A DNA stretch of 64,000 bases, from NCBI GenBank assembly GCA_000004985.1, contig GG738848.1; one strand, 5' to 3'. The notes under the pieces were generated by a model. That model was not told the DNA's origin, made no database searches, and saw nothing but the letters and a program-made list of their open reading frames with translations. This document shows, in pieces, positions 1 to 64,000 of this stretch (its first letter is position 1; the number at the start of each line of letters is the position of its first letter). This DNA is from Naegleria gruberi. Taxonomy: Eukaryota. Made by a program: the position numbers and the translations under genes.

Positions 1-88
1 TTCTATTAAATGGTGAAATGAGAAAAAAGCAGCAATATGAAATATTTGACATTGGGGAAGAATATCATAACAAAATAACAAAAAGTCA

Positions 89-160
89 TAGCAAATCTAG
101 GTTTCGATCCTAGGACCTATGGGTTATGAGCCCATCGCGCTTCCGCTGCGCCAATTTGCT
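89..160 (-). tRNA. Eukaryotic initiator tRNA-Met (anticodon CAT), 72 nt without CCA
   Basis: The reverse complement reads AGCAAATTGGCGCAGCGGAAGCGCGATGGGCTCATAACCCATAGGTCCTAGGATCGAAACCTAGATTTGCTA. It has an A1:U72 acceptor pair, a CTCATAA anticodon loop, and GGATCGAAACC in the T-arm (A54/A60 rather than T54). These are hallmarks of eukaryotic cytoplasmic tRNAi-Met, and the D-arm GGCGCAGCGGAAGCG matches the initiator consensus. Confidence 0.8.
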
Positions 161-627
161 TTACATTTATATTTCTAAAAAAAACATTTTGAAATATATT
201 ATCAGACTTTTAGAGCCAGTAGATTCTTTTCTATTACATTTTCTTTGTTGTTATTTGCTTCTTTATATTTTGTATTAATTTGTATTAGCCAAATCAGTAC
301 TTCCGTAAATTACTTCGAATGGTCCATGTCTTGTCTTTCACTGTTCATCAAATTCTTCTCGAAAGAATCTACCTCTATTCGCAACTCAAAAAAAAGAAGG
401 TAAAATCTCCTACCACTACAATATTTTAATAATAAAACGAAAATCCAGCTCAGGTTCATCTCTTAAGTAAAACCAAGCAAAATATATGCGCACAATCGGG
501 AGGCTATTTACTAATTGGTAAACATTATTTCGTTTTGGGAAGTTGGCATAACATATAAATTGAACAATTAAACAAAAAAAAATGACACAACAACAACAAT
601 TGATAAATATTAATTTTTAATAATACA

Positions 628-1359
628 ATGGAAACTCAAATTGTAACAATGGAAGAAGGAACCTATGATGATATTTTGGAATGTTCAATTTTTTCTGATA
701 ATACACCAACCAGTTCAAAGGAAATAACTTCATCTTTGGAAAGAAAATCTAAAAGAAAAGGAAGAAAACAATCAACTAGCACCAAAAGGAAAAGTGCTGA
801 GATTGAAGAAGGAAAATCAAAAAAAAGAAAGTCAAATGAGGAAGAGGAATGTGATTTTATTTTGGAAAAAGGAGTTTTTACATTTGAACCAAGCTTTCCA
901 GAGTGGAATCAAGTACCGAAGCCTGTTTTGGATACGTATAAGGTGGTTTGGGAAATGTTCGCAACTTGTGCTCGTTGTACTATCCATGAACAATTGGAAA
1001 TGAAGAACACAAGTAGAGTGCACCATATGGTAATTGGAAATTGTTTACCAACTGTATTTTATCTTGTATTGAAGGAATCAAAAGGAAAGTTCTATCAGTG
1101 GTATCAAAATGTAATGCAACATGGCATAAAGGTGAAACAAGATTGCATTCAATTTAGATTTAAAGATTGTTTGCCACCTCTAGATAATTTTGATGATTGG
1201 GCTGATTTTAAATTGAACATCACCAACGATACGTTCAAGTATGGTAAAAAAGAAATGGTGCACCACTTAAAGATTAAGTACATTTCTTTGACTTGCAATG
1301 TATCCTCTTTCCAAGTTTATACTTCATTCAAGTTTGAGAAAGAAATTATTTTACAATAA
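628..1359 (+). CDS. Hypothetical protein (243 aa) with a Lys/Ser-rich N-terminal region and no recognised domain
   Basis: Long ORF with an ATG start and A-rich upstream context. Its composition is typical of the other genes. No motif recognised. Confidence 0.4.
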   Translation: METQIVTMEEGTYDDILECSIFSDNTPTSSKEITSSLERKSKRKGRKQSTSTKRKSAEIEEGKSKKRKSNEEEECDFILEKGVFTFEPSFPEWNQVPKPVLDTYKVVWEMFATCARCTIHEQLEMKNTSRVHHMVIGNCLPTVFYLVLKESKGKFYQWYQNVMQHGIKVKQDCIQFRFKDCLPPLDNFDDWADFKLNITNDTFKYGKKEMVHHLKIKYISLTCNVSSFQVYTSFKFEKEIILQ

Positions 1360-2089
1360 ATTTGTAATTATCTAATATCCCTCATTGTATTTTCAAATCG
1401 AAAAAAATAGGATCAGAGCATTCTATGGACCAAAACAGCCAAACTTTCATGAACATTCTAGCAGGTCTAACTCATTCAGAAATAAAATTTTTTTCTTTGA
1501 ACATTATCATGTTGAATGTATATGAGTGAAAAATGACAAGAATATGGATTTGAGAATATTAAGGCAGATAGTAGTATCGTGATTCCATTCAGTGTCTGAA
1601 CTGAGCTTGCACTTTGTGAAACATTCAATAATGAAGAGATTTCTCCGAGGATTTTATAGATGGGCGGATGGTTTTAAAATGAATCGATATGATCGAAATC
1701 ATTAACTCTAACATGTATTCTTTTACAAATACTTCTATTAAAAAATAGAAAATTAATTATAAACAGATGTGTGTTGACGGTTTTCTTATTTTGCTATTAA
1801 TCTGTAAATGTTATCCACTACCAATTTTAAAATTCAAACATCACCACCAGTATAGACAATATAGAACGATTTTGTAATTAATACAAAGAACAAGTTCATA
1901 CCAAAGGAATTGTCGTTTTATTGAGAAAATGAGAAAAAAATATTGTAGTGCTCCTCAACATCAATTATCTAAAGTACTGAAACAACATTGTATCGAGTTT
2001 GCATTCTCAAAAATTGTTTCATTTCCATTCAAAATTTATATTGTAAAGTATAGAACTAATTGAGCAATTACTCTCAGAGGTCTGAAACG

Positions 2090-3958
2090 ATGAAAGTATG
2101 CAATTCATCGACGAGCATACCTAAACCATCCTCTACTCCATTGCCTATTCATTGCTCTCATACCAAATTCTCAAAAAAGTCAACCTCCCCTTCAAATGTC
2201 AACGATTGTCATTTGATAATTAAACAACCACGACAAGTATTTTATACACTCATTGAAAAAGAAAAGTCAACATTGAATACAGAGAAAAAAAACCAACTTT
2301 TTCAACCAATGACCTCTAAAAAACACTCAACTAGCTCACCATATTTTTGTAAATTATTCGCTTCACTTCCTTCATCAAGAAGAACAATCAACTCAACATC
2401 TACTATTCACCAATTTAATTCTACTCATAAACAACAACATGAAATATCATCAATTGGTAAATTAACATCAAATCAATTATTAGAAAGGATGAAGAAAGCA
2501 TTTGAATTGGACGAATTGAATCGTTCGCGTATTTCAAATGCTTTTCAAAATGTTCCTCATCCAATTCCTGTAACTCTATCAAACTCAACAATATCTAAAT
2601 TGGAACGTGAAAATGTTGTGTATTCCATTTATAGTCATCCTTCAAGTGTGGTCAATTATAATTTTGAATTACAAAATCCATTACCAGAGCATGTAAAGGA
2701 GTTTTTCAATGGTTCTGAGAGAAGAATTGGATATTGTTGTCATGTCTGCTCAATGCATGCCAAGTCAATAATCTATTCGAATCATGAGAAGTTTCAAATA
2801 TATCATGGAGTGGAAATTGGAAAGGAAGAATTGAAGAAAATTGTTCAAATGTATGGAAATACTTATTCTGGATTGTTGGGTGGAAGAATATGTGATAGAC
2901 ATTATCAACAAATTTGTCTTTTCAATAATTCTATTCTATCCAATGTTTCACTTTCGAATAATGCGTCCAATACTCAACATTCTAGTGATTCGTCTATTGA
3001 AGTTCCAAGATCAAGACCTATTCGAACAGTGTCCTCTGTTTATGCCACCAAAAGATTTGCTTCTCAATTAGAAAATATAAAACATTCTCCAGGAAAGAAG
3101 ACGAAATATGCCACTGACGTTCTGTCAAGTGACGAATATGCCTTGACAACAAGTAGTGAGTCAGAAGAATCTGAAAATGAAGAAGAATTTCCAATTAAAA
3201 GAAGAACTTCAACCCGAAGACAACAAAGACAGGATTTAACATCAACTTTTAAATTGTTAATTCAAGAAGAAAGGCAAGACGAAAGTGGCCAAGCAATGGA
3301 AGAAACTGCTGAGAGAAGTGACTCAAATTATCAATCAATGCCTTCTCACGTTTCAAATTTGAAGCAGACAACTCTCCAATCAGAAGTTTCGAATAACACG
3401 AGCATTCCTTTCAGAAAGAGAAGATTTTTCAAAAGGAATTCCAATTCAATTGCCTCCTCAAAAATTTACAGAAGTTTTGATGTTGAAAATGTTTCGATAT
3501 TTGTAGTTCCTCAATGTAATGAAACAAATATTGAGGAAAATACCTTAAATACCAGTCAGGTGATTAACGATATTGATTCGAATGGATCATCCAATTCGAA
3601 TAGAAGTATCTCTAATTCTAATGATATTGATTCGAATTGTAATTCTACCTTGCCAATGATTCAATGTGCTTCTCCTGAGGAACAGAAACGATTGTATTTT
3701 ATGGACTTTATTGAATATGATGAAGAACAAGAGCAACAATCGAATAATCTGGTAGACGAAACCATGAAAGAAACTGATGACCTTTCTACCAATAAGATTG
3801 AACCAAATGAAAGTTCAGCATCTTCATTAATTGGAGAAACACAGAATTTGAACTATCTTGTAAAACTGATGGAACAATTAGTCAATCACGATGACGAAGA
3901 AGATTATACACAAGAAAATCAACGAAACAATGGAAGAAGAATCATTAAACGAAAGTAA
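2090..3958 (+). CDS. Hypothetical Ser/Asn/Thr-rich low-complexity protein (~620 aa) with a Cys/His cluster (GYCCHVCSMH...ICDRHY), possibly zinc-binding
   Basis: 1.9-kb uninterrupted ORF. The tracked ORF begins at TTG 2060; the first ATG is at 2090. It contains an acidic Ser/Glu stretch and a basic KRR tract. No catalytic motif recognised. Confidence 0.45.
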   Translation: MKVCNSSTSIPKPSSTPLPIHCSHTKFSKKSTSPSNVNDCHLIIKQPRQVFYTLIEKEKSTLNTEKKNQLFQPMTSKKHSTSSPYFCKLFASLPSSRRTINSTSTIHQFNSTHKQQHEISSIGKLTSNQLLERMKKAFELDELNRSRISNAFQNVPHPIPVTLSNSTISKLERENVVYSIYSHPSSVVNYNFELQNPLPEHVKEFFNGSERRIGYCCHVCSMHAKSIIYSNHEKFQIYHGVEIGKEELKKIVQMYGNTYSGLLGGRICDRHYQQICLFNNSILSNVSLSNNASNTQHSSDSSIEVPRSRPIRTVSSVYATKRFASQLENIKHSPGKKTKYATDVLSSDEYALTTSSESEESENEEEFPIKRRTSTRRQQRQDLTSTFKLLIQEERQDESGQAMEETAERSDSNYQSMPSHVSNLKQTTLQSEVSNNTSIPFRKRRFFKRNSNSIASSKIYRSFDVENVSIFVVPQCNETNIEENTLNTSQVINDIDSNGSSNSNRSISNSNDIDSNCNSTLPMIQCASPEEQKRLYFMDFIEYDEEQEQQSNNLVDETMKETDDLSTNKIEPNESSASSLIGETQNLNYLVKLMEQLVNHDDEEDYTQENQRNNGRRIIKRK

Positions 3959-4451
3959 ACTGTTTTATTCATATCTAAAAACAAAATCTCTCTTGGAGTG
4001 TTAGCATAAGGCTGAATTGAAATACTTGTTGATCAATCTCAAAATTTTGATCGAGATGGTTTCAACTTTGCTTCCTTCGATCACTAAATTACGAGCTACA
4101 TTGGTGAGAAAGTTGACAAATTTCACACATGGTATTGTCAGCATAAATCCATTGTTTTACATCACAATCTTCGAATTGAAGATCACTAAATGCGACCAAT
4201 CAGCAATTCGATCATTTTGTTAGTATCTTTCCTTCAATTAGGTGAATTAACTTGATATCTTTTTACAGTTTTTCTTGGGCTTTGCCACTTATTTATTTTC
4301 TCGCTGTTTGTCCAGTGATTTTTTGTAATAGGCGAATATTGTTCAATATATTAAACTCACCAATGGTTGGGATGTACATCCTATGCTTAATTACAACTTG
4401 TATTAAGGTCAACAACCGCCAAAATTTTTGATAAAATTAAAATCAAAAAAA

Positions 4452-6687
4452 ATGGCAAACAGGATTGAGGCTATTGTTACTAATAATAGCGAAAACAATT
4501 TTGACTTACAGGATCCACACAAAAAGCGGAAGAGAGATGTATTGTTGGAAACCAACAAAACAAAGAAGGAAGCCTCAAAAAAAAAGAAAAAAGAAAAAAC
4601 GAATGAAGAGAAATCTGTGTCTATTTCCCCACAAAATGAAGGCAAGCTGGCAGTGGCACTCGATATTCTCTCCAGATTCTATGATATCAAGGAGAAATCT
4701 GTTGGAAAACCATCTCAATCCAAACTTGAAAGTATTATCAAGGAAAATAATATTTCCGACTTGATCATGCATGATATTGAAAATATGAAATTTCCCTCTC
4801 ACTTTTCGGTGCGTGGCAAAAGACTTGCAAGAATCATTCAGTACACACTTTATGGATTTGATGTTGTCCTGAACAAAAAACAGACCAATCCTTTATTTGA
4901 GAAAAAGAGTGGAGTTATAACGAATATTGAGAATTTATTAAACTCCTATGTTAAGACATGTAACATTACAAATCTAATGAAGGGTTTGGAGCAGGAAGGC
5001 TTGACTTTCAACAAGAACTATACAACTTTTCTTCAATCCAAAGAACAATTGTTCAATGATCAATCAAAATTATCAAGTGAGGAAATTACAACACTCACAT
5101 TGCAACTTGTTCATGGTACAATGTTGAGCGCAATTATTCCTCCATTTAGGGATTCCAGCTCAAACAGTGAAATTGAATTAAGCAGACATTATTTCTCACC
5201 CATAATGAGTTTTACTACTCTTTTTGATGGTTGTACCGGTGGCTCGTAAGTAACTTTAGCTTGCTGCTTATTTAATATCAGTTAGAAGTTGCAGCATTAA
5301 GGATTACCTTCGTGTAGGAAGTTTGGAACAGAATCTCCAATCTCGTATTCCTGATTTTAGACCTGACGACCATACTCTTGTTTCTTACAGGAATAGTTTC
5401 AAATGTATCAGAATCATAAGAGAAGATTCCTCTGAAGCCTACCATTCACATACAAGCCATACGGATTTTATTGCACTAATTTCACAAATGAAGCTTGCAT
5501 TATCTCATGCTATTAGGGAGCTTATCAAAGAAGATTTTGAAAGCTGGCATGAAGAAATTATTGTTATGGGAATAACAACTGATAGAACAGAATCACACTT
5601 GTATTCAATACACTGTTCTCCAGAAGTTAAGAAGCAAGAGATTGTTCCTTCAAACTATCAACTCACGTTTATTGGCTCATACAAGCACAATATAATCAGC
5701 GATAGAATTCAACTTGTTACACGAATAATAACTGCTTTAATTTATCCAAAAATGGAAGATGTAAACAAATATTTAACTACCATGGCCAGCGAGGTCAGAT
5801 CTACCCAAAAGGATGTTGCATTTCCAAAGTTTTTCCTTGGTAAACCAATATCCTACGACCAGAATTATACTATTAGAAAACGTTCTATCATGAAACAGTG
5901 TAGTATTGAGGGGACAAAATATTTTGTTAAATATCTATCAAACAATTCTAACGAAAGTATGGATAGATATCGGTTCTTGACATTGTACGCATCAAATAAC
6001 AAAAAATTTTCATTTACACTTGCAGGCACCTGTATGAGTGGAATATTTGTGAGTGGTGATGCATTTCCCAATATTATGGATGTTTTTATTGATTTTATGG
6101 TTCAATTGAAACATTTAACAGCTAATTTACTAACTCACAATGATATCAAACCAGAAAATGTTGTACTATTCGATGGTCGATGGTTCTTTATTGACTTTGA
6201 AATAGCAAAAGAGTATATGGTTGTCGAGAATACATATGTAGATGAAAACAATCAACCTTTAAAAACAGAGAGTTTTTCAAGAGGTAGGTGGTAATGTTTT
6301 CTCAATTTTAATTTTGTAAAGGATACAGATCTCCAGAGAGTCAGCAGCAATTTGATTTCACCAGATAGTGATATTTACTCATGCGGATTGATTTTATTGG
6401 AGCTATTGAATGGAAAACGACTCTCTGCAATGGAGGACAACACCATTCTTCAAAAGTACTTGGAACAGGTGCATCCAAGAAACCAAGACGAAGAAACCAT
6501 TCTCTCAATTCTTCCTCACATGCTTATCTCTGATCCTGCACAGAGATTGTGTGCTGATGATTTGTTACACCTTGCTTGCTCTCCTTCAAAGGCTCAAAGA
6601 GCAAAGTCTTCTTGTAGATTCCTATTTTATGGACAAGGATCGTTTCAAGAGAACTTTTTTCAACTTCTCAACAGAAAAGATGTCTAA
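4452..6687 (+). CDS. Atypical protein kinase-like gene. Proposed exons 4452..5245, ~5286..6283 and 6322..6687, with an apparent +1 frameshift near 6348-6368
   Basis: The catalytic-loop motif HNDIKPENV matches HRDLKPEN. DFE replaces DFG. After a 38-nt GTAGGT...AAAG intron the sequence reads G-YRSPE (the APE motif), then DIYSCGLILLELLNG (subdomain IX) in the +1 frame. The exon 1/2 junction is GTAAGT...TTAG with a 40-nt intron that keeps the frame. Confidence 0.55.
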
Positions 6688-6726
6688 ACGACTAGTGCAA
6701 TAGGTTCAACAACATCACCAATATTG

Positions 6727-6990
6727 AGGCAATCATTCCTCCATTTAGGGATTCCAACTCAGGTAGTGCAATCCAATTTAGTAGAACTATTTGGCACCTA
6801 TTATGAGTTTTACTACTATTTTTGGGGTTTTTACTGGTGGCTAAGCATCTTCTGATTTTTCATATTTTAAGTTAGAAATTGTATCATTAAGGATTACCTT
6901 CATGTAGGAAGCTTGGAAGTAAACTATTTTATTCACGTTATAAAACTAAATCTCGCCAGTGTTAGCATAGGTACGCTGAATTGAAATCAA
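6727..6990. repeat. Degenerate chimeric duplicate: 6731-6918 copies 5131-5330 (kinase-like exon1 end, intron, exon2 start) and 6917-6990 copies 3947-4025 (3' flank of gene 2090-3958)
   Basis: About 80% identity by eye. Shared strings include CATTCCTCCATTTAGGGATTCCA, ATGAGTTTTACTACT, CATTAAGGATTACCTTC.TGTAGGAAG and AGTGTTAGCATA.G...CTGAATTGAAAT. The junction lies at TTGGAA|GTAAAC. Confidence 0.6.
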
Positions 6991-7359
6991 TTTCAAAAGA
7001 ATTAAAACACGTTTCGATTGATAATAGATCTTTACAACAGAGTTTGAAACACATATATGGAAAACGTGATCAACTTTCTCAAAAAAAACTGGCTGGGTGA
7101 CATGACGGCACGTTTTCAACGTGATGTTTTCACGTTTCATGTAAAGTTCAACTAAATTTTTCAAACAATTCGCAAAAAACAAAAAAAACCAACAAATTAA
7201 GGTTGAATAACAAAATTTTAAACAGCTATACACACTAAGATACCAAGAGTATTGAATTGGAATCCAAGCTGACTTTCTAAATTGTAACTTTCAATACTAT
7301 TGAAGATCATAAAATAGTTGCATCTATTAATATATTACTCAAAAAACTTTACAAAAAAA

Positions 7360-7983
7360 ATGACAGAACAACTACTCACACAATCGCCCGTAGCCAATCG
7401 TCAGCAAAATAACAATACCTACAAAGTTTCGGAATCTGATGTTTCATCATCAATCCGAGGACCATTTACTCTAGATTATATTGAACAGCAGAAAACTAAG
7501 GAATTATTAAAATATTGTGTGGCTTTGAGGGATTTTAGGTTGAGAGATAAATACATACAACCCGAAGAGTTGCAGAATTGGGAGATTTGTAAATGTCAGT
7601 TTATGTTTAAGGAACATAACATGATGGAAGTGTTGGTGAGTGAATTGTATAGATTGAAGGGATATGACAGAACGAGTAATGTTATTGGTAGAAATTCGAA
7701 TACTAGCTTGAATGCATTATATAATGAAGTGAATCAAGCACTTCAAGATTTAAAGATTGAGACTATGAAATTACAACCAGTTTATGAGGATTCCAAACAT
7801 AAACATTTGATGGAAATGTGCAATAATAATGAAATATCGACATCATTTTTCTCCAGAGAACAAACACCAGTGGAATTAATATTTATGGAATTCTCCAATC
7901 TTGCTGAGAGGATTGTGGAGCTTAATCAAACAATTATTGAGCCAATTATTAGAAATATTAGTAAAGCTAGTGGTAATTACTAA
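7360..7983 (+). CDS. Hypothetical protein (~207 aa)
   Basis: ORF preceded by the A8-ATG context seen at other starts. No recognisable domain. Confidence 0.4.
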   Translation: MTEQLLTQSPVANRQQNNNTYKVSESDVSSSIRGPFTLDYIEQQKTKELLKYCVALRDFRLRDKYIQPEELQNWEICKCQFMFKEHNMMEVLVSELYRLKGYDRTSNVIGRNSNTSLNALYNEVNQALQDLKIETMKLQPVYEDSKHKHLMEMCNNNEISTSFFSREQTPVELIFMEFSNLAERIVELNQTIIEPIIRNISKASGNY

Positions 7984-8388
7984 AATTAGAAATTGTTCTG
8001 CAAAAGTTTCTTCTTTCAATGTAACCTTAAATATAACCCATGCTTCCAATGAATTGGTTCCGTACCACTTCAATCTCTCAATAAACAAAAACTTATTATT
8101 AACATTAACTTCTCAACTATTTGAAATAACGTTATGAGATTCAAAATAATAAAAAACAATTTCCAAATTGAAAAAAAAACCAACAACAATTCACAGCAAG
8201 GGAATTTTTCTCTCTCGTTGAAGATAACAACAACTCTGAAACTCTAAAAACTCTCTCCGAAGGAAATATCGGATTTTATAGTAGGTTTTAAGATATACTA
8301 GTATTCAATTCTTACGCATCATCATCATCAAATTAATATATTAATATATTAATATTAATAAATTAACAACAACAATTAAATAGCAAAG

Positions 8389-9708
8389 ATGCCGAAGAAG
8401 ACTAAAAAAGAAATTAAAGACGAACGATTAAAATCAGCACTTGCTGATGAAGATTCTGATTCCTACGATGAACAAAGTGATGTTTCTACATCAACCATGG
8501 CTCGTCATGCCACAATGGAACAACTTGCAACAGAATTATCGGAAGGAATTGAAAACCTCACAGAAAAGGCTGCTGCTAAACGTTTGGAAGGCTTGACTAC
8601 TATTTGCAAAATTATGAAATTACGTTATATTATTGAAATTCTAGGTGGACAATTAGAATCTTTAATTAATGGTGCTATTCAATGTTGTGCTAAATCTACA
8701 TCAGCAGAAGAAACAATTTTAGCTTTTAATTTATTTACTCTTATTTCTACAACTATTGGAGGATGTTCATCTGCCAATGACCAAAGAAACTTGTTTGGTT
8801 CCAAGTCTTTGAATACTAGTAAATCAGCCAGTGTAATCCTCACTGAAGATAATAGCTTGAGAATGAAGGAAGTATTAACAAGACATGCTGATGCTGCTAC
8901 AAAGAAAAAGTCCGAAGTTAGATGTGAAGCATTATTCTCCTTGTCAGTATTGGAATTTATGGATTGTTCTCCAGAAGATTTGATTTTGGAAAAGGAAAAT
9001 AACAAGTTGGATGTTTTTAAACAATATTGGAATGACCAAGATGAACAAGTTGCTTCAACAGCTATTGAAGGATGGTCTTTGCTTGCTACAATGATTCCGA
9101 ATAAGTATAAGGTTTCAATTCTTGTTCCATCATCATTGAAACTTTTATCTAGTATTATTGCTTCTGAAACTAAAAGTTCTAGTGAAAAGATTGCTGCAGG
9201 TCAAGCTGTTGCTCTCTTATTTGATGCTATTAATAATATGGAAGATAGTTCAATTGCTCAAGTAGAATATGATAATTTGGTGACAGCCATGAATAAGGTT
9301 GCTTCCATCTCTACTAAATCTGTCTCAAAGAAGGAAAGAGCAACACAAAGAATGAATTTCCGTAACTTTGTTAATACTGTTGAAGATGGTGATTGTCCAG
9401 TTGAAGAAATGAACGTTTCTGGTAATGTTCTCTTGTTTGAAAATTGGGATCGTTTGGTTCAACTTGTCAATTTTAAGAGAGTATTGGAAGGAGGAATTTT
9501 GGAACATTTCAAATTTAATTCAAATCTACAACTTGCATTTGGAGTTGATGGCATGGATCTCAGTGTTGAAAAACAAGCTTCCAAGCTCGATTCCATGCAA
9601 AAGAAATTCTATCTTTCAAAGAATTCTGACTTTAACAAGAATGATACCCTTGAAAAGAATAAGCTCACTAGGCAATTTTCAAATTATGTACAAACTGAAG
9701 AAGATTAA
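8389..9708 (+). CDS. Interferon-related developmental regulator (IFRD/Tis7) family protein, 439 aa
   Basis: Several blocks are collinear with IFRD1: AAKRLEGLTTICK against AKTRQAALEGIKN, KIAAGQAVALLFD against RIAAGESLALLFE, and NFRNFVNTVEDGDCPVEE against VFRDVLRAVEERDFPTE. Single exon. Confidence 0.7.
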   Translation: MPKKTKKEIKDERLKSALADEDSDSYDEQSDVSTSTMARHATMEQLATELSEGIENLTEKAAAKRLEGLTTICKIMKLRYIIEILGGQLESLINGAIQCCAKSTSAEETILAFNLFTLISTTIGGCSSANDQRNLFGSKSLNTSKSASVILTEDNSLRMKEVLTRHADAATKKKSEVRCEALFSLSVLEFMDCSPEDLILEKENNKLDVFKQYWNDQDEQVASTAIEGWSLLATMIPNKYKVSILVPSSLKLLSSIIASETKSSSEKIAAGQAVALLFDAINNMEDSSIAQVEYDNLVTAMNKVASISTKSVSKKERATQRMNFRNFVNTVEDGDCPVEEMNVSGNVLLFENWDRLVQLVNFKRVLEGGILEHFKFNSNLQLAFGVDGMDLSVEKQASKLDSMQKKFYLSKNSDFNKNDTLEKNKLTRQFSNYVQTEED

Positions 9709-9821
9709 ATGTATTTTTATGTCTAACAAGTTTTCAAGTATTACTTTTTGGAATAATGATATTGAACTTTGTGGAATTATTTTTGGATTTTTGGACAATA
9801 TCTTGTTGAATGGAAAACAAA

Positions 9822-11078
9822 CTATTTATTCAAAATTTTCAAATCAGAAGTGGATTCATTCTCATCAGGTAAATGTTTAGCCAATTCGTGCATGGCTGCA
9901 ACTTCATTAAAAGTCACGGAAGAAAGTGAAGATTCATCAATACTAGCAACACGGTGATTTTCCTTCTCATTTTCAATGGTGGCTGGGATAACTCCTTTCG
10001 ATTCAAGATCTGAATATTTGAATGAACCTCTCTTGAAATGAGTATAATAATAGTATTGACTCAGTATTAAACAATCGAGGAAGATATTAATGGTCGATTC
10101 AGTCAACCAAGGAAGACGACCAAGAAGATAATTTGGTTGAACACTGTAGAGCCAAATAGAGGTCAAATAACACATGTTACCAAATATTCCAATGCTGAAA
10201 TAGGTTGGCGACAAGCCGTCGGTTGACTTTCTGGAGAAATTCCAATAAATTTGAGGCAATCTACTGCCAACATACATGATTGCACAAATACAACCAATTG
10301 TATAGCCAATGATACCTTGAACAGTGTTTGGAGGGAAAACGAAATCTTCCTTTTCTTCCTCTACTTCTTGAATGGTCAAGAGTTTTCTGGAATGTTTGGA
10401 AGGTTGACTAAATGGGCTAGTATTTACATTTTGGAAGGAAATTATTAACAAGGTACCCAGTAAGAGTATAATAAATAATGAAACTACTTTGGATGATTGT
10501 AATTGTGTGGATTTCAATTCAACATCTTCAAAATCATCCATCTGACTCGATGTCACATTTGACAAATTTAAACTCGACGAACTAATTGGTGAAATTTCAA
10601 TGGATTTCTTATCCTCAACTTGTTCTTCCTTCTTCTCAACCTTCCTTCCTCTAATCTTTTGCAACCAAACCACATAGTACAAGTATTGGAAAACCAAAAT
10701 GAAATCCATCGAAACAAAATACGAAGCCAACAAAATTTGAGTAATCAATTGACCACTCAATACACACGCAAGCAAATTACTAGCATCTCCCATCACATTC
10801 TGAGCCAAGAATCCAGCAGATAGTGAACTAGCATCTCTATTCTTGAAATTTGCAATAATTTGTGGAAAGAGAGCACACATCCACAAGGCAATCGAAACTA
10901 AACCCACATAGAAAGAAGCTTGTTCCAAAGGTGAATGAACACACTCTCCAAAGACATTATAAATCCAAGGAACCATCTCATTTCCAAGAGCATCAAAGGC
11001 AGAACACAACTCGCTGCTACTCGTTGCAGTTCCATTATTAAATAATGTCTGATTCGTCGTCATATTATTGAACAACAT
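9822..11078 (-). CDS. PQ-loop repeat (PQLC2/Ypq-like) seven-TM lysosomal/vacuolar cationic amino-acid transporter
   Basis: Two PQ motifs are present (FPQIIANFKNRDASSLS and LPQIYWNFSRKSTDGLS) within a seven-helix hydrophobic profile. The likely start is MLFNNMTTNQ at 11078; the tracked ORF extends further upstream. Confidence 0.75.
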   Translation of the reverse strand: MLFNNMTTNQTLFNNGTATSSSELCSAFDALGNEMVPWIYNVFGECVHSPLEQASFYVGLVSIALWMCALFPQIIANFKNRDASSLSAGFLAQNVMGDASNLLACVLSGQLITQILLASYFVSMDFILVFQYLYYVVWLQKIRGRKVEKKEEQVEDKKSIEISPISSSSLNLSNVTSSQMDDFEDVELKSTQLQSSKVVSLFIILLLGTLLIISFQNVNTSPFSQPSKHSRKLLTIQEVEEEKEDFVFPPNTVQGIIGYTIGCICAIMYVGSRLPQIYWNFSRKSTDGLSPTYFSIGIFGNMCYLTSIWLYSVQPNYLLGRLPWLTESTINIFLDCLILSQYYYYTHFKRGSFKYSDLESKGVIPATIENEKENHRVASIDESSLSSVTFNEVAAMHELAKHLPDENESTSDLKILNK

Positions 11079-12276
11079 TTTACATAAAATTCTATATTGA
11101 GAAACTAATCTAACTAAATGGTACAACAAAATCAATTAAGAAACATGAGGCATGCTACAATTCTATATACTTGTAGTATTATTAGCACATTCAAACTCTG
11201 CACAAAATATGGTGTTGTTTTTTTTTAAGATTTTTTATCTTTGGTGCCAAATTTACTTCTTTAAATAGCTGCAACAATAAGAAGATAAAATTTCGAGTGC
11301 GTACTTTTGAGGTCCACACACGCACCCTCTTAAATTGATTGAATTTAAAGGCGTTCCAACCAACATTAATATAACATTCAAACCCAATACCCCTTAAATG
11401 ATGCACCTGACTATTAATAACCCGACGATATCGGACAAATTTAATCCACAACCAATTAAGTGTGTGTGGAAAGTTAGAGGAGTGGCGAATATGGAGTGGA
11501 AAATTCCCTAGAGTGGCTCCATGGAATGCATTAAGGAAGTGGCGATGAAAAAGACTGGTTTTGGTTGGAAGGAGCTATTCACAGCGAGAATTTGGGTGAA
11601 TTTTCGATAAATTGTAATAGTTTAAAGAAAATATTTTAAAGGAATATTCGAAAAGTGGAAGGTTGATGGGGACTTGGAATGATGCTTGCACAAATGAGAT
11701 GAGGATAAAATTGTGTTAAAATTGTGAGTGAGGTCCACACTTGAGGGAAATTATTGAAAATTCTATTAGAAACTTCAAATTTACCAAAAAATCTCAGCTT
11801 TCTCTGTACAAGATTGTTCAATGTAAATTGATTAGTTTCACATTAATTTAATTTCCATTATTTATTTTCAACATTATTGAGAGTTTCTCTTTCAATTCTC
11901 CCAACAATAAATTATCAAATTCACCAAGAATGTTCACCATCTGAAAATATGTTAGTAAATTTGTATTATTATTAAATAACAATAAAGTTTCCTTAATTTT
12001 TTAATAAAGTATTTTTAATAATTATTTAAAAAAAATGGCGCCACTACTTACCTTAATATTTACGATTTCAATTTCAGAATAATTGATCATCACGATGACG
12101 AACACCACAAATTCCCACTTTACCGTAATCTTTAAATATTACTAATTATTATTCCAAAATTATTACAACTGATTGCTTCCGAAGCCTATTATTTAACGAA
12201 TACGATCAAACTTCACTTCCATTGTGTTATTATTACAGCAAACAGTCGAACAACAAACACAACCAAGAGAAAAAAA

Positions 12277-13263
12277 ATGTCATTACTGTGCACAGATACA
12301 ATTTCGCACTGTTTTAATTTTCTACCAATTGATGACATTGTTTTAAACTGTTCATTGGTTAGCAAACATTGGTTCAAATGTTCGAGGAGCAATAATGTAT
12401 GGAAATATATTTATTGTACCTTGTTTATGGATGATATGTTTGATTGGAGATCTCACACTTCTCGTGGTAAGAAAGACAAGAAATGTGATAAGAAAAAGAA
12501 AAGAAAGTATGATGAATCGTCTGATTCGTATTGGTTTGATTTGTTTCGGAAATACATGATATTTCCAACTGTGAGTGAGCAACAGTTAGAATTATATGAA
12601 TTGGCCATGGGAACAGACATTGCCAAGATTACAGATCCAGAGAAATTACATGAAATTATCTTTTTTATGAGAGGTTTTATGCGTGATTTTGATCATTCAC
12701 TTGTAGACACTTTCGAATACAATTGTTCGAGAGTACATGATGAAGTTAGAGGAAATTATCTAATATTGGCCATCATATTGACAGTCATGTTTGGCAAAAG
12801 AAGGCTGCAATACTTTAGTGATTGGGTGACAATTTCATTGCATCAATACGATTCACAAGACGAGGATGAGGAAGAATTAAGTGACACGTTTAATTGCCCC
12901 CTTCCCACTTTTTGCATGTTAATTCTCTATCCAGAAGCCCAAAATGAAATACCACTCGACGAAAACGATGATGAGAACATTTTGTACAGAGCTGCACCTT
13001 ACTTGGAAAATACAAGTTCCAACGAAAAGGACTGTTGCTTTTTTACAATGGTAGATAATGATGAAGATGGTGATACAGAGGTTATTAGCACAGGTCAGTC
13101 AATTAGTATTTCTAAAAGATATGAAGACGAGCATGGACTTCGTTTCTGTCCAAACTTTTTCAATGCTGGAGCGCGCATTTGTATAGAGAAAATCACAGCT
13201 AGATATTATAATAATAGAGAGTTACTAAGGGTGAATAAATACGATAGCTTCGACTATTGTTGA
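12277..13263 (+). CDS. F-box-like domain protein (328 aa)
   Basis: The N-terminus LLCTDTISHCFNFLPIDDIVLNCSLVSKHWFKCS fits the F-box pattern LP.D....L...VSK.W. The rest is acidic or unknown. Confidence 0.5.
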   Translation: MSLLCTDTISHCFNFLPIDDIVLNCSLVSKHWFKCSRSNNVWKYIYCTLFMDDMFDWRSHTSRGKKDKKCDKKKKRKYDESSDSYWFDLFRKYMIFPTVSEQQLELYELAMGTDIAKITDPEKLHEIIFFMRGFMRDFDHSLVDTFEYNCSRVHDEVRGNYLILAIILTVMFGKRRLQYFSDWVTISLHQYDSQDEDEEELSDTFNCPLPTFCMLILYPEAQNEIPLDENDDENILYRAAPYLENTSSNEKDCCFFTMVDNDEDGDTEVISTGQSISISKRYEDEHGLRFCPNFFNAGARICIEKITARYYNNRELLRVNKYDSFDYC

Positions 13264-13489
13264 ACTGGAAGCTTCAACACAATACGGTTACATGTTTAAA
13301 TAAATCTAGTTTGCCTGCTGACACCGCAGCGTATTGTGGTTGTTTACCAATCTCCTTAAAAGTTCCCAATAAAACATCTATAGAATTGGATTCCTTATCA
13401 TTTGGGTATTCGATTATATTGGTGAAACCTCCTCCGTTTTGGAACATTCACCTTAAAAGTTCTCTTAATAATGCTCTAGACCATTAACA

Positions 13490-13720
13490 ACTATGGACAG
13501 GGTCCCTCTGTAAAACTTCAGGTTTGCTGGTGCGAGACGTTTTCCGCCAGCACGGTAAGTAGGTGAAGAGAACAATCTGATAGATAAGGGCCATAATCAC
13601 TGATGGGGTTAAAAACCGGTCTTTAATATTCAGCAGATCGGTCTCGAACCTTTGACTGAAACGGCATGAATGATTTATTTGGGCTGGTAATATGCAGAAC
13701 AATCATTAAGAACGCAGTAG
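13490..13720. ncRNA. Candidate structured small RNA (class unknown) in a GC-rich island between two genes
   Basis: Local GC is clearly higher than the flanks. There is a perfect or near-perfect hairpin TGCTGGTGCGAGACGTTTTCCGCCAGCA (13525-13552), with further CCGGTC/GATCGGTC complementarity. The only ORF here (13484..13702, minus) looks spurious. Confidence 0.2.
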
Positions 13721-13786
13721 ACAGATGAAACTATAAATGAAATTAAGAATAAACAATAAAAAAACACTCAACAATACAAGAATAAT

Positions 13787-14260
13787 ATGATGTTAAAGTT
13801 GGACATTGAGGATTTCATTAAGGAATTAATCGAGGTAGGATTTAAACTGCAGCAAGAAGACTGCCTGCAACAACATACTCCAAGTAAAATATCTGATAAT
13901 ACAGTGATGATGACACCTACATCCCACACTCTCACAAGCAACAGTTCATCATCTACGACATCATCAACATCAACAACATGTACCTCCAATGAATATGTAC
14001 CTTTTTTCACATCTGCTCCATTCCAACATGATACAACTCATCAACAACAGGCACAACAACAGTTGCAACCTTATCTTGATCCTTTCCAAATATTTGAGAG
14101 AACTTCTCAGAGGTCTAAAAGCAACCAGAGAACTTCCAAAAACCACAACAATAACAACATGATTGGAAAACCACAACATCGAAATAATGGCTTTACATTT
14201 CAAGAATTCCGTTATCATAAATCAGACAAAAAGAAGACTGTGTTTCATACCCTCAATTGA
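13787..14260 (+). CDS. Hypothetical Ser/Thr/Gln-rich low-complexity protein (157 aa)
   Basis: ORF only. It contains poly-S/T and Q-rich tracts. Confidence 0.3.
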   Translation: MMLKLDIEDFIKELIEVGFKLQQEDCLQQHTPSKISDNTVMMTPTSHTLTSNSSSSTTSSTSTTCTSNEYVPFFTSAPFQHDTTHQQQAQQQLQPYLDPFQIFERTSQRSKSNQRTSKNHNNNNMIGKPQHRNNGFTFQEFRYHKSDKKKTVFHTLN

Positions 14261-14292
14261 ATTGTAATTCATGCATGATAAAATATTACAAT

Positions 14293-17200
14293 TTAATTAA
14301 AGGTTGTTTCCAGATTTTGATTATCAGCAGCAATCAAATCAGTTTGCAATTCGTCTGATTCTGCTCCATGTTTCAAAAATTCATCCAGGACATATTGTTG
14401 CTCAGCTTTGGAAATGTTAGATTTAGCATGATGCTTGGCACTCAAAAAGTAGCTTTGGGTTGGTTTTCCTTTAATCTCAATCTTCCTCTCCTCAAATTCA
14501 AAATCCAAATCATACACTCTCTCATAAGTTGATCTTGATAAATGAATCCTTCCAGGTTGAGAATTTGATTCCATTCTGGATCCAACATTAATAGTTTCCT
14601 AGAATGACATGTTTAAATATCAACAATACAGTATTGAAATACTTACACCCCACAAATCATATGCAAATTTCTTGGTGCTATTATTTGTTAATATTTAAAT
14701 TTCTAGAAACACTTACCCAATCACTCCAGCAATTGCAGCTCCAGTATTGATACCCACACGAATATCTACTTGATTAAAGTCAGAACTGGAAAAGGTATTT
14801 GCTTGAACTAATTCTTTCATTTTGGAAAGATTGAATTCTCTAATGACACTAAAAGTTTCAATACTAAATCTGAGTACTCTTTCTGGGTGATCACTAGCTT
14901 GCATCTATTAAATTATTATTAGAATTAAAAGAAGAAATGAATTATATACATACCAATCCTCCAACACAGAAATATCTAAATATTCAAATCCATAGAATTA
15001 ATGTCATAAACTAGAGTCTCGAATTTACTTACGCATCTCCAATAGTTTTAATCTTTTCCAATTCATACTTGTCAGTCAATTTATCGAATCCTGTAACAAT
15101 TGTACTCAACATTTGAACAACATCATTGGCACTAAGTGAGCTAGATAATTTAGTAAATCCAACCATGTCACTGAAAAAGCAAGTGATATCAGGCAACTTG
15201 TCAGCAATTAATTTCTCTCCCTAAAATAGATTAGATATTGATAAATATAAATAAATGTAATACTTACACTTTTCAATTGTCTGGCAACAGATTCTGGTAA
15301 CACGTTTCTCAGTAACTTTTCAGAATTCTTCTTCTCTTCAGCTAATAATGATTTTGACTTGTTTTCAGATGTGATATCTCTTATGAAACAGGTAATGACT
15401 CTGTTATTATCGAATAGAGTGTAGGAAATGCTCACTCTAGCTGGGAAAGTAGTCCCGTTCTTTCTTATACATTCCAAATCTAAAGTTTCTCCCTGAATGG
15501 CATTCTTTTCTGAGGCTAGTGAAGAATCTACTTGAACTCTATTTTCAATCAACTTTTTAATTGTTTCCTCACAATTTGGATTGAAGAGAGACCACAATGG
15601 TTTTCCAATTACATCCTCAGGCAATTTACCAAACATTCTTTGGGCTGCAGGATTGTAAACTTCAATATCATAATCATTACATGATACTGCTCCATCTACA
15701 GCAGAATTAAGAATGGACTTGACCTTTAAATCTTCAACCTCCTTCTTATTGAGACTGTTCGCGCCTCTAGAGGAGGAAAATATCTTGTGGTATAGAACAT
15801 AATTTCTCATTTCATCCTTTGCTTCCAAATGATCAATCTTGATATAGTTCAGCAACATTCTCACAGTTTGAACCTCATTAACATGTTTGTCAAAGGAGAG
15901 GACAAGTAAATAGCCAAACAGTGGAACTAAAAAAAATCCAATAACTCCAAATATTGTTACAATAGTAGAACTGTTATCTCTTTCTATGGAACTAACGTAA
16001 ATATTCATAAATTGTTCGAATTCCTTTGCCAACACTTTACAATCAGTGAAAAGTGCATGGAACTCTGGGAATATACTGTACATGTCCTTGTTCTTAGCAT
16101 TGTGCTTTTCATTGATAATAATTGATTCCAGATAGAGTTCATTCATCTTATCATTCAAGCTTGTACACTTCATGGTAGTCGAATTTGAATTTTCACAGTG
16201 AGCTCCCTTGATGAGATTGTCAACCTCAGAAAATAACCCAATTAGTGGCGCAGCATTGGTTGTAATATCGCCATACAATAGCAAATTCCACTCCTTACTA
16301 ATCTTCTTCTTGATTTCATAAACTGATTCATGATATTCAACAACTTCATCCATTGAAAGTAATTTCTTAGAGTTGATTGAATATGTATCGTACGGAAGAA
16401 CAGAAAATATTAAAACCTCTCCAACTTTCCCTGTAATATCATGAGCATCTACTGAGATTGATGCAGAACGTTCCACATTTCTCATAATTCTCTCAGTTTT
16501 ATCAGAGGTAACAAAAACTTCATAAAAGAACATGGAAAAACACAAACAAGTAGTAATGAAAATAAGAGTTGTAAATAACGATGCTCTAAACTTGGGATTG
16601 TTGGTAAAGTTGGATTTGTATGCTCCCTCTCCATTCTCTGCATATTTCGTAGCCATTTGGTGGTAGATCTTTCCAAGAGCATCTTTAGGAATTGTCTTTT
16701 CAACGAGTTTTAACACGGATTTCAAAGATCTCATTATCAACAAGTTGAATATCAACATTAGACCACAAGATATTACTAGTAATCCCAAAGAGCAGAAATA
16801 AAAGTACATGAAAGCATTATTGGTATTACTGACAGTGGCATAGGATCTATCTACAATGTTTGAGCAAAACTCTTTGAATACTGAACTGAAAATATCTCTA
16901 TTGTGCCAAAAATACATGGCTTTGTAATTGGAGAGAGTATTGTTATACTGCTGAGGTGTATAGGTATTGATTTCCTTTAAAAATTGTATCAAAGTGTTGG
17001 TGATTGCTGAAATGGAAGTGTTAAATTGATGTGCAACAGTGTATTCTCCTGGGTATGGACCAATAACAGGATTATAGAAAAGGACACTACTCTCTGAATA
17101 ATCATGAAACATGTCATCACTCATTAAGTCATTCAGAGCGCTGTTTTGAAGCTCCTGTAATGAAGCTAATACATCTCGAATTCTTTCTTTGTGCTCAGTT

Positions 17201-19668
17201 GAAAAGTTGGCCGCTCCTGCATCAATAAGAGATTGAGGCATCATCTGTACTGCATTGTTATTATATAAAGTGAATAGTAATTGCTCCATTCTTATGTCTA
17301 ATTGCATACTCAATGTGGTAATAGAAGGCATACAGGATATTTTGATTAATTTCACATCACTTGTTGAGTTTACCAATAAGGCGATGGAGAAGGAAAAACC
17401 AATAATAAACAATAAGAAAAACAGAGCTATAGAGGATATAATGCAAGAGTAGGTAAACTTATTGTCAGAAGGAGTGGCAAGAGCTGATCTGTACAACATT
17501 TCCTTTTTCAATTGTGGATCTTCTGCAGCTTCCAATCCCATTTTGTCACCAAAATCTTCCTCAACAAATTCTTTTGAATAACCATTTTCCAATCCGTCAA
17601 TCTTTGGTTTTGTAGAGTTTTTTTCCATATTTTTGATTTTAGAAGAGAGTGAGGCTGCACTCTTGGAAATTGATGATCTACTGTCTATTGAAGATCTTGA
17701 ATCATCGTGTGTGGCCCTCTCTTTCAAAGGTACTACCTTATTTCGCATGGAACCTTTTACACCACCAACTGGAGCTTTTGAAATTCGTATCTCTCCTTTT
17801 ACAGTTTCTTCATTCTCAATATCATTGGCTTCCTGATACAATTCTCCTGCTCTCAAATTGTTAAAAAGAATGTTATCAAGGAATTTGCCATACATTCTTA
17901 GAACATTCTTGTCATTACTGAAATCTTTCATCAGATTTTCAAAGGTATTCTCAGTATTAAAGGTCAATTCTGTGATTTTTCTGTTAATTTCCATAACCTT
18001 ACCGTAATTGATTTCCATATTGAAAAATTCCTTCCAAATAGCTTTGTGAAGAGCTAGAATGGAATTGTATTGCTTTTCCAGCTTGGCAAGGATGTGTTTC
18101 ACGTCAACAATACTCATTCCATGTGAAGAATCACTGTTTCTTGATTTGTGGAGTGAAGTTTCAATTTCTTTCAATCTTTCTCTCAAAGTTATTCCTGAGA
18201 AGAAATTCAATTTTTGTTGTTTAACTCTTCTCAATAATCCCAAAGCATATTCATGTGAACCTTCTTCCCAAATGTAAGAAGCTATCAAAGCTGATGAAAT
18301 AATCAATTCTGGTTCTGCAAATGATTTGTGTTGAGCAACTGATTTGATGAATGAAACCGCCAATTGTCTATCACTAATATTATATGCATTTGGCGATGCC
18401 TTCTTACCAGAAAACATTGCAAACTTTAAAAATAGTCCAAGTCTATTCAGTCTCTTTTGCTCCACAAAAGATTTGAAGAGAGAATGACCTCCCCGCTCAA
18501 AATATGTCAATACTGACATTCCAGACCTATCATCAATAGATTTTTCATAACAATCATTCAATAGCATCAACATTTCCTTTCTGATTGAATAATAGAAAAA
18601 CCGTGTGTATGCCTCCATCAAAACAAATCCCCCTAGAAAGCCAATAATCATCAGACCTACTGGAATGAAAGTAAAACCAAGTCCCATATCCCATGAATCA
18701 TTTGAATTTAAAAGAAATGCAATCATTGACCCTATTGGTGAAAGTACCTTTGCAAACAAAACTCCACTCCAAATTGAATTTTCCATTCTCACAAAATAAG
18801 GCAAAAAGTAAAACAAGCAGGGAGCTATGGTTATGGATAACACAATATGAAGCACTGATCTTCCATACATGTACTGATTTGGAATTACATAATTCAATAA
18901 AATTTGCAATTGACTAATTGATAAAAACATGGAAAAGAAGAATGGTGATTCCATTATAAATGGTGATGTGTTTTTCAAATGAGTATTTCCTAATATTTGT
19001 CCATAAATAATAGTATTAACAATAGAAATCAAGATACCAATAATTCCAATAACCATCAAAACAATAGAAGCAACTGATTGGCACATTACAGATGGAGCTC
19101 TCATCAATACATTCTGAGGGTCATCATAATTCTCAAATGACATTTGTGTGGTATAGTCACAATCGAGAAAGGATGTCATTGCAAAAGTACCAATCAAACA
19201 CACAAAGAATTGAATATTTCCATAGTAAAATATACAATTTCTCAATAGTTTCATATTTCTACTTGCAATTTCAACAGATTTAGCTGTCAAGACAAAAATC
19301 ACAAGTCCCAAAATTGAAAAGCAAACAAACAAAACCTCAAAAGCAATTAACCCCTCATAAGGAACCTTATCAATTGACAAGGTTATCAAATAATTAAAAA
19401 CTCTCCAAATCCAATCGCCATATTCTCCCCAATGAAATGAACCCAACATTCCAATTCCCAACGAGGCCAAAATTACATAAACATTCAAGACAACAAAATA
19501 AATGTAATTCTTCATTCCCTTCCGAGGAGTTTTATCTTCAATTGAGACAATCATTGAGAAGATACTCTCCTTCAATTTTATAAGACTCTCCCTTCTTGAA
19601 GTATAACTCGATGAAGAGGAGGTAACTGAGGTATTGGCAGAAGAGCCCATATAGTTACTTTCAGCCAT
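14293..19668 (-). CDS. Polytopic membrane PAS-domain class III adenylyl cyclase, paralogue A (~1740 aa). Exons on the complement: 19668..15268, 15220..15033, 14975..14954, 14904..14717, 14677..14647, 14598..14293
   Basis: Exon 1 is 4.4 kb and has an N-terminal block of about 10 TM helices plus further TM segments. The PAS domain reads VDGAVSCNDYDIEVYNPAAQRMF...RKNGTTFPARVSISYTLF. The cyclase domain is split over five small exons with GTAAGT/GTATGT donors and 47-57-nt introns. It contains FFSDMVGFT, EKIKTIGDA|YFCVGGL, GINTGAAIAGVIG, KKFAYDLWG and ETINVGSRMES. Lys before TIGD and Asp in YDLWG are the adenylyl-cyclase specificity pair. Both metal-binding Asp residues and the Asn/Arg transition-state pair are present. 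Confidence 0.85.
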
Positions 19669-20295
19669 TTCTTTCTTGATGATAGATAGAATCGTTAATC
19701 GTTACTATTGATGTTGTTTGATTCAATGAATTGGCTTTGATTTTGTTTGATGTTTTCATCTCTTCACTTTTTGAATCACATACATGTATGAAACTCAACT
19801 CTCTACACATGTTGATAGGAATTGATAGGTGGGGTTTGATGAAAACAAACAACAGTTTGAAAAGGCTCGTAGGAACCTATAATTGCAGGTTTAAATATCT
19901 CCTCAAAAAGGTAGGATGACGGTTGTGTTTTGTAGATTCTGGTGTACCATCACTGGATTTTAGAATAAATTTGTAAATGGTGAACACCATAAGTTGATCA
20001 TTGGATGACCATTTTTTTAAATATTAAATATATATTTAATTGTTAATAGTATTATGAATAATATATTAAACATTAACTTTCAAAGAATGATTACGAAATT
20101 ACAATAACATCATAAACCTTCAATTTCCGATGACTCACTTTGAATTTCAATTTGAAAAACGAATTTGAAGTTAAAATTCAAAATTGATAAAAAAACTTTT
20201 AAATAGCAAAATCCAACAAGTTTCTTTGATTTCAAAAACACAAAAAAACAAATACAACAATCACTTCCATATATCCCAAACATTTTCCTATCAAT

Positions 20296-21492
20296 ATGAT
20301 TTCCAACTCCAATAATTCCAGTCATTGCACAATTAACTTTACAAAAACTGGTAAAACTTTTGAAATGCCAAAACTGAATGTTCCCCTAGTTGCCGATCAG
20401 AATGATCCAACGAAAATGTATTGTCAATCATTCACCGTTGATTCAGATGATCAACAAGTATTGCAATTCTTCAATACCTATGGTTTTGTCGTTTTCGAAA
20501 ATGTACTAAACCAAGAAGAAACTCAAGCCACAGTGAATGATATCTTCAAAATTCTATCAGATGGTACTGAAGGAAAATTTAATCCAGAAGATACCTCAAC
20601 TTGGAATTGTTGGCCACAAAATGCTTTGGAACATTTTGGAAATGTTTCAATTCCAAGTATATTCTCTCGACAATTCTTTATGAATCGACAAAATGAAAAT
20701 GTTGTACGAGCATTTTCAAAGGTATTCCAATTACCAATGACTGAATTGATCGTTAGTCATGACCGTGCCTCATTCTACAGACCTCCAACCATTAATCCAA
20801 AATGGAAGACCAAATCAAATGTTCACTTGGATTTGAATCCAGCTGAAGCTCTCGATGAACCTGAGAATGCCACAGTTTCCTATAATGAATTGAATAGGTT
20901 ACACTATTCATCTGGTAAAGGTCACTGGATCACTGAGAATAATCATGTATGTTCAAAGAGAGATGGTCTGCAAATTCAAGCCCTCATCAATTTGAATGAT
21001 AATCTGAAAGAAGATGGTGGTTTCGTTTGTGTACCTGGATTCCACAATCATTTCAGAGAATTTTTCGAGAATTCCAATCTTGTAAATGAGCTCGGTAGAG
21101 GCAAACCAAGTTTCAGCTTCCAAAAGAATGATCCAGTCAGTGGCAATATCCACCAACTGGCCCAGAGAGTCCCTTCAAAGGCTGGTAGTATTATTATATG
21201 GAATCAATTACTGCCACACGGAAGTACCTTCATGGAGAGCACAACTACTGCCAGATTCAGATCGGCCATGTATCTGAGAATGTTCCCAAAGAGTATGCTC
21301 CTTCGTAGTGGTGCCTCAAAGAGAAGATTGAACAGAAGAGAAGGACTCAGAAAGAAGATTCACAACCTCTACATTAAGGAAAGAGTTCCATTAGAATTGA
21401 CTGATTTGGGTAGAATTGTTTTTGATATTGAAGATGACAATAGTGAATCTGTTTTTGATCCAATTCCTCCATTTGCCAATCATTTGAAATAA
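20296..21492 (+). CDS. Phytanoyl-CoA dioxygenase (PhyH)-like 2OG/Fe(II) oxygenase family protein
   Basis: N-terminal FNTYGFVVFENVLNQEE resembles the PhyH N-terminus. An HxD is present (NVHLDLNP) with a distal His (WNQLLPHGS). Single exon, 398 aa. Confidence 0.55.
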   Translation: MISNSNNSSHCTINFTKTGKTFEMPKLNVPLVADQNDPTKMYCQSFTVDSDDQQVLQFFNTYGFVVFENVLNQEETQATVNDIFKILSDGTEGKFNPEDTSTWNCWPQNALEHFGNVSIPSIFSRQFFMNRQNENVVRAFSKVFQLPMTELIVSHDRASFYRPPTINPKWKTKSNVHLDLNPAEALDEPENATVSYNELNRLHYSSGKGHWITENNHVCSKRDGLQIQALINLNDNLKEDGGFVCVPGFHNHFREFFENSNLVNELGRGKPSFSFQKNDPVSGNIHQLAQRVPSKAGSIIIWNQLLPHGSTFMESTTTARFRSAMYLRMFPKSMLLRSGASKRRLNRREGLRKKIHNLYIKERVPLELTDLGRIVFDIEDDNSESVFDPIPPFANHLK

Positions 21493-21664
21493 ATTATTCT
21501 CTCTCAAAAGAAAACTAATAGAAACATTTTTAATTCCACACACACATTTTCACACACTTTCAAAATGTTATCCACACAAACTAGTTCATTAAAACATTCC
21601 GAAAAATTCAAATCCAAAATTTAAATTAAAAAATTTAGGGATATTATTGAAAAATTTAGTGGAT

Positions 21665-22876
21665 TTAGAAGAGCAACATCTTTTCTGGATCTTCGATCAA
21701 TTCCTTAACTCTCTTCAAGAAAGTAACAGCTTCTCTACCATCGATAATTCTGTGGTCATAAGTCAAGGCAACGTACATCATTGGTCTGACAACAACTTGA
21801 TCACCAATAGCAATTGGTCTATTCTTTGTGGCGTGCATTCCCAAAATAGCAGATTGTGGAGGATTGATAATTGGTGTACCCATCAAACTTCCGAAAACTC
21901 CACCATTAGAAATAGTGAAAGTACCACCTTGCATATCATCAAGGGAGATGGCATTCTTTCTGGCCTTTTCACCCAAGTTAGAAATGTCTCTTTCAATTTG
22001 TGCAATTGACTTGCTTTCACAGTTTCTGACAACTGGAACGACCAAACCATTTGGAGTGGCAACAGCAACACTAATATCGACATAATCACGATAAACAACT
22101 TCATTACCATCAATGACACCATTGACAGCTGGAACTTCAGTAAGAGCAATAGAAGCAGCCTTACAGAAAGCACCCATGAAACCCAACTTTAAACCATCGT
22201 GACGTTCTTGGAAATCGTCTTGGTTAACCTTTCTCAATTCCATAATCTTCTTCATGTCAATTTCATTGAAAGTGGTCAACATAGCATAGGTGTTTTGGGC
22301 TTGCTTCAAACGTTCAGCAATCTTAGCACGAATACGTGTCATTTTAACTCTTCTTTCAGTTCTAGCGAGTCCATTGGCAGAAGTAGTTGGAGCTGATGAT
22401 TGTGTTGGTTTAGCTTCTTCCTTCTTTGGGGTTGGTGTTGGTGTGGCAGTAGGAGTTGGAGTAGAAGGAGTGGAAGCAGTTGTTGTTGTTGTTGTAGTAG
22501 TAGAAGGAGTGGAAGCAGCAGCAGCAGGTGTAGCAGTTGGCTTACCATCAGTATCAATGATGGCAATATCCTTACCAACTTCAACGGTATCCTTGGCATT
22601 AGCCAAAATAGCCTTCAAAACACCAGCTTCTGGAGCACGGATTTCCACAGAGACCTTATCAGTATCAATAGTACAAATGACTTCATCTTCAACACAAGCT
22701 TGACCTGGTTTTTTCACCCATTCATTGATTTCACCTGATGAGATGGAATCACCCATTGATGGAACCTTTATCATAACATCCTTCAAGAGAGAAGGAGTAG
22801 AGTGAAGGAAACGTTGTTGGGAAATGAATTTCTTGCTGGCCAAGATGCGTGATGATTGAACGATAGATCTTCTCAT
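21665..22876 (-). CDS. Dihydrolipoamide succinyltransferase (E2 of the 2-oxoglutarate dehydrogenase complex), mitochondrial
   Basis: Arg-rich mitochondrial presequence. Lipoyl domain with [19 protein letters not shown], carrying the lipoyl Lys. Thr/Pro/Ala-rich linker. Catalytic domain with the [13 protein letters not shown] active-site motif. Confidence 0.9.
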
Positions 22877-24012
22877 TTTTTGTATTAGATTTTTGAAAAT
22901 TTAAAAATAATAATTTTATTTAAAATATTGATTGTGCGATGAAGAAAAAGCGCCTTTGTAGTCAAATCTGCTTCGGGATTTTTAATTCGGCCATTTTACT
23001 TCTGCTGAAACAATCAATTAAATTATTATTGGCAAAGAGGTATGTTGTCAGAGATTGTGGTGAGTGGGGGGTTATCATTGATTGAATTTATTGCAATTTT
23101 AAACTATTATTACATGCATAATTGATGTATTGATGATGATGAATTGGTTTGAAGAGAGAATCTATTGGCGAGAAGATAGTTCAACAATTCATGCATCATC
23201 GGTATAAAACTGTAAAGAAGATGTTTTTTCTCTCGGGCAATGGTGTTTCAGGACCATGGTCTGATTTTCATTCCAACAATTTTGTAAACATCCAACCAGA
23301 CTATGACTTTTATTACCCAATGGGGTTGATTGTTAAGGTTTTTCAGTAATCATGTACTGTATTCACACTTTTTGTAATCTTGGTGTGAGCAACAAGGTCT
23401 TTGAAAATGCACTTTAGATTTTTAGGAGTTTGAAAACTGTGAATTCATTGAACATCAAACAATACTCCAAGTCGAACCAATTTCTCCATTTGACAATAGT
23501 GTATTGTTTTCTTCATCATGAACTACAACTGAATCTCAACGATTCGATTCAACAAACGTATCCTTAGATAACGAAGAATTTCATTCAATACAAGTTTTGT
23601 TTCATAAGAGGAACATTACATCTTTTGGAGTTAACACATTGAGTAAATTATTATTGTGTTAGGCTACACACTAAATTGTGAATTTATCTATTAAAGCATA
23701 CTTCTTTTTCCAACATGCACCCAATTCTCAGCACATTTGTAACACGGGAATGGAAAATAAATGCAAAACCTATCTCGCACTCAATTACAGTGAGGCTTGT
23801 AGTTAACGGCTAATTCCCTCCAAAATTTTTATGATTAGAAGGTTCCCACTTCGCAATCCAGGTGAATTTACCAAAACAGCAAAGATTTAAAATTACACGA
23901 ACGAAAAAAACAACTCGACAACAATTTTGTGTGTTATTGTAGAACATCACAATTATCTTTGAATATCAAATATACAATCACTCTCTCCCCCATTTCCCTG
24001 TACCCTAGAAAA

Positions 24013-25610
24013 ATGTTCGGATATGATCAAAAGTTTCTCGATTACTCTGTCCTTGAAACCTTCAACAAATTAGATCAACACGGTAAAATTATGGCTGAAT
24101 ACGTGTGGATTGGAGCAGTTGATCCTATGGGTGACGTAAGGTATGTTTATTCATTCTACAATCATGATGATTAATTCTTCTTCTTCTTTCCTCCTACTGC
24201 TTGTTCATAACGACTGTTGGCTTTGTATTTTGGTCAAACTTACATATCGGGGTGTTATTCCTAATTCGCTCTTCATGGAAATTTCGCGTTTTTTCCGTAC
24301 CTACTATTTTTTGGCTGGTGCAACTTGTCGTAATTATCATGCCCTGACCTTGTTTCTTCCTGTGATGAAATAATCATTTATTGAATACTACTCCTCACCA
24401 TACTATGAACTGCTTTTTACTCAACGAACCAATGATCATTACACTCCTAATGATGAATAATTATCTTTCAATGTGTTTTGTTTATTCCGCACTGACAGAT
24501 CCAAAACGAGGACATTAGACTTTATTCCAACCAAGCCAGAACAATTGCCAGAGTGGAACTATGATGGTTCAAGTACTAACCAAGCTTCAGGCCACGACAG
24601 TGAAGTCATCATTAAACCAAGAGCTATCTTTAAGGATCCGTTCAGAGGTGGTGACAATATTCTCGTAATGTGTGACACCTATAGACCAAACGGTGAACCT
24701 CTTGCAACCAATACTCGTGCTCCTGCTGTTGAAATTTTCAACAAGGACCTTTCTGCCAAGCCATGGTACGGTTTTGAACAAGAATATACTCTCTACAGTT
24801 GTGATATGCATCCATTAGGTAAGTAATTTATCATCATTAACTGTTAATAATCAATTCCGTTAAATCATTGAAAATTGATAATTATTCAACAATTTATTAC
24901 ACATCAAATTGTTTCTATTAACCTAAACTCCGATAATTTCCACTCGTCGTTTTATTTAATTTTTATGATTTAAAACAGGTTGGCCAAAGGGAGGTTATCC
25001 TGGTCCACAAGGTCCATACTACTGTGGTGCTGGTGCTGAAAAGGCATTTGGTAGAGCCATTGTTGAAGCCCACTACAAGTGTTGCCTCTATGCAGGTGTA
25101 AATATTTCTGGTATCAATGCTGAAGTAATGCCAGGTCAATGGGAATTCCAAGTTGGTCCTTGTGAAGGTATTTCGGGTGGTGACCATTTGTGGATGGCAA
25201 GATACATTTTGTCTAGATTAACTGAATATTTCCGTGTCATTGTCTCATTCCATCCAAAGCCAATGCAAAACTGGAACGGTGCTGGTATGCATACCAATTA
25301 TTCAACTGAAGTCATGAGAAATGAAGGAGGATATGAAGCTATTTTGGATGCTATCAAGAAATTGGAAGCTAAACATAAGGAACACGTTGAACATTATGGA
25401 GCTGATAACCATTTGAGATTAACAGGAAAATTTGAAACATCCTCCATGGAAAGATTTTCATATGGTGTTGCTGATAGAGGAGCCTCTGTTAGAATTCCTA
25501 GATCAACTGAAGCTGAAAAGAAGGGCTATTTTGAAGATAGAAGACCTGCTTCTAACGCTGACCCATACCTTGTTTCTTCGCTCATCTTTAAGACAACTTG
25601 CCTCGAATAA
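24013..25610 (+). CDS. Glutamine synthetase type II (eukaryotic). Exons 24013..24140, 24499..24818 and 24979..25610
   Basis: Exon 1 (AEYVWIG...GDV) ends at AG|GTATGT in phase 2. Exon 2 reads RSKTRTLDF...[11 protein letters not shown]...[10 protein letters not shown] and ends G|GTAAGT in phase 1. Exon 3 reads [16 protein letters not shown]...[14 protein letters not shown]...[16 protein letters not shown]. The total of 359 aa is typical for GS-II. Confidence 0.9.
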
Positions 25611-26002
25611 TTATAATAGTAATTTCGGATTAGTTTTTATAATATAGTATTCAACAATTTCATTTCAATTTTCTGTATATACAACCTCATTGTATAACAC
25701 AACATTACCCATTGTGTGGGGAGCATATCGAACGATTCGATATCAAGAACTCTTGTGTCAATAAAAAATATTTAATTAATAATGAATTGCTCTCTCTCGC
25801 TCGCTCAAATGCTCAAGAAGTAACATCCTCGCACTTTCTCACTCGAAAATTTCAATTGAATCAAATTATTCTTATTATTGAATTATTCCAAAATATTTGT
25901 TTGAATCAATTTCATAGTATTTGTTTGTTTGGTCAAGACTTTATGTTCTCGCAAAAAGTAGAACTCCATCAATTTACTTCTTTAAAACTTTTGTTAAAAA
26001 AA

Positions 26003-28093
26003 ATGCCAAGAACAAACCCAGGTGCTCAAAAAAAGAGATCCAACTCTGCCATTGACTTGACCGAAGAAGATGAAGTTGTCCAAATCTCAGACGAAGAGGA
26101 AGAAGTTATAAAAAAGAGGAATGAAAGGCTACTTCAAAAACAAAGGGAAGCCATGATTAGATACGAACGAGCACAATCAGAGACTAGTTTCAATGAGGAA
26201 TTTACTCAGATAGCCTCTGAATTGTACACTCTCACAAAACACAATGAAAGTATGGAAACTCTCATCACACAAATTGATAGATTAAATATTAAAGATCCCA
26301 TGGAAGAAACGGAAAAATCAAAGATTGATTTATTGGCAGAGCAAATCATTAAACAGAGTGATGATATTGTTAGTTTTAATGTTTCCGGACAAGTATTTAC
26401 CACAACAAAAGGAACCATAAGAAGAGAGAAGGAATCATTCTTGACAGTCTTGATTGATGAAAATTCACATCTTCCATTCGACACGGATGAGTCTGGTGCT
26501 TTTATTATTGAAAGAAGTGCCTTGTTGTTTTCCTATATTTTGAAATATTTGCAAAATTTGGATGAATTTACAGGTGAATTTGATATTGATATTTTACCAA
26601 AGGAAAAGACTGTGTTGAATGCATTGTTAGAAGAGGCTAAATTCTTCAGTCTTTCCAATTTGATAGAAGTTCTAGATAAGAACAACTCTGCTCAAATGTT
26701 GGAGGGTAGATCAGCTGCTAGACTTGTGGATGTTTGGAATTATGGAAATATTGTACGTGATGCTGTTGTGAGTGATGAATATTTGGATCAAATCAAGGAA
26801 AGAGTTCAAAGGCGTAAGGAGCAATTGAATCAACAACGAGAAATGATCAAGAATTTGGTAGAAAATCAACAGAAAAAACAAGTTGAAACCAGAAGAAATG
26901 AATTAGAATCAAAATTAGCTCAAATCAGACAAGATTTAGGAAAAGTTGATTCCTTGACAGTTTTCTTTTCAATTAGTGGAACAATATTTGAAATGGATAT
27001 CTTTCAAGTTTTCAAATTCAAAGAGTCCTTGCTTTGTAAGATTGTTCAAAAATATAACATACCAATTCAAGAAACAAAATCTCGTCCAATTTTCATTGAT
27101 AGAGAACCTGAACAATTCACACACATCAAATATTTTATTGAGAATGAGTGTCTTTCAGAGGATTTATTGTATGGTCGTTCTTATAACAAGAAGGCCCTTC
27201 TCAAGGAGGCTGCTTTTTATAACATTACAGATTTGGTGAAATATTTAGATCCAGTTTACAGATTCCCAATTGAAGAGCTTGGATCACATAACGTCGTCAT
27301 GAAAAGAGAGGAAGACCTACTGAGATCATACTTTGCTACAAATAGAGATCATCCATTGCTGAGCGATCCTTATTTACATTTAATTAATGTATTCGACAAT
27401 TTGGATACTTTCAAAAAACAGCCATTCCCTGATCGTGGAAACATTTTATTCAAACAGTATTCTGATCATTTATTTGTTGAATCCAGAGAGGAGTTTGAAT
27501 TTAACTTTAATTGTTTTACGAAAGGAATTTTTAATGGTATGTAATATTGATAATACTTTAAAAATTAATAGAAATGTTAAGGCATGGATTGGAATGGAGT
27601 TATTATGGCAGGCGGTAGTGTGCTAGCTTGTTTATCATCTGTTCCTGCTGAATCATTTAGAACAACTCAGAAACCAACTTTTTACCTTGATAACCGAAAA
27701 AAGAAGACTCAACTCGAGGATTTAATCCCCAACAATCTTATTGAACCAACTGCAGAAAAGGAAGCAAACTTGCCACATTCTGCTTATTACAAGGCAAGTG
27801 ATATCAAGATGGATTTATTGGGAAAGTCATATTTTTACAATAGAGCAGACACTCATCCATTTGCTGATTCAGATATCGATATATTCCTTTATGGACTTTC
27901 TGAAGAGGAGGCAGAAAGTAAAATCAGACATATTTACGAAACAATTAAGAAGAATACCAAATCAAATATTGTTGTCATGAGGTCATCCATGACAATCACG
28001 ATGCAAGTATGTGATTTTAGACCCGTACAAATTATTTTGAGATTGTACAAGAGCCCTTCTGAGGTATTGATTGGATTTGACGTTGATTGTTGT
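26003..28093 (+). CDS. Tandem BTB/POZ (KCTD/T1-type) domain protein. Exons 26003..27536 and 27582..28093. Further 3' exons unresolved
   Basis: Two T1/BTB-like blocks are present: VSFNVSGQVFTTTKGTI...LKYLQNLDEF and VFFSISGTIFEMDIF...IKYFIENE. A 45-nt GTATGT...TTAAG intron joins in frame to GMDWNGVIMAGGS.... A GTAAGT donor follows DVDCC at 28094. Confidence 0.55.
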
Positions 28094-28337
28094 GTAAGTT
28101 TTCTTAGTATTGCATAATTTTTGTAATATTAGCAAGTGTTTTGCATTTGATGGATCTGAGGTGTTTTGTTTACCTAGAGGTAGAAGGTATGTTTAATTAT
28201 TTGCTTACTATCATCTAAATTTCATTTCAGATCTGTTGTCCATAGTGTGAACTTTGTTGATATTGACAACAATCTACCACCTATGAAAATAGACTTTACA
28301 AATATGCAGGTCGTAAGTATGATAAATCAAATGATAG

Positions 28338-29344
28338 TCCCTTAACAAAATAATAGGTGGATTTAAGGTGTGTGTTGTTGGGATGGACTCTGATAAAATT
28401 GTGAGAGAGGGTTTGCGTCCAGATGATTCATATTTAAACAATTTTCCTAGTTCAAACTTTGATGTAGTAAAGGCAGATTTCACAAACAGTAGAGGTCTTG
28501 CCAGATTGCTGCTTTTGGAGAAGAAGTCCACCTATATTCTTGGGGAAAAAGATCAACGAGTAACGGAGAATACAATTATCAAATTTACCGCTGAGGAGAG
28601 ACAAAAGTTGTTATTTAATAATTGGGATATGGATAGTGATTATCTTGGAGTTCTTATAGCATTCAAGTATAGAGGAGTACCAACATTCTTTTCTGATTTA
28701 TTGGAAATGTTACAATCTGGCTTAACTCAAACCAAATTGATAATGACTGTGGATGAAATTGAAACTATTCTTAATATTCCTGACCAAAAGCTCGCTCAAT
28801 GTGAACTTACCAAGAGAATTGAGTGGATTAAGATTGATCCAGGTATGTTTTATTTTCTAAAATCTTTTCCAAATCTAATATTTCAAAAAAAGGTCGACAA
28901 TTCATTGGATCTTTCAAACCAGTAATTGATAACTTTTTTGAGGATTGTTACTTTACCAATGCAGAACTCGTTAAAAGAAGAAAGGAGGCAAACAAACCAA
29001 TCCGAGTTAAATGGTACACACAATCTGGAAGCTTGTTTCCAATTAGCCGTGAAAAAGAAACTGAAGAGGCATATCAAATCTATCTCAAAGACAAATCAAA
29101 GAATATTTTCACTTACACGTCTCCAAGTAATTCAATAATGTCTAGGTTTTTTACTAACCCAACCATTAATTTTGACACAATGAGATCAGATATTTCTAGA
29201 TTAGTAAGATTTGAAATACCATATGCTTCTCATATTTACCCAAGCACAGAAGCATCAATTGCTGGTATTAGTCCAACACCTATTCTATCTAATAATCTAG
29301 AATTGGGCACAATGAAACCACGTATTATCATTGAGGATCTATAA
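28338..29344 (+). CDS. Hypothetical protein or C-terminal exons, possibly of the upstream BTB gene. Exons ~28338/28357..28842 and 28893..29344
   Basis: ORF 28368..28925 ends at G|GTATGT. A 50-nt intron with an AAAAAAAG acceptor restores the frame into the 29033..29344 ORF (GRQFIGSFKPVIDNFFEDCYF...). No domain recognised. Linkage to 26003..28093 is unresolved. Confidence 0.4.
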
Positions 29345-29678
29345 AAGGTAGAATGTAATGCACTGCGTCTTGCTTGTCTCTTTTCAATCTCTCTACGTTC
29401 AAAATTAAAGCTCTGTCAACAATCTAGATATTCGAATATCTCTTTTAAAAAACCTAAATTGTTACAAAGAGATTAGGCAAGACCTTAAAAGGTTTGGCAA
29501 GATGAAACACACAACTCATATTAAACCACATGCTAACTGCTGGCGTTAATTGCCTACTCATAAAAAACAGTTCAAATTGTGTTGACAGATTTATTCGAAA
29601 CAGATTGAAAATCAAGCATAGACAATCGGGTTCAACCACAGCTAATTAACATTCTTCCGCCACAGCAACTACTAGAAA

Positions 29679-32066
29679 ATGGAAACAATCGGCTTTAAAT
29701 TATTAAACAAACAAAAGAAAAATCACAAACCATCTGTAATAGTTTCGAATACTTCCGAGAGACAAATGCCACACCAAAAGCAAACACTGGATTCATCGTT
29801 TTATTCATCAACAGATTCTTCATGCAATATCATGAATGAATCGGCAACTAACTATGAAGATTATCAGTTTAGTTTCGAAAAATTGTACAGAGAAAAAGAA
29901 ACTAGATTATTAATGAAGGAATACATGGAGATGGGTAAGTAATTAGTTTCTTCATCAACCAACAATTATTTTGAAATCTTCTTGTTTTAAATCTGAACGT
30001 TGTGATTGCGACACATTCATACAAATTTGGTAATCGTCTACTTTGGTGAAAATTGTGGATTTTTTGTTCTGTGGCCATGATTAGAAATGCACTCACCTGA
30101 GAGCTTTAAATTCTTGGACAACATTGAATCCTTAAAGCATTCCTGTCAAAATATTCCATCCTCATCGACACAACAATTGATTGACCAATTTCTTGATCAA
30201 ACTTTCTCAATAATTGAAACATTTATTCTACCTCAATCAGAAATGGAAGTGAATATAGGAAGAAAGGAGAAGGAAGTTGTCATGTTGAAATACAAACAAC
30301 TCCAGAGTCAATGGTCAGAAAGTTCTTCAGCAATTCTTGAACCTGTCAAAATTTGGGAGATTTTTGAAGAAGCAAGAATTGTAATAATGACAGAATTGAA
30401 ACAGGACGTATTTCCAAGATTTATCAGATCTCAAAGGTTTATTAGCTTTATACAGACTCATGATAAGGAGTTCCTTGATAAGATTGGTTTGAATCTTGGT
30501 AGAAGAATTTCAGATACAGTTTCAGTTTCTTCAGACGAATCAAGTGGAAATTCCACTACTCAAAGAAAGAAAGTAACAGTAGATTATAGTGTCAGACCTG
30601 AATTTTATTGGAAAAATTATCAAGCAGATGCTTCAATTCATAACATTACTCAACAAGATGTCAAATTTGTTAACTCATTGACATTAGACAGCAATATTTG
30701 GCAATTATTTAAAGTTGGTGACAAGAAAAAGGGAGAATACTTTGCCAGTTTCGTTTCCAAACAGAAACTCTCAGTTTTCAAACCTGATTCCACAACAGAA
30801 CGACAAGTCAACCCTCAGAAATTATACAAATTCACAGGTGTCATTAATCATTCCTTAGAAGAATTGTTATTCACACTGACAAACCCTGCCTACATGATGG
30901 ATTACGACAATCAACTCAGTGTCGTTGAACAACTTGATTATCTCAATGGATTTGATTATTCTAGCTCAATTTCAGTTCAAGGATCCTCAAGCGCATTTTG
31001 GGAAAATGAAAATTTTGATGATTCGAGTTCTGATGGTGGATTGAGTGTTGATTCACAAAGTAGTACTTCTCCAAAGGTATCTCATTCGGATGATAAGTTT
31101 AGTTCTTCCATTTGCTTGGAAACTTATCCTTTCGGATGGCCAATTTCGAATAGAGATTTTCTTGTAACTCAATCACTTATATACGAAGCTAAAACTCAAC
31201 GATATATTTTGGTAAAAAAGTCAATTTCTCATCCAAATTATCCAAAGAGAAAGGGAACTACTCGTGGATTCATTGTTGGTGGATGGACCATTCAGAGAGT
31301 GACTGAAAATCAAACAAGATTTTGTTTCGTCAGCTTTACTGATATGGATTTAAACGAAAGGGTGTTTAATCAACTTTGTAAAAAGAAGGGAAAACGTTTA
31401 TTTGATGGATTGAATCAAACTCTGGATAGAAATTCTGAAAATGGTTTTCTTAGACCTTTATTCTCATGTGGATTATTGGAAACTTTGGAAGATTTCTTGA
31501 AATTCTACAAATTACCTGAAACTATTCTCAACGAAACTCAAGTCCAAGTATTGAAAAAGCAAAAGAGCGACAAATTCAAGAGTTTCGAAATTGATGGCTC
31601 ACTCGTTCGATTAATCTACGTTTCCAGATATGACGAATCCAAACTTTCTTCCAAAGATTTCGACCAAATCAATCAAGTTTCCAATAGAAACAACCAACCA
31701 CTGAACTTGAGTGGTATCCTTCTCAGTGGTCAAGGCGTTTTCTATCAAGTCCTCGAAGGAGATCCAAAATTCATTTATCCAACCTATGAAAGAATCAAAA
31801 AAGATTCGAGACATTTCGATGTTTGGTGTGTGAGTGAGGAAAGTGGAGTTAAGGAATGTGAAAGACAGTTTTCTAATTGGGCCATGAAATGTGTTGATTT
31901 GGTGAATAGTGATCATTATTTGGCTCAGTTTATGAGAAATATAATCGAAACCTTGTCGAAACTTTCAAAAGCTTCAAGAGATTCGACTAATTGGGATGAA
32001 GAAAATCATGCACTTGATGTGCTCTATCAAGCTTCCAAACAATTGAATGATTCCAGTAAGAATTAA
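29679..32066 (+). CDS. RGS domain, START/Bet v1-like region and C-terminal BLUF (blue-light FAD sensor) domain protein. Exons 29679..29934 and 30085..32066
   Basis: The RGS end motif is IWEIFEEARIVIMTELKQDVFPRFIRSQRFISFI. The C-terminal BLUF domain reads LVRLIYVSRYD...DFDQINQVSNRNNQPLNLSGILLSGQGVFYQVLEGDPKFIYPTYERIKKDSRHFDVWCV...FSNWAMK. The conserved Tyr, Asn, Gln, RH and Trp/Met all align with AppA/BlrB BLUF. The upstream 85-codon exon joins via GTAAGT...TTAG in frame. Confidence 0.8.
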
Positions 32067-32138
32067 CATTCTAATAACAAAAATCTAATAAATTTCAATA
32101 ATTTACAAAAATATTTATTTCACAATTTTTCAAATAAT

Positions 32139-34097
32139 TTAAGGAAGTGAACGAATCAATTCTTCTCTATTTACATTATATTGAGGGAATTCCTTATTTT
32201 CCTCTCTGACGAATTGATCAGTAGCAGTTGAACTTGCATACAAATTTGGAGTTGGTTCATTAATTGCACTTTCCATTCTATTCGATTCTTCTTCAATCAA
32301 ATCTGAAACATTTTCAGAAATTCCTTCAACTCTCTCAACAAATTCCAACTTTAATTCCTCACCCAAACTAGACAATGGTCCAGCACCTATCATCAAGTGT
32401 GCAAATTCTCCCAAACCAACCTTTTCTTTCATTTGATATTCTTCTGGCAATTTAACTAAATATTTCGAAAGTAAATGAACAATGAAAACTTTCTGTTCGA
32501 GAATGGAAAATTTGGAACCGAGACAACTTCTAGCTCCCAAACCGAATGGAAGGAAGGAGCATATTGGATGGTGACTTGAAACGTTTTCTTCTTCATGTCT
32601 TTCAGTACTGCTATAATTGGCAAATCTTTCAGGATAGAATTCGTCTGATTTCTCACCCCAAAGTTCAGTATTGTAATGAATGGATTTGATAGAGAGGGCA
32701 ATAGATTGGTCCTTTGAGATCTTTACTCCATCAATAATGTGAGACTTTTTGGAAACTCTATTTAACACGCCAACTGGAGGTGAAATTCTCAAATTTTCAT
32801 TAATGACACAATCTAAATATGGAAGTTTGTGAAGAGTTGCCAAATCATCTAATTGTTGAATGATAAATTCACAATATTTTCCTTCTCTAATCTTGAATCG
32901 ATCTGGATAGGCCTCTTTCAATTCCTTATATAGAGTGTCTTGAACTCTTTCATTCAATGCCAAATTAAGTAAAAGGAATGAAAGTGCATCTGCTGTGGTA
33001 GCATGTCCAGCAAGGAATAAAAGTAAAGTATTGTCTTTCAAGTTCTTGTCAGAGATTTTCAATGGTTCAACTTGTTCTTCTTCCTCTTCGTGAGCTGGCT
33101 CAAAGTTTGATGGGATGGCAGGTTTAGTTTCGCTTGGTTTAGGTTCATGGAATGCTTGGTTAGCTTCAATCATTAAATCCATGGCACTTTCCATGCTAGG
33201 ATGGACTACATCAATGACTCTTCTATCAACATGTTCGATTCTCTTCTTTTCAATGATGGAAGAAACAAATTCGTGCATAATTCGAATAGATTTTTCCATT
33301 CTGTGATTGTCAATAATTGGCAAGCTGGAATAAAGTTTACCACCGAGCATTCTTTCCCAACTATTGATATTCTTAAATACGAATCTGAATGCTTGAAGAA
33401 CTTTCTCATTTTGGGACGAATCTTGTGATTGACTTGTATCTGAAAGACGGAAATTTGGATCAAGATAATTAAAATCACAATCAAGAGCTGATTCACCAAT
33501 TACATCGAGTGCCATTCTACTGATAACATCTTTAATCTTGAGAGGAAACTTATTCTCAGATTGACCTTCTTTCGAATACTGTTGCAAATTAGAAACACAA
33601 TAATTGACCTTTTCTGAAAAGATATTCCAATACTTGTCTACATGTTGGAATGGAGGATTCAAAACACTTCTATTCACTTTCCATTCAGTGCCATTCATGA
33701 AAACTAAACTCTTTCCAATAAATTCTTCTTGCTGTGGAGTCCTTAATTTGCCATCCTTTGGAAAATCTTTCCAATTATCAATGAGAATGGATTTGGCAGC
33801 ATGTGCACTCGAGAATACAACAATTGGCATGTATCCTCTATAGAAAAAGACGAAAGGTTCATTATTAAACTTGTTTCTACTCAATTCGAATAGTTTTTCA
33901 CCAAGTGGTTTCTTACTCTCATAGAAAATTAATTTGATAGATTGCCAGATGGATAAATGATTCTTGAGTGCTTTTCTCGTTCTTACATCTCTAACGTAGG
34001 CATAGCAAATAGCTTCATAGAATTTTACTAAAAATAGTACTGCTATTGGGAAGACCACAAACACATTAAATACTGTTGACCAATTGATAATCATCAT
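32139..34097 (-). CDS. Cytochrome P450 monooxygenase (652 aa, single exon)
   Basis: Heme-binding signature PFGLGARSCLG. ExxR motif ENLR. PERF-like FYPERF. N-terminal membrane anchor. Confidence 0.85.
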   Translation of the reverse strand: MMIINWSTVFNVFVVFPIAVLFLVKFYEAICYAYVRDVRTRKALKNHLSIWQSIKLIFYESKKPLGEKLFELSRNKFNNEPFVFFYRGYMPIVVFSSAHAAKSILIDNWKDFPKDGKLRTPQQEEFIGKSLVFMNGTEWKVNRSVLNPPFQHVDKYWNIFSEKVNYCVSNLQQYSKEGQSENKFPLKIKDVISRMALDVIGESALDCDFNYLDPNFRLSDTSQSQDSSQNEKVLQAFRFVFKNINSWERMLGGKLYSSLPIIDNHRMEKSIRIMHEFVSSIIEKKRIEHVDRRVIDVVHPSMESAMDLMIEANQAFHEPKPSETKPAIPSNFEPAHEEEEEQVEPLKISDKNLKDNTLLLFLAGHATTADALSFLLLNLALNERVQDTLYKELKEAYPDRFKIREGKYCEFIIQQLDDLATLHKLPYLDCVINENLRISPPVGVLNRVSKKSHIIDGVKISKDQSIALSIKSIHYNTELWGEKSDEFYPERFANYSSTERHEEENVSSHHPICSFLPFGLGARSCLGSKFSILEQKVFIVHLLSKYLVKLPEEYQMKEKVGLGEFAHLMIGAGPLSSLGEELKLEFVERVEGISENVSDLIEEESNRMESAINEPTPNLYASSTATDQFVREENKEFPQYNVNREELIRSLP

Positions 34098-34243
34098 TCC
34101 CTTTGCTTTTTTTATGTGGAAATTTTTAGAAATCCATCAATAAAACTTTTTCATTTAAACACATCATGTTTCAAATTTGGAAAATATTCAAAAATGGAAA
34201 TTATAAAAATAGGTAAATTGGTTCTAGTAATTTTCCAAATATT

Positions 34244-34855
34244 TTAATATTTCAAAAATACTCCGAAAGGGAACGCTAATAGGGATAATAATGCAACATG
34301 TCTTTTAGCATTATCCCTTCCAATCACACTCAAATATAAAATTACAATACAAATCAACTCTATCGATGCAATAAACCATCCAAACATGCAAAACCAAACA
34401 AAATTACTCAAAATCATTAATAAACTCGTCTTTTCTCTCATAAACATTTGATCTTTGATAAATCCAATCGATCGTTCCTCAATTGACTTGTATTTTCTGT
34501 AGGGTTTCGATTTCTTTACGTTGAATAGAAGAAACTTGGCAATTTTCATCAATTGTAACGAACAAGGTAAACAAATCAATAGACAAGATAATATCCAACA
34601 CACAGAACACAAACCAAAAAAGATGAATGTAATAAATCCTAATCCTAAACTCAACCATCGACAATCCACTTGTGCATCTTGTTTTTGATGTTCTTCTTGT
34701 TGTTGTTGTTCTTTTTCTGACGATGGTTGAGGATCTTTTGTGTGATATTCAATGGTGGTGGACATTTCCTGCAATTCAATCTTGTCTTCATCAACATCCA
34801 TCTCCGAAGAAGAGGCATGTTGATCAACGTGAGCTGTATCTGATGATGCGGCCAT
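34244..34855 (-). CDS. Small multi-pass membrane protein (203 aa), function unknown
   Basis: Acidic Gln/Glu-rich N-terminus followed by 3-4 hydrophobic helices. ORF only. Confidence 0.4.
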   Translation of the reverse strand: MAASSDTAHVDQHASSSEMDVDEDKIELQEMSTTIEYHTKDPQPSSEKEQQQQEEHQKQDAQVDCRWLSLGLGFITFIFFGLCSVCWILSCLLICLPCSLQLMKIAKFLLFNVKKSKPYRKYKSIEERSIGFIKDQMFMREKTSLLMILSNFVWFCMFGWFIASIELICIVILYLSVIGRDNAKRHVALLSLLAFPFGVFLKY

Positions 34856-34973
34856 TTTTTTATTCTACTTGTTACAATCATATCCATTATCATCCACAGT
34901 TTCATTGTTCGATTCTAATTGATGTGGGAGGGTTTATGACAATATGTTGGAGACTGTAAAGAGGGAATGTGAA

Positions 34974-37900
34974 CTAGAGTCGTAATGAATCTTCATCATC
35001 GACTCGTTCTGCATTTTCAGAATGTTCTGAGGGTTCTGATTCGAGCATTCCCATTTCCATTCTCATGTTTTTCACGAGCATTGTTTCATCTTCTTCATTG
35101 AGGCGTGCTCTCAAGTGGTACATGTCATTGAGTAGGTAACCAAGCATGGATCCTTTTCCTTTAACTTCAAGCTTTCGTTCCTCAAATTCCATTTGTAAAT
35201 GTTTAACTCTTTCGTAGGTTGATTGTGATACTTGAATTCTTCCCTCCTCTGAATTTGATTCCATTCTTGAAGCAACATTGATGGTATCTCCCCATAGATC
35301 GAATGCAAACTTTTTGAAACCAATTACACCACCAACAACTTGACCAGTATTGATACCAATTCTGATTCATAATTGAAATTAATGAACAGTAATAAGAAAA
35401 CTAATAATTATTAACAAACTACTTACCTAACATTCAATTGTTGAGTAGAAATTGGTTTTGGATCATCTCTGCAAAATATTTGAAGAGCTTCTTTGTATCG
35501 ATTTGTGTTAATGTCTCTCACCACTGAGAAAGTTTCCATAGCAAATTGGAGAACAACTTCTGGGTGAGTCACTCCTCCATCCAATCCACCACAACAAAAG
35601 TAAGAATCACCTATAGTTTTGATCTTTTCTATATTGTACTTTTCAGTCAACTTATCAAATCCGTTCACAACATTTCCAAGTAACAAGACAACGTCTTGAG
35701 GGTTGAGAATAGAAGAAATTTCTGTAAATCCAATCATGTCCGTAAATAAACAAGTAATGTCAGGAAGCTTCTCTGCAATAAATGTTTCTCCCTAGTATTA
35801 TTATTATTATTATTAAATATTGAAAAACTAGTATAACAACTTACATTCATCAATCTTTGGGCAATCTTGGTTGGGAGAATATTTCTCAATAAATTTTCAG
35901 AAGTCTTTTTTTCTTCAGCAAGTGCAATTGCTTGCTTTCTCTCAAGTGTTATATCCTTAATGATAAATAAAAAAAAAACTTTCGAATCAATCATGGCCCA
36001 CGATATATTCACTTTGGCTGGAAAACATGATCCATTCTTCTTCACACAATCCAATTCTAAAGTTTCTCCTCTGATTGTAGTACTGGCTGTTATAGAAGTC
36101 ATGGCTTCAAAGATATTGCCAAGCTTTTCCTGACTTGCCGTATCAAATAAATTGAAAACAGACAAACCAACAACGTCATTGACATTTCTCAAGAATAAAA
36201 GTCTTGCTGCAGGGTTGTAAATCTCAATATCAAAATCACTGTTGCAGTACAACACTCCATCTACTGCAGTGTTGAAAATACTCTTTACCTTATCCTTTTC
36301 TTCTTCTTTTTGTTGTTGACTGCTCTTATTCTTCTTACTCTTATTTATCTGATTGTAGAGAACGAAGTCACGAATTTCATCTTTGGCATCCAAATATTCA
36401 ACTTTAACATAGTTCAACATCATTCTCAAAGTTTGAAATTCATTAAAGTGAGCATCAAGTGATAGGAACAATAAATATGCAGTGAATGGAATTGTTAGTA
36501 AACCAAGAACTCCAAATATAATGCTAACCAGAGACGACGTATTGTTTTGAAGTGCCTCAATATAAATATTCAAAAATATTTCAATATCATCAGTAAGCTG
36601 GCTACAAATTGAGTATATTCCTGTGTAAAATTCACTAAATGTTTTGAGAGGGTCTACTGTAGTTGTTCCAAATACTTGATTAACTATTGACAACTCAACC
36701 AAGAACAAATTCACCATATCATTCAAACTGGAACAGGCTGCATGAGAAGTTGAGGTTCTATTGGAGCAGTTTCCAGTACCGCTTATAATTTCATCAACCT
36801 CAGAAAACATGCCTATGAGTGGTTTTTCACCATTTTCCTTGTCTCCATATATCAGCTTGTTCCACAACACATTCAAATTCAACCCAATCTCACCAATGCC
36901 ATCGTGCAGTTTTACAAGATCTGCATTGGAAAGTAGTGCAGGGTTGTTTGCAGTGGTATTCGGAAGTAACTTGAATGTTATCAATTCCCCAATACTAAAC
37001 ACTCCTTTCTGTGCATAATTTGAAATTTTTACAGACTTGGCAATACTCTTCATAATTAATTCTGATTCTGAAGAAGTGCTGAAAGCCTCCAGGTAAAAAA
37101 TAGATACACAGAGTGCGGATAAAGCTATCAATAATATAGAGAGGAATGTGAAAGTATAGGATGGATTGCTAAGGTAATCAGATATTGAGCTGCCACTGTC
37201 GACTGATTCTTGATTTTTGGTTGTCAATTGTTGGTAGAGTTTGATAATAACATCTTTTGGAATGTTCCTCTCCACCAGTTTGATTGCTTGTTTAAGTGAA
37301 CGCACAACTACGAAAAACATAACAATAGAAAATGCAAACACCATTAACATTGCAATCAGGCAAGATATGTAGAAATATCTAAATATCAATTCCGTTTCAT
37401 AAACAGTGGCATAATTTCTATCAACAATGTGTAAGCAGTATTGTTGGTAATTTTGAAGAATGGTATCTCTATTGAGCCACAAGTACATGAACTTAAAGTT
37501 GGTAACTGTGGCATTAAACTCTTCAAGACCGTACTTTTTGAATTCTCTTGCTATTTGAATTAGAAGATTAGTGTTGAGGGCAATTGAGGAATTAGATACA
37601 TCTACACCAGTAAATTCGTCATTATTAGTATCTAAAATATGTGGAATGTTAAACGTATGGCTGTCTGAAGAATAATCATGGAAAATATCATTAGTAAAGG
37701 AGCCATCAAGAGCCATTTCCTCTAAAACTTTGAGACCGTGAATAACTTTGTCCAATCTTTCCTTGTGAATATGGTTGTAGCTAGTGTAGTTGTAAATTCC
37801 TTTTGCTTCCAAAGATAAAGTACTAAGTTTTGTGTTGCCATCAATAGTTGCCAAGACTTGAAACATTTGCTCTATTCTATTTTCAATCAATAAATATGAA

Positions 37901-40242
37901 ATATCAACACTAGGAAGACAATTAGCAATAATTGTAGGCATATCTTTTGTGGAAGCCACAAGAGCATAATATCCAAATCCAAAACAAGCAACAAATGTTA
38001 AAAAAGAAACTACTACAAATATCAGTACCACTATATACGTTGCCTTGTTATCCCCTGAGGTAGCCAAGGCCATTCTGAACAGACCCTCCTTCCTTACTTC
38101 TGGATCTTCTGAAGCTTCATTAATCAAGTTCAATATTTCAGGAGTCTCTTCCGTCATTTCTTTTGTGGTAGAGTTTTCTGCAGTAAGTTTGTTAGTGCTC
38201 TCCATGACAGACTTTCTAAATGATATGAGTTTTGATGCTGTTGACATGGAAGACAAGGGGCTTTTGGCATTAGAGGGAACAGTTGATGCTGGGCTTTTCA
38301 CTGGTGATGAGATGGTTCCTATTACTTTTCCTTCCTTCCTTTCTTCTTCATCTTCAATCTCATTGGCTTCTTGATACAACTCTTGAGCTCTGATATTGTT
38401 AAATATTACCAGTTCAAGAAATCGTGCATATAATCTTAGAACTGATTTATCGCCACCAAAATCTTTCATCAAATTCTCAAAGGTTATTTCTGACTCAACA
38501 GTTAGTTGGGTAATTCTTCTGTTGATTGTAATAACAGTACCAAAATTGACCATTTCATTGGTCATTTCCTTCCAAAGCGCTTTGTGCCAAGATAGGATTG
38601 TATGGTGTTGTCTTTCCAAGTTGGCTAAAATATGCTTCACATCCACAAAACTAATACCAGAACCTTCACCTGATTTTTTGTGCAGTAAGGTTTCCATTTC
38701 TTTCAATTTTTCTTTCAAAATAAATTCTGTTATAATATTGAGTTTGTGTCTCTTGATTTTCTTCAATAAAGCGAGAGAATATTCATAACAGTTGGTGCCT
38801 TCATTCCAGAAATAAGCGGTTGTCATTGCTGCAGCAACGATATTTTCAGGATAGGAGAAGGAACGATGTTGAGCCACTCCTTTGATGAATGAGATGCAAA
38901 TCTCATTGTCACTTAGACCCAAAGCATCATTTAAAAGTTTCGTCTTTCTACTTGATAATCTAAAGAAAATGTATAATTGTCTAATTCTTTTTTGATCTTC
39001 CAATTCCTTGAAGAAAGAGTAACTTTCTCTTTCAAATAAATGCCTCAATTCTGATATTTGTTCCTCGCTGGCAGTATATTCGACTCCATTTTCCAAAAGT
39101 TTTACCAATGAATTCTCCAAGCAACCAATGAAACCCCTCCTTATGGAATAATATGATACACCAAGATAAATGGTCATTGCTGCAAAACCAATAAAAAATC
39201 CAATTATTGCCAGTCCAATTGATGTACTAATCATTCCTAGTCCAATTTCTAAATCTTGTTTTTGATTAATGAAAGAGGAAATGAGAGGACCTAAACTTGT
39301 ACCAATTTTAGAAAAGACAATACCACTCATAAAACCATTCTCTGATAGAGAATAGTGAGGTATGAGGAAGAAAATAGATGGAACCAAAGTTGTAGAGAGA
39401 ACAATATGAACTATAGCCCTCACAAATACCATATCATTTGGAATAGCATACATGACAATTACTTGCAACTGAGATGTTGCCATAAAGTGAGCAATAAAGA
39501 ATGGACTCTCTGAAATGAATACAGATTTGCTTTTGAGATGGGTATTTGTAATGATGAGATTATACATTGCAGTTACTGGTACCAGTACAACTGCCATAAC
39601 AATACAAGTAACCAAAAGTGCAATATTAGTTGGTGAGTAGCACATTTTGGTTGGAAATCTAGAAAGAGCATACTGATCTATTGTGTATCCTTCAAAGAAC
39701 TTCTTTCCTGACACTCTATCACAATCCACAAATGATGTCAGCAAGTACGGTATTGTAAGATGACCAAAAAAGCAAGCAAAAGCAACAATCTTCAACAAGG
39801 TTCTAAAGGTTTTCATATTCCTACTAGCTGTCATGGCTGCCTTTGCAGTTGTAATAAACAAAACCAAAGCAGCAAGAATAAACACCATACAAACAACTGT
39901 TATTGCAATCATTGCCTCATACGTAATCAAATCTAAGGAAAAAGTAATTGGATAATTCAAAGCTTTTGAAATCCATAATCCATATTCTCCCCATCCATAA
40001 TCACCCATTACTGATATGCTAACGGCTCCATAACATGAATATAATACAACGAGCAAGTTGAGGATGAAATTCTTCCATGATTTCTGAGGTGCTTTGTCAG
40101 TCATGACAATTATTCTATTCAGCAAGGCATCCTTAACTTTGACAATATTCTGTCTCCTCGATAAATAACCTGAAGATGAGGAGGAGCTACTAGAATTATG
40201 AGAAGAACTCTGATAATCGGAGTGATGCCTAAAGTCAATCAT
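34974..40242 (-). CDS. Polytopic membrane PAS-domain class III adenylyl cyclase, paralogue B (~1750 aa). Exons on the complement: 40242..35845, 35791..35427, 35361..34974
   Basis: Same architecture as paralogue A: N-terminal TM block, internal TM segments, a PAS domain (VDGVLYCNSDFDIEIYNPAARLLF...KKNGSCFPAKVNISWAMI), then the cyclase. The cyclase motifs are LFTDMIGFT, EKIKTIGDSYFCCGGL, IGINTGQVVGGVIG, KKFAFDLWG and DTINVASRMES. Introns are 53 and 65 nt with GTAAGT donors. It lacks the two micro-exons of copy A. Confidence 0.85.
35796..35815. repeat. (TTA)6 microsatellite inside intron 1 of cyclase paralogue B
   Basis: tattattattattattatta. Confidence 0.9.
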
Positions 40243-40730
40243 GATGTAATGGAGGCTTTTTTAAAGTTTTATGACTCTAGAGCAGATTTAACTAACCACC
40301 AATTAAACAACCAATCACTGGCCATCATCTTGTGAGCTTCTCTGTTTTTTAAGCAAGCTTGACATGAGTTGATGGCTGCTGTAAATTATTATTCCCGCTA
40401 TAAAATAAATATAAAATTAAACATCAAAAGTTGGAGATAATTAACAGCAGTACAATTGGAAGTTTGGTTGGCCAAAATGGTCAGGCACTAATTGTGGCAA
40501 AATTGTTCCGAACTGACTCTGTTTTTATATCGTTTTAACATTTTTTTTAATTATTTAATCATGGTATATTTAATATTTAATATTTTAATTTCAATAGATT
40601 GATTTATATTAAACCTTAAATCAATTAATCAATTACTTGTGTCTAATTACATAATTTAATGTTAAATTGAAAAAGCGAATCAACATCCACCTGTCTTACA
40701 TGTCACTAATCATAAAAACACACAAAAAAA

Positions 40731-43700
40731 ATGTCATCCTCAAATCTTGCTGAAACTGATGCAGCAGCAAGTGACACATCAAAATCATCGTCATTAACAT
40801 CTAACCTCCTTCCTCTCCTGGACCAACTTTCTCAATATGCCCTCGATCTCTCACAAAACAAAATCTTTACCACCTCACTCTGTGATTACATTCAAAGTGC
40901 CTCACAACAAGTTTTCCTCTATGAAAAACTTGTTCAAACCAATCCAGATAATCCCTTCATTGCAACAATGAATTATTCCGATGTTCAACGTGTAGCCGAT
41001 GCCCTTCATGAGGCTTGCATCTACTTGATGGAAGTTCTCGGCAAGGATCCACAATTCTCTCGAAAGGAAGACGCTCAAAACGATTACATGTTTGAGCGGG
41101 AAGATCGTGAACAAGTGGGAATGATGAAGGTGCGTACCTTAAATATCATTGAAACGACGCGAAAAGCCAATACCAACTCGCTCAACGAGGTGCAAAAGAG
41201 AAAAAATTTACAGGCGCAACAAGTCTTTCAATTCGATTTGCACGCTCGTTTGTATAACTCAAAGAATGGTGTTGTTCAACCTGAGGAATTGACCAATGAT
41301 TCGAGAACATTCCACACCATCGGAAATGAAAATAGTGGAGGAAGAGATTCATTGATGAAAAAATTGTTTCACGTCTTGAATAATCAAATTGCTCAACAGA
41401 AGGAACATCAGGCTCAACAACAAGCTTTGGCTGAGAAGGGAAAGGCTGTTATTAGTGCAGCTGATAGTTTGGCTAGAAATTCTGCTCAGAGATTAAAGGT
41501 TATTCTTGTGAATGGTGTTACTGGTGTTGGTAAAAGTAATTTCTGTAATACCATTTGTAGAGAATTATGTGATCAAAATCCTGATACCATTCAAAGAAAA
41601 TTCCATTTGAGATTGAGAGCAAATACTAAATTTTCTCTCACTGTAAGTTTTCAAAGATATTCACAAGTTTTAAATTTATTCTATTTCTAATAACTATTGT
41701 ACTTAACTGATAATGAACTGATTGGATAATTTATTGAATTGTAATAATACTATTTTGGAATTTTTCAAAAATTAGACAACAGAAGCCATGCAATATGTTG
41801 TTCAAACATGGCACGTTGGACCATTGCCAATTCATGAAAAACAACTTCGTGAATTGTATCAACAATCTTTTATTGGTGTGACAACAATTCTCTATTTGGA
41901 AGATCCAAGTAATATCCATCAAATTTTGGCTCTCTTACCAAATATTAAATATTCTCCATCCAGTCGTGCATTTGTTGTCATTAGTTCTAGATCACAATTG
42001 AAATTGGAATTTGATAGATTCTCAAAGGGTTATATTGACCTTGTAACTGACTCTGGTGTCAAACAAATTAGAGATAGAATTGTTGAGCTCGATACTGCCA
42101 ATACTGAAGGTAGTATTGCTGCTGATCAACATGATTTGGATAATTTTTCTGATCACGAATCTGACTTTGAAAGTGATGATGAAAGTAGTGGAGAAAGTGA
42201 TGAGGAAGAAAAGCCAACCAAAGCAGGTAAAAATGACAAGTATCACATTAAAAAGACTCCACAACAGAAAAAGATGGAAAAGGAACTCAAATCAATCTTT
42301 GGTAGTACCAAGAAGAAGACATTTGCCATTCACATTGGTATCAAGGATGACGATGAAAAAATTCCAGTCTTCCAAAGACACTTTGATGTTATTTATTGTA
42401 CATTGGAACCACTAAGTTTTGATGGAGGTGCTGAAATGATGCAACACCTCAACCCACAACTCCAAAGTGACGAGACAAGATCTGTCTCTGCTTTGGCTGA
42501 AAATTTACCAATATTTATCAAAGTTCTCACCAGATCTCAAATGCTCTATGGGGGTGACCTGTCTGATTACTCATTTGCTATTGGTTCATTCATGGATAAG
42601 TATGGCAACACTGATTTCCCACAATTGAGAAAACTTTGTCAAGGTTTCTTTATTGGTATCTGTGAAAAGTGGGACAAACAACTCAGAAATTTTGCACTCA
42701 AACTCTCAATCTTCCCATTCTCTTTTGATGCTGTCAGTGTTGGACTCGTATTGGAAACTCCTCTCAATGAAACATTACGCTACCTCCAATATTTGATCTT
42801 CTTTGGTTTGATTGTTCAGTGTGAACCTGGTAGATTTAGTATGCATGACTTGGTCAGAGATACCTTCCAAATTTACAAGGATGAAGAAATGAGCGATAGA
42901 GATCCACTTAAGAATGATATTGCCGAATGTGAGGAAAGATATGTCCAACACTATTTCAACTTGTTGAGATTATACAATATGCAACATGAATACTCTGGTA
43001 TTATTTACATGCCTGGTCCTGAAAGGTATGACATGGATATTGAAAATATGAAATATGTTGTTGAATTTTTGAAAGATTTGGGCAATACTGACTATGTTGA
43101 TGCTCTTAACACTGGTAGATATATTTTCAGAAATTCAATCTATGCTATTGATAGAGGTCGTCTCTACACATTCCTTGAGAGCAGTGCCGCAGTCGATAAA
43201 CTCCCTGATGATTTTGGAAAGGCCAACTTTTTCGAAGGTTTTGCCATGATTTACTTTGATTTGATGGATCACAAGAATGCCTACATTAAGGCAAAGAAGG
43301 CCCTCGATTTATTAGAGAATGCTTGTATTTTGAGTGATGTACCAAGTGACGAACTCAAACAATTACCAGTACTTCTTCTTGCTGGTGAAATTGCCTTTAG
43401 ACAAAATCAACAAGATATTGCTCTCAGATTCTTTGAAAAGATGGTTACTCTTGCCAATAAGTATGCTCACGACTGGCAAAAGATTACAGTGGAAAAGAGT
43501 AGTGATCCGTTTGCTATCGTACAAGGTTTTGAGGAAAATGAAGTAATTGTCAAGGATATTTTTATTGGAAAGTCTTATATTTGCCAAGCCAAGATTTACA
43601 TGCAAAGAGGTGATGTCAAGAATGGTAAAAAGTTCTTTGAAAGAGGTCTCACCATTATGCAACGTATTTACCATCGTTACCATCCATTTATCAGTGATGC

Positions 43701-45093
43701 TTTTGCTTCCTATGCTCAACTTCTTCGTGATTTCAAATCAAGTCAGTACTATGAAGACATTTGCAAGTACTATAAGGATGCTATTGAAATTGATACCAAG
43801 ATTTTTGGTGAAGATTCATTCTCTGTTTGTGAAAAGTTGGATGGCTATGCTGTTGCTCTCTTGATGCAAAACAATTACGAAGCTGCCGAACCAATTTTCC
43901 AAAAGACCCTCATTACTAGAAAGAGGTTCTTTGGTGAGAATGACATTACTGTCAGTTCAACCCATAACAACTTGGCTGTCTGTTTAAAGCACTTGAGAAA
44001 GGCCGATGAAGCCAAGATTCATTATGAAGCCTCTCTCAATATTTTGACTGACTTGTTTGGTCCAAATGACTCTAGAGTTGCTACTATCAAGACCAATGTT
44101 GCCAAACTAAAGTTGGAATTCTCAGAATCATATGAAGACGCTGAAAAGACTTTCCAAGAAGCTCTTGAAACATTGAAAGATGAGAATATCCATGAAAAGG
44201 GACGTCAAATGGCCAGTACATTGAACAGTTTGGGTGATGCTTCTCGTCAAAGGCAAGACTATACAAAGGCTCTCGAATACTATGAACAAGCTATGGCTAT
44301 ATTGGAAGAAGTTAAAAAGAAGGCCAATACTGAGAGTACTGAATATTCTGAAGTTATTTCTGAGAGTGTGAAAATTCTCCTCAGTATGTCCAACTTGCAC
44401 TACGACAAACAAGAGTACAAACAAGCTGAAGAATTATTGGAACGTGGTTTGGAAATTATTCAGAAACATCTTGGTGGCGAGAACCATCCTCTCTATCCAA
44501 ACTATCTCAGTTTGGCAGCCAATACCAAACTTAACAAGAAGGATTATTCAGGCGCTGAAGAATACTATCATAAGGTTATTGAAATGAAGATTAAGCAAAA
44601 GTTACCTCCAACAGGTATTATGCCAACAAATCAATCTTTGGCTGTCTGTTTGGATCGTCAAGGTAAATATGCTGAAGCTATTGAACAATACCAAAAGGTC
44701 TTGAACATTCTCAATGAAAGCTTTAAGGATGATTTGGATAAGCAAATCTCAGTCATTAGAGCTATTGCAAGTGCCAGTACAAAGAAGGAACCAAAGGATT
44801 TTGCTACTGCTGAAAAGTACTTTGCCGATGTTGAAAAGTTAATTGTTAAAAAGACTGGCTCTGACAATAATATTGAATATGGTGAAATTATGAGTGATTT
44901 GGGAGCTTGTAGAATTCAATTACAAAAGTATGAAGATGCCATTCTGAACTTTGCAACCTGTGAAAGAATCTTTTCTGAATTCTTTGGAGACAATCATGAC
45001 AAGACCATTACTGCCAGAGAAAATGTTCAAAACTTGAGAACTCTTATGCAACAACAAAACATCAAGCAAGGATGCCCATGTACATTAATGTAA
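40731..45093 (+). CDS. STAND-class P-loop NTPase (NB-ARC/NACHT-like) with a long C-terminal kinesin-light-chain-type TPR array. Exons 40731..41642 and 41776..45093, ~1410 aa
   Basis: Walker A ILVNGVTGVGKSNF lies at the end of exon 1. Phase-0 GTAAGT donor at 41643 and TTAG acceptor at 41775 (133-nt intron). Exon 2 carries a Walker-B-like TTILYLEDPS and then more than 12 TPR-like repeats (A..Y..AL.I......G..HP). An uncharacterised ~250-aa N-terminal domain precedes the P-loop. Confidence 0.75.
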
Positions 45094-45397
45094 ACATTAT
45101 TAATAATAATAAAATGACAATATTTTGAGATCCAAAAAAACTGTAGATGATTATGGAGGTGAAATATTTCACATTCATATCGCCGTTGATCTATTTCTTA
45201 CTACTCTCCAATGACGGCTACACGAGTAGTGAAAGCTTCAAAATAAACTGTTTTTTGTAATCTCTATCTCCTCAGCATCCAACAACAGTAACGACCAACA
45301 AGAGTGAAGATCCATATAGACAACGCGGAGTAGCTGTTAATACAGCGTTTTGATGTGAATGAACCAAACCCATTAGAAAAAACAACTTGAAAAAAAA

Positions 45398-47426
45398 ATG
45401 TTCAAGAAGATCAACACTCCACAACTCATCAACAAGACCGCTTCCACTGGTGCTCGTTTGTTCTCTACCAAGATGAACAAGCAAAGTGTCAAGAAGGTAC
45501 CAATGATCATCAATGGTGAAAAGAGAATTTCCCAATCCAAGGAATGGTACGAAATTCACAATCCAGCCACCAATGAAGTCATTGCTATGGTCCCACAATC
45601 AACTGATGCTGAAATGGCTGAAGCTGTTCAAAACTCAAAGCAAGCCTTTGGTGAATGGAGAGATTGGAGTGTTTCTCGTAGAGTTAGAGTCTTGTACAAA
45701 CTCAGACAAATGCTCGAAGATAATACTCAAGAATTGGCTCAAATGATCACTGAAGAACAAGGTAAAACTTTGAAGGATGCTGAAGGAGACATTTTCCGTG
45801 GTATTGAAGTTGTTGAACATGCCTGCAATATGTCTGTTCTCCAAATGGGTGATACTACTGAAAACATTGCCAAGCACATTGATATTTACAGTTATAAGCA
45901 ACCTTTGGGTGTTACTGCTGGTATTTGTCCATTCAACTTCCCGTAAGTGTTTTTATTCACCATGTGTTTTAATTCTTATTCTAATATCCAATGATGATGA
46001 TGATTTGTAAATTTTAAATTATTATAATTTAACGAATTGATGATGATCAAATATGCATTATGCAAACAATTAAAATGCATTATCAAATAATGATCTATCT
46101 GATGATGATCCTATTTCTATTTGGCTTGTTTGGTGATTCTTTCCCTTCATCATCATGACCAAATATATTTTCATCATGATGCTAACCGACAAAATATTGG
46201 ACCGATAATATTATCTCCTTGATGATTCACACTATTATCTATATTTGTGTATAATTATTATCCATCCAACAAACAATTATTTGTTGTTAAATAATAATAA
46301 TTTTAACACACACTTGTTGATCAACAACAAATTCACACAACAATCAATATCATCATCATCCTGCTTGTGAATACATAATAATAGAGCCATGATTCCATTG
46401 TGGATGTTCCCAATGGCTGTTGCTACTGGTAATACTATGGTTTTGAAGCCATCTGAACGTGACCCAACTACTGGTGTCAGAATTGTTGAAATGGCTTTGG
46501 AAGCTGGTTTGCCAAAGGGTGTTGTCAACGTTATTCATGGTAAGAAGCAAACTGTTGACTTTATCTGTGATGCTCCAGATATCAAGGCCATCTCATTCGT
46601 TGGTGGTAACACTGCTGGTGAATACATTTATGCTCGTGGTACTGGTAATGGTAAACGTGTCCAAGCTAACTTGGGTGCCAAGAATCATGCTGTCGTTTTG
46701 CCAGATGCTAGAAAGGAAGATACTATTAATGCCTTGTGTGGTGCTGCTTTTGGCGCTGCTGGTCAAAGATGTATGGCTTTAACTACTGCCATTTTGGTTG
46801 GTGAAGCTAAGGCATGGCTTCCAGAAATTGTTGCCAAGGCCAAGACTTATAAGGTTAATGTTGGTTCTGATCCAACTGCTGATGTTGGTCCATTGATTTC
46901 ACCTCAATCCAAGACTCGTGTTGAAAGCTTGATTGCTTCTGCTCAAAAGGAAGGTGCCAAGATTGATTTGGATGGTCGTGGTGTCGTTGTTAAGGGTTAT
47001 GAAACTGGTAACTTTGTTGGTCCAACCATCATTTCAGGTGTTAAGAATGTTCACACTTGTTATAAGGAAGAAATCTTTGGTCCAGTTATGCTCATCATGA
47101 CTGCTGAAAATTTGGATGAAGCTATTCAAATTATCAACTCTAATCCATACGGTAATGGTACTGCCATCTTTACTAGATCTGGTCCAGCTGCTCGTAAATT
47201 CCAATTCGAAGTTGATGCTGGTCAAATTGGTATTAACTTGCCAATTCCAGTTCCTCCACCATTCTTCTCATTCACTGGTTCAAGAGCTTCAATTAGAGGT
47301 GATTTGAACTTCTATGGTAAGGGTGCTGTTCAATTCTACACTCAAACTAAGACTATCATGTCTAACTGGAGAGAAGATGAAAGTGGTATGAGCTTTGGTA
47401 CTGTCATGCCAACTTATAAGAAGTAA
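45398..47426 (+). CDS. Methylmalonate-semialdehyde dehydrogenase (acylating), mitochondrial (ALDH6 family). Exons 45398..45942 and 46385..47426
   Basis: ICPFNFP|[27 protein letters not shown] spans the exon join. It is collinear with animal MMSDH, including the catalytic Cys in GQRCMAL and the Glu region. Phase-2 GTAAGT donor with a 442-nt intron. Mitochondrial presequence. Confidence 0.9.
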
Positions 47427-47517
47427 ATTAATGTAAATTAGAAAGAATGCGGATTATTTATTAAATTATATCAATTTCATTGTAATTATATTTTCAATTA
47501 TTTTGTTGGTCATCAAT

Positions 47518-47534
47518 GAGCCTTGTCCGAAAAC
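47518..47534. repeat. Left TIR of the Harbinger element
   Basis: GAGCCTTGTCCGAAAAC is the reverse complement of 49685-49701. Confidence 0.8.
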
Positions 47535-47598
47535 ACTATTTTCTCTAATTTTTTCGAAATAAACAACTTGCGATTCTTTTTGACTTTCGAAAAGTTTT

Positions 47599-48510
47599 TT
47601 ATTTAAATAACACTGTTGGAAGTTCCTTTCGCACAGGTTGGAAATCGAGTGACAAGTTTGCGAATTTAGCACACACTCTTACAATTCGTTGATGTTTCCA
47701 AAGCGCGCCTCTGTATGTTTGCTTTAAAATTGCGAACTTTTTGATTCTTCCAATAATCTGTTCAACAACAACTCTTCCTTTACCTAAGACTTTGTTGTAA
47801 ATTTCGCTTTTTGCCGAAAGTTGTTCACCTTTTGGTGCTTTGTCAGGAGAAATACAAAATTCTGCGTTTTGATAAGCTTTGTCGCCTAATACTCTTTCAT
47901 TTTCAGAGAAATGCTCTTTGTTCGTTTGTAACCATTCATCCCACATCTTCTTATCGTGCTTTCTTCCTGGGAACGCATGCGAAATGTTTGCAATTTTTCC
48001 TGTTACTAAAGTAGTCACAACTTGATATTTGAGTGCATGCATTCTCTTTTTGTAAGAATAATACATTTTTTGCTTTTTCCACAAACCTCTTTTTTGCTCA
48101 CGTGACAACCCTTTCTTTTTTCTTCCTGAAGGGTTTTGAATCCTACATTCCATTCCATCAACAACAGCACGAACACGTTGAAAAACACCACTTGCGCCTT
48201 GATTTTCTTCTTTCAACCGTTCCTCTAACTTTAACTCAGGTAATTTTTCATCAACAATTTCTAAAGTTTTGTCAATATTTTCGAAATAACTTGATCTTGA
48301 TACATTCCAGTAAACATTATGAACCAAACTTTTAGGATAACAATTTAAATATTCCATAAAAATAAGAAACCACATTGGTTTAATATCATCAACTAAGTAA
48401 TCATCGTACACACGTTGTAGAATCCATGGCTTGAAGCCAAATGATGCAATAAATGACTTCACGTTGCCAACACGAAAACGAGCTTTGTACTCTTGAAATA
48501 AAGATCGCAT
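47599..48510 (-). CDS. Harbinger/PIF DDE_Tnp_4 transposase
   Basis: AVVDGMECRIQNP matches the first D. YYSYKKRMHALKYQVV...AFPGRKHDKKMW carries the second D in a PGxxHD motif. VLGDKAYQ is present, and the E lies in VVEQIIGRIKKFAILK. The likely start is the internal Met (MRSLFQEY); the tracked ORF runs to 48615. Confidence 0.8.
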   Translation of the reverse strand: MRSLFQEYKARFRVGNVKSFIASFGFKPWILQRVYDDYLVDDIKPMWFLIFMEYLNCYPKSLVHNVYWNVSRSSYFENIDKTLEIVDEKLPELKLEERLKEENQGASGVFQRVRAVVDGMECRIQNPSGRKKKGLSREQKRGLWKKQKMYYSYKKRMHALKYQVVTTLVTGKIANISHAFPGRKHDKKMWDEWLQTNKEHFSENERVLGDKAYQNAEFCISPDKAPKGEQLSAKSEIYNKVLGKGRVVVEQIIGRIKKFAILKQTYRGALWKHQRIVRVCAKFANLSLDFQPVRKELPTVLFK

Positions 48511-48573
48511 TTTTTCGAAAGTACTTTCGAAATTAATTTCGTTCACTTTCTCATTTTCGAAACTAAAAAAAAA

Positions 48574-49569
48574 ATGGCAAAGAAGAAACAAGCTGTAAAG
48601 GAACCATCTTCGCAAGAAGATGAAGAAGAAAAACCTAAGAAAGCAACCAAAAGATTTAGAGAAGAGGATTATGCTAAATTACAAAAGTATTACTCTGAAC
48701 ATTACGATACTAAAGAGGGAAATCAAGAAGATGTCTTCCGTTCGTTTGGCAAGTTGCATGGTTATTCCGTATCGCAAGTTCAACGTGCACATTACAGAAA
48801 ACAAAAAAAAAGTAATAACAAAAAGAAGAAAAGCAAAACTTCTGATAATGTAGAAAAACAAGAATTTGAGGACAGATTCACAATTTATGCACAAGAAATG
48901 GATGATGAAGAAAATAAGAAGAAGAAAAGAAAAACCGACACCAATCATGAACCGAAAGCAGATGATGAAGATAGCGAACATTCATACGAGACTGAGTCAT
49001 ATGAAACCGATTATTTATCCGATGAAATGATTGTGCGCACACCTTCGAAATTAACAAAAACAGTCAATATCAACGATGAGACAACATCTTTATTTCGTCC
49101 CTACAGATTCGAAAACGCTTCCTATTGTTTTTTTGTCTACAGATACCCAACTTGGACCTCTTTTCTGTTCGATGGTATTGACATGTCAAAGAAAGTGAAG
49201 ACATTTTCCATCATTGTTACAATTCATTCAAGCATTGACAAGAAAGTAATTTCTGATTCTTTCCCGAATTTCGCAAGTGGTTTGGTAGAATTAACTGAAA
49301 GAAAGGATGAAAAATTCACAATTTACGAACCGATTCCGAAAGGTGTTGATGTTAAATCTGTGAAAAGTGGTCTATTCGAATTGCAATTACTAATTGGTGA
49401 TAACAGAGTGTTCATGGTGTTCTTTGAAAAGAAAGTACAAAAGTTCCAACCATCCACAAGTCAAGCTGAGTTTTCGAAATTCTTACTCTCTTCCGGGATG
49501 GCACCAGTTTCTGCCAGAAGTAACACTTTCAGTGCGCCAACACAAGACAAGAAGGATTCTCAAAAGTGA
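48574..49569 (+). CDS. Harbinger-associated Myb/SANT-like DNA-binding protein
   Basis: The N-terminal basic region with KRFREEDYAKLQKYYSEHY...SVSQVQRAHYRKQKK is Myb/SANT/MADF-like. Its position, divergent from the transposase inside the TIRs, is typical of Harbinger. Confidence 0.6.
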   Translation: MAKKKQAVKEPSSQEDEEEKPKKATKRFREEDYAKLQKYYSEHYDTKEGNQEDVFRSFGKLHGYSVSQVQRAHYRKQKKSNNKKKKSKTSDNVEKQEFEDRFTIYAQEMDDEENKKKKRKTDTNHEPKADDEDSEHSYETESYETDYLSDEMIVRTPSKLTKTVNINDETTSLFRPYRFENASYCFFVYRYPTWTSFLFDGIDMSKKVKTFSIIVTIHSSIDKKVISDSFPNFASGLVELTERKDEKFTIYEPIPKGVDVKSVKSGLFELQLLIGDNRVFMVFFEKKVQKFQPSTSQAEFSKFLLSSGMAPVSARSNTFSAPTQDKKDSQK

Positions 49570-49684
49570 CAGAAAGCGAAAAGAGCGACAAAGAAGAAGA
49601 ACAACAAGATCAACCATAAAGCGGCTTTATTAAATGCGTGTACTTTCGATTTTACATATTTACCACGAAAATTCGAAAAAACAG

Positions 49685-49701
49685 GTTTTCGGACAAGGCT
49701 C
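49685..49701. repeat. Right TIR of the Harbinger element
   Basis: GTTTTCGGACAAGGCTC. Confidence 0.8.
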
Positions 49702-49935
49702 AATATCTAGATATTGAATTATAAAACCAAATGGAATCTAATTATTATTCAGATAGTCTCACAGATAAATGATAAATAATAAATATTATTAAACATTCAG
49801 AATCTTGTTAAATAAGCCATATCCTAATCTATTGAGGATGAAAAGAGCACATGAAAGGAGCAAAAATTCCTCACAAGGATGAACCTTTTACAAATACTGA
49901 TAATTGACACTTAACAAAAATCATTGAAAAAAAAA

Positions 49936-50229
49936 ATGTCAACAACAATAGATAGAAGACAAGAACTCGCTGCCAAGGAATCCAGGGCATCAAAGGAAGA
50001 AATTGATACTCTCAAAACTCTCTTTGACAAGCATGACACTAATCATGATGGTAAACTTGACAAGAATGAATTAAAAATTCTCATGAAAACTTTTAATGAA
50101 GAAATGACAATGGCCGATATTGAAGATATGATCAAACAGGCTGATTGGGATGAAGATGGTCACATTGACTGGGAAGAGGTTTGTGTTTATTTTATTCGAA
50201 TGGTTTATTCTAATTATTGTTTCGAATAA
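49936..50229 (+). CDS. Small EF-hand calcium-binding protein. The C-terminus may continue in an unresolved exon
   Basis: Two canonical EF loops are present: DTNHDGKLDKNE and DWDEDGHIDWEE. The ATG has an A-run upstream. A possible GAG|GTTTGT donor lies near 50179. Confidence 0.55.
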   Translation: MSTTIDRRQELAAKESRASKEEIDTLKTLFDKHDTNHDGKLDKNELKILMKTFNEEMTMADIEDMIKQADWDEDGHIDWEEVCVYFIRMVYSNYCFE

Positions 50230-50407
50230 TAACAAATAACAATAACAAATAATATTTTAACATTGGATAACTATTAAAACATCATCATCATCATGGAAAT
50301 ATAGTTCAAATATCAAATGTTGGATTAATTGTAAATAAAATTGTAAGATATTGAAAAATATCAAAAATTCATCTCACAAAATTTATTTAAACCTAAAAAA
50401 CACAAAA

Positions 50408-52225
50408 TTAACATAACTGAAGACACTCCTTTTCAATACAATTCAAAATATCATCTTTCCATTGTATAGCTTCTTCCTCATTTTTGAATCGAATGCAAAG
50501 TTTAGTTTGTTTACATTCGAAATCACCTCTAATGAAAACTAATTCACTACTTTTAGGAGATTCTGATCTGATAGAATGCATAGGAAGTCCATGTCTATTA
50601 ATTTCATCTAGATGGAATTTTAACACTTTCATTTTGAACCATCTGTATTTCCTTGGATATTTAATTAGAAACATGTCATGGAAAAGGAATAATTGACATG
50701 GTGTGATATTTCCGCAATCTCTGATACGTTCTGCCATGAAATAGGAATGGATTACTTTACGTTTGTGAGTTACTAGACCATCCAGTGCTAAATTCTTTGA
50801 AATATCTAGTAATTGTCCTAAATCATTCGAAACTTCCAATTTGGATTTGGAATACTTGTTCAAATCTCGAAGAATTATCACTGATTGACCTAATTTCGCA
50901 TAATTCTCCAAACCAATATAGAATTTGTCAGAAGATTTCAATACCTTTTCACAGAGAGCTGAAATCTTTTCAACAAATTGATTTGGAATTGAGAGAAAGG
51001 ATTCGAATTTCCAAAATATTGTCTTTCTTTCGACTAGTTCCTTTTCTACCTTTCTAATGGCTTGTTTCAACTCTGAAGATTTTCTCTTTTCACTCTTGAA
51101 CACTTGAATGATAGAGAAATATTGATCAAAATAGGAAATGTAATTGGATTGAGTCAATTCGAATAATTGGTGAACTAATTGAATGAAAAATTGTTCCTCT
51201 CCCACCAGAATAATTCCATTCCTTGATAATAACGTCGAAAGCTCACTAATCACCTTTGCATTCTGCTCTGAAATTACCTTTAAATGATCAAATGCCACAT
51301 GTCTTTTCAAACTCACTTCATCACTCACATTTTCAATAACCTTAATGTAATTTTCTTGGAAAATCTGAAGTAATAACTGATACTCTTTCAAGGAACATAG
51401 AAACTGTTTGTAAAGATACTGTCTCTTGTCAAGTAGAACTAGAGAATCCTTGGATGATTTTTGTAAAGTCAACTCGACAGGTTTTGGAGGTGGAATTGGA
51501 ATTGCATTTCGATCCAGAATTTGAGATCTGGAAGAATCTAGTTTGATTTCGGATAATTCTTCAGAAGAAGATCTGATAGTGTCCAATGAAGTGGAAATTT
51601 CACTCACTTCGTCCAATGTTGAGCTTCGAATAGATGAATTTTTGGAACTCAAAGATTGAGAGGAAAGTGGACTAATTATTGATGATGAGGAAGATGCATG
51701 TTTGAGAGATGATGAACTTCCGGTAGAATCTTCATTAATTGGAAAGGAAGAAAGCTTTCTCACTAGATTCGAATCAAGTTTTGGAATTGAATTATTCGAA
51801 TTTTCTTGAATTCCTGCAACTCGAACAATGGAAGATTGATTATTCGAAAGCAAACCTTGCATACTTGATAATAGACTTTCGGAATGTTTCTCAAACAATA
51901 CCTTGTTAAGCAAATTTTCCTTCATTTCCCAAACTTGCTTTTCTAATAACAATATTCGATTCTTTTCCTTCTCAATTTCTAATAACTTTTCAAAGTTATT
52001 ATTTGATTTATCCATTCCATAGTTATGATTCTGGTAATACTTGAACGAATCAAACTGACTTGAAGACGAATTAGATTTGACTAGTGTAATTTTAGGAGAA
52101 TCTATTCGATAGTCACTTGTCTTTCCTTCTCCCTTTCCGAAATCCTGTTGTTTATTCTCCATTCTTCTAAGATCTACTCCCGAGAGCACTCTTTTGTTTT
52201 GAAAATTCATTCTTCCTTTCCACAA
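50408..52225 (-). CDS. Putative Dbl-homology/PH (RhoGEF-like) protein, 605 aa
   Basis: The central ~190 aa has a DH-like helical pattern (LKEYQLLLQIFQENYIKVI, IFWKFESFLSIPNQFVEKI). A C-terminal PH-like segment follows. The call is tentative. Confidence 0.35.
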   Translation of the reverse strand: MWKGRMNFQNKRVLSGVDLRRMENKQQDFGKGEGKTSDYRIDSPKITLVKSNSSSSQFDSFKYYQNHNYGMDKSNNNFEKLLEIEKEKNRILLLEKQVWEMKENLLNKVLFEKHSESLLSSMQGLLSNNQSSIVRVAGIQENSNNSIPKLDSNLVRKLSSFPINEDSTGSSSSLKHASSSSSIISPLSSQSLSSKNSSIRSSTLDEVSEISTSLDTIRSSSEELSEIKLDSSRSQILDRNAIPIPPPKPVELTLQKSSKDSLVLLDKRQYLYKQFLCSLKEYQLLLQIFQENYIKVIENVSDEVSLKRHVAFDHLKVISEQNAKVISELSTLLSRNGIILVGEEQFFIQLVHQLFELTQSNYISYFDQYFSIIQVFKSEKRKSSELKQAIRKVEKELVERKTIFWKFESFLSIPNQFVEKISALCEKVLKSSDKFYIGLENYAKLGQSVIILRDLNKYSKSKLEVSNDLGQLLDISKNLALDGLVTHKRKVIHSYFMAERIRDCGNITPCQLFLFHDMFLIKYPRKYRWFKMKVLKFHLDEINRHGLPMHSIRSESPKSSELVFIRGDFECKQTKLCIRFKNEEEAIQWKDDILNCIEKECLQLC

Positions 52226-52849
52226 TGAAAACTAAACCTATTCGAAAAGATATCCTAATTTGAATATTGTTTCAAATAAAATCATTTACAATAATTAATC
52301 TAAAACCTTACTAGTAATATCAGCGTTTCGTTCAGTCGTTCATAAGGAAAAATTTATGTAAATTTTATCAACTTTCGAACCAAATGTCTGAAATTTCTTT
52401 TTATGAAAATCACGACGTTTGGTTGTGTAGACTGTTTAGGATAAAAATTAAGGTGATTCGAATGGACAGTGGTTCCAATTCATAGTTTAAATATCCCACT
52501 AAACGTTCGATATTCATGATTAGAACTTTCAAATAGTTTTGTTTCCATTAATAGTTAGGACCAAGTTGCCGTCATGAAACAACATTAACCCGTTATCAGT
52601 TTACTGTAGTTTATAATCCAAACGAAAACAGATTAATAATAAACGAAAACAGTTTAACATTGAAATATTGTTGCTTAGATTCTCCATCATCATTTGCCAC
52701 TTGTCTTTCCTTTTTTAAAGAAACAGAGAGCTGAAAGGAGTGAAACAGCCTTAAAGATTATATTTAATGTATGAGCAAGAATAACACAATAGAACAACAC
52801 ATATCATTTTGATTGTTTTAAGGTAATAGAAATTTATCTTTAATTGAGT

Positions 52850-55800
52850 TTATTCATCTTGAGGCTTTTTCACTTTTGCTTCAGTTTTTGATTTAACATT
52901 AACAACATGCTCACTTTCATCATCCACATTTGGCATATCTGGACGATCCTTCTTCTTCCTATTTACATAAACAGGACGTCCATAGATAATTTCTGATAAT
53001 ACTCTAATGACTCTGTCCAAGGATTTCATGAATGGATGACGGAATAAACTGCCAAGGATTTTAAGGAACTTTTGATATTTGTAGGTTTGGATGAAATAGG
53101 AATCGAATACGGAATTCAAAGTTTCCTTTCTCCAACAATCATATAGAGCTTGATAGTTTTGAGCCCATTGAATTCCAAAGTCATCGAGTAATGTCTTGAT
53201 TGAGGAATCCATATATGGATGATAGAATGTTGATTCCTTAAAACATTTCTCAACTATCAAACTTGAACGGATCTTTTTCAAATCCTTGACAATTTGCTCA
53301 ACTTCACGAGTTGCTGCATGTTTGGTGGAAAATCCATTTTCAGCTTTCAAAAGTTTGATGTTTTTGTGTTTGTACAAGTCAATGAGGAAAGAATTCAATT
53401 TGGAAAATTCCAAATCTTGAAGTGGAATAGTTGTCTTGTTAAGACAAATGTTGTGGTTGAGTGTTTGGAGGAAGTGATCAACACTCTTGTAATGACCATC
53501 CATGTTACCACTGAGAGCAGCGAAGGATGAAATGGAAAGGTTGTTTCTAATACAGTGGGATGATAAGTGCTTGATGAGTGGAATATTGTGTAAATCAGAT
53601 TCGAATTCACTTTCGTCCAAGACGAATTTCTTAGTGACTGGTTCATTCACTTGCTGTTCAGATTCAACTGGTTCAGTTTCTTCAACATCAAAAGATTCCC
53701 AATCGTCATCTCCACCTCCAACATTCTCTTCCTTGGTTTCATTTGAACTGTTAGCATTTGATTTCAATATTCTCAACTTTTTGAAATTTCCATGATTACT
53801 CAAAGGCAAATGAACATCCTCCAATTCATCTTGCTTATCTACAGCATAAACAGATGCAAAATTACTAAAGATAGAAAGTGCCATGTCGTTGTGAGATTTT
53901 ACATGCTCAGCCATTTCTCTGAAAATTGATCCCTCTTCCATATTTTCCTCTCCCAATTGAATGGTATGTTTCTTATTAAAATATGATCCCACAACACTTC
54001 TATACATTAAATAGGTGACTATCTTTAACAATAACAAATCTTGTTCAGTATCACTGTAAACTTGCTTAAACTGTTCAAAGAATTTGAATTTCACTAAATG
54101 TGGAATTGTGAATGCCTTCTCATTGAGATAGAATAAATGAGTTACCAATCCACTCAAACTCAAAGGTTCACAATTTCCATTCAAAAACTCAGTTTGGAAA
54201 AGGTACTCAGAATTGAAAAGGAATAAATGTTTCATCTGCTTGGCAGCTCTATCGACCAAATTCTTATCCAATGAGAAGAGAGGTTTATCTAACAATCTCT
54301 TGATTCCTTCCTCGATTGAGGAATTGTTTCCTTGTTGAGATAAACTGGAGAATAATCTGAGAGTGAAACTTGTTGGGAAACCTTGAGATCCATTGACAAG
54401 GACTGGAGGGGAGAGGAGGTATCTTCTTTGCAATGGAGTATTGAATCCACACAGAATGACTCTTCCCTTATTATCAAATCCTCTTCTACCAGCTCTACCA
54501 CAAGCTTGTTTGAATAAACTATTTGAATAGAAAGGTGAGAAACCACAAATTACTACAGTCTTACAAGGCATGTTAACACCCAAAGCTAAAGTTGAAGTGG
54601 AGAAAATAAGTGGAATATCTCCAATTCTAAACAATCTTTCAACTTCAATTTGATAATTTTCGTCCATAGCTGCATAGTGACATGCCAAACCAACTTTTAA
54701 TGCTCTAAAGTGTAGTTCTTCAACTTCAAAGTCACAGTTTCCCTCTTCAATGGATGAAACAAGTTGTGAGATTGTTTTTGGGATTTTCCCATCTTTCCAC
54801 AAGTTAGTTTGGTTAGTTTCTAAATAATTGACAAGATATTCTAAATAATCATTGATCAGAGTTCTGTTGAATGCAAAGGAAATAGAAGGGAGCATGTTTT
54901 CATTCTTCATTTGCATGACAAGGTTGATAATTTCCTCTTCGTGAAGCTTCTCTGATCTTTCGGTTGTTGAAATAAGCGATAAATGGTAAAAGTGTTGAAT
55001 AATCTTGCAGATATTATCATGATTATTATCGTCTTGTCCCTTTTCAATCAAATATTCATGAACCTTTCTTCTATAATTAATGGAATCTGCCCATTTGAAT
55101 GGTTCTAACAAATCTGATTTCAAACCAATCTGTACAATCTCTGTAAACCATGAAGGTATTTCCTTCTCTAAATATTGAGTCAATTCGAGGCATTCCTTCA
55201 TGGACATACCATTCAACAACTCCAATTCTTGTTTCAAATTATTTACATTTACCAAAGCCAAAGGATGGACATGGATACACTTGCCTTCATTATCGTTATT
55301 AAAATTATAATATTCCAAAGGATTGAAACGTTTGTAATCTTCAAGATGGACAGTTTCAACAATTTGTCTCTTTCCATGTTTCATCCATTCTGCCAATTCA
55401 TTTCTGTTATCCAAAGTTGCAGATAAACCAAGAATTGGGCAATCCAGGAATTGAATAATATGTTCATAGTATTGAGACTGATCACCATCAAAAGCTGAGT
55501 GGATTTCGTCGATAATTAAATACTTGATCCTTGATTTCCAATTATTTTCCTGACTGCTCATCAAATAAATTTCCAACATGGCAGGTGTGATAATTAATAC
55601 TTGAGAAGTGAATTCATTAATTCTCTTGGAAGCTGTTGCCATGCCTACAAGATTATTTCTTTCAAATCGACTGGAAATTTCACAATAAATTTGGTTGACC
55701 AATGCTTTGGTTGGAACAATGAAGCAAATAACATCTGTTGAAGATTCTCTCAATACTTTCTCGATTAAATAGAAGCAAATGAATGTTTTACCTTGTGAGG

Positions 55801-57976
55801 TAGGTACATTACATAAAACTGAGACATTTTCCTTGTTGACATGGTTGATGAGTTCTTCTTGCCACTCATCAGGAATAAAGTCCATATCTTCTCTCATTCT
55901 TTGACGAATCTTGAAAGCTCTGTATTCCTCTGGTGTCATTCTACTTAAATCTGTATCATCTTCAAGTGCATTCAATACTCGTTGCAAGGAAAATTGTTGA
56001 GGATGTGGAATGAAAAAGGAATTCAATTCACAAGTTTCCTTGTACATTTGAATAATGTCAATAGAATCCTTTTCACTTCTTTGTTTCAATTTCAAAGACT
56101 TTCTTTGGATAATTTCATTTCCAGATGAGAAGAGCTTGAATCTGAAGCATTCATTGACAAGCTTTTCAAATAAAATACCAACCTTGACCTTTGGCAAGTT
56201 TAAGGAATATTCTTCAAGGAACGAGTAGATGAATCTAACCCAAATACCAACTTGAATTAAATCGTCCTTGTTGGCTTGAATTAATTCCAATTGAGCAAAT
56301 AAAGTCAAGGAAAGCAACTCAAAAACTTGCTTGATTCCATTATCAACATCTGAAGCTTCAGTCTTAACAATCTTTCTTTCCAATCTCTTCAAATAAACAA
56401 GTTCTTCGAATATGCTACTTGACAAAGCCAACATGGCTTTGGAAGAATTGATCTGTGACATTTCTTCTTTCCATCCATCAATTCTCTTTGGTAGAGTAGC
56501 TTTAAAGTAGTTAGCTTTCTTTTGAACTGTTTTGATTTCTTCCTTGATATCCTTAGATGTGTATTGCTCAGCAACAACAACTCTCTTCTTTGGTCTATCA
56601 AAAGATGCAATTAATTTGGCAAGTGAAGTTGATGTTTCATCAGATTTTCTAGGTTCTGGAACTGATGAAATCTTTTCAGTGTTGTGGTAATGATATTCAT
56701 CTTTGAAAACTTTCTTGTTGGAGTTTCTTTCAATAATAGATTCTGGAATGTCAAATAACTCGCTCATGAAACGATTGCTGATTGGTAAAACTTGATGATC
56801 GTTCTCGAATTCATATTGGAATGAGGAAGAGGTTGGAATTTGTTGCATGGTTTCTAATAAATTGGCCTGGCTTTCACCTAATCCTAATCTAGAAACAATT
56901 TCCTTATATTGGCTTTGAAGATGCTCTGGAAGAGTAAATTCATTTTGCTTTGTTTGAATCATCCAAAGCAAGATTGAGTGTGCCAATCTACCATCCAACA
57001 AATCATCACTTCCTTCAATATAATCTTCATGATGATAAGCAATTTCGAACAACTTTCCATAAAATCTTTGAATAAACTCATTCAATTCAGCAACTGCAAA
57101 GTCAACTTTTTGATATCTATAATTGAGTGGCAAGTATCCTTGCAATAATTTAGTAATCACTATAACCTTGGCAAGTAAATGATCCAAATTACTGGACAAG
57201 CTATCAGTAATTGCTTTTTCGAACAGTTGGATGACTGACATTTTACCAATTTCCATAGGAGTAGAATTAATTACAAGACCGTCAATATCAAAAGTGATTC
57301 TTCTTCTTTCTTTAGTTCTTAAGTAAAACATTCTTCCATTAATTGCTGAACCTTCTCCTGTAATACCAGAAACCAATGGAATTGAACAATAATTCAACAG
57401 TAAGGCCAACAAGTCTCTATTGTAAGATGATATTACAATAGAATTAACATTCACACTTTCGCTTAACTTTCTAAACTCTTCAAAATTTTCATAAATATTT
57501 TCATGCATTACAAAACAGGAATGTCTCTTTTTAAGTTCTGGATTTTCATCAATGGACTTTTTCAAGTGGTAGAATAACAAGTGACGAAGCAATCTCTTGG
57601 AATTCAATTCTTCCTTTCCTCTGGCAATTGGATCATTACCTTTCAGATAAAGTAATTGAAAACCAACTCCACTCTTTCTCCATTCTCTCAATTTAGCTTC
57701 ACAATAAAAGAACATATGAAGCCATTGACCACCATGATCATTCCAATCAATACCACTTATTTCGCTTTCATAAATTGCTTGATCAATTAAACTATCAATA
57801 TCGACCAATACAAAGCTCGAACCACACTCATCCAAGAATCGAACATTTCTCTCGCCAATGACGCCAAAAACATCCTTTCTATCTTGATTATTGCCATTTC
57901 CTTCATAATCATGATCCTTAATTTTCTGAGCATCTTCCGAAGGTTGTTGTTGATTATTATTATGATTGGGTAACAT
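52850..57976 (-). CDS. Large DExH-box superfamily-2 RNA helicase, DDX60/Ski2-like, 1708 aa in a single exon
   Basis: Motif I is NVPTSQGKTF, motif II is LIIDEIHS (DEIH), motif III is GLSATLDN (SAT) and motif VI is QACGRAGRRG. Its size and long N- and C-terminal extensions resemble DDX60. Confidence 0.85.
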   Translation of the reverse strand: MLPNHNNNQQQPSEDAQKIKDHDYEGNGNNQDRKDVFGVIGERNVRFLDECGSSFVLVDIDSLIDQAIYESEISGIDWNDHGGQWLHMFFYCEAKLREWRKSGVGFQLLYLKGNDPIARGKEELNSKRLLRHLLFYHLKKSIDENPELKKRHSCFVMHENIYENFEEFRKLSESVNVNSIVISSYNRDLLALLLNYCSIPLVSGITGEGSAINGRMFYLRTKERRRITFDIDGLVINSTPMEIGKMSVIQLFEKAITDSLSSNLDHLLAKVIVITKLLQGYLPLNYRYQKVDFAVAELNEFIQRFYGKLFEIAYHHEDYIEGSDDLLDGRLAHSILLWMIQTKQNEFTLPEHLQSQYKEIVSRLGLGESQANLLETMQQIPTSSSFQYEFENDHQVLPISNRFMSELFDIPESIIERNSNKKVFKDEYHYHNTEKISSVPEPRKSDETSTSLAKLIASFDRPKKRVVVAEQYTSKDIKEEIKTVQKKANYFKATLPKRIDGWKEEMSQINSSKAMLALSSSIFEELVYLKRLERKIVKTEASDVDNGIKQVFELLSLTLFAQLELIQANKDDLIQVGIWVRFIYSFLEEYSLNLPKVKVGILFEKLVNECFRFKLFSSGNEIIQRKSLKLKQRSEKDSIDIIQMYKETCELNSFFIPHPQQFSLQRVLNALEDDTDLSRMTPEEYRAFKIRQRMREDMDFIPDEWQEELINHVNKENVSVLCNVPTSQGKTFICFYLIEKVLRESSTDVICFIVPTKALVNQIYCEISSRFERNNLVGMATASKRINEFTSQVLIITPAMLEIYLMSSQENNWKSRIKYLIIDEIHSAFDGDQSQYYEHIIQFLDCPILGLSATLDNRNELAEWMKHGKRQIVETVHLEDYKRFNPLEYYNFNNDNEGKCIHVHPLALVNVNNLKQELELLNGMSMKECLELTQYLEKEIPSWFTEIVQIGLKSDLLEPFKWADSINYRRKVHEYLIEKGQDDNNHDNICKIIQHFYHLSLISTTERSEKLHEEEIINLVMQMKNENMLPSISFAFNRTLINDYLEYLVNYLETNQTNLWKDGKIPKTISQLVSSIEEGNCDFEVEELHFRALKVGLACHYAAMDENYQIEVERLFRIGDIPLIFSTSTLALGVNMPCKTVVICGFSPFYSNSLFKQACGRAGRRGFDNKGRVILCGFNTPLQRRYLLSPPVLVNGSQGFPTSFTLRLFSSLSQQGNNSSIEEGIKRLLDKPLFSLDKNLVDRAAKQMKHLFLFNSEYLFQTEFLNGNCEPLSLSGLVTHLFYLNEKAFTIPHLVKFKFFEQFKQVYSDTEQDLLLLKIVTYLMYRSVVGSYFNKKHTIQLGEENMEEGSIFREMAEHVKSHNDMALSIFSNFASVYAVDKQDELEDVHLPLSNHGNFKKLRILKSNANSSNETKEENVGGGDDDWESFDVEETEPVESEQQVNEPVTKKFVLDESEFESDLHNIPLIKHLSSHCIRNNLSISSFAALSGNMDGHYKSVDHFLQTLNHNICLNKTTIPLQDLEFSKLNSFLIDLYKHKNIKLLKAENGFSTKHAATREVEQIVKDLKKIRSSLIVEKCFKESTFYHPYMDSSIKTLLDDFGIQWAQNYQALYDCWRKETLNSVFDSYFIQTYKYQKFLKILGSLFRHPFMKSLDRVIRVLSEIIYGRPVYVNRKKKDRPDMPNVDDESEHVVNVKSKTEAKVKKPQDE

Positions 57977-58030
57977 TTTCAGTACTATTCTTTTTGAATA
58001 TTTTATAATTTGTATTATTAATTATTTAAT

Positions 58031-58048
58031 TTGTTGTTGTTGTTGTTG
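58031..58048. repeat. (TTG)6 microsatellite immediately upstream of the helicase start codon
   Basis: ttgttgttgttgttgttg. Confidence 0.9.
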
Positions 58049-58315
58049 TATTTTTTTTAAAGTGAATAAATCGAGTGTTTGCTTTTTTTTGAATATTCAG
58101 AGATATTTTTAGCTTAGGAATTCATTTCAATGAAGAGTTTGAATCAAAAATAAAAAATTCGGATCATTGATGGATTGGATGAATTTTGAGATTGAAAAAC
58201 GAGGTCCCTCTAACATGGTGGCATCTATTTATGTTGTAGCTGGAATTACTTGAATATTTACACTCACAATTCAAATGGTTTATTTCAAAATCGAATGGAT
58301 ATTAATATCATAATA

Positions 58316-59776
58316 TTATTCAGAATTATTCTCACTATCATCTCTGATATCATACTTAGTTGGCTGTTCAATGTTTGGATAAAGTGCAGCAATTTTCTTG
58401 TTTAATTTTGGATTATCCTCGAGCCAATCAAAACGTTTCAAGTTGGGAGCAACAATTTTCAAAGATTGAGCTAATTTGTCCATTTGTTCTTCATTTTCAA
58501 ATTCATACGAGTTACCAATTCCAACAAATTCCAATCTTTCATTTGAATTTCCGCCAAAATACAAATCTTCATGTTGCGCTGTAACACCAACATAGATATT
58601 GTTTCGTCCAACATTGAAATATCTCAAATTGGGGAAATTTCCAAGTTTTTGAAGGCAAGATCCTGAAATTTCACACGCAGCTGGAATATCTATATATTCC
58701 AAATTTGGTAGTTTCTCTAAAAAATTGATTATTCCACTATCTGAAATAGATGCTTCAAAAGATGAACCAGAATCTGAACATTTCAAAGAAAATTTCTTCA
58801 ATTTTGGACAAGTTTCTGCCAAAACCTCTAAATGTCTATCAGTGAAATCATCTTCATAAATAAAATGAAATTCTTCCAAGTTGGGACAAAGTAAAAGAAA
58901 GCTCAATAAGTAATCTGCATAGTCATAATCTAAAACAAGACTAATACTTTTCAAATTGTTTAGAATTGGAACTTTGGCAATCTTTTCATCAAAACTTTCG
59001 CCCTTTTCAATTTCAAGCGTTTTTTGATGCATGTCATTAACATGATAATTTTGTGGAATTTCCAAACTTTGTAAATCTCTAAAATTCGTCAATATTTTCA
59101 ACATTGATTTTGGATTTAAACACCAATGAAGCACAATGCTTTTCACATTGAAACCATTTGCTGGACCACTGAGAGAAATTCTCTCTTTCTTCACATTGGA
59201 AAGAGATTTAAAATCTTTAAATGAAACTCTATTCGAAAATTCGATTGGAATACTTTCTATTTCAATGGGTGTGAGTTTTCCATCAGAATTTAACATTCTT
59301 GTATTGGTAATTTTGAATAGCGTTTCCCAATCTTCAGTTGAATCGATCAAATCAGATAATTCACCCAAAGAAACATTATTAGAAATACAATATTCCTTCA
59401 CTTGTTCAGAATTTTCCGAATTTAACACCAATTTGTTTTTTTGTCTATTAATTTAACATCCAGTCAAGCAAATGTAAACAGTGTTAATCCATTGTATATC
59501 CATTGATTGAACTTACTTGAGAGCATTCACCAAAGAGAAAGGTTTCGTTTTAGTTTCAATAAAATGTTTACAAACAACTTCCTTCACATAACTAATCATC
59601 CAATCAAAATTTTGCTTGGAAGTCAAAGCCCACATTAAAATACTTTCCGTTGGTAAATATTCAATAATAACAGACCATTCATCCATTGAAAGATTAGTGT
59701 TGAAAGTTGATGGTAAAGTTTTGACTTTTTTCGCTGAGTGAAAGCTTTCGTCCAGTTTATCTTGTGATCTTTTCAT
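58316..59776 (-). CDS. F-box/LRR-repeat protein. Exons on the complement: 59776..59517 and 59444..58316
   Basis: Exon 1 carries the F-box WSVIIEYLPTESILMWALTSKQ. A phase-2 GTAAGT donor and 72-nt intron with a TAATAG acceptor follow. Exon 2 has Cys-containing LRRs (CPKLKKFSLKCSD..., LPNLEYIDIPAACEISGSCLQKLGNFPNLRYFNV). Confidence 0.7.
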
Positions 59777-60016
59777 TTTTTTTAAATATCAAATCCTTGT
59801 TTACGTGGAAATTAGTAAAACATTGTTTTTTTCGTTTGTGAAAGTTGGAAGATTATAATAGCGCACAACACACTATGGTTTTTGTAAAGTTTAAAAGGCC
59901 AATTTTGGAACACCTCAGTCCCTTCTTCAAAAAGTTGTAAATCTTTCCCCCTTTGATTGAGTTGATTTGTTAACAATGAAAATCCAAAAAAAAATACTCC
60001 AACATTTGTTTTTAAC

Positions 60017-61231
60017 ATGGGTCAATCACAGAAACCAATAGCAGCTCCACAATCTGCAGAAACCACCCATCACCACAACTCCAAGGATCCTCCTAAATAT
60101 TCATTGTGCACTCGGAAAGAACATGAAAATTTCATCAAATTAATTGCAATTAAATCTTCCACTACTACCACCATAGAAAACAATTCCTTCAAGTTAAATG
60201 ATGAAGAAAATTCGCAATTTTACCTCCGAACAGTGCTGATCAGAGAGGAAAATAAATCGTGGTTGGAGAGGGAGCTACCCATTGAAATAATATTCGAAAT
60301 ATTGAGATATTTGCTACCTGATGATTTGATAATCTTGTCGGGAGTGAGTTGGAATTTCAGAGAGGTGTGGACAGAGCATCCATTCTTGTGGTTCTCTCCA
60401 TTGGAAAGTGGTGAGAATTATGGGAAATCACTCATGTCCAGAAAGTTAGTGGAAGATTTCATCAATAATTCAAATAATCTTGTTGCAAATTGGAAACAAA
60501 TATATCTTCAGATTGGAAATGTAATGATGTATCCGAAAAGTTTCTCAAATTTTGCAGATCAATGTGTCTATGGAAGAATCTATGGAGAATATAACACCAT
60601 TCAAAAAATTGGATTTATTGGAATGAAAGGATGTGGAAAATCAACTTTTTGTAAATTACTGGCCACTAACAAGTTGGATTTGCAAATGAAATCGACAATT
60701 GGTTGTGATTTTTACATTCAATATTTGAATCTGGACTTGGAGGAGAATAATCAACTTATCAAGTATTGCTTCAAGCTCGAAATTTGGGATGTAAGCGAAA
60801 TGTTCAGATCAGTTTACAGAGGTTTGCATGTAATATATTTTTGTTTTGATCTTTCGAATGAGGAGAGCTTATATCATATGATAAACATGTTCAAGGATTG
60901 CTGTACCAATGATTTGTACATTAATGACCTATCCAATCTTGAGAATGAATTGGATACAGATATTGTATTTCTAGGACTGAAGAAGGATAGCAAAACAATA
61001 TCGAATCATACCATTAACAATTGTATATATCCTTTCATTGACAGGAATGTGCCTTATCATCAAAGACGAGTTTCATATTTTGAGGTTAGTGCCAAAGAAC
61101 AGGATAGGACAACTTTCTATCCAGTATCTCACATTGGATTTTTACCATCAAAGAGAGAACATTGTTTCCCACTCACTCCACTCACAAAGGATAATGAAGA
61201 AAGATTTAGGAATTATGGAGCTTTGGATTAG
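60017..61231 (+). CDS. F-box domain plus Rab-like small-GTPase-like domain protein (possibly catalytically divergent)
   Basis: F-box LPIEIIFEILRYLLPDDLIILSGVSWNFREVW. G1 P-loop GMKGCGKST. Rab-like switch I TIGCDF. The G3 position reads WDVSE, lacking the Gly of DxxG. The NKxD motif is degenerate. Confidence 0.55.
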   Translation: MGQSQKPIAAPQSAETTHHHNSKDPPKYSLCTRKEHENFIKLIAIKSSTTTTIENNSFKLNDEENSQFYLRTVLIREENKSWLERELPIEIIFEILRYLLPDDLIILSGVSWNFREVWTEHPFLWFSPLESGENYGKSLMSRKLVEDFINNSNNLVANWKQIYLQIGNVMMYPKSFSNFADQCVYGRIYGEYNTIQKIGFIGMKGCGKSTFCKLLATNKLDLQMKSTIGCDFYIQYLNLDLEENNQLIKYCFKLEIWDVSEMFRSVYRGLHVIYFCFDLSNEESLYHMINMFKDCCTNDLYINDLSNLENELDTDIVFLGLKKDSKTISNHTINNCIYPFIDRNVPYHQRRVSYFEVSAKEQDRTTFYPVSHIGFLPSKREHCFPLTPLTKDNEERFRNYGALD

Positions 61232-61975
61232 TTCCAAATATTTGGAAAATTTAAATATCCTATGGAATTCTATCAGACTATTCCAGAAATTTTGGCACAA
61301 GGAAAAGAGCTATCAGACAAAGAAATAACATCAATTTAATTTTTATTTAATTATTGATGTATCTTAAAGAATTTTCCTTGAAATTTACAATTGGTGGAAA
61401 ACTCATTCGTATATTTGATGATAAAAAGCTGTGATGAAGTGAAAGATCCACAACTCTATAGACAGTTGTAGGTAGATAAAATTTTGTCCCCAAAAATTTT
61501 TTGGCCAAGTCGAAACTCCAGCCATTTTTCGCTTGCGATTTTAAAAAATGTTACAAGTCGAGAATAAACCGTTACATTAGTTGGCGCCACGAAAGAAGAC
61601 GTTACACTTCATCAAAATAAACTTTAGTTTCATCAAACAAAAAAAACCAAACTACTTCAACAATGAAGTACCTCTCTTCACTTTTTGGTTGTTTTCCAAC
61701 ACAGGATTTCACTATTGGTGCAACAACAACATCTTGAGAAATAACATTGTCCTCCAACAATTTTCTTCATGTCCCGTTTTGTTGTCCCCAAGCCAAGCCT
61801 TTTAGACTTGTAAAAATTTTTGGTCAGAGCAACAAATGTCCATTACCTACAACTGTCTACAACTCTATGGAAGTGTTTGCATTTGTGTTTGATTGTGGTA
61901 GAACATTCAGTCAACATGATTCAATCATTCTTGATACATTTCTCTTTTGAGGTTCAAATTTCCAATTTTGAATAT

Positions 61976-62521
61976 TTACATAATAGCACATGTTTTTCTT
62001 TGCTTTTTCTTTTCTTGTTTTGGTTCTGGTTTAGTTTTTCTAATTTCTCTAATTAATGTTCCAAATGCTTCATCCACATTCAATCTCTGTCTTGCTGAAG
62101 ATTCCAATAGTGGAATACCAAGCTCTTTGGCATACATTTTGGCCTTCTCCACTTTTACTGACCTTTCGGATTCCAAATCACATTTGTTTCCAACTAATAC
62201 CATTGGACACTTTTCACAATCTTTCACTCTGAGAATTTGTTCGTAGAATTCGTGAATTTCCTCAAACGACATTTTATCAATGATAGAATAAACCATGAGG
62301 AAACCATCTGCAGATCTCATATATTGATCTCTCAATGCTTGTATNNNNNNNNNNNNNNNNNNNNNNNNNNNNNNNNNNNNNNNNNNNNNNNNNNNNNNNN
62401 NNNNNNNNNNNNNNNNNNNNNNNNNNNNNNNNNNNNNNNNNNNNNNNNNNNNNNNNNNNNNNNNNNNNNNNNNNNNNNNNNNNNNNNNNNNNNNNNNNNN
62501 NNNNNNNNNNNNNNNNNACAT
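61976..62521 (-). CDS. Ras/Rap-like small GTPase, CAAX-terminated (CAIM). The N-terminal ~58 codons fall in the assembly gap
   Basis: ATG at ~62521 precedes the N-run. After the gap the sequence reads ...LRDQYMRSADGFLMVYSI, then G4 LVGNKCDL, then ESSAR, a polybasic tail and CAIM. Confidence 0.7.
   Translation of the reverse strand: MXXXXXXXXXXXXXXXXXXXXXXXXXXXXXXXXXXXXXXXXXXXXXXXXXXXXXXXXXXIQALRDQYMRSADGFLMVYSIIDKMSFEEIHEFYEQILRVKDCEKCPMVLVGNKCDLESERSVKVEKAKMYAKELGIPLLESSARQRLNVDEAFGTLIREIRKTKPEPKQEKKKQRKTCAIM
62345..62517. other. Assembly gap (173 N)
   Basis: Run of n characters in the sequence. Confidence 0.98.
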
Positions 62522-62987
62522 TTTTTTTGTATTGTTGTTTCGAATAAATTTTGCCTAGTTCCGCACTTAAATAGGTACAAGGAACTTGGAAGTGAGTTGC
62601 TACCATGTTCAGATAGTTCTTAAACAATAAGAGAAATTTGTTCAACAGTTCTTTTGTTATTATTCAGAGTTCCCGAACCAAGACCCTAATATATTTTCCA
62701 ATGACAACTAGCACATTCATATTATTGTCAGTGGTGGAATCTAACAAACGAATGAGAATGTGAACAACTCTGAAATGATTCGTTCAACACTACAATCTAT
62801 TCGCACCCAAAGCAAGGATTAGGAAACGATTCTTTTTGACTTGCTTTTCTCGTCGCACATGTTTTTTGTTTCACACTAATTTTTTGTTTTAGCTTATTTC
62901 TTGCTTTAGTATCTTTCTGGGGTGTGTAGTTTGTAGTGCAATTGAAAATCAATAAATTAACAATTAATTACAACTCAATTTATCCAA

Positions 62988-63503
62988 TTAAAGCAAATCA
63001 GGACACTTTTCCTTCAAACATTTAACCGAAGTAACAGCTCCAACAATATAATTAATCACCAAAAACACCCAAAATACCAAACTCAATGAAGGATTCAAAA
63101 AAGACATCATACTCTTATCAGCCATTAAAGATAACAATTGTACATAAATAACAGTTAAGGAATATTGATGAGCCCATCCAATCAAGTGAGAGAAGACAAC
63201 AGCCAAAACTCCGAATACTGAAGCCAAACAATGGAAATATTGCAATTGTTTTTGTCTCTTCTCATTGATACATTTAGGTGAGGCAAATACAAGAATTCCA
63301 ATCATTCCGACCACCATCAGTAAGCAATCAGGGAAGATGAGAAATAAATCGGAAATTGCATACGATCTAACATTTTGATAACTAGAATCGCTATATCTAA
63401 TAAACCATGCGACCATCATTGCAATATGAGCAGTCAAATAAATTAAACTCATCAGGATGAGACAAACATTGGAGGTGAGTAAGAGTCCACGCATTAACCC
63501 CAT
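62988..63503 (-). CDS. Hypothetical four-TM membrane protein (171 aa)
   Basis: ORF with four hydrophobic helices. No motif recognised. Confidence 0.35.
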   Translation of the reverse strand: MGLMRGLLLTSNVCLILMSLIYLTAHIAMMVAWFIRYSDSSYQNVRSYAISDLFLIFPDCLLMVVGMIGILVFASPKCINEKRQKQLQYFHCLASVFGVLAVVFSHLIGWAHQYSLTVIYVQLLSLMADKSMMSFLNPSLSLVFWVFLVINYIVGAVTSVKCLKEKCPDLL

Positions 63504-64000
63504 TTTTTCCTTTCCCTTAATAATGAAGATATGATGATGAAGATATCTGGCGACTTTTTTAATAAAAATAAATTAAAATTTGTTGATGATGATCATCTTC
63601 CAAGGAAAATTGTGATCTTTTAATTGTGTTGGAGGTTGAACAAGGAAGAAGCATTCATTTTCCTATTTAGAAGCAAGGATAATTTCCTCACATAAGATGA
63701 TTTTCGAATATGATGTATGTGAAATTAATCTTAATGTATTAAGGGAACGAAAGAAATCTACACCATTTCAAATAGATCACCCAATACAGCCATTTCTATT
63801 GAATTGTATCTGTATTTTCCAACACACCAATTCCTTATTGTGAGATTTGAATTTCCCTATCAAAAAAATAGGAAAAAAAACGGCAGAATTGTTCATTGCG
63901 AAGATTGTGAGCCTTATTGAATTATCTTCTTAATCACAATACCTATTTTAATATATTACATTTTACATCAATTGGATTATTAGAAAAGCAACATCATGTT

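What the first reader, a model, noticed from the sequence alone, without database searches (positions are those of the whole stretch)
14293..19668. Paralogous pair of giant polytopic membrane PAS-adenylyl cyclases (copy A)
A 4.4-kb exon encodes about 10 N-terminal TM helices, large loop regions, further TM segments and a PAS domain. The class III cyclase domain sits on downstream exons. The Lys in EKIKTIGD and the Asp in YDLWG predict ATP, not GTP, specificity. Both metal-binding Asp residues and the Asn/Arg pair lie in one domain, which implies a homodimeric active enzyme. The sensor input and the membrane module are uncharacterised. A PAS domain sitting between TM segments and the cyclase points to a ligand- or redox-regulated cAMP source.
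Basis: partly seen in the sequence, partly recalled or inferred. Interest (0 to 1): 0.7.

Follow-up and report, generated by a model that had tools for sequence, protein, structure and literature searches.

The report
Naegleria TmcB-like receptor adenylyl cyclase
This is a real six-exon Naegleria gruberi gene for a 1711-residue, 12-helix membrane protein. It joins a TmcB-like membrane module and two outward-facing helical-bundle domains that resemble bacterial sensors to a PAS domain and an ATP-type cyclase, and it belongs to a large, unstudied heterolobosean family of likely receptor-type cAMP sources.

Summary
On the minus strand, 14293-19668 carries one gene: a 4401-nt first exon plus five short exons, separated by GT..AG introns of 39-57 nt. 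It encodes 1711 aa. A full-length paralog (copy B, 34974-40242, 1716 aa, 41% identical) lies about 15 kb away.

Pfam finds TPR_TmcB, PAS_9 and a class III cyclase domain. All six catalytic residues (two metal Asp, Lys/Asp for ATP, Asn/Arg) sit in the single domain.

New here:
- The window is Naegleria gruberi.
- The gene belongs to a family of at least 124 clusters at 50% identity. Named members are almost all Heterolobosea, and the domain order is the same throughout.
- The PAS domain is closest to FixL but lacks the heme histidine.
- The PAS-to-cyclase linker length is invariant.

Most likely function: a ligand-gated receptor adenylyl cyclase. No activity, ligand or transcript evidence was available. 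The gene is unstudied rather than new to the databases, so interest is moderate.

The parts
14293..19668 (-). Gene A, whole CDS span (6 exons, 1711 aa)
   Evidence: ORF list and sequence. Splice model gives a 5136-nt in-frame CDS.
15268..19668 (-). Exon 1 (4401 nt, aa 1-1467): membrane module, TPR, ectodomains, PAS, S-helix/CTE
15033..15220 (-). Exon 2 (188 nt): start of the cyclase core, first metal Asp (FFSD), EKIKTIGD
   Evidence: The intron 1 position is shared with copy B.
14954..14975 (-). Exon 3, 22-nt micro-exon (…YFCVGGL)
   Evidence: The residues are colinear with the uninterrupted copy B sequence IGDSYFCCGGL.
14717..14904 (-). Exon 4 (188 nt)
14647..14677 (-). Exon 5, 31-nt micro-exon (TKKFAYDLWG, specificity Asp)
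   Evidence: Colinear with copy B FKKFAFDLWG.
14293..14598 (-). Exon 6 (306 nt, including the TAA stop): NVGSRM Asn/Arg, end of the cyclase, C-terminal tail
18604..19515 (-). N-terminal 8-TM block (aa 52-355). The outward TM3-TM4 loop has a beta hairpin flanked by invariant Cys170 and Cys196.
   Evidence: Hydropathy, AF2 model with pLDDT 83, invariant Cys. No solved structural relative.
17779..18513 (-). Cytosolic helical TPR domain (aa 386-630), with the Pfam TPR_TmcB match at aa 507-622
17461..17778 (-). Ser-rich linker that aligns poorly among paralogs (aa 631-736)
   Evidence: Sequence. The modelled start of this stretch, residues 630-640, has pLDDT below 50. Identity to the family is only 22%.
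16711..17460 (-). TM9, ectodomain 1, TM10 (aa 737-986), with the conserved Cys779/Cys935 pair
16585..16710 (-). Short conserved cytosolic loop (aa 987-1028), motif K-L-x-x-K-x-I-P-K-D-x-x-G-K-I-Y-H
15886..16584 (-). TM11, ectodomain 2, TM12 (aa 1029-1261), with invariant Cys1158/Cys1168 and the juxtamembrane motif LRMxLNY
15361..15723 (-). PAS domain (aa 1316-1436) ending in the DIT motif
   Evidence: Pfam PAS_9. Nearest solved structure is FixL. The heme His is absent.
15268..15360 (-). Signalling helix plus cyclase-transducer element (aa 1437-1467, LLRNVLPESVARQL)
   Evidence: Aligns with the AC8 C2 segment LRNILPSHVARHF. The spacing from DIT to LPxxVA is 32 aa in 51 of 52 matches.
14440..15199 (-). 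Class III cyclase catalytic domain (aa 1475-1663), spread over exons 2-6 (the span includes introns)
   Evidence: Pfam PF00211, E 2.8e-49. PDB phmmer best hits AC8, AC5, AC9. Catalytic residues.
34974..40242 (-). Paralog copy B (3 exons: 40242-35845, 35791-35427, 35361-34974; 1716 aa) with the same architecture

Best explanation
Gene A, and its paralog B, encodes a receptor-type class III adenylyl cyclase of a family expanded in Heterolobosea.

Shown by computation:
- It is one 1711-aa polypeptide with a cytosolic N-terminus.
- It has an 8-TM block, a cytosolic TmcB-type TPR domain and a Ser-rich linker.
- Four more TM helices bracket two outward-facing helical ectodomains of about 180 aa each. 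Each ectodomain has a conserved Cys pair.
- Next come a cytosolic PAS domain ending in DIT, a helical linker of fixed length containing the cyclase-transducer element, and a single catalytic domain.
- That domain carries both metal Asp, the Lys/Asp (ATP) pair and the Asn/Arg pair.

Inferred:
- The enzyme acts as a homodimer with two symmetric active sites and makes cAMP.
- The two ectodomains bind an extracellular ligand. They are continuous with the TM helices and resemble bacterial NIT and four-helix-bundle sensor domains.
- The conformational change passes through TM12 and the conserved juxtamembrane LRMxLNY segment to the PAS dimer. It then travels along the rigid coiled-coil and CTE to set the relative orientation of the two catalytic domains.
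- The 8-TM and TPR module is an accessory or scaffolding input of unknown ligand.
- The many paralogs keep the output but vary the ectodomains, so they may form a repertoire of chemosensors feeding cAMP.
For: Gene model and paralog.

Domains: Pfam.

Catalytic residues: D, D, K, D, N and R align to mammalian AC8 C1 and C2. Each is conserved in 28-31 of 31 family cyclase domains.

CTE and fixed 32-aa DIT-to-LPxxVA spacing in 51 of 52 matches.

Topology:
- Hydropathy.
- AF2 models with pLDDT 83 and 84, pTM 0.79 and 0.77.
- Conserved Cys pairs confined to the predicted outside loops.
- N-x-S/T sequons somewhat enriched in the loops.

Variable sensor, conserved output: identity to 17 full-length relatives is 23% in the ectodomain segments, 42% in PAS, 64% in the CTE and 61% in the cyclase.

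Family: 124 representative clusters. About 35 are full-length with the same order. They come from N. fowleri, N. lovaniensis, N. gruberi, Willaertia magna and Acrasis kona.
Against: - No transcript, protein, activity or ligand data were available.
- Model coordinates could not be inspected, so disulfide geometry and bundle packing are unverified.
- The PAS domain could itself be the sensor.
- The 8-TM and TPR module has no solved relative, and the proposed mechanism does not explain its role.
- Sequon enrichment is weak for A's ectodomain 2.
Confidence: 0.62

Rival explanations
1. The cytosolic PAS domain is the primary sensor. It would respond to a small ligand, cofactor, redox state or gas. 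The membrane part would serve mainly for anchoring, localisation or dimerisation.
For: - PAS_9 and PAS matches are strong.
- The nearest solved relatives are the heme O2 sensors FixL and EcDOS.
- PAS identity of 42% across paralogs suggests a conserved pocket.
- N. gruberi is known to have an unusually large PAS complement of 50-80 proteins (bioRxiv 10.1101/2023.04.23.537977).
Against: - The FixL proximal His position is I, L, V or M in 45 of 49 family PAS domains. A and B have no His in that helix.
- There is no LOV-type NCRFLQ motif (sequence).
- An anchoring role does not explain two conserved, Cys-stabilised ectodomains that diverge faster than the rest.
Confidence: 0.2
2. The N-terminal 8-TM block is a transporter or channel. 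The cyclase would report or be controlled by transport or membrane state. This would resemble the K+-channel/cyclase fusions of Paramecium and Plasmodium, or the P4-ATPase/cyclase fusions of alveolates and oomycetes.
For: - Eight conserved TM helices carry invariant polar or special residues (P290, N297, N321, G329).
- The only hits in the word-indexed search with the full protein were P4-ATPase-cyclase fusions of Phytophthora and Stentor. They matched through the cyclase domain, which shows that such fusions exist in protists.
Against: - No Pfam transporter family matched.
- The block is separated from the cyclase by about 900 residues that include four further TM helices.
Confidence: 0.1
3. 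The catalytic domain makes cGMP, or both cAMP and cGMP, or is a regulatory pseudo-enzyme, despite its AC-like signature.
For: Specificity prediction from two residues is not infallible. UniRef titles for relatives say 'Guanylate cyclase domain-containing protein', but these are automatic names.
Against: Lys and Asp occupy the positions of the AC C2 Lys and Asp, not the Glu and Cys of guanylyl cyclases. All six catalytic residues are intact and conserved across the family.
Confidence: 0.05
4. The model is an artefact. The downstream cyclase exons would belong to another gene, or copy A would be a decaying pseudogene with insertions mistaken for introns.
For: There was no transcript evidence. 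Micro-exons of 22 and 31 nt are unusual.
Against: - All five junctions are GT..AG and keep the frame.
- The spliced product matches the Pfam cyclase model without a gap and is colinear with copy B, which lacks four of these introns.
- The cyclase-transducer element lies on exon 1.
- The same single-chain architecture is annotated in other Naegleria genomes.
Confidence: 0.03

Closest known systems
Uncharacterised Naegleria, Willaertia and Acrasis proteins such as N. fowleri FDP41_003313 (XP_044562704), N. lovaniensis C9374_003576 and N. gruberi NAEGRDRAFT_81665. They are annotated as 'Adenylate and Guanylate cyclase catalytic domain containing protein' or 'TmcB/TmcC TPR repeats domain-containing protein'.
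   Same: They share the same order of 8-TM block, TPR_TmcB, two TM-bracketed ectodomains, PAS and cyclase. Lengths are 1.5-1.8 kaa and identity over the membrane part is 25-35%.
   Different: They are paralogs or distant orthologs, with 35% best identity. None has been studied experimentally, so they add no functional knowledge.
Dictyostelium TmcB/TmcC ('tiny macrocysts') family, Pfam PF25474. tmcB is described as a regulator of the cAMP signalling pathway in sexual development (Muramoto et al. 2005, pmid 15817229, as cited in PMC8516963 and PMC12750705).
   Same: The TPR_TmcB domain scores above Pfam's cut-off (53 and 60 bits against 27). A TPR_TmcB protein without a cyclase from a chytrid (P0126) also shares the N-terminal TM block and the later TM spacing.
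   Different: The window protein carries a PAS domain and a cyclase at its C-terminus. TmcB-type proteins such as P0126 have no Pfam PAS or cyclase match, although P0126's own C-terminus may be incomplete.
Bacterial transmembrane sensors with periplasmic four-helix-bundle or NIT domains (Tar and Tsr, NarX and NarQ, TorS, PcaY, NasR NIT) and bacterial membrane class III cyclases such as Rv1625c/Cya
   Different: There are two bundles in one chain, each bracketed by its own TM pair. There is an extra 8-TM and TPR module. There is no HAMP domain. There is no sequence-level membership in any Pfam sensor family. The host is a eukaryote.
Mammalian membrane adenylyl cyclases (AC1-9)
   Same: These are the best-scoring solved relatives of the catalytic domain (AC8 E 3e-57). 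They share the CTE motif and also have twelve TM helices in total.
   Different: Mammalian enzymes are 6TM-C1-6TM-C2 pseudo-heterodimers with one active site. Here there is a single complete catalytic domain, an 8+4 TM arrangement, large ectodomains, a TPR domain and a PAS domain.
Naegleria gruberi BLUF photoactivated adenylyl cyclases, and protist receptor cyclases such as Dictyostelium ACG and trypanosome ACs (named from my own knowledge)
   Same: All are protist class III cyclases with a sensor fused upstream of a single catalytic domain.
   Different: The sensor modules differ (BLUF, CHASE-like, periplasmic-binding-protein-like), and those enzymes are soluble or single-pass.

Membership tests
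Class III nucleotidyl cyclase (Pfam PF00211) | Catalytic domain profile match above the curated threshold | tested here: met
   167.6 bits against a cut-off of 21.9, covering model positions 5-182 of 183. PDB phmmer to AC8 gave 3e-57.
Class III nucleotidyl cyclase (Pfam PF00211) | Two metal-binding Asp plus the transition-state Asn/Arg pair in the active site | tested here: met
   D (FFSD), D (IGDAY), N and R (NVGSRM) align with the AC8 C1 Asp residues and the C2 Asn/Arg. Each is conserved in 28-30 of 31 family members.
Adenylyl (not guanylyl) cyclase specificity | Lys and Asp at the purine-recognition positions (guanylyl cyclases have Glu and Cys, by established knowledge) | tested here: met
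   K in EKIKTIGD and D in YDLWG align with the AC8 C2 Lys and Asp. K is present in 30 of 31 and D in 31 of 31 family members.
Adenylyl (not guanylyl) cyclase specificity | Measured cAMP formation from ATP | not testable with these tools
   Needs an enzyme assay.
Class IIIa/b cyclases with a cyclase-transducer element | Conserved helical element of about 19 aa (LLxNxLPxxVAxxL) immediately N-terminal to the catalytic domain | tested here: met
   LLRNVLPESVARQL aligns with the AC8 C2 segment LRNILPSHVARHF. There is also a weak HNOBA C-terminal match.
Mammalian-type tmAC (6TM-C1-6TM-C2) | Two complementary catalytic domains in one chain | tested here: not met
   There is one Guanylate_cyc domain carrying all the residues.
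PAS domain | PAS profile match above threshold and a C-terminal DIT motif leading into a helix | tested here: met
   PAS_9 scores 66 bits against a cut-off of 27. The DIT motif is followed by a fixed-length linker.
FixL/DOS-type heme PAS sensors | Proximal heme-ligating His on the F-alpha helix | tested here: not met
   FixL is the best solved match (1.7e-7). The His column is I, L, V or M in 45 of 49 family members, including A and B.
TmcB/TmcC family (Pfam PF25474 TPR_TmcB) | TPR_TmcB profile match above the curated threshold | tested here: met
   A scores 53.0 bits and B 60.0 bits against a cut-off of 27. Relatives also match.
TmcB/TmcC family (Pfam PF25474 TPR_TmcB) | Shared multi-pass membrane module around the TPR, compared with a TPR_TmcB protein that lacks a cyclase | tested here: inconclusive
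   The chytrid protein P0126 aligns over aa 152-622 (E 6e-5). Its TM spacing resembles that of TM9-TM11. The ectodomains were not aligned significantly, and Dictyostelium TmcB itself could not be fetched.
TmcB/TmcC family (Pfam PF25474 TPR_TmcB) | Role in macrocyst or cAMP-pathway regulation | not testable with these tools
   Known only from the literature on Dictyostelium.
Four-helix-bundle / NIT-type extracytoplasmic sensor domains | Antiparallel helical bundle whose first and last helices continue into TM helices | tested here: met
Four-helix-bundle / NIT-type extracytoplasmic sensor domains | Sequence-profile membership (4HB_MCP, NIT, TarH, PilJ and similar) | tested here: not met
   No Pfam match for either loop even at E <= 10.
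Four-helix-bundle / NIT-type extracytoplasmic sensor domains | Ligand binding | not testable with these tools
   Needs biochemistry.

The most novel reading that the evidence does not exclude
The heterolobosean fusion may act as a 'Rosetta stone' for the TmcB family. On this reading, TmcB-type membrane modules (8 TM, TPR, and two bacterial-sensor-like ectodomains) are extracellular-signal receptors whose ancestral output is cAMP synthesis. The output is covalent in Naegleria, Willaertia and Acrasis. In Dictyostelium, where tmcB loss perturbs cAMP signalling during sexual development, the module would act through a separate cyclase. The dozens of Naegleria paralogs would then form a chemoreceptor repertoire that signals directly through cAMP, independently of GPCRs. 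This could bear on chemotaxis, amoeba-to-flagellate differentiation or encystment, including in pathogenic N. fowleri.
Probability: 0.3. Interest if true: 0.65.

Novelty: new variant of a known kind. Interest (0 to 1): 0.45.

Why it matters
Naegleria genomes encode roughly 80 or more cyclases (PMC9928731). What they sense is unknown.

This work resolves one large subfamily into a defined receptor architecture:
- predicted outward-facing ectodomains that resemble bacterial sensor domains;
- a PAS transmitter;
- a rigid linker of fixed length;
- an ATP-specific homodimeric cyclase.

It also ties the family to TmcB proteins, whose only known phenotype in Dictyostelium is altered cAMP signalling. 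That yields testable hypotheses:
- ligand screens on isolated ectodomains;
- chimeras of these ectodomains with reporter cyclases;
- TmcB-cyclase interaction in Dictyostelium.

If the ectodomains do bind ligands, the paralogs would be a ready source of receptor-cyclase modules. They would also be a handle on environmental sensing in free-living and pathogenic Naegleria.

This is not a new enzyme class. The genes already sit in public genomes as unnamed predicted proteins.

Tried and rejected
1. The word-indexed homology search with full-length A returned only 7 hits, all through the cyclase domain. The same search with an 11-sequence N-terminal alignment returned nothing. The exhaustive HMMER search was needed to find the family.

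2. Organism guesses of dictyostelid and Acrasis kona were rejected. Short introns, BLUF and many cyclases had made Acrasis attractive, but its relative is only 22% identical. The E2 succinyltransferase ORF is 100% identical to the N. gruberi protein.

3. The FixL-like heme hypothesis for the PAS domain was rejected, because the proximal His is absent family-wide. A LOV-type flavin-cysteine motif is not present in the sequence.

5. A Pfam scan of the isolated loops at E <= 10 gave nothing.

The N. gruberi locus tags of A and B were therefore not obtained. Their own database entries did not appear in any search; the best hit was 35% identical.

7. The Naegleria genome paper (pmid 20211133) is not held. 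Muramoto 2005 is known only through citations.

8. AF2 coordinates are not exposed. Disulfide distances and packing between the bundles could not be measured.

Full report
OBSERVATION

The minus strand of 14293-19668 carries one long ORF (15208-19668, 1486 aa as listed). Smaller ORF fragments lie downstream. Reading the sequence and locating donor and acceptor sites gives six exons: 19668-15268, 15220-15033, 14975-14954, 14904-14717, 14677-14647 and 14598-14293. All five introns are GT..AG and measure 47, 57, 49, 39 and 48 nt. The joined CDS is 5136 nt, stays in frame, and ends at TAA 14295-14293. It encodes 1711 aa.

A second gene, copy B, has the same architecture. Its exons are 40242-35845, 35791-35427 and 35361-34974 on the minus strand, and it encodes 1716 aa. 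A and B are 41% identical over 1706 aligned positions. tblastn finds no third copy in the window.

Copy B serves as an internal control for A's splicing. It shares only the first intron position (…QLKS|GEK… in A, …RLMN|GET… in B). It carries the residues of A's 22-nt and 31-nt micro-exons (YFCVGGL and TKKFAYDLWG) as uninterrupted sequence.

DOMAINS AND CATALYTIC RESIDUES

Pfam gives three matches for A, with equivalent matches in B:
- Guanylate_cyc, aa 1475-1663, E 2.8e-49, model positions 5-182 of 183.
- PAS_9, aa 1326-1433, E 4e-18.
- TPR_TmcB (PF25474), aa 507-622, E 4e-14, 53 bits against a cut-off of 27.

Against solved structures, the C-terminal 404 aa match mammalian AC8, AC5 and AC9 best (E 3e-57 to 1e-50). 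They align to both the C1 and the C2 halves.

In a MAFFT alignment with AC8 C1 and C2 and 31 family cyclase domains, the residues line up as follows:
- The two metal Asp (FFSD, IGDAY) align with the C1 Asp residues.
- The Lys of EKIKTIGD and the Asp of YDLWG align with the C2 purine-recognition Lys and Asp.
- The Asn and Arg of NVGSRM align with the C2 Asn and Arg.

Each of the six positions is conserved in 28-31 of the 31 family members. By established knowledge of class III cyclases, guanylyl cyclases carry Glu and Cys at the two specificity positions. A single domain holding all six residues works as a homodimer with two active sites. Activity itself remains untested.

Immediately upstream, LLRNVLPESVARQL aligns with the AC8 C2 segment LRNILPSHVARHF. 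This is the cyclase-transducer element of class IIIa/b enzymes. It lies on exon 1, which ties exon 1 to the cyclase exons.

SOURCE ORGANISM AND FAMILY

The window is about 33% G+C and eukaryotic. The intronless 403-aa ORF at 21665-22876 is 100% identical, over 92% of its length, to the NCBI N. gruberi dihydrolipoamide succinyltransferase. Identities to N. lovaniensis, N. fowleri and Willaertia are 78%, 75% and 67%. The window is therefore Naegleria gruberi.

An exhaustive HMMER search used aa 1-1199 of A against 1.84 billion representatives clustered at 50% identity. It found 124 clusters, 50 of them below 1e-30. Every named member but one is heterolobosean:
- N. fowleri (best hit FDP41_003313, 35% identical, 1808 aa).
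- N. lovaniensis, N. gruberi, Willaertia magna and Acrasis kona.
- The exception is a protein from the chytrid Quaeritorhiza.

Source names are only 'hypothetical protein', 'Adenylate and Guanylate cyclase catalytic domain containing protein' or 'TmcB/TmcC TPR repeats domain-containing protein'.

I mapped six pieces of A onto all hits with phmmer. About 35 representatives keep the full order of TM block, TPR, ectodomain 1, (ectodomain 2), PAS and cyclase. Most short hits are fragmentary gene calls from clusters whose NCBI members are full length.

The chytrid protein P0126 has TPR_TmcB at 80 bits but no Pfam PAS or cyclase match, although the sequence held ends within a hydrophobic stretch and may be cut short. 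Its TM spacing after the TPR resembles that of A.

I found no paper that mentions Naegleria together with TmcB. The Naegleria pangenome paper only counts 'at least 81 cyclases' (PMC9928731).

MEMBRANE MODULE

Hydropathy shows an N-terminal TM cluster (aa 54-355) and four later TM segments at about 737-770, 952-986, 1029-1054 and 1232-1261.

An AF2 model of aa 1-640 was built with an 11-sequence family alignment (pLDDT 83, pTM 0.79). It shows the following:
- Eight TM helices at 52-72, 104-133, 139-164, 199-225, 243-261, 264-288, 294-320 and 326-379.
- A beta hairpin at 170-188 in the TM3-TM4 loop, flanked by the invariant Cys170 and Cys196.
- A helical-repeat domain at 386-630.

With the TPR and the PAS-cyclase in the cytosol, the topology is N-in. 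This places the Cys-flanked hairpin outside, and the distribution of Lys and Arg agrees.

An AF2 model of aa 725-1275 used a 20-sequence alignment (pLDDT 84, pTM 0.77). The TM helices run on as long helices into two helical ectodomains. Each ectodomain has a conserved Cys pair: Cys779/Cys935 at the base of the first, and the invariant Cys1158/Cys1168 in the second. There are also recurrent N-x-S/T sites.

PAS DOMAIN AND LINKER

The nearest solved PAS domains are the heme sensors FixL (1d06, E 1.7e-7) and EcDOS. In an alignment of 49 family PAS domains with both FixL sequences, the proximal heme His column is I, L, V or M in 45 of 49. FixL-type heme binding is therefore excluded for the family, and no LOV motif is present.

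The PAS domain ends in the DIT motif. The distance from DIT to LPxxVA of the transducer element is exactly 32 residues in 51 of 52 matches. The TM12-to-PAS spacer, in contrast, varies from 36 to 58 residues. A linker of fixed length is what a rigid helical transmission would need.

Identity of A to 17 full-length relatives, by region, is as follows:
- 23% in the two ectodomain segments.
- 29-30% in the 8-TM block and the TPR.
- 42% in PAS.
- 64% in the linker and CTE.
- 61% in the cyclase.

The sensor side varies and the output side is conserved.

MOST LIKELY MECHANISM

Steps marked as inferred in the structured field are inferred here too. The protein is probably a homodimeric receptor adenylyl cyclase. 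The two outward-facing bundles bind a ligand. The signal passes through TM12 and the conserved LRMxLNY juxtamembrane segment to the PAS dimer. It then travels along the fixed-length coiled coil and transducer element to the catalytic dimer, which makes cAMP. The role of the 8-TM and TPR module is open.

Rivals are:
- PAS as the primary sensor (0.2).
- The 8-TM block as a transporter or channel coupled to the cyclase (0.1).
- A different nucleotide specificity (0.05).
- An annotation artefact (0.03).

COMPARISON WITH KNOWN SYSTEMS

The catalytic core is a class IIIa-like adenylyl cyclase. The architecture is not that of mammalian tmACs, which have two complementary half-domains. It is also not that of the characterised protist cyclases (BLUF-PACs, ACG, trypanosome receptor ACs, channel or P4-ATPase fusions).

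In logic it most resembles bacterial transmembrane sensors: a 4HB ectodomain, a cytosolic PAS or HAMP domain, a coiled coil and a dimeric output.

Its TPR domain meets Pfam's criterion for the TmcB family. Dictyostelium tmcB is described as a regulator of the cAMP pathway in sexual development (Muramoto et al. 2005, cited in PMC8516963 and PMC12750705). A covalent TmcB-module/cyclase fusion is therefore a suggestive functional link. I could not compare directly with Dictyostelium TmcB.

VERDICT

The gene is not new to the databases: it lies in the published N. gruberi genome and has many unnamed relatives. The enzyme class is known.

The defined architecture appears undescribed in the searchable literature. 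It consists of TmcB-like 8 TM and TPR, two sensor-like ectodomains, a heme-less FixL-like PAS, a fixed linker and an ATP-type homodimeric cyclase, together with its expansion in Heterolobosea. I rate it a new variant of a known kind, with moderate interest (0.45).

Noticed in passing
window 30087-32066 (+): An intronless 659-aa ORF combines an RGS domain (aa 3-118, E 4e-6) with a C-terminal BLUF blue-light flavin sensor (aa 506-601, E 1.9e-23). It is a candidate light-regulated regulator of G-protein signalling and lies between the two cyclase paralogs.
   Followed up: no
window 14647-15267 (-), compared with 35362-35844 (-): Copy A packs five introns of 39-57 nt into its last ~930 nt, which creates 22-nt and 31-nt micro-exons. 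Its first 4401 nt have no intron. Copy B has only two introns in the same region, and only the first position is shared. This points to intron gain or loss since the duplication.
   Followed up: partly
window 21665-22876 (-): The 403-aa ORF for the 2-oxoglutarate dehydrogenase E2 subunit is 100% identical to the NCBI N. gruberi protein. That model is only 369 aa and covers 92% of the ORF. The ORF's extra N-terminus ([28 protein letters not shown]…) looks like a mitochondrial presequence, so the public model may start too late. The full 403-aa protein is also called on an ENA metagenome contig.
   Followed up: partly
whole-database searches for proteins A and B: Other N. gruberi proteins are in the libraries, including paralogs of this family. 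The public gene models of A and B were therefore not seen, and their locus tags are unknown.
   Followed up: partly
window 34244-34855 (-): A 203-aa ORF lies about 120 nt downstream of copy B's stop codon. It has an acidic N-terminus and several hydrophobic, Cys-rich segments, so it is a likely small membrane protein. It was not annotated here.
   Followed up: no
window 41788-45093 (+) and 52850-57976 (-): Two large neighbouring ORFs were seen: a 1101-aa protein with TPR_12, TPR_10 and NPHP3-like repeats, and a 1708-aa DEAD/Helicase_C protein. Other neighbours are a P450 (32139-34097, -), a double BTB_2 protein (25712-27544, +), a PhyH-like dioxygenase (20296-21492, +), an F-box protein (12277-13263, +), a PQ-loop protein (9822-11135, -) and an IFRD-like protein (8389-9708, +).
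   Followed up: no
protein A aa 987-1028 (window 16585-16710, -) and aa 1262-1275: Two short cytosolic motifs are among the most conserved parts of the membrane half across the family: K-L-x-x-K-x-I-P-K-D-x-x-G-K-I-Y-H after TM10, and L-R-M-M-L-N-Y after TM12. Their function is unknown. The chytrid TmcB-like protein has a similar 'LVPKRAQKAMIANLDEE' stretch at the first position.
   Followed up: partly

What the first reader, a model, noticed from the sequence alone, without database searches (positions are those of the whole stretch)
34974..40242. Second PAS-adenylyl cyclase paralogue (copy B) with a different intron layout
Copy B has the same domain order and about 40-50% identity by eye to copy A (for example ALATSGDNKATY against ALATPSDNKFTY, and the conserved blocks AQHRSF.YPE and FENLMKDF). 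Its cyclase domain is split by only two introns, against five in copy A, and it lacks A's 22-nt and 31-nt micro-exons. Both copies lie on the same strand about 15 kb apart with unrelated genes between them. This looks like an old duplication followed by intron gain or loss.
Basis: partly seen in the sequence, partly recalled or inferred. Interest (0 to 1): 0.6.

Follow-up and report, generated by a model that had tools for sequence, protein, structure and literature searches.

The report
Second Naegleria receptor adenylyl cyclase paralogue
This is a real, intact second copy of a large membrane-receptor adenylyl cyclase gene of the amoeba Naegleria gruberi; it belongs to a big, already catalogued Naegleria gene family, and its introns do differ from its neighbour's, which is mildly interesting for how introns come and go.

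Summary
The window is Naegleria gruberi NEG-M. On the minus strand, 34974-40242 holds a 3-exon gene (copy B, 1716 aa). Copy A, a 6-exon paralogue of 1711 aa, lies at 14293-19668. The two are collinear over their full length and 42% identical, and synonymous sites are saturated. Both encode a TmcB-like multi-pass membrane module with TPR repeats, then two extracellular four-helix-bundle-like sensor domains, a PAS domain and a class IIIa cyclase. All six catalytic residues are present, with the Lys/Asp pair that specifies ATP. B has two introns (53 and 65 nt). A has five (39-57 nt), which create exons of 22 and 31 nt. Only the first intron is shared; it is also present in the closest N. fowleri gene (FDP41_003313), which has no other cyclase intron. 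B's second intron matches no intron of A.

Across 11 family genes, 18 of 26 intron positions fall in the cyclase domain, and several are shared by distant paralogues. A's last intron is one of those. This points to differential loss from an intron-rich ancestral cyclase module, plus some private gains. The splicing is inferred from homology, not from RNA.

This is an ordinary member of an expanded, known family. Interest is low to moderate.

The parts
34974..40242 (-). Copy B gene, from ATG to stop: 3 exons, 1716 aa.
   Evidence: ORF list and sequence. The spliced model has a single terminal stop.
35845..40242 (-). B exon 1 (4398 nt, aa 1-1466): membrane module, TPR, two sensor loops, PAS and the cyclase transducer helix.
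35792..35844 (-). B intron 1: 53 nt, phase 0, GTAAGT..TAG, 15% GC. Same position and phase as A intron 1 and as intron 2 of N. fowleri FDP41_003313.
   Evidence: Read-through gives a frameshift and a stop.
35427..35791 (-). B exon 2 (365 nt): first half of the cyclase domain (GETFIAEK...QQLNV).
35362..35426 (-). B intron 2: 65 nt, phase 2, GTAAGT..CAG, 20% GC. It lies inside the Arg codon of NVR/IGINTG. The position is unique among the 11 mapped family genes.
34974..35361 (-). B exon 3 (388 nt including the TAG): second half of the cyclase domain and the acidic tail.
39091..40080 (-). B aa ~55-384: N-terminal membrane module of about 7 helices (TmcB-like). It has no specific match among solved structures.
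38338..38661 (-). B aa 528-635: TPR_TmcB repeats (PF25474). This is the best-conserved N-terminal block (57% identity with A).
36358..38085 (-). B aa 720-1295: four TM helices enclosing two extracytoplasmic helical-bundle domains of about 200 aa (aa ~756-961 and ~1052-1240). The second carries an invariant Cys pair (aa 1159 and 1170).
35947..36261 (-). B aa 1328-1432: PAS domain (PAS_9). No LOV-type NCRFL cysteine motif.
   Evidence: sequence inspection
35127..35773 (-). B aa 1473-1666: class III cyclase catalytic domain (genomic span includes intron 2). Catalytic residues: D (LFTDMIGFT), D and K (KIKTIGDSY), D (FDLWG), N and R (TINVASRM).
   Evidence: Alignment to adenylyl cyclase 9 C1 and C2.
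14293..19668 (-). Copy A gene (comparison partner): 6 exons, 1711 aa. Exons 19668-15268, 15220-15033, 14975-14954, 14904-14717, 14677-14647 and 14598-14293.
14954..14975 (-). A micro-exon of 22 nt, encoding (A)YFCVGGL. It aligns with B's YFCCGGL.
14647..14677 (-). A micro-exon of 31 nt, encoding (G)TKKFAYDLWG. It aligns with B's FKKFAFDLWG.

Best explanation
Copy B is an intact, selectively maintained gene of Naegleria gruberi NEG-M for a receptor-type, homodimeric class IIIa adenylyl cyclase. Its predicted order is as follows. First comes an N-terminal TmcB-like module of about 7 membrane helices, followed by cytosolic TPR repeats. Then come four more membrane helices that display two extracellular four-helix-bundle-like sensor domains. 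Then a cytosolic PAS domain, the LLRNILP..IA..L transducer helix, and the catalytic domain. Inferred mechanism: a signal received by the extracellular bundles and/or by the PAS domain passes through the transducer helix to a dimer of catalytic domains, which make cAMP from ATP. B and copy A, 15 kb away, arose by a duplication dating to about the split between the N. gruberi and N. fowleri lineages. Both copies have since been kept under purifying selection, and the sensor loops have diverged most. The different intron layouts come from intron turnover in a cyclase module that was already intron-rich in the family ancestor. The phase-0 intron just before the catalytic domain is inherited by A, B and the N. 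fowleri co-orthologue. A kept at least one older intron (DLWG|E), and probably a second (after GGL), that B and the N. fowleri gene lost. B's own second intron, and A's introns 2 and 4, are private and are most simply later gains. Shown here: sequence, domains, catalytic residues, paralogy, intron positions as predicted from homology, and family context. Inferred: splicing in vivo, membrane topology, ligand sensing, and the direction of each intron change.
Against: No transcript evidence was available for either copy, so the micro-exons and the 39-nt intron of A are predictions. Neither A nor B was found in the protein collections, although neighbouring N. gruberi proteins were. The public gene models therefore could not be compared. 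The order of A, B and Nf_003313 is not robust. From residue ~1320 onward, A-B is the least similar pair, and shared-derived characters are equivocal: AB 11, BN 12, AN 6 in the N-terminal part, and 4, 4, 2 in the C-terminal part. With (A,B) as sisters, loss of A-type introns must have happened twice. Shared positions could reflect insertion hot spots rather than ancestry, since positions cluster in two short motifs (two-window p ~0.015). The four-helix-bundle similarity is a generic fold match with under 12% identity and no Pfam hit. No ligand, cofactor or enzyme activity was tested.
Confidence: 0.75

Rival explanations
1. Gain-dominated history. After the duplication, copy A acquired three or four new short introns within about 250 nt of its cyclase exon, creating the 22- and 31-nt exons, and B acquired one. 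B and the N. fowleri gene show the ancestral, intron-poor state of this subfamily.
For: With the NJ topology ((A,B),Nf_003313), the outgroup Nf_003313 and B both lack A's four extra introns. A's introns 2 and 4 and B's intron 2 occur in none of the 11 mapped genes. Intron positions cluster in two motifs, as expected for insertion hot spots. The next relative, Ng_72081, is probably intronless: a metagenome ORF call of identical length sits in its 90% cluster.
Against: A's intron 5 coincides exactly in position and phase with an intron of a distant paralogue. Four other positions are also shared by non-orthologous genes, far more than random independent gains would give. No trace of a gain mechanism was found. 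Introns show no similarity to their flanking exons and no repeated, introner-like sequence in the window. Several adjacent introns can be lost in one event.
Confidence: 0.3
2. The duplication predates the N. gruberi / N. fowleri split. B is the orthologue of N. fowleri FDP41_003313, and A's orthologue was lost in N. fowleri. One loss of cyclase introns in the B/Nf ancestor explains both intron-poor genes. The A-B similarity in the N-terminal 4 kb would come from ancient gene conversion between the neighbouring copies.
For: In the PAS domain, B groups with Nf_003313 (58% bootstrap). From residue ~1320 onward, A-B is the least similar pair. Shared-derived counts slightly favour or equal BN (12 against 11 for AB in the N-terminal part; 4 against 4 in the C-terminal part). 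The intron pattern then needs one loss event fewer.
Against: Full-length and N-terminal NJ trees give (A,B) at 97-100%, including with Dayhoff-6 recoding. In the cyclase domain, A rather than B is closest to Nf_003313 (77% against 68%). This fits faster evolution of B better than B/Nf orthology. dS is saturated throughout, so any gene conversion cannot be seen directly.
Confidence: 0.15
3. One copy is not functional as modelled. For example, A's cyclase region could be a decaying exon interrupted by insertions and not spliced as proposed, or B could be a pseudogene.
For: There is no RNA evidence. A's intron 4 is only 39 nt. Exons of 22 and 31 nt are unusual. The N. gruberi average is 0.7 introns per gene and 203 nt per intron (PMC8296547).
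Against: Both spliced CDSs are open for more than 1700 codons, and dN is far below the saturated dS. All six catalytic residues are kept in both copies. All seven interruptions have canonical GT..AG ends, a plausible YTAAY branch site by inspection, and restore motifs to the residue. RNA-seq-guided N. fowleri and N. lovaniensis models of the same family carry exons of 10, 30 and 38 nt and introns of 44-47 nt (PMC6831594).
Confidence: 0.04
4. The enzyme is a guanylyl cyclase, or a cyclase of mixed specificity, rather than an adenylyl cyclase.
For: Pfam PF00211 does not distinguish the two activities. UniProt names for the N. fowleri homologues say 'guanylate cyclase domain-containing'.
Against: The specificity positions are Lys (KIKTIGD) and Asp (FDLWG), the adenine-selecting pair. 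They are not the Glu/Cys pair of guanylyl cyclases. They align with the C2 Lys and Asp of adenylyl cyclase 9.
Confidence: 0.05

Closest known systems
Naegleria TmcB-like / PAS / cyclase proteins, e.g. N. fowleri FDP41_003313 (XP_044562704.1), FDP41_011611, N. lovaniensis C9374_003576, N. gruberi NAEGRDRAFT_81665 and _72081
   Same: The same collinear architecture over about 1600-1800 aa: membrane module, TPR_TmcB, two sensor loops, PAS and cyclase. B is 37% identical to FDP41_003313 over its full length and shares the phase-0 intron before the catalytic domain.
   Different: B is a separate paralogue, with no relative above 50% identity in the libraries. It has a private intron, and its PAS and cyclase part has evolved faster than in A or the N. 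fowleri gene. None of these proteins has been characterised experimentally, as far as I could find.
Class IIIa adenylyl cyclases with a transducer helix: mammalian membrane adenylyl cyclases (AC9, AC8, AC5) and mycobacterial Rv1625c/Cya
   Same: The catalytic domain is the best match among solved structures (E about 1e-49 to 1e-38). The LLRNILP..A..L helix precedes the domain, and all catalytic residues are conserved.
   Different: There is one catalytic domain per chain carrying both the C1-type and C2-type residues. That implies a homodimer with two active sites, as in Rv1625c, not the pseudo-heterodimer of mammalian enzymes. The membrane part is unrelated to the 6-TM anchors, and a PAS domain is inserted.
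Bacterial (mostly cyanobacterial) PAS-cyclase proteins
   Same: The PAS plus cyclase module aligns over 64-98% of its length at 37-48% identity. These are the best hits outside Heterolobosea.
   Different: The bacterial proteins are 350-600 aa and often have receiver or GAF domains. They lack the TmcB-like receptor part. Whether the similarity reflects transfer or conservation was not tested.
Four-helix-bundle periplasmic sensor domains (4HB_MCP of Tar, Tsr and PcaY; NarX; the NIT domain of NasR)
   Different: Sequence identity is 5-12% and there is no Pfam hit. Helical bundles are a common fold, and here two of them sit in tandem in a eukaryotic protein. No ligand is known.
Dictyostelium TmcB/TmcC ('tiny macrocysts') proteins, source of Pfam PF25474 TPR_TmcB
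   Same: The TPR block matches the Pfam model above its cut-off (60 bits against 27).
   Different: Only the TPR block was tested. Whether the membrane module is shared with the Dictyostelium proteins was not checked. TmcB is not known to me to carry PAS or cyclase domains (own knowledge, not tested).

Membership tests
Class III nucleotidyl cyclase (PF00211), adenylyl-specific, homodimeric type | The catalytic domain matches the family profile above the curated cut-off. | tested here: met
   B scores 168.7 bits and A scores 167.6 bits, against a cut-off of 21.9.
Class III nucleotidyl cyclase (PF00211), adenylyl-specific, homodimeric type | Two metal-binding Asp residues, plus the transition-state Asn and Arg, all in one chain. 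| tested here: met
   B has LFTDMIGFT, TIGDSY and TINVASRM. A has FSDMVGFT, TIGDAY and TINVGSRM. These align with C1 and C2 of adenylyl cyclase 9.
Class III nucleotidyl cyclase (PF00211), adenylyl-specific, homodimeric type | Lys and Asp at the base-specifying positions (Glu and Cys in guanylyl cyclases). | tested here: met
   KIKTIGD and F(A/Y)DLWG in both copies.
Class III nucleotidyl cyclase (PF00211), adenylyl-specific, homodimeric type | Synthesis of cAMP by the protein. | not testable with these tools
   This needs an enzyme assay.
Class IIIa subclass (cyclase transducer element) | A conserved helical element, LL.N(I/M)LP..(V/I)A..L, directly upstream of the catalytic domain. | tested here: met
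   B has ENLLRNILPTKIAQRL and A has EKLLRNVLPESVARQL. B's element aligns with the adenylyl cyclase 9 segment LLRNIIPYHVAEQL. The motif definition is from my own knowledge of the literature.
PAS domain (PF13426 PAS_9) | Profile match above the cut-off. | tested here: met
   B scores 60.7 bits and A scores 66 bits, against a cut-off of 27.
LOV-type (flavin, blue-light) PAS | The conserved GxNCRFLQ cysteine motif. | tested here: not met
   No such motif in either PAS sequence, by inspection. The PAS ligand is therefore unknown.
Naegleria TmcB-PAS-cyclase receptor family | Full-length collinear similarity to named members, with the same domain order. | tested here: met
   blastp gives 37% identity over 1708 aa to FDP41_003313. 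The five query segments hit in order in about 45 representatives.
TmcB/TmcC family (PF25474 TPR_TmcB) | The TPR block matches the profile above the cut-off. | tested here: met
   B scores 60 bits and A scores 53 bits, against a cut-off of 27.
TmcB/TmcC family (PF25474 TPR_TmcB) | The membrane module is homologous to that of Dictyostelium TmcB. | not tested
4HB_MCP / NIT extracytoplasmic sensor domains | A four-helix bundle between two membrane helices, with sequence-profile membership. | tested here: inconclusive
   42.2% identity over 1679 residues, tblastn E = 0.0, loci 15.3 kb apart on the same strand.
   No RNA data are accessible. Support is by homology only.

The most novel reading that the evidence does not exclude
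The cyclase-coding 3' end of this Naegleria receptor family is a site of ongoing intron turnover in an otherwise intron-poor genome. On this reading, copy A records a lineage-specific burst of 2-4 intron insertions within about 250 nt, and B records one. The insertions are targeted to two short motifs (GDAYFCVGGL and GTKKFAYDLWG) where other paralogues have independently acquired introns at neighbouring but different nucleotides. That would be a rare, datable case of recent spliceosomal intron gain, and of insertion hot spots, in Heterolobosea.
Probability: 0.25. Interest if true: 0.55.

Novelty: new member of a known kind. Interest (0 to 1): 0.3.

Why it matters
For the gene itself the significance is small. 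Naegleria is already known to carry about 80-100 cyclases, and N. fowleri and N. lovaniensis members with this architecture are annotated. B is one more uncharacterised receptor cyclase. Two points add modest value. First, the architecture can now be described concretely: a TmcB-like membrane module, two chemoreceptor-like extracellular bundles, a PAS domain and a homodimeric class IIIa cyclase. This gives a testable model for how a free-living amoeba couples external cues to cAMP. Second, the family is a compact natural experiment in intron evolution. There are 26 intron positions in 11 paralogues, and 18 of them lie in 12% of the coding length. Micro-exons go down to 10 nt. Presence or absence differs even between N. 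fowleri and N. lovaniensis orthologues. With transcript data and more Naegleria genomes, gain, loss and sliding could be separated.

Tried and rejected
- The first homologue search, with the full 1716-aa protein, was swamped by low-complexity words and returned only insect cyclases. It was uninformative.
The P450 ORF was not on record.
- Genomic loci for the N. gruberi paralogues P0135 and P0253 are not indexed. N. gruberi intron maps other than A and B could therefore not be made.
- Origin of introns by tandem duplication: local alignment of each intron to 100 nt of flanking exon is no better than for shuffled introns (p 0.13-0.98). Rejected.
- Introner or repeat origin: the introns have no other copy in the window beyond 11-16-nt AT-rich chance matches. 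Rejected within the window.
- Recent gene conversion between A and B: synonymous sites are saturated in every domain. Rejected.
- Replacement of A's cyclase domain by another clade's domain: A's cyclase is closest to Nf_003313 (77%), so it was not imported from the clades that share its intron positions. Not supported. A's PAS domain is oddly closer to the Nf_011611 clade (54%), and this is left open.
- A third copy or fragment in the window: none.
- PDB sequence search with exon 1: no hit.
- The afdb50 fold library was unavailable.
- Literature search for TmcB gave nothing useful.
- The last homologue search was deliberately not spent. The exhaustive representative search had already shown that no closer relatives exist.


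Full report
What is there. The window has about 33% GC. Four of its ORFs are identical to Naegleria gruberi NEG-M proteins EFC49150, EFC49153, EFC49297 and EFC49159, all from one 712,659-bp contig. The organism is therefore settled. An RGS-BLUF gene between the two copies fits this.

The flagged interval lies on the minus strand. It starts with a 1502-codon ORF from the ATG at 40242. Reading the 3' end and assembling exons gives copy B. Its exons are 40242-35845, 35791-35427 and 35361-34974, which encode 1716 aa with a single terminal stop. Its introns are 53 nt (phase 0) and 65 nt (phase 2).

Copy A has exons 19668-15268, 15220-15033, 14975-14954, 14904-14717, 14677-14647 and 14598-14293, encoding 1711 aa.

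All seven introns begin GTAAGT or GTATGT and end in AG. They are 14-26% GC. If retained, each would introduce a stop or a frameshift. Removing them restores conserved cyclase motifs residue for residue: YFCVGGL aligns with YFCCGGL, and TKKFAYDLWG with FKKFAFDLWG.

Paralogy. The global alignment is collinear and 42.2% identical over 1679 positions. Identity is highest in the TPR block (57%) and the cyclase domain (about 60%), and lowest in the first extracellular loop (29%). tblastn finds only these two copies in the window. Synonymous differences are saturated in every domain (pS 0.67-0.76) while dN is 0.34-0.60. The duplication is therefore old, both copies are under purifying selection, and there has been no recent gene conversion.

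What the protein is. Pfam finds TPR_TmcB, PAS_9 and Guanylate_cyc in both copies. Hydropathy predicts about 7 membrane helices in the first 380 residues and four more at about 737-755, 962-980, 1033-1051 and 1241-1259.

The catalytic domain is closest to adenylyl cyclase 9 and to the mycobacterial Rv1625c-type Cya. Both copies keep the two metal-binding Asp residues, the Lys/Asp pair that selects adenine, and the Asn and Arg. They also keep the LLRN(I/V)LP..(I/V)A..L transducer helix. All of these lie in a single chain, so the enzyme should act as a homodimeric adenylyl cyclase. The PAS domain lacks the LOV cysteine motif, and its ligand is unknown.

Family context. An exhaustive profile-free search of 1.84 billion representatives with B's first 1200 residues found only 117 relatives. 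The best is 33% identical. About 45 of them carry the whole architecture. Every full-architecture member that has a name is from N. fowleri, N. lovaniensis or N. gruberi. The one named hit outside Naegleria is a chytrid protein that matches only the TPR block.

The PAS-cyclase module alone finds N. gruberi and Willaertia fragments at 51-56% identity, and then cyanobacterial PAS-cyclases at 37-48%. Published surveys already report about 81 or more cyclases in Naegleria (PMC9928731).

Neither A nor B, nor anything more than 50% identical to them, is in the protein collections, although their neighbours are. The order of the neighbours' accessions leaves slots that fit A and probably B (my inference). 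I therefore cannot tell whether they are unannotated or simply absent from the tools' libraries.

Intron comparison. Genomic loci were retrieved for nine N. fowleri and N. lovaniensis family genes. Exons were mapped by exact translation. The N. fowleri models are RNA-seq-guided BRAKER1 predictions (PMC6831594). On a common alignment:

- The phase-0 intron between the transducer helix and the catalytic domain is shared by A, B and Nf_003313, and by no other gene.
- Nf_003313 has no further C-terminal intron.
- B's intron 2 is unique.
- A's intron 5 (DLWG|E, phase 0) coincides exactly with an intron of the distant paralogue Nf_001627.
- A's intron 3 lies 1 nt and 4 nt from introns of Nl_007051 and of Nf_011611/Nl_003576, next to an indel. 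This is compatible with one old intron whose splice sites shifted.
- A's introns 2 and 4 are unique.

Over the 11 genes there are 26 distinct positions, and 18 of them lie in the roughly 200-codon cyclase domain. Five fall within G^TKK|FAY^DL|WG|D and four within GD^AYFCVG^G^L|. The two-window clustering has p ~0.015 by simulation. Other members also have micro-exons of 10, 30 and 38 nt.

Five positions are shared by non-orthologous genes. If every occurrence were an independent gain at a random site, I expect about 0.3 coincident pairs and count 7 (my calculation). At least part of the pattern is therefore inheritance from an intron-rich ancestral cyclase module followed by differential loss, or else strong hot spots.

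No signature of a gain mechanism was found. For scale, N. gruberi averages 1.7 exons per gene and 203-nt introns (PMC8296547). A's five short introns in the last 15% of its CDS are atypical for the genome but typical for this family.

Timing. NJ trees put A, B and Nf_003313 together at 100% and A with B at 98-100%, also after Dayhoff recoding. The signal comes from the N-terminal 1300 residues. From about residue 1320 onward, A-B is the least similar pair: in the cyclase domain A-Nf is 77%, B-Nf 68% and A-B about 61%.

Shared-derived counts do not resolve the three: AB 11, BN 12 and AN 6 in the N-terminal part, and 4, 4 and 2 in the C-terminal part. Private changes in the C-terminal part number 37 in B, 21 in A and 10 in Nf. 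This fits faster evolution of both N. gruberi copies after duplication.

The duplication therefore dates to about the gruberi/fowleri split. If B were really the orthologue of the N. fowleri gene, a single loss of introns would explain both intron-poor genes.

Verdict. This is an old duplication of one member of a large Naegleria receptor-cyclase family. Exactly one intron is shared, at least one ancient intron is kept in A and lost in B, and each copy has private introns. All splicing is inferred from homology. The gene is an ordinary new member of a known kind. The family-wide concentration and turnover of introns in the cyclase domain is the only mildly unusual aspect.

Noticed in passing
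L002-L009 and window 14293-15268, 34974-35845: Intron positions in this family pile up in the cyclase domain: 18 of 26 positions in 12% of the CDS. Within it they cluster in two short motifs, with five different positions inside 11 codons around KKFAYDLWG. Annotated exons go down to 10 nt.
   Followed up: partly
L005 and L006 (N. fowleri contig VFQX01000027.1, 302613-309985 and 340737-347947): Two N. fowleri family genes lie about 35 kb apart, like A and B. They fall in different clades of the tree yet share a phase-1 intron in ERKVE^(V/L)KGKG and the local sequence. This may be gene conversion at the 3' end.
   Followed up: no
L003 6115-6173 versus L002: N. lovaniensis C9374_003576 has an intron (SRM|EST, phase 0) that its N. 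fowleri orthologue FDP41_011611 lacks. Intron presence therefore differs even between sister species. The same position is occupied in another N. lovaniensis paralogue.
   Followed up: no
window 30087-32066 (+): A 659-aa ORF between the two cyclase genes combines an RGS domain with a BLUF blue-light sensor domain. This combination is unusual in eukaryotes. The exact sequence was not found in the protein collection.
   Followed up: no
window 34974-36300 (B C-terminal module): Outside Heterolobosea, the best matches of the PAS plus cyclase module are cyanobacterial PAS-cyclases (37-48% identity over most of the module), ahead of any other eukaryote. An origin by transfer was not tested.
   Followed up: no
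window 14293-19668 and 34974-40242: Neither A nor B, nor any protein more than 50% identical to them, is in the 15-billion-protein collections, although six neighbouring N. gruberi gene products are. I cannot tell whether they are unannotated or absent from the libraries.
   Followed up: partly
window 15790-16400 (A PAS region, aa ~1310-1440): A's PAS domain is more similar to the Nf_011611/Nl_003576 clade (53-54%) than to B (44%) or to Nf_003313. This disagrees with the rest of the gene.
   Followed up: no
window 47599-48615 (-): This ORF has a DDE_Tnp_4 (Harbinger/PIF-type) transposase domain. A weak DDE_Tnp_4 gene also lies next to the intronless family member in N. fowleri (L007).
   Followed up: no
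window 34244-34855 (-): A small membrane-protein ORF (203 aa) with a YccF domain starts 119 nt downstream of B's stop, on the same strand.
   Followed up: no
window 25128-25610 (+) and 25712-27544 (+): An ORF fragment with part of a glutamine synthetase catalytic domain lies directly upstream of a BTB-domain ORF. It may be one spliced gene or a remnant.
   Followed up: no
window 45398-47426 (+): The annotated methylmalonate-semialdehyde dehydrogenase (EFC49157) maps with a single 442-nt intron. This is far longer than the 39-65-nt introns of the cyclase genes.
   Followed up: no
window 89-160 (-): A tRNA-Met (CAT) gene.
   Followed up: no
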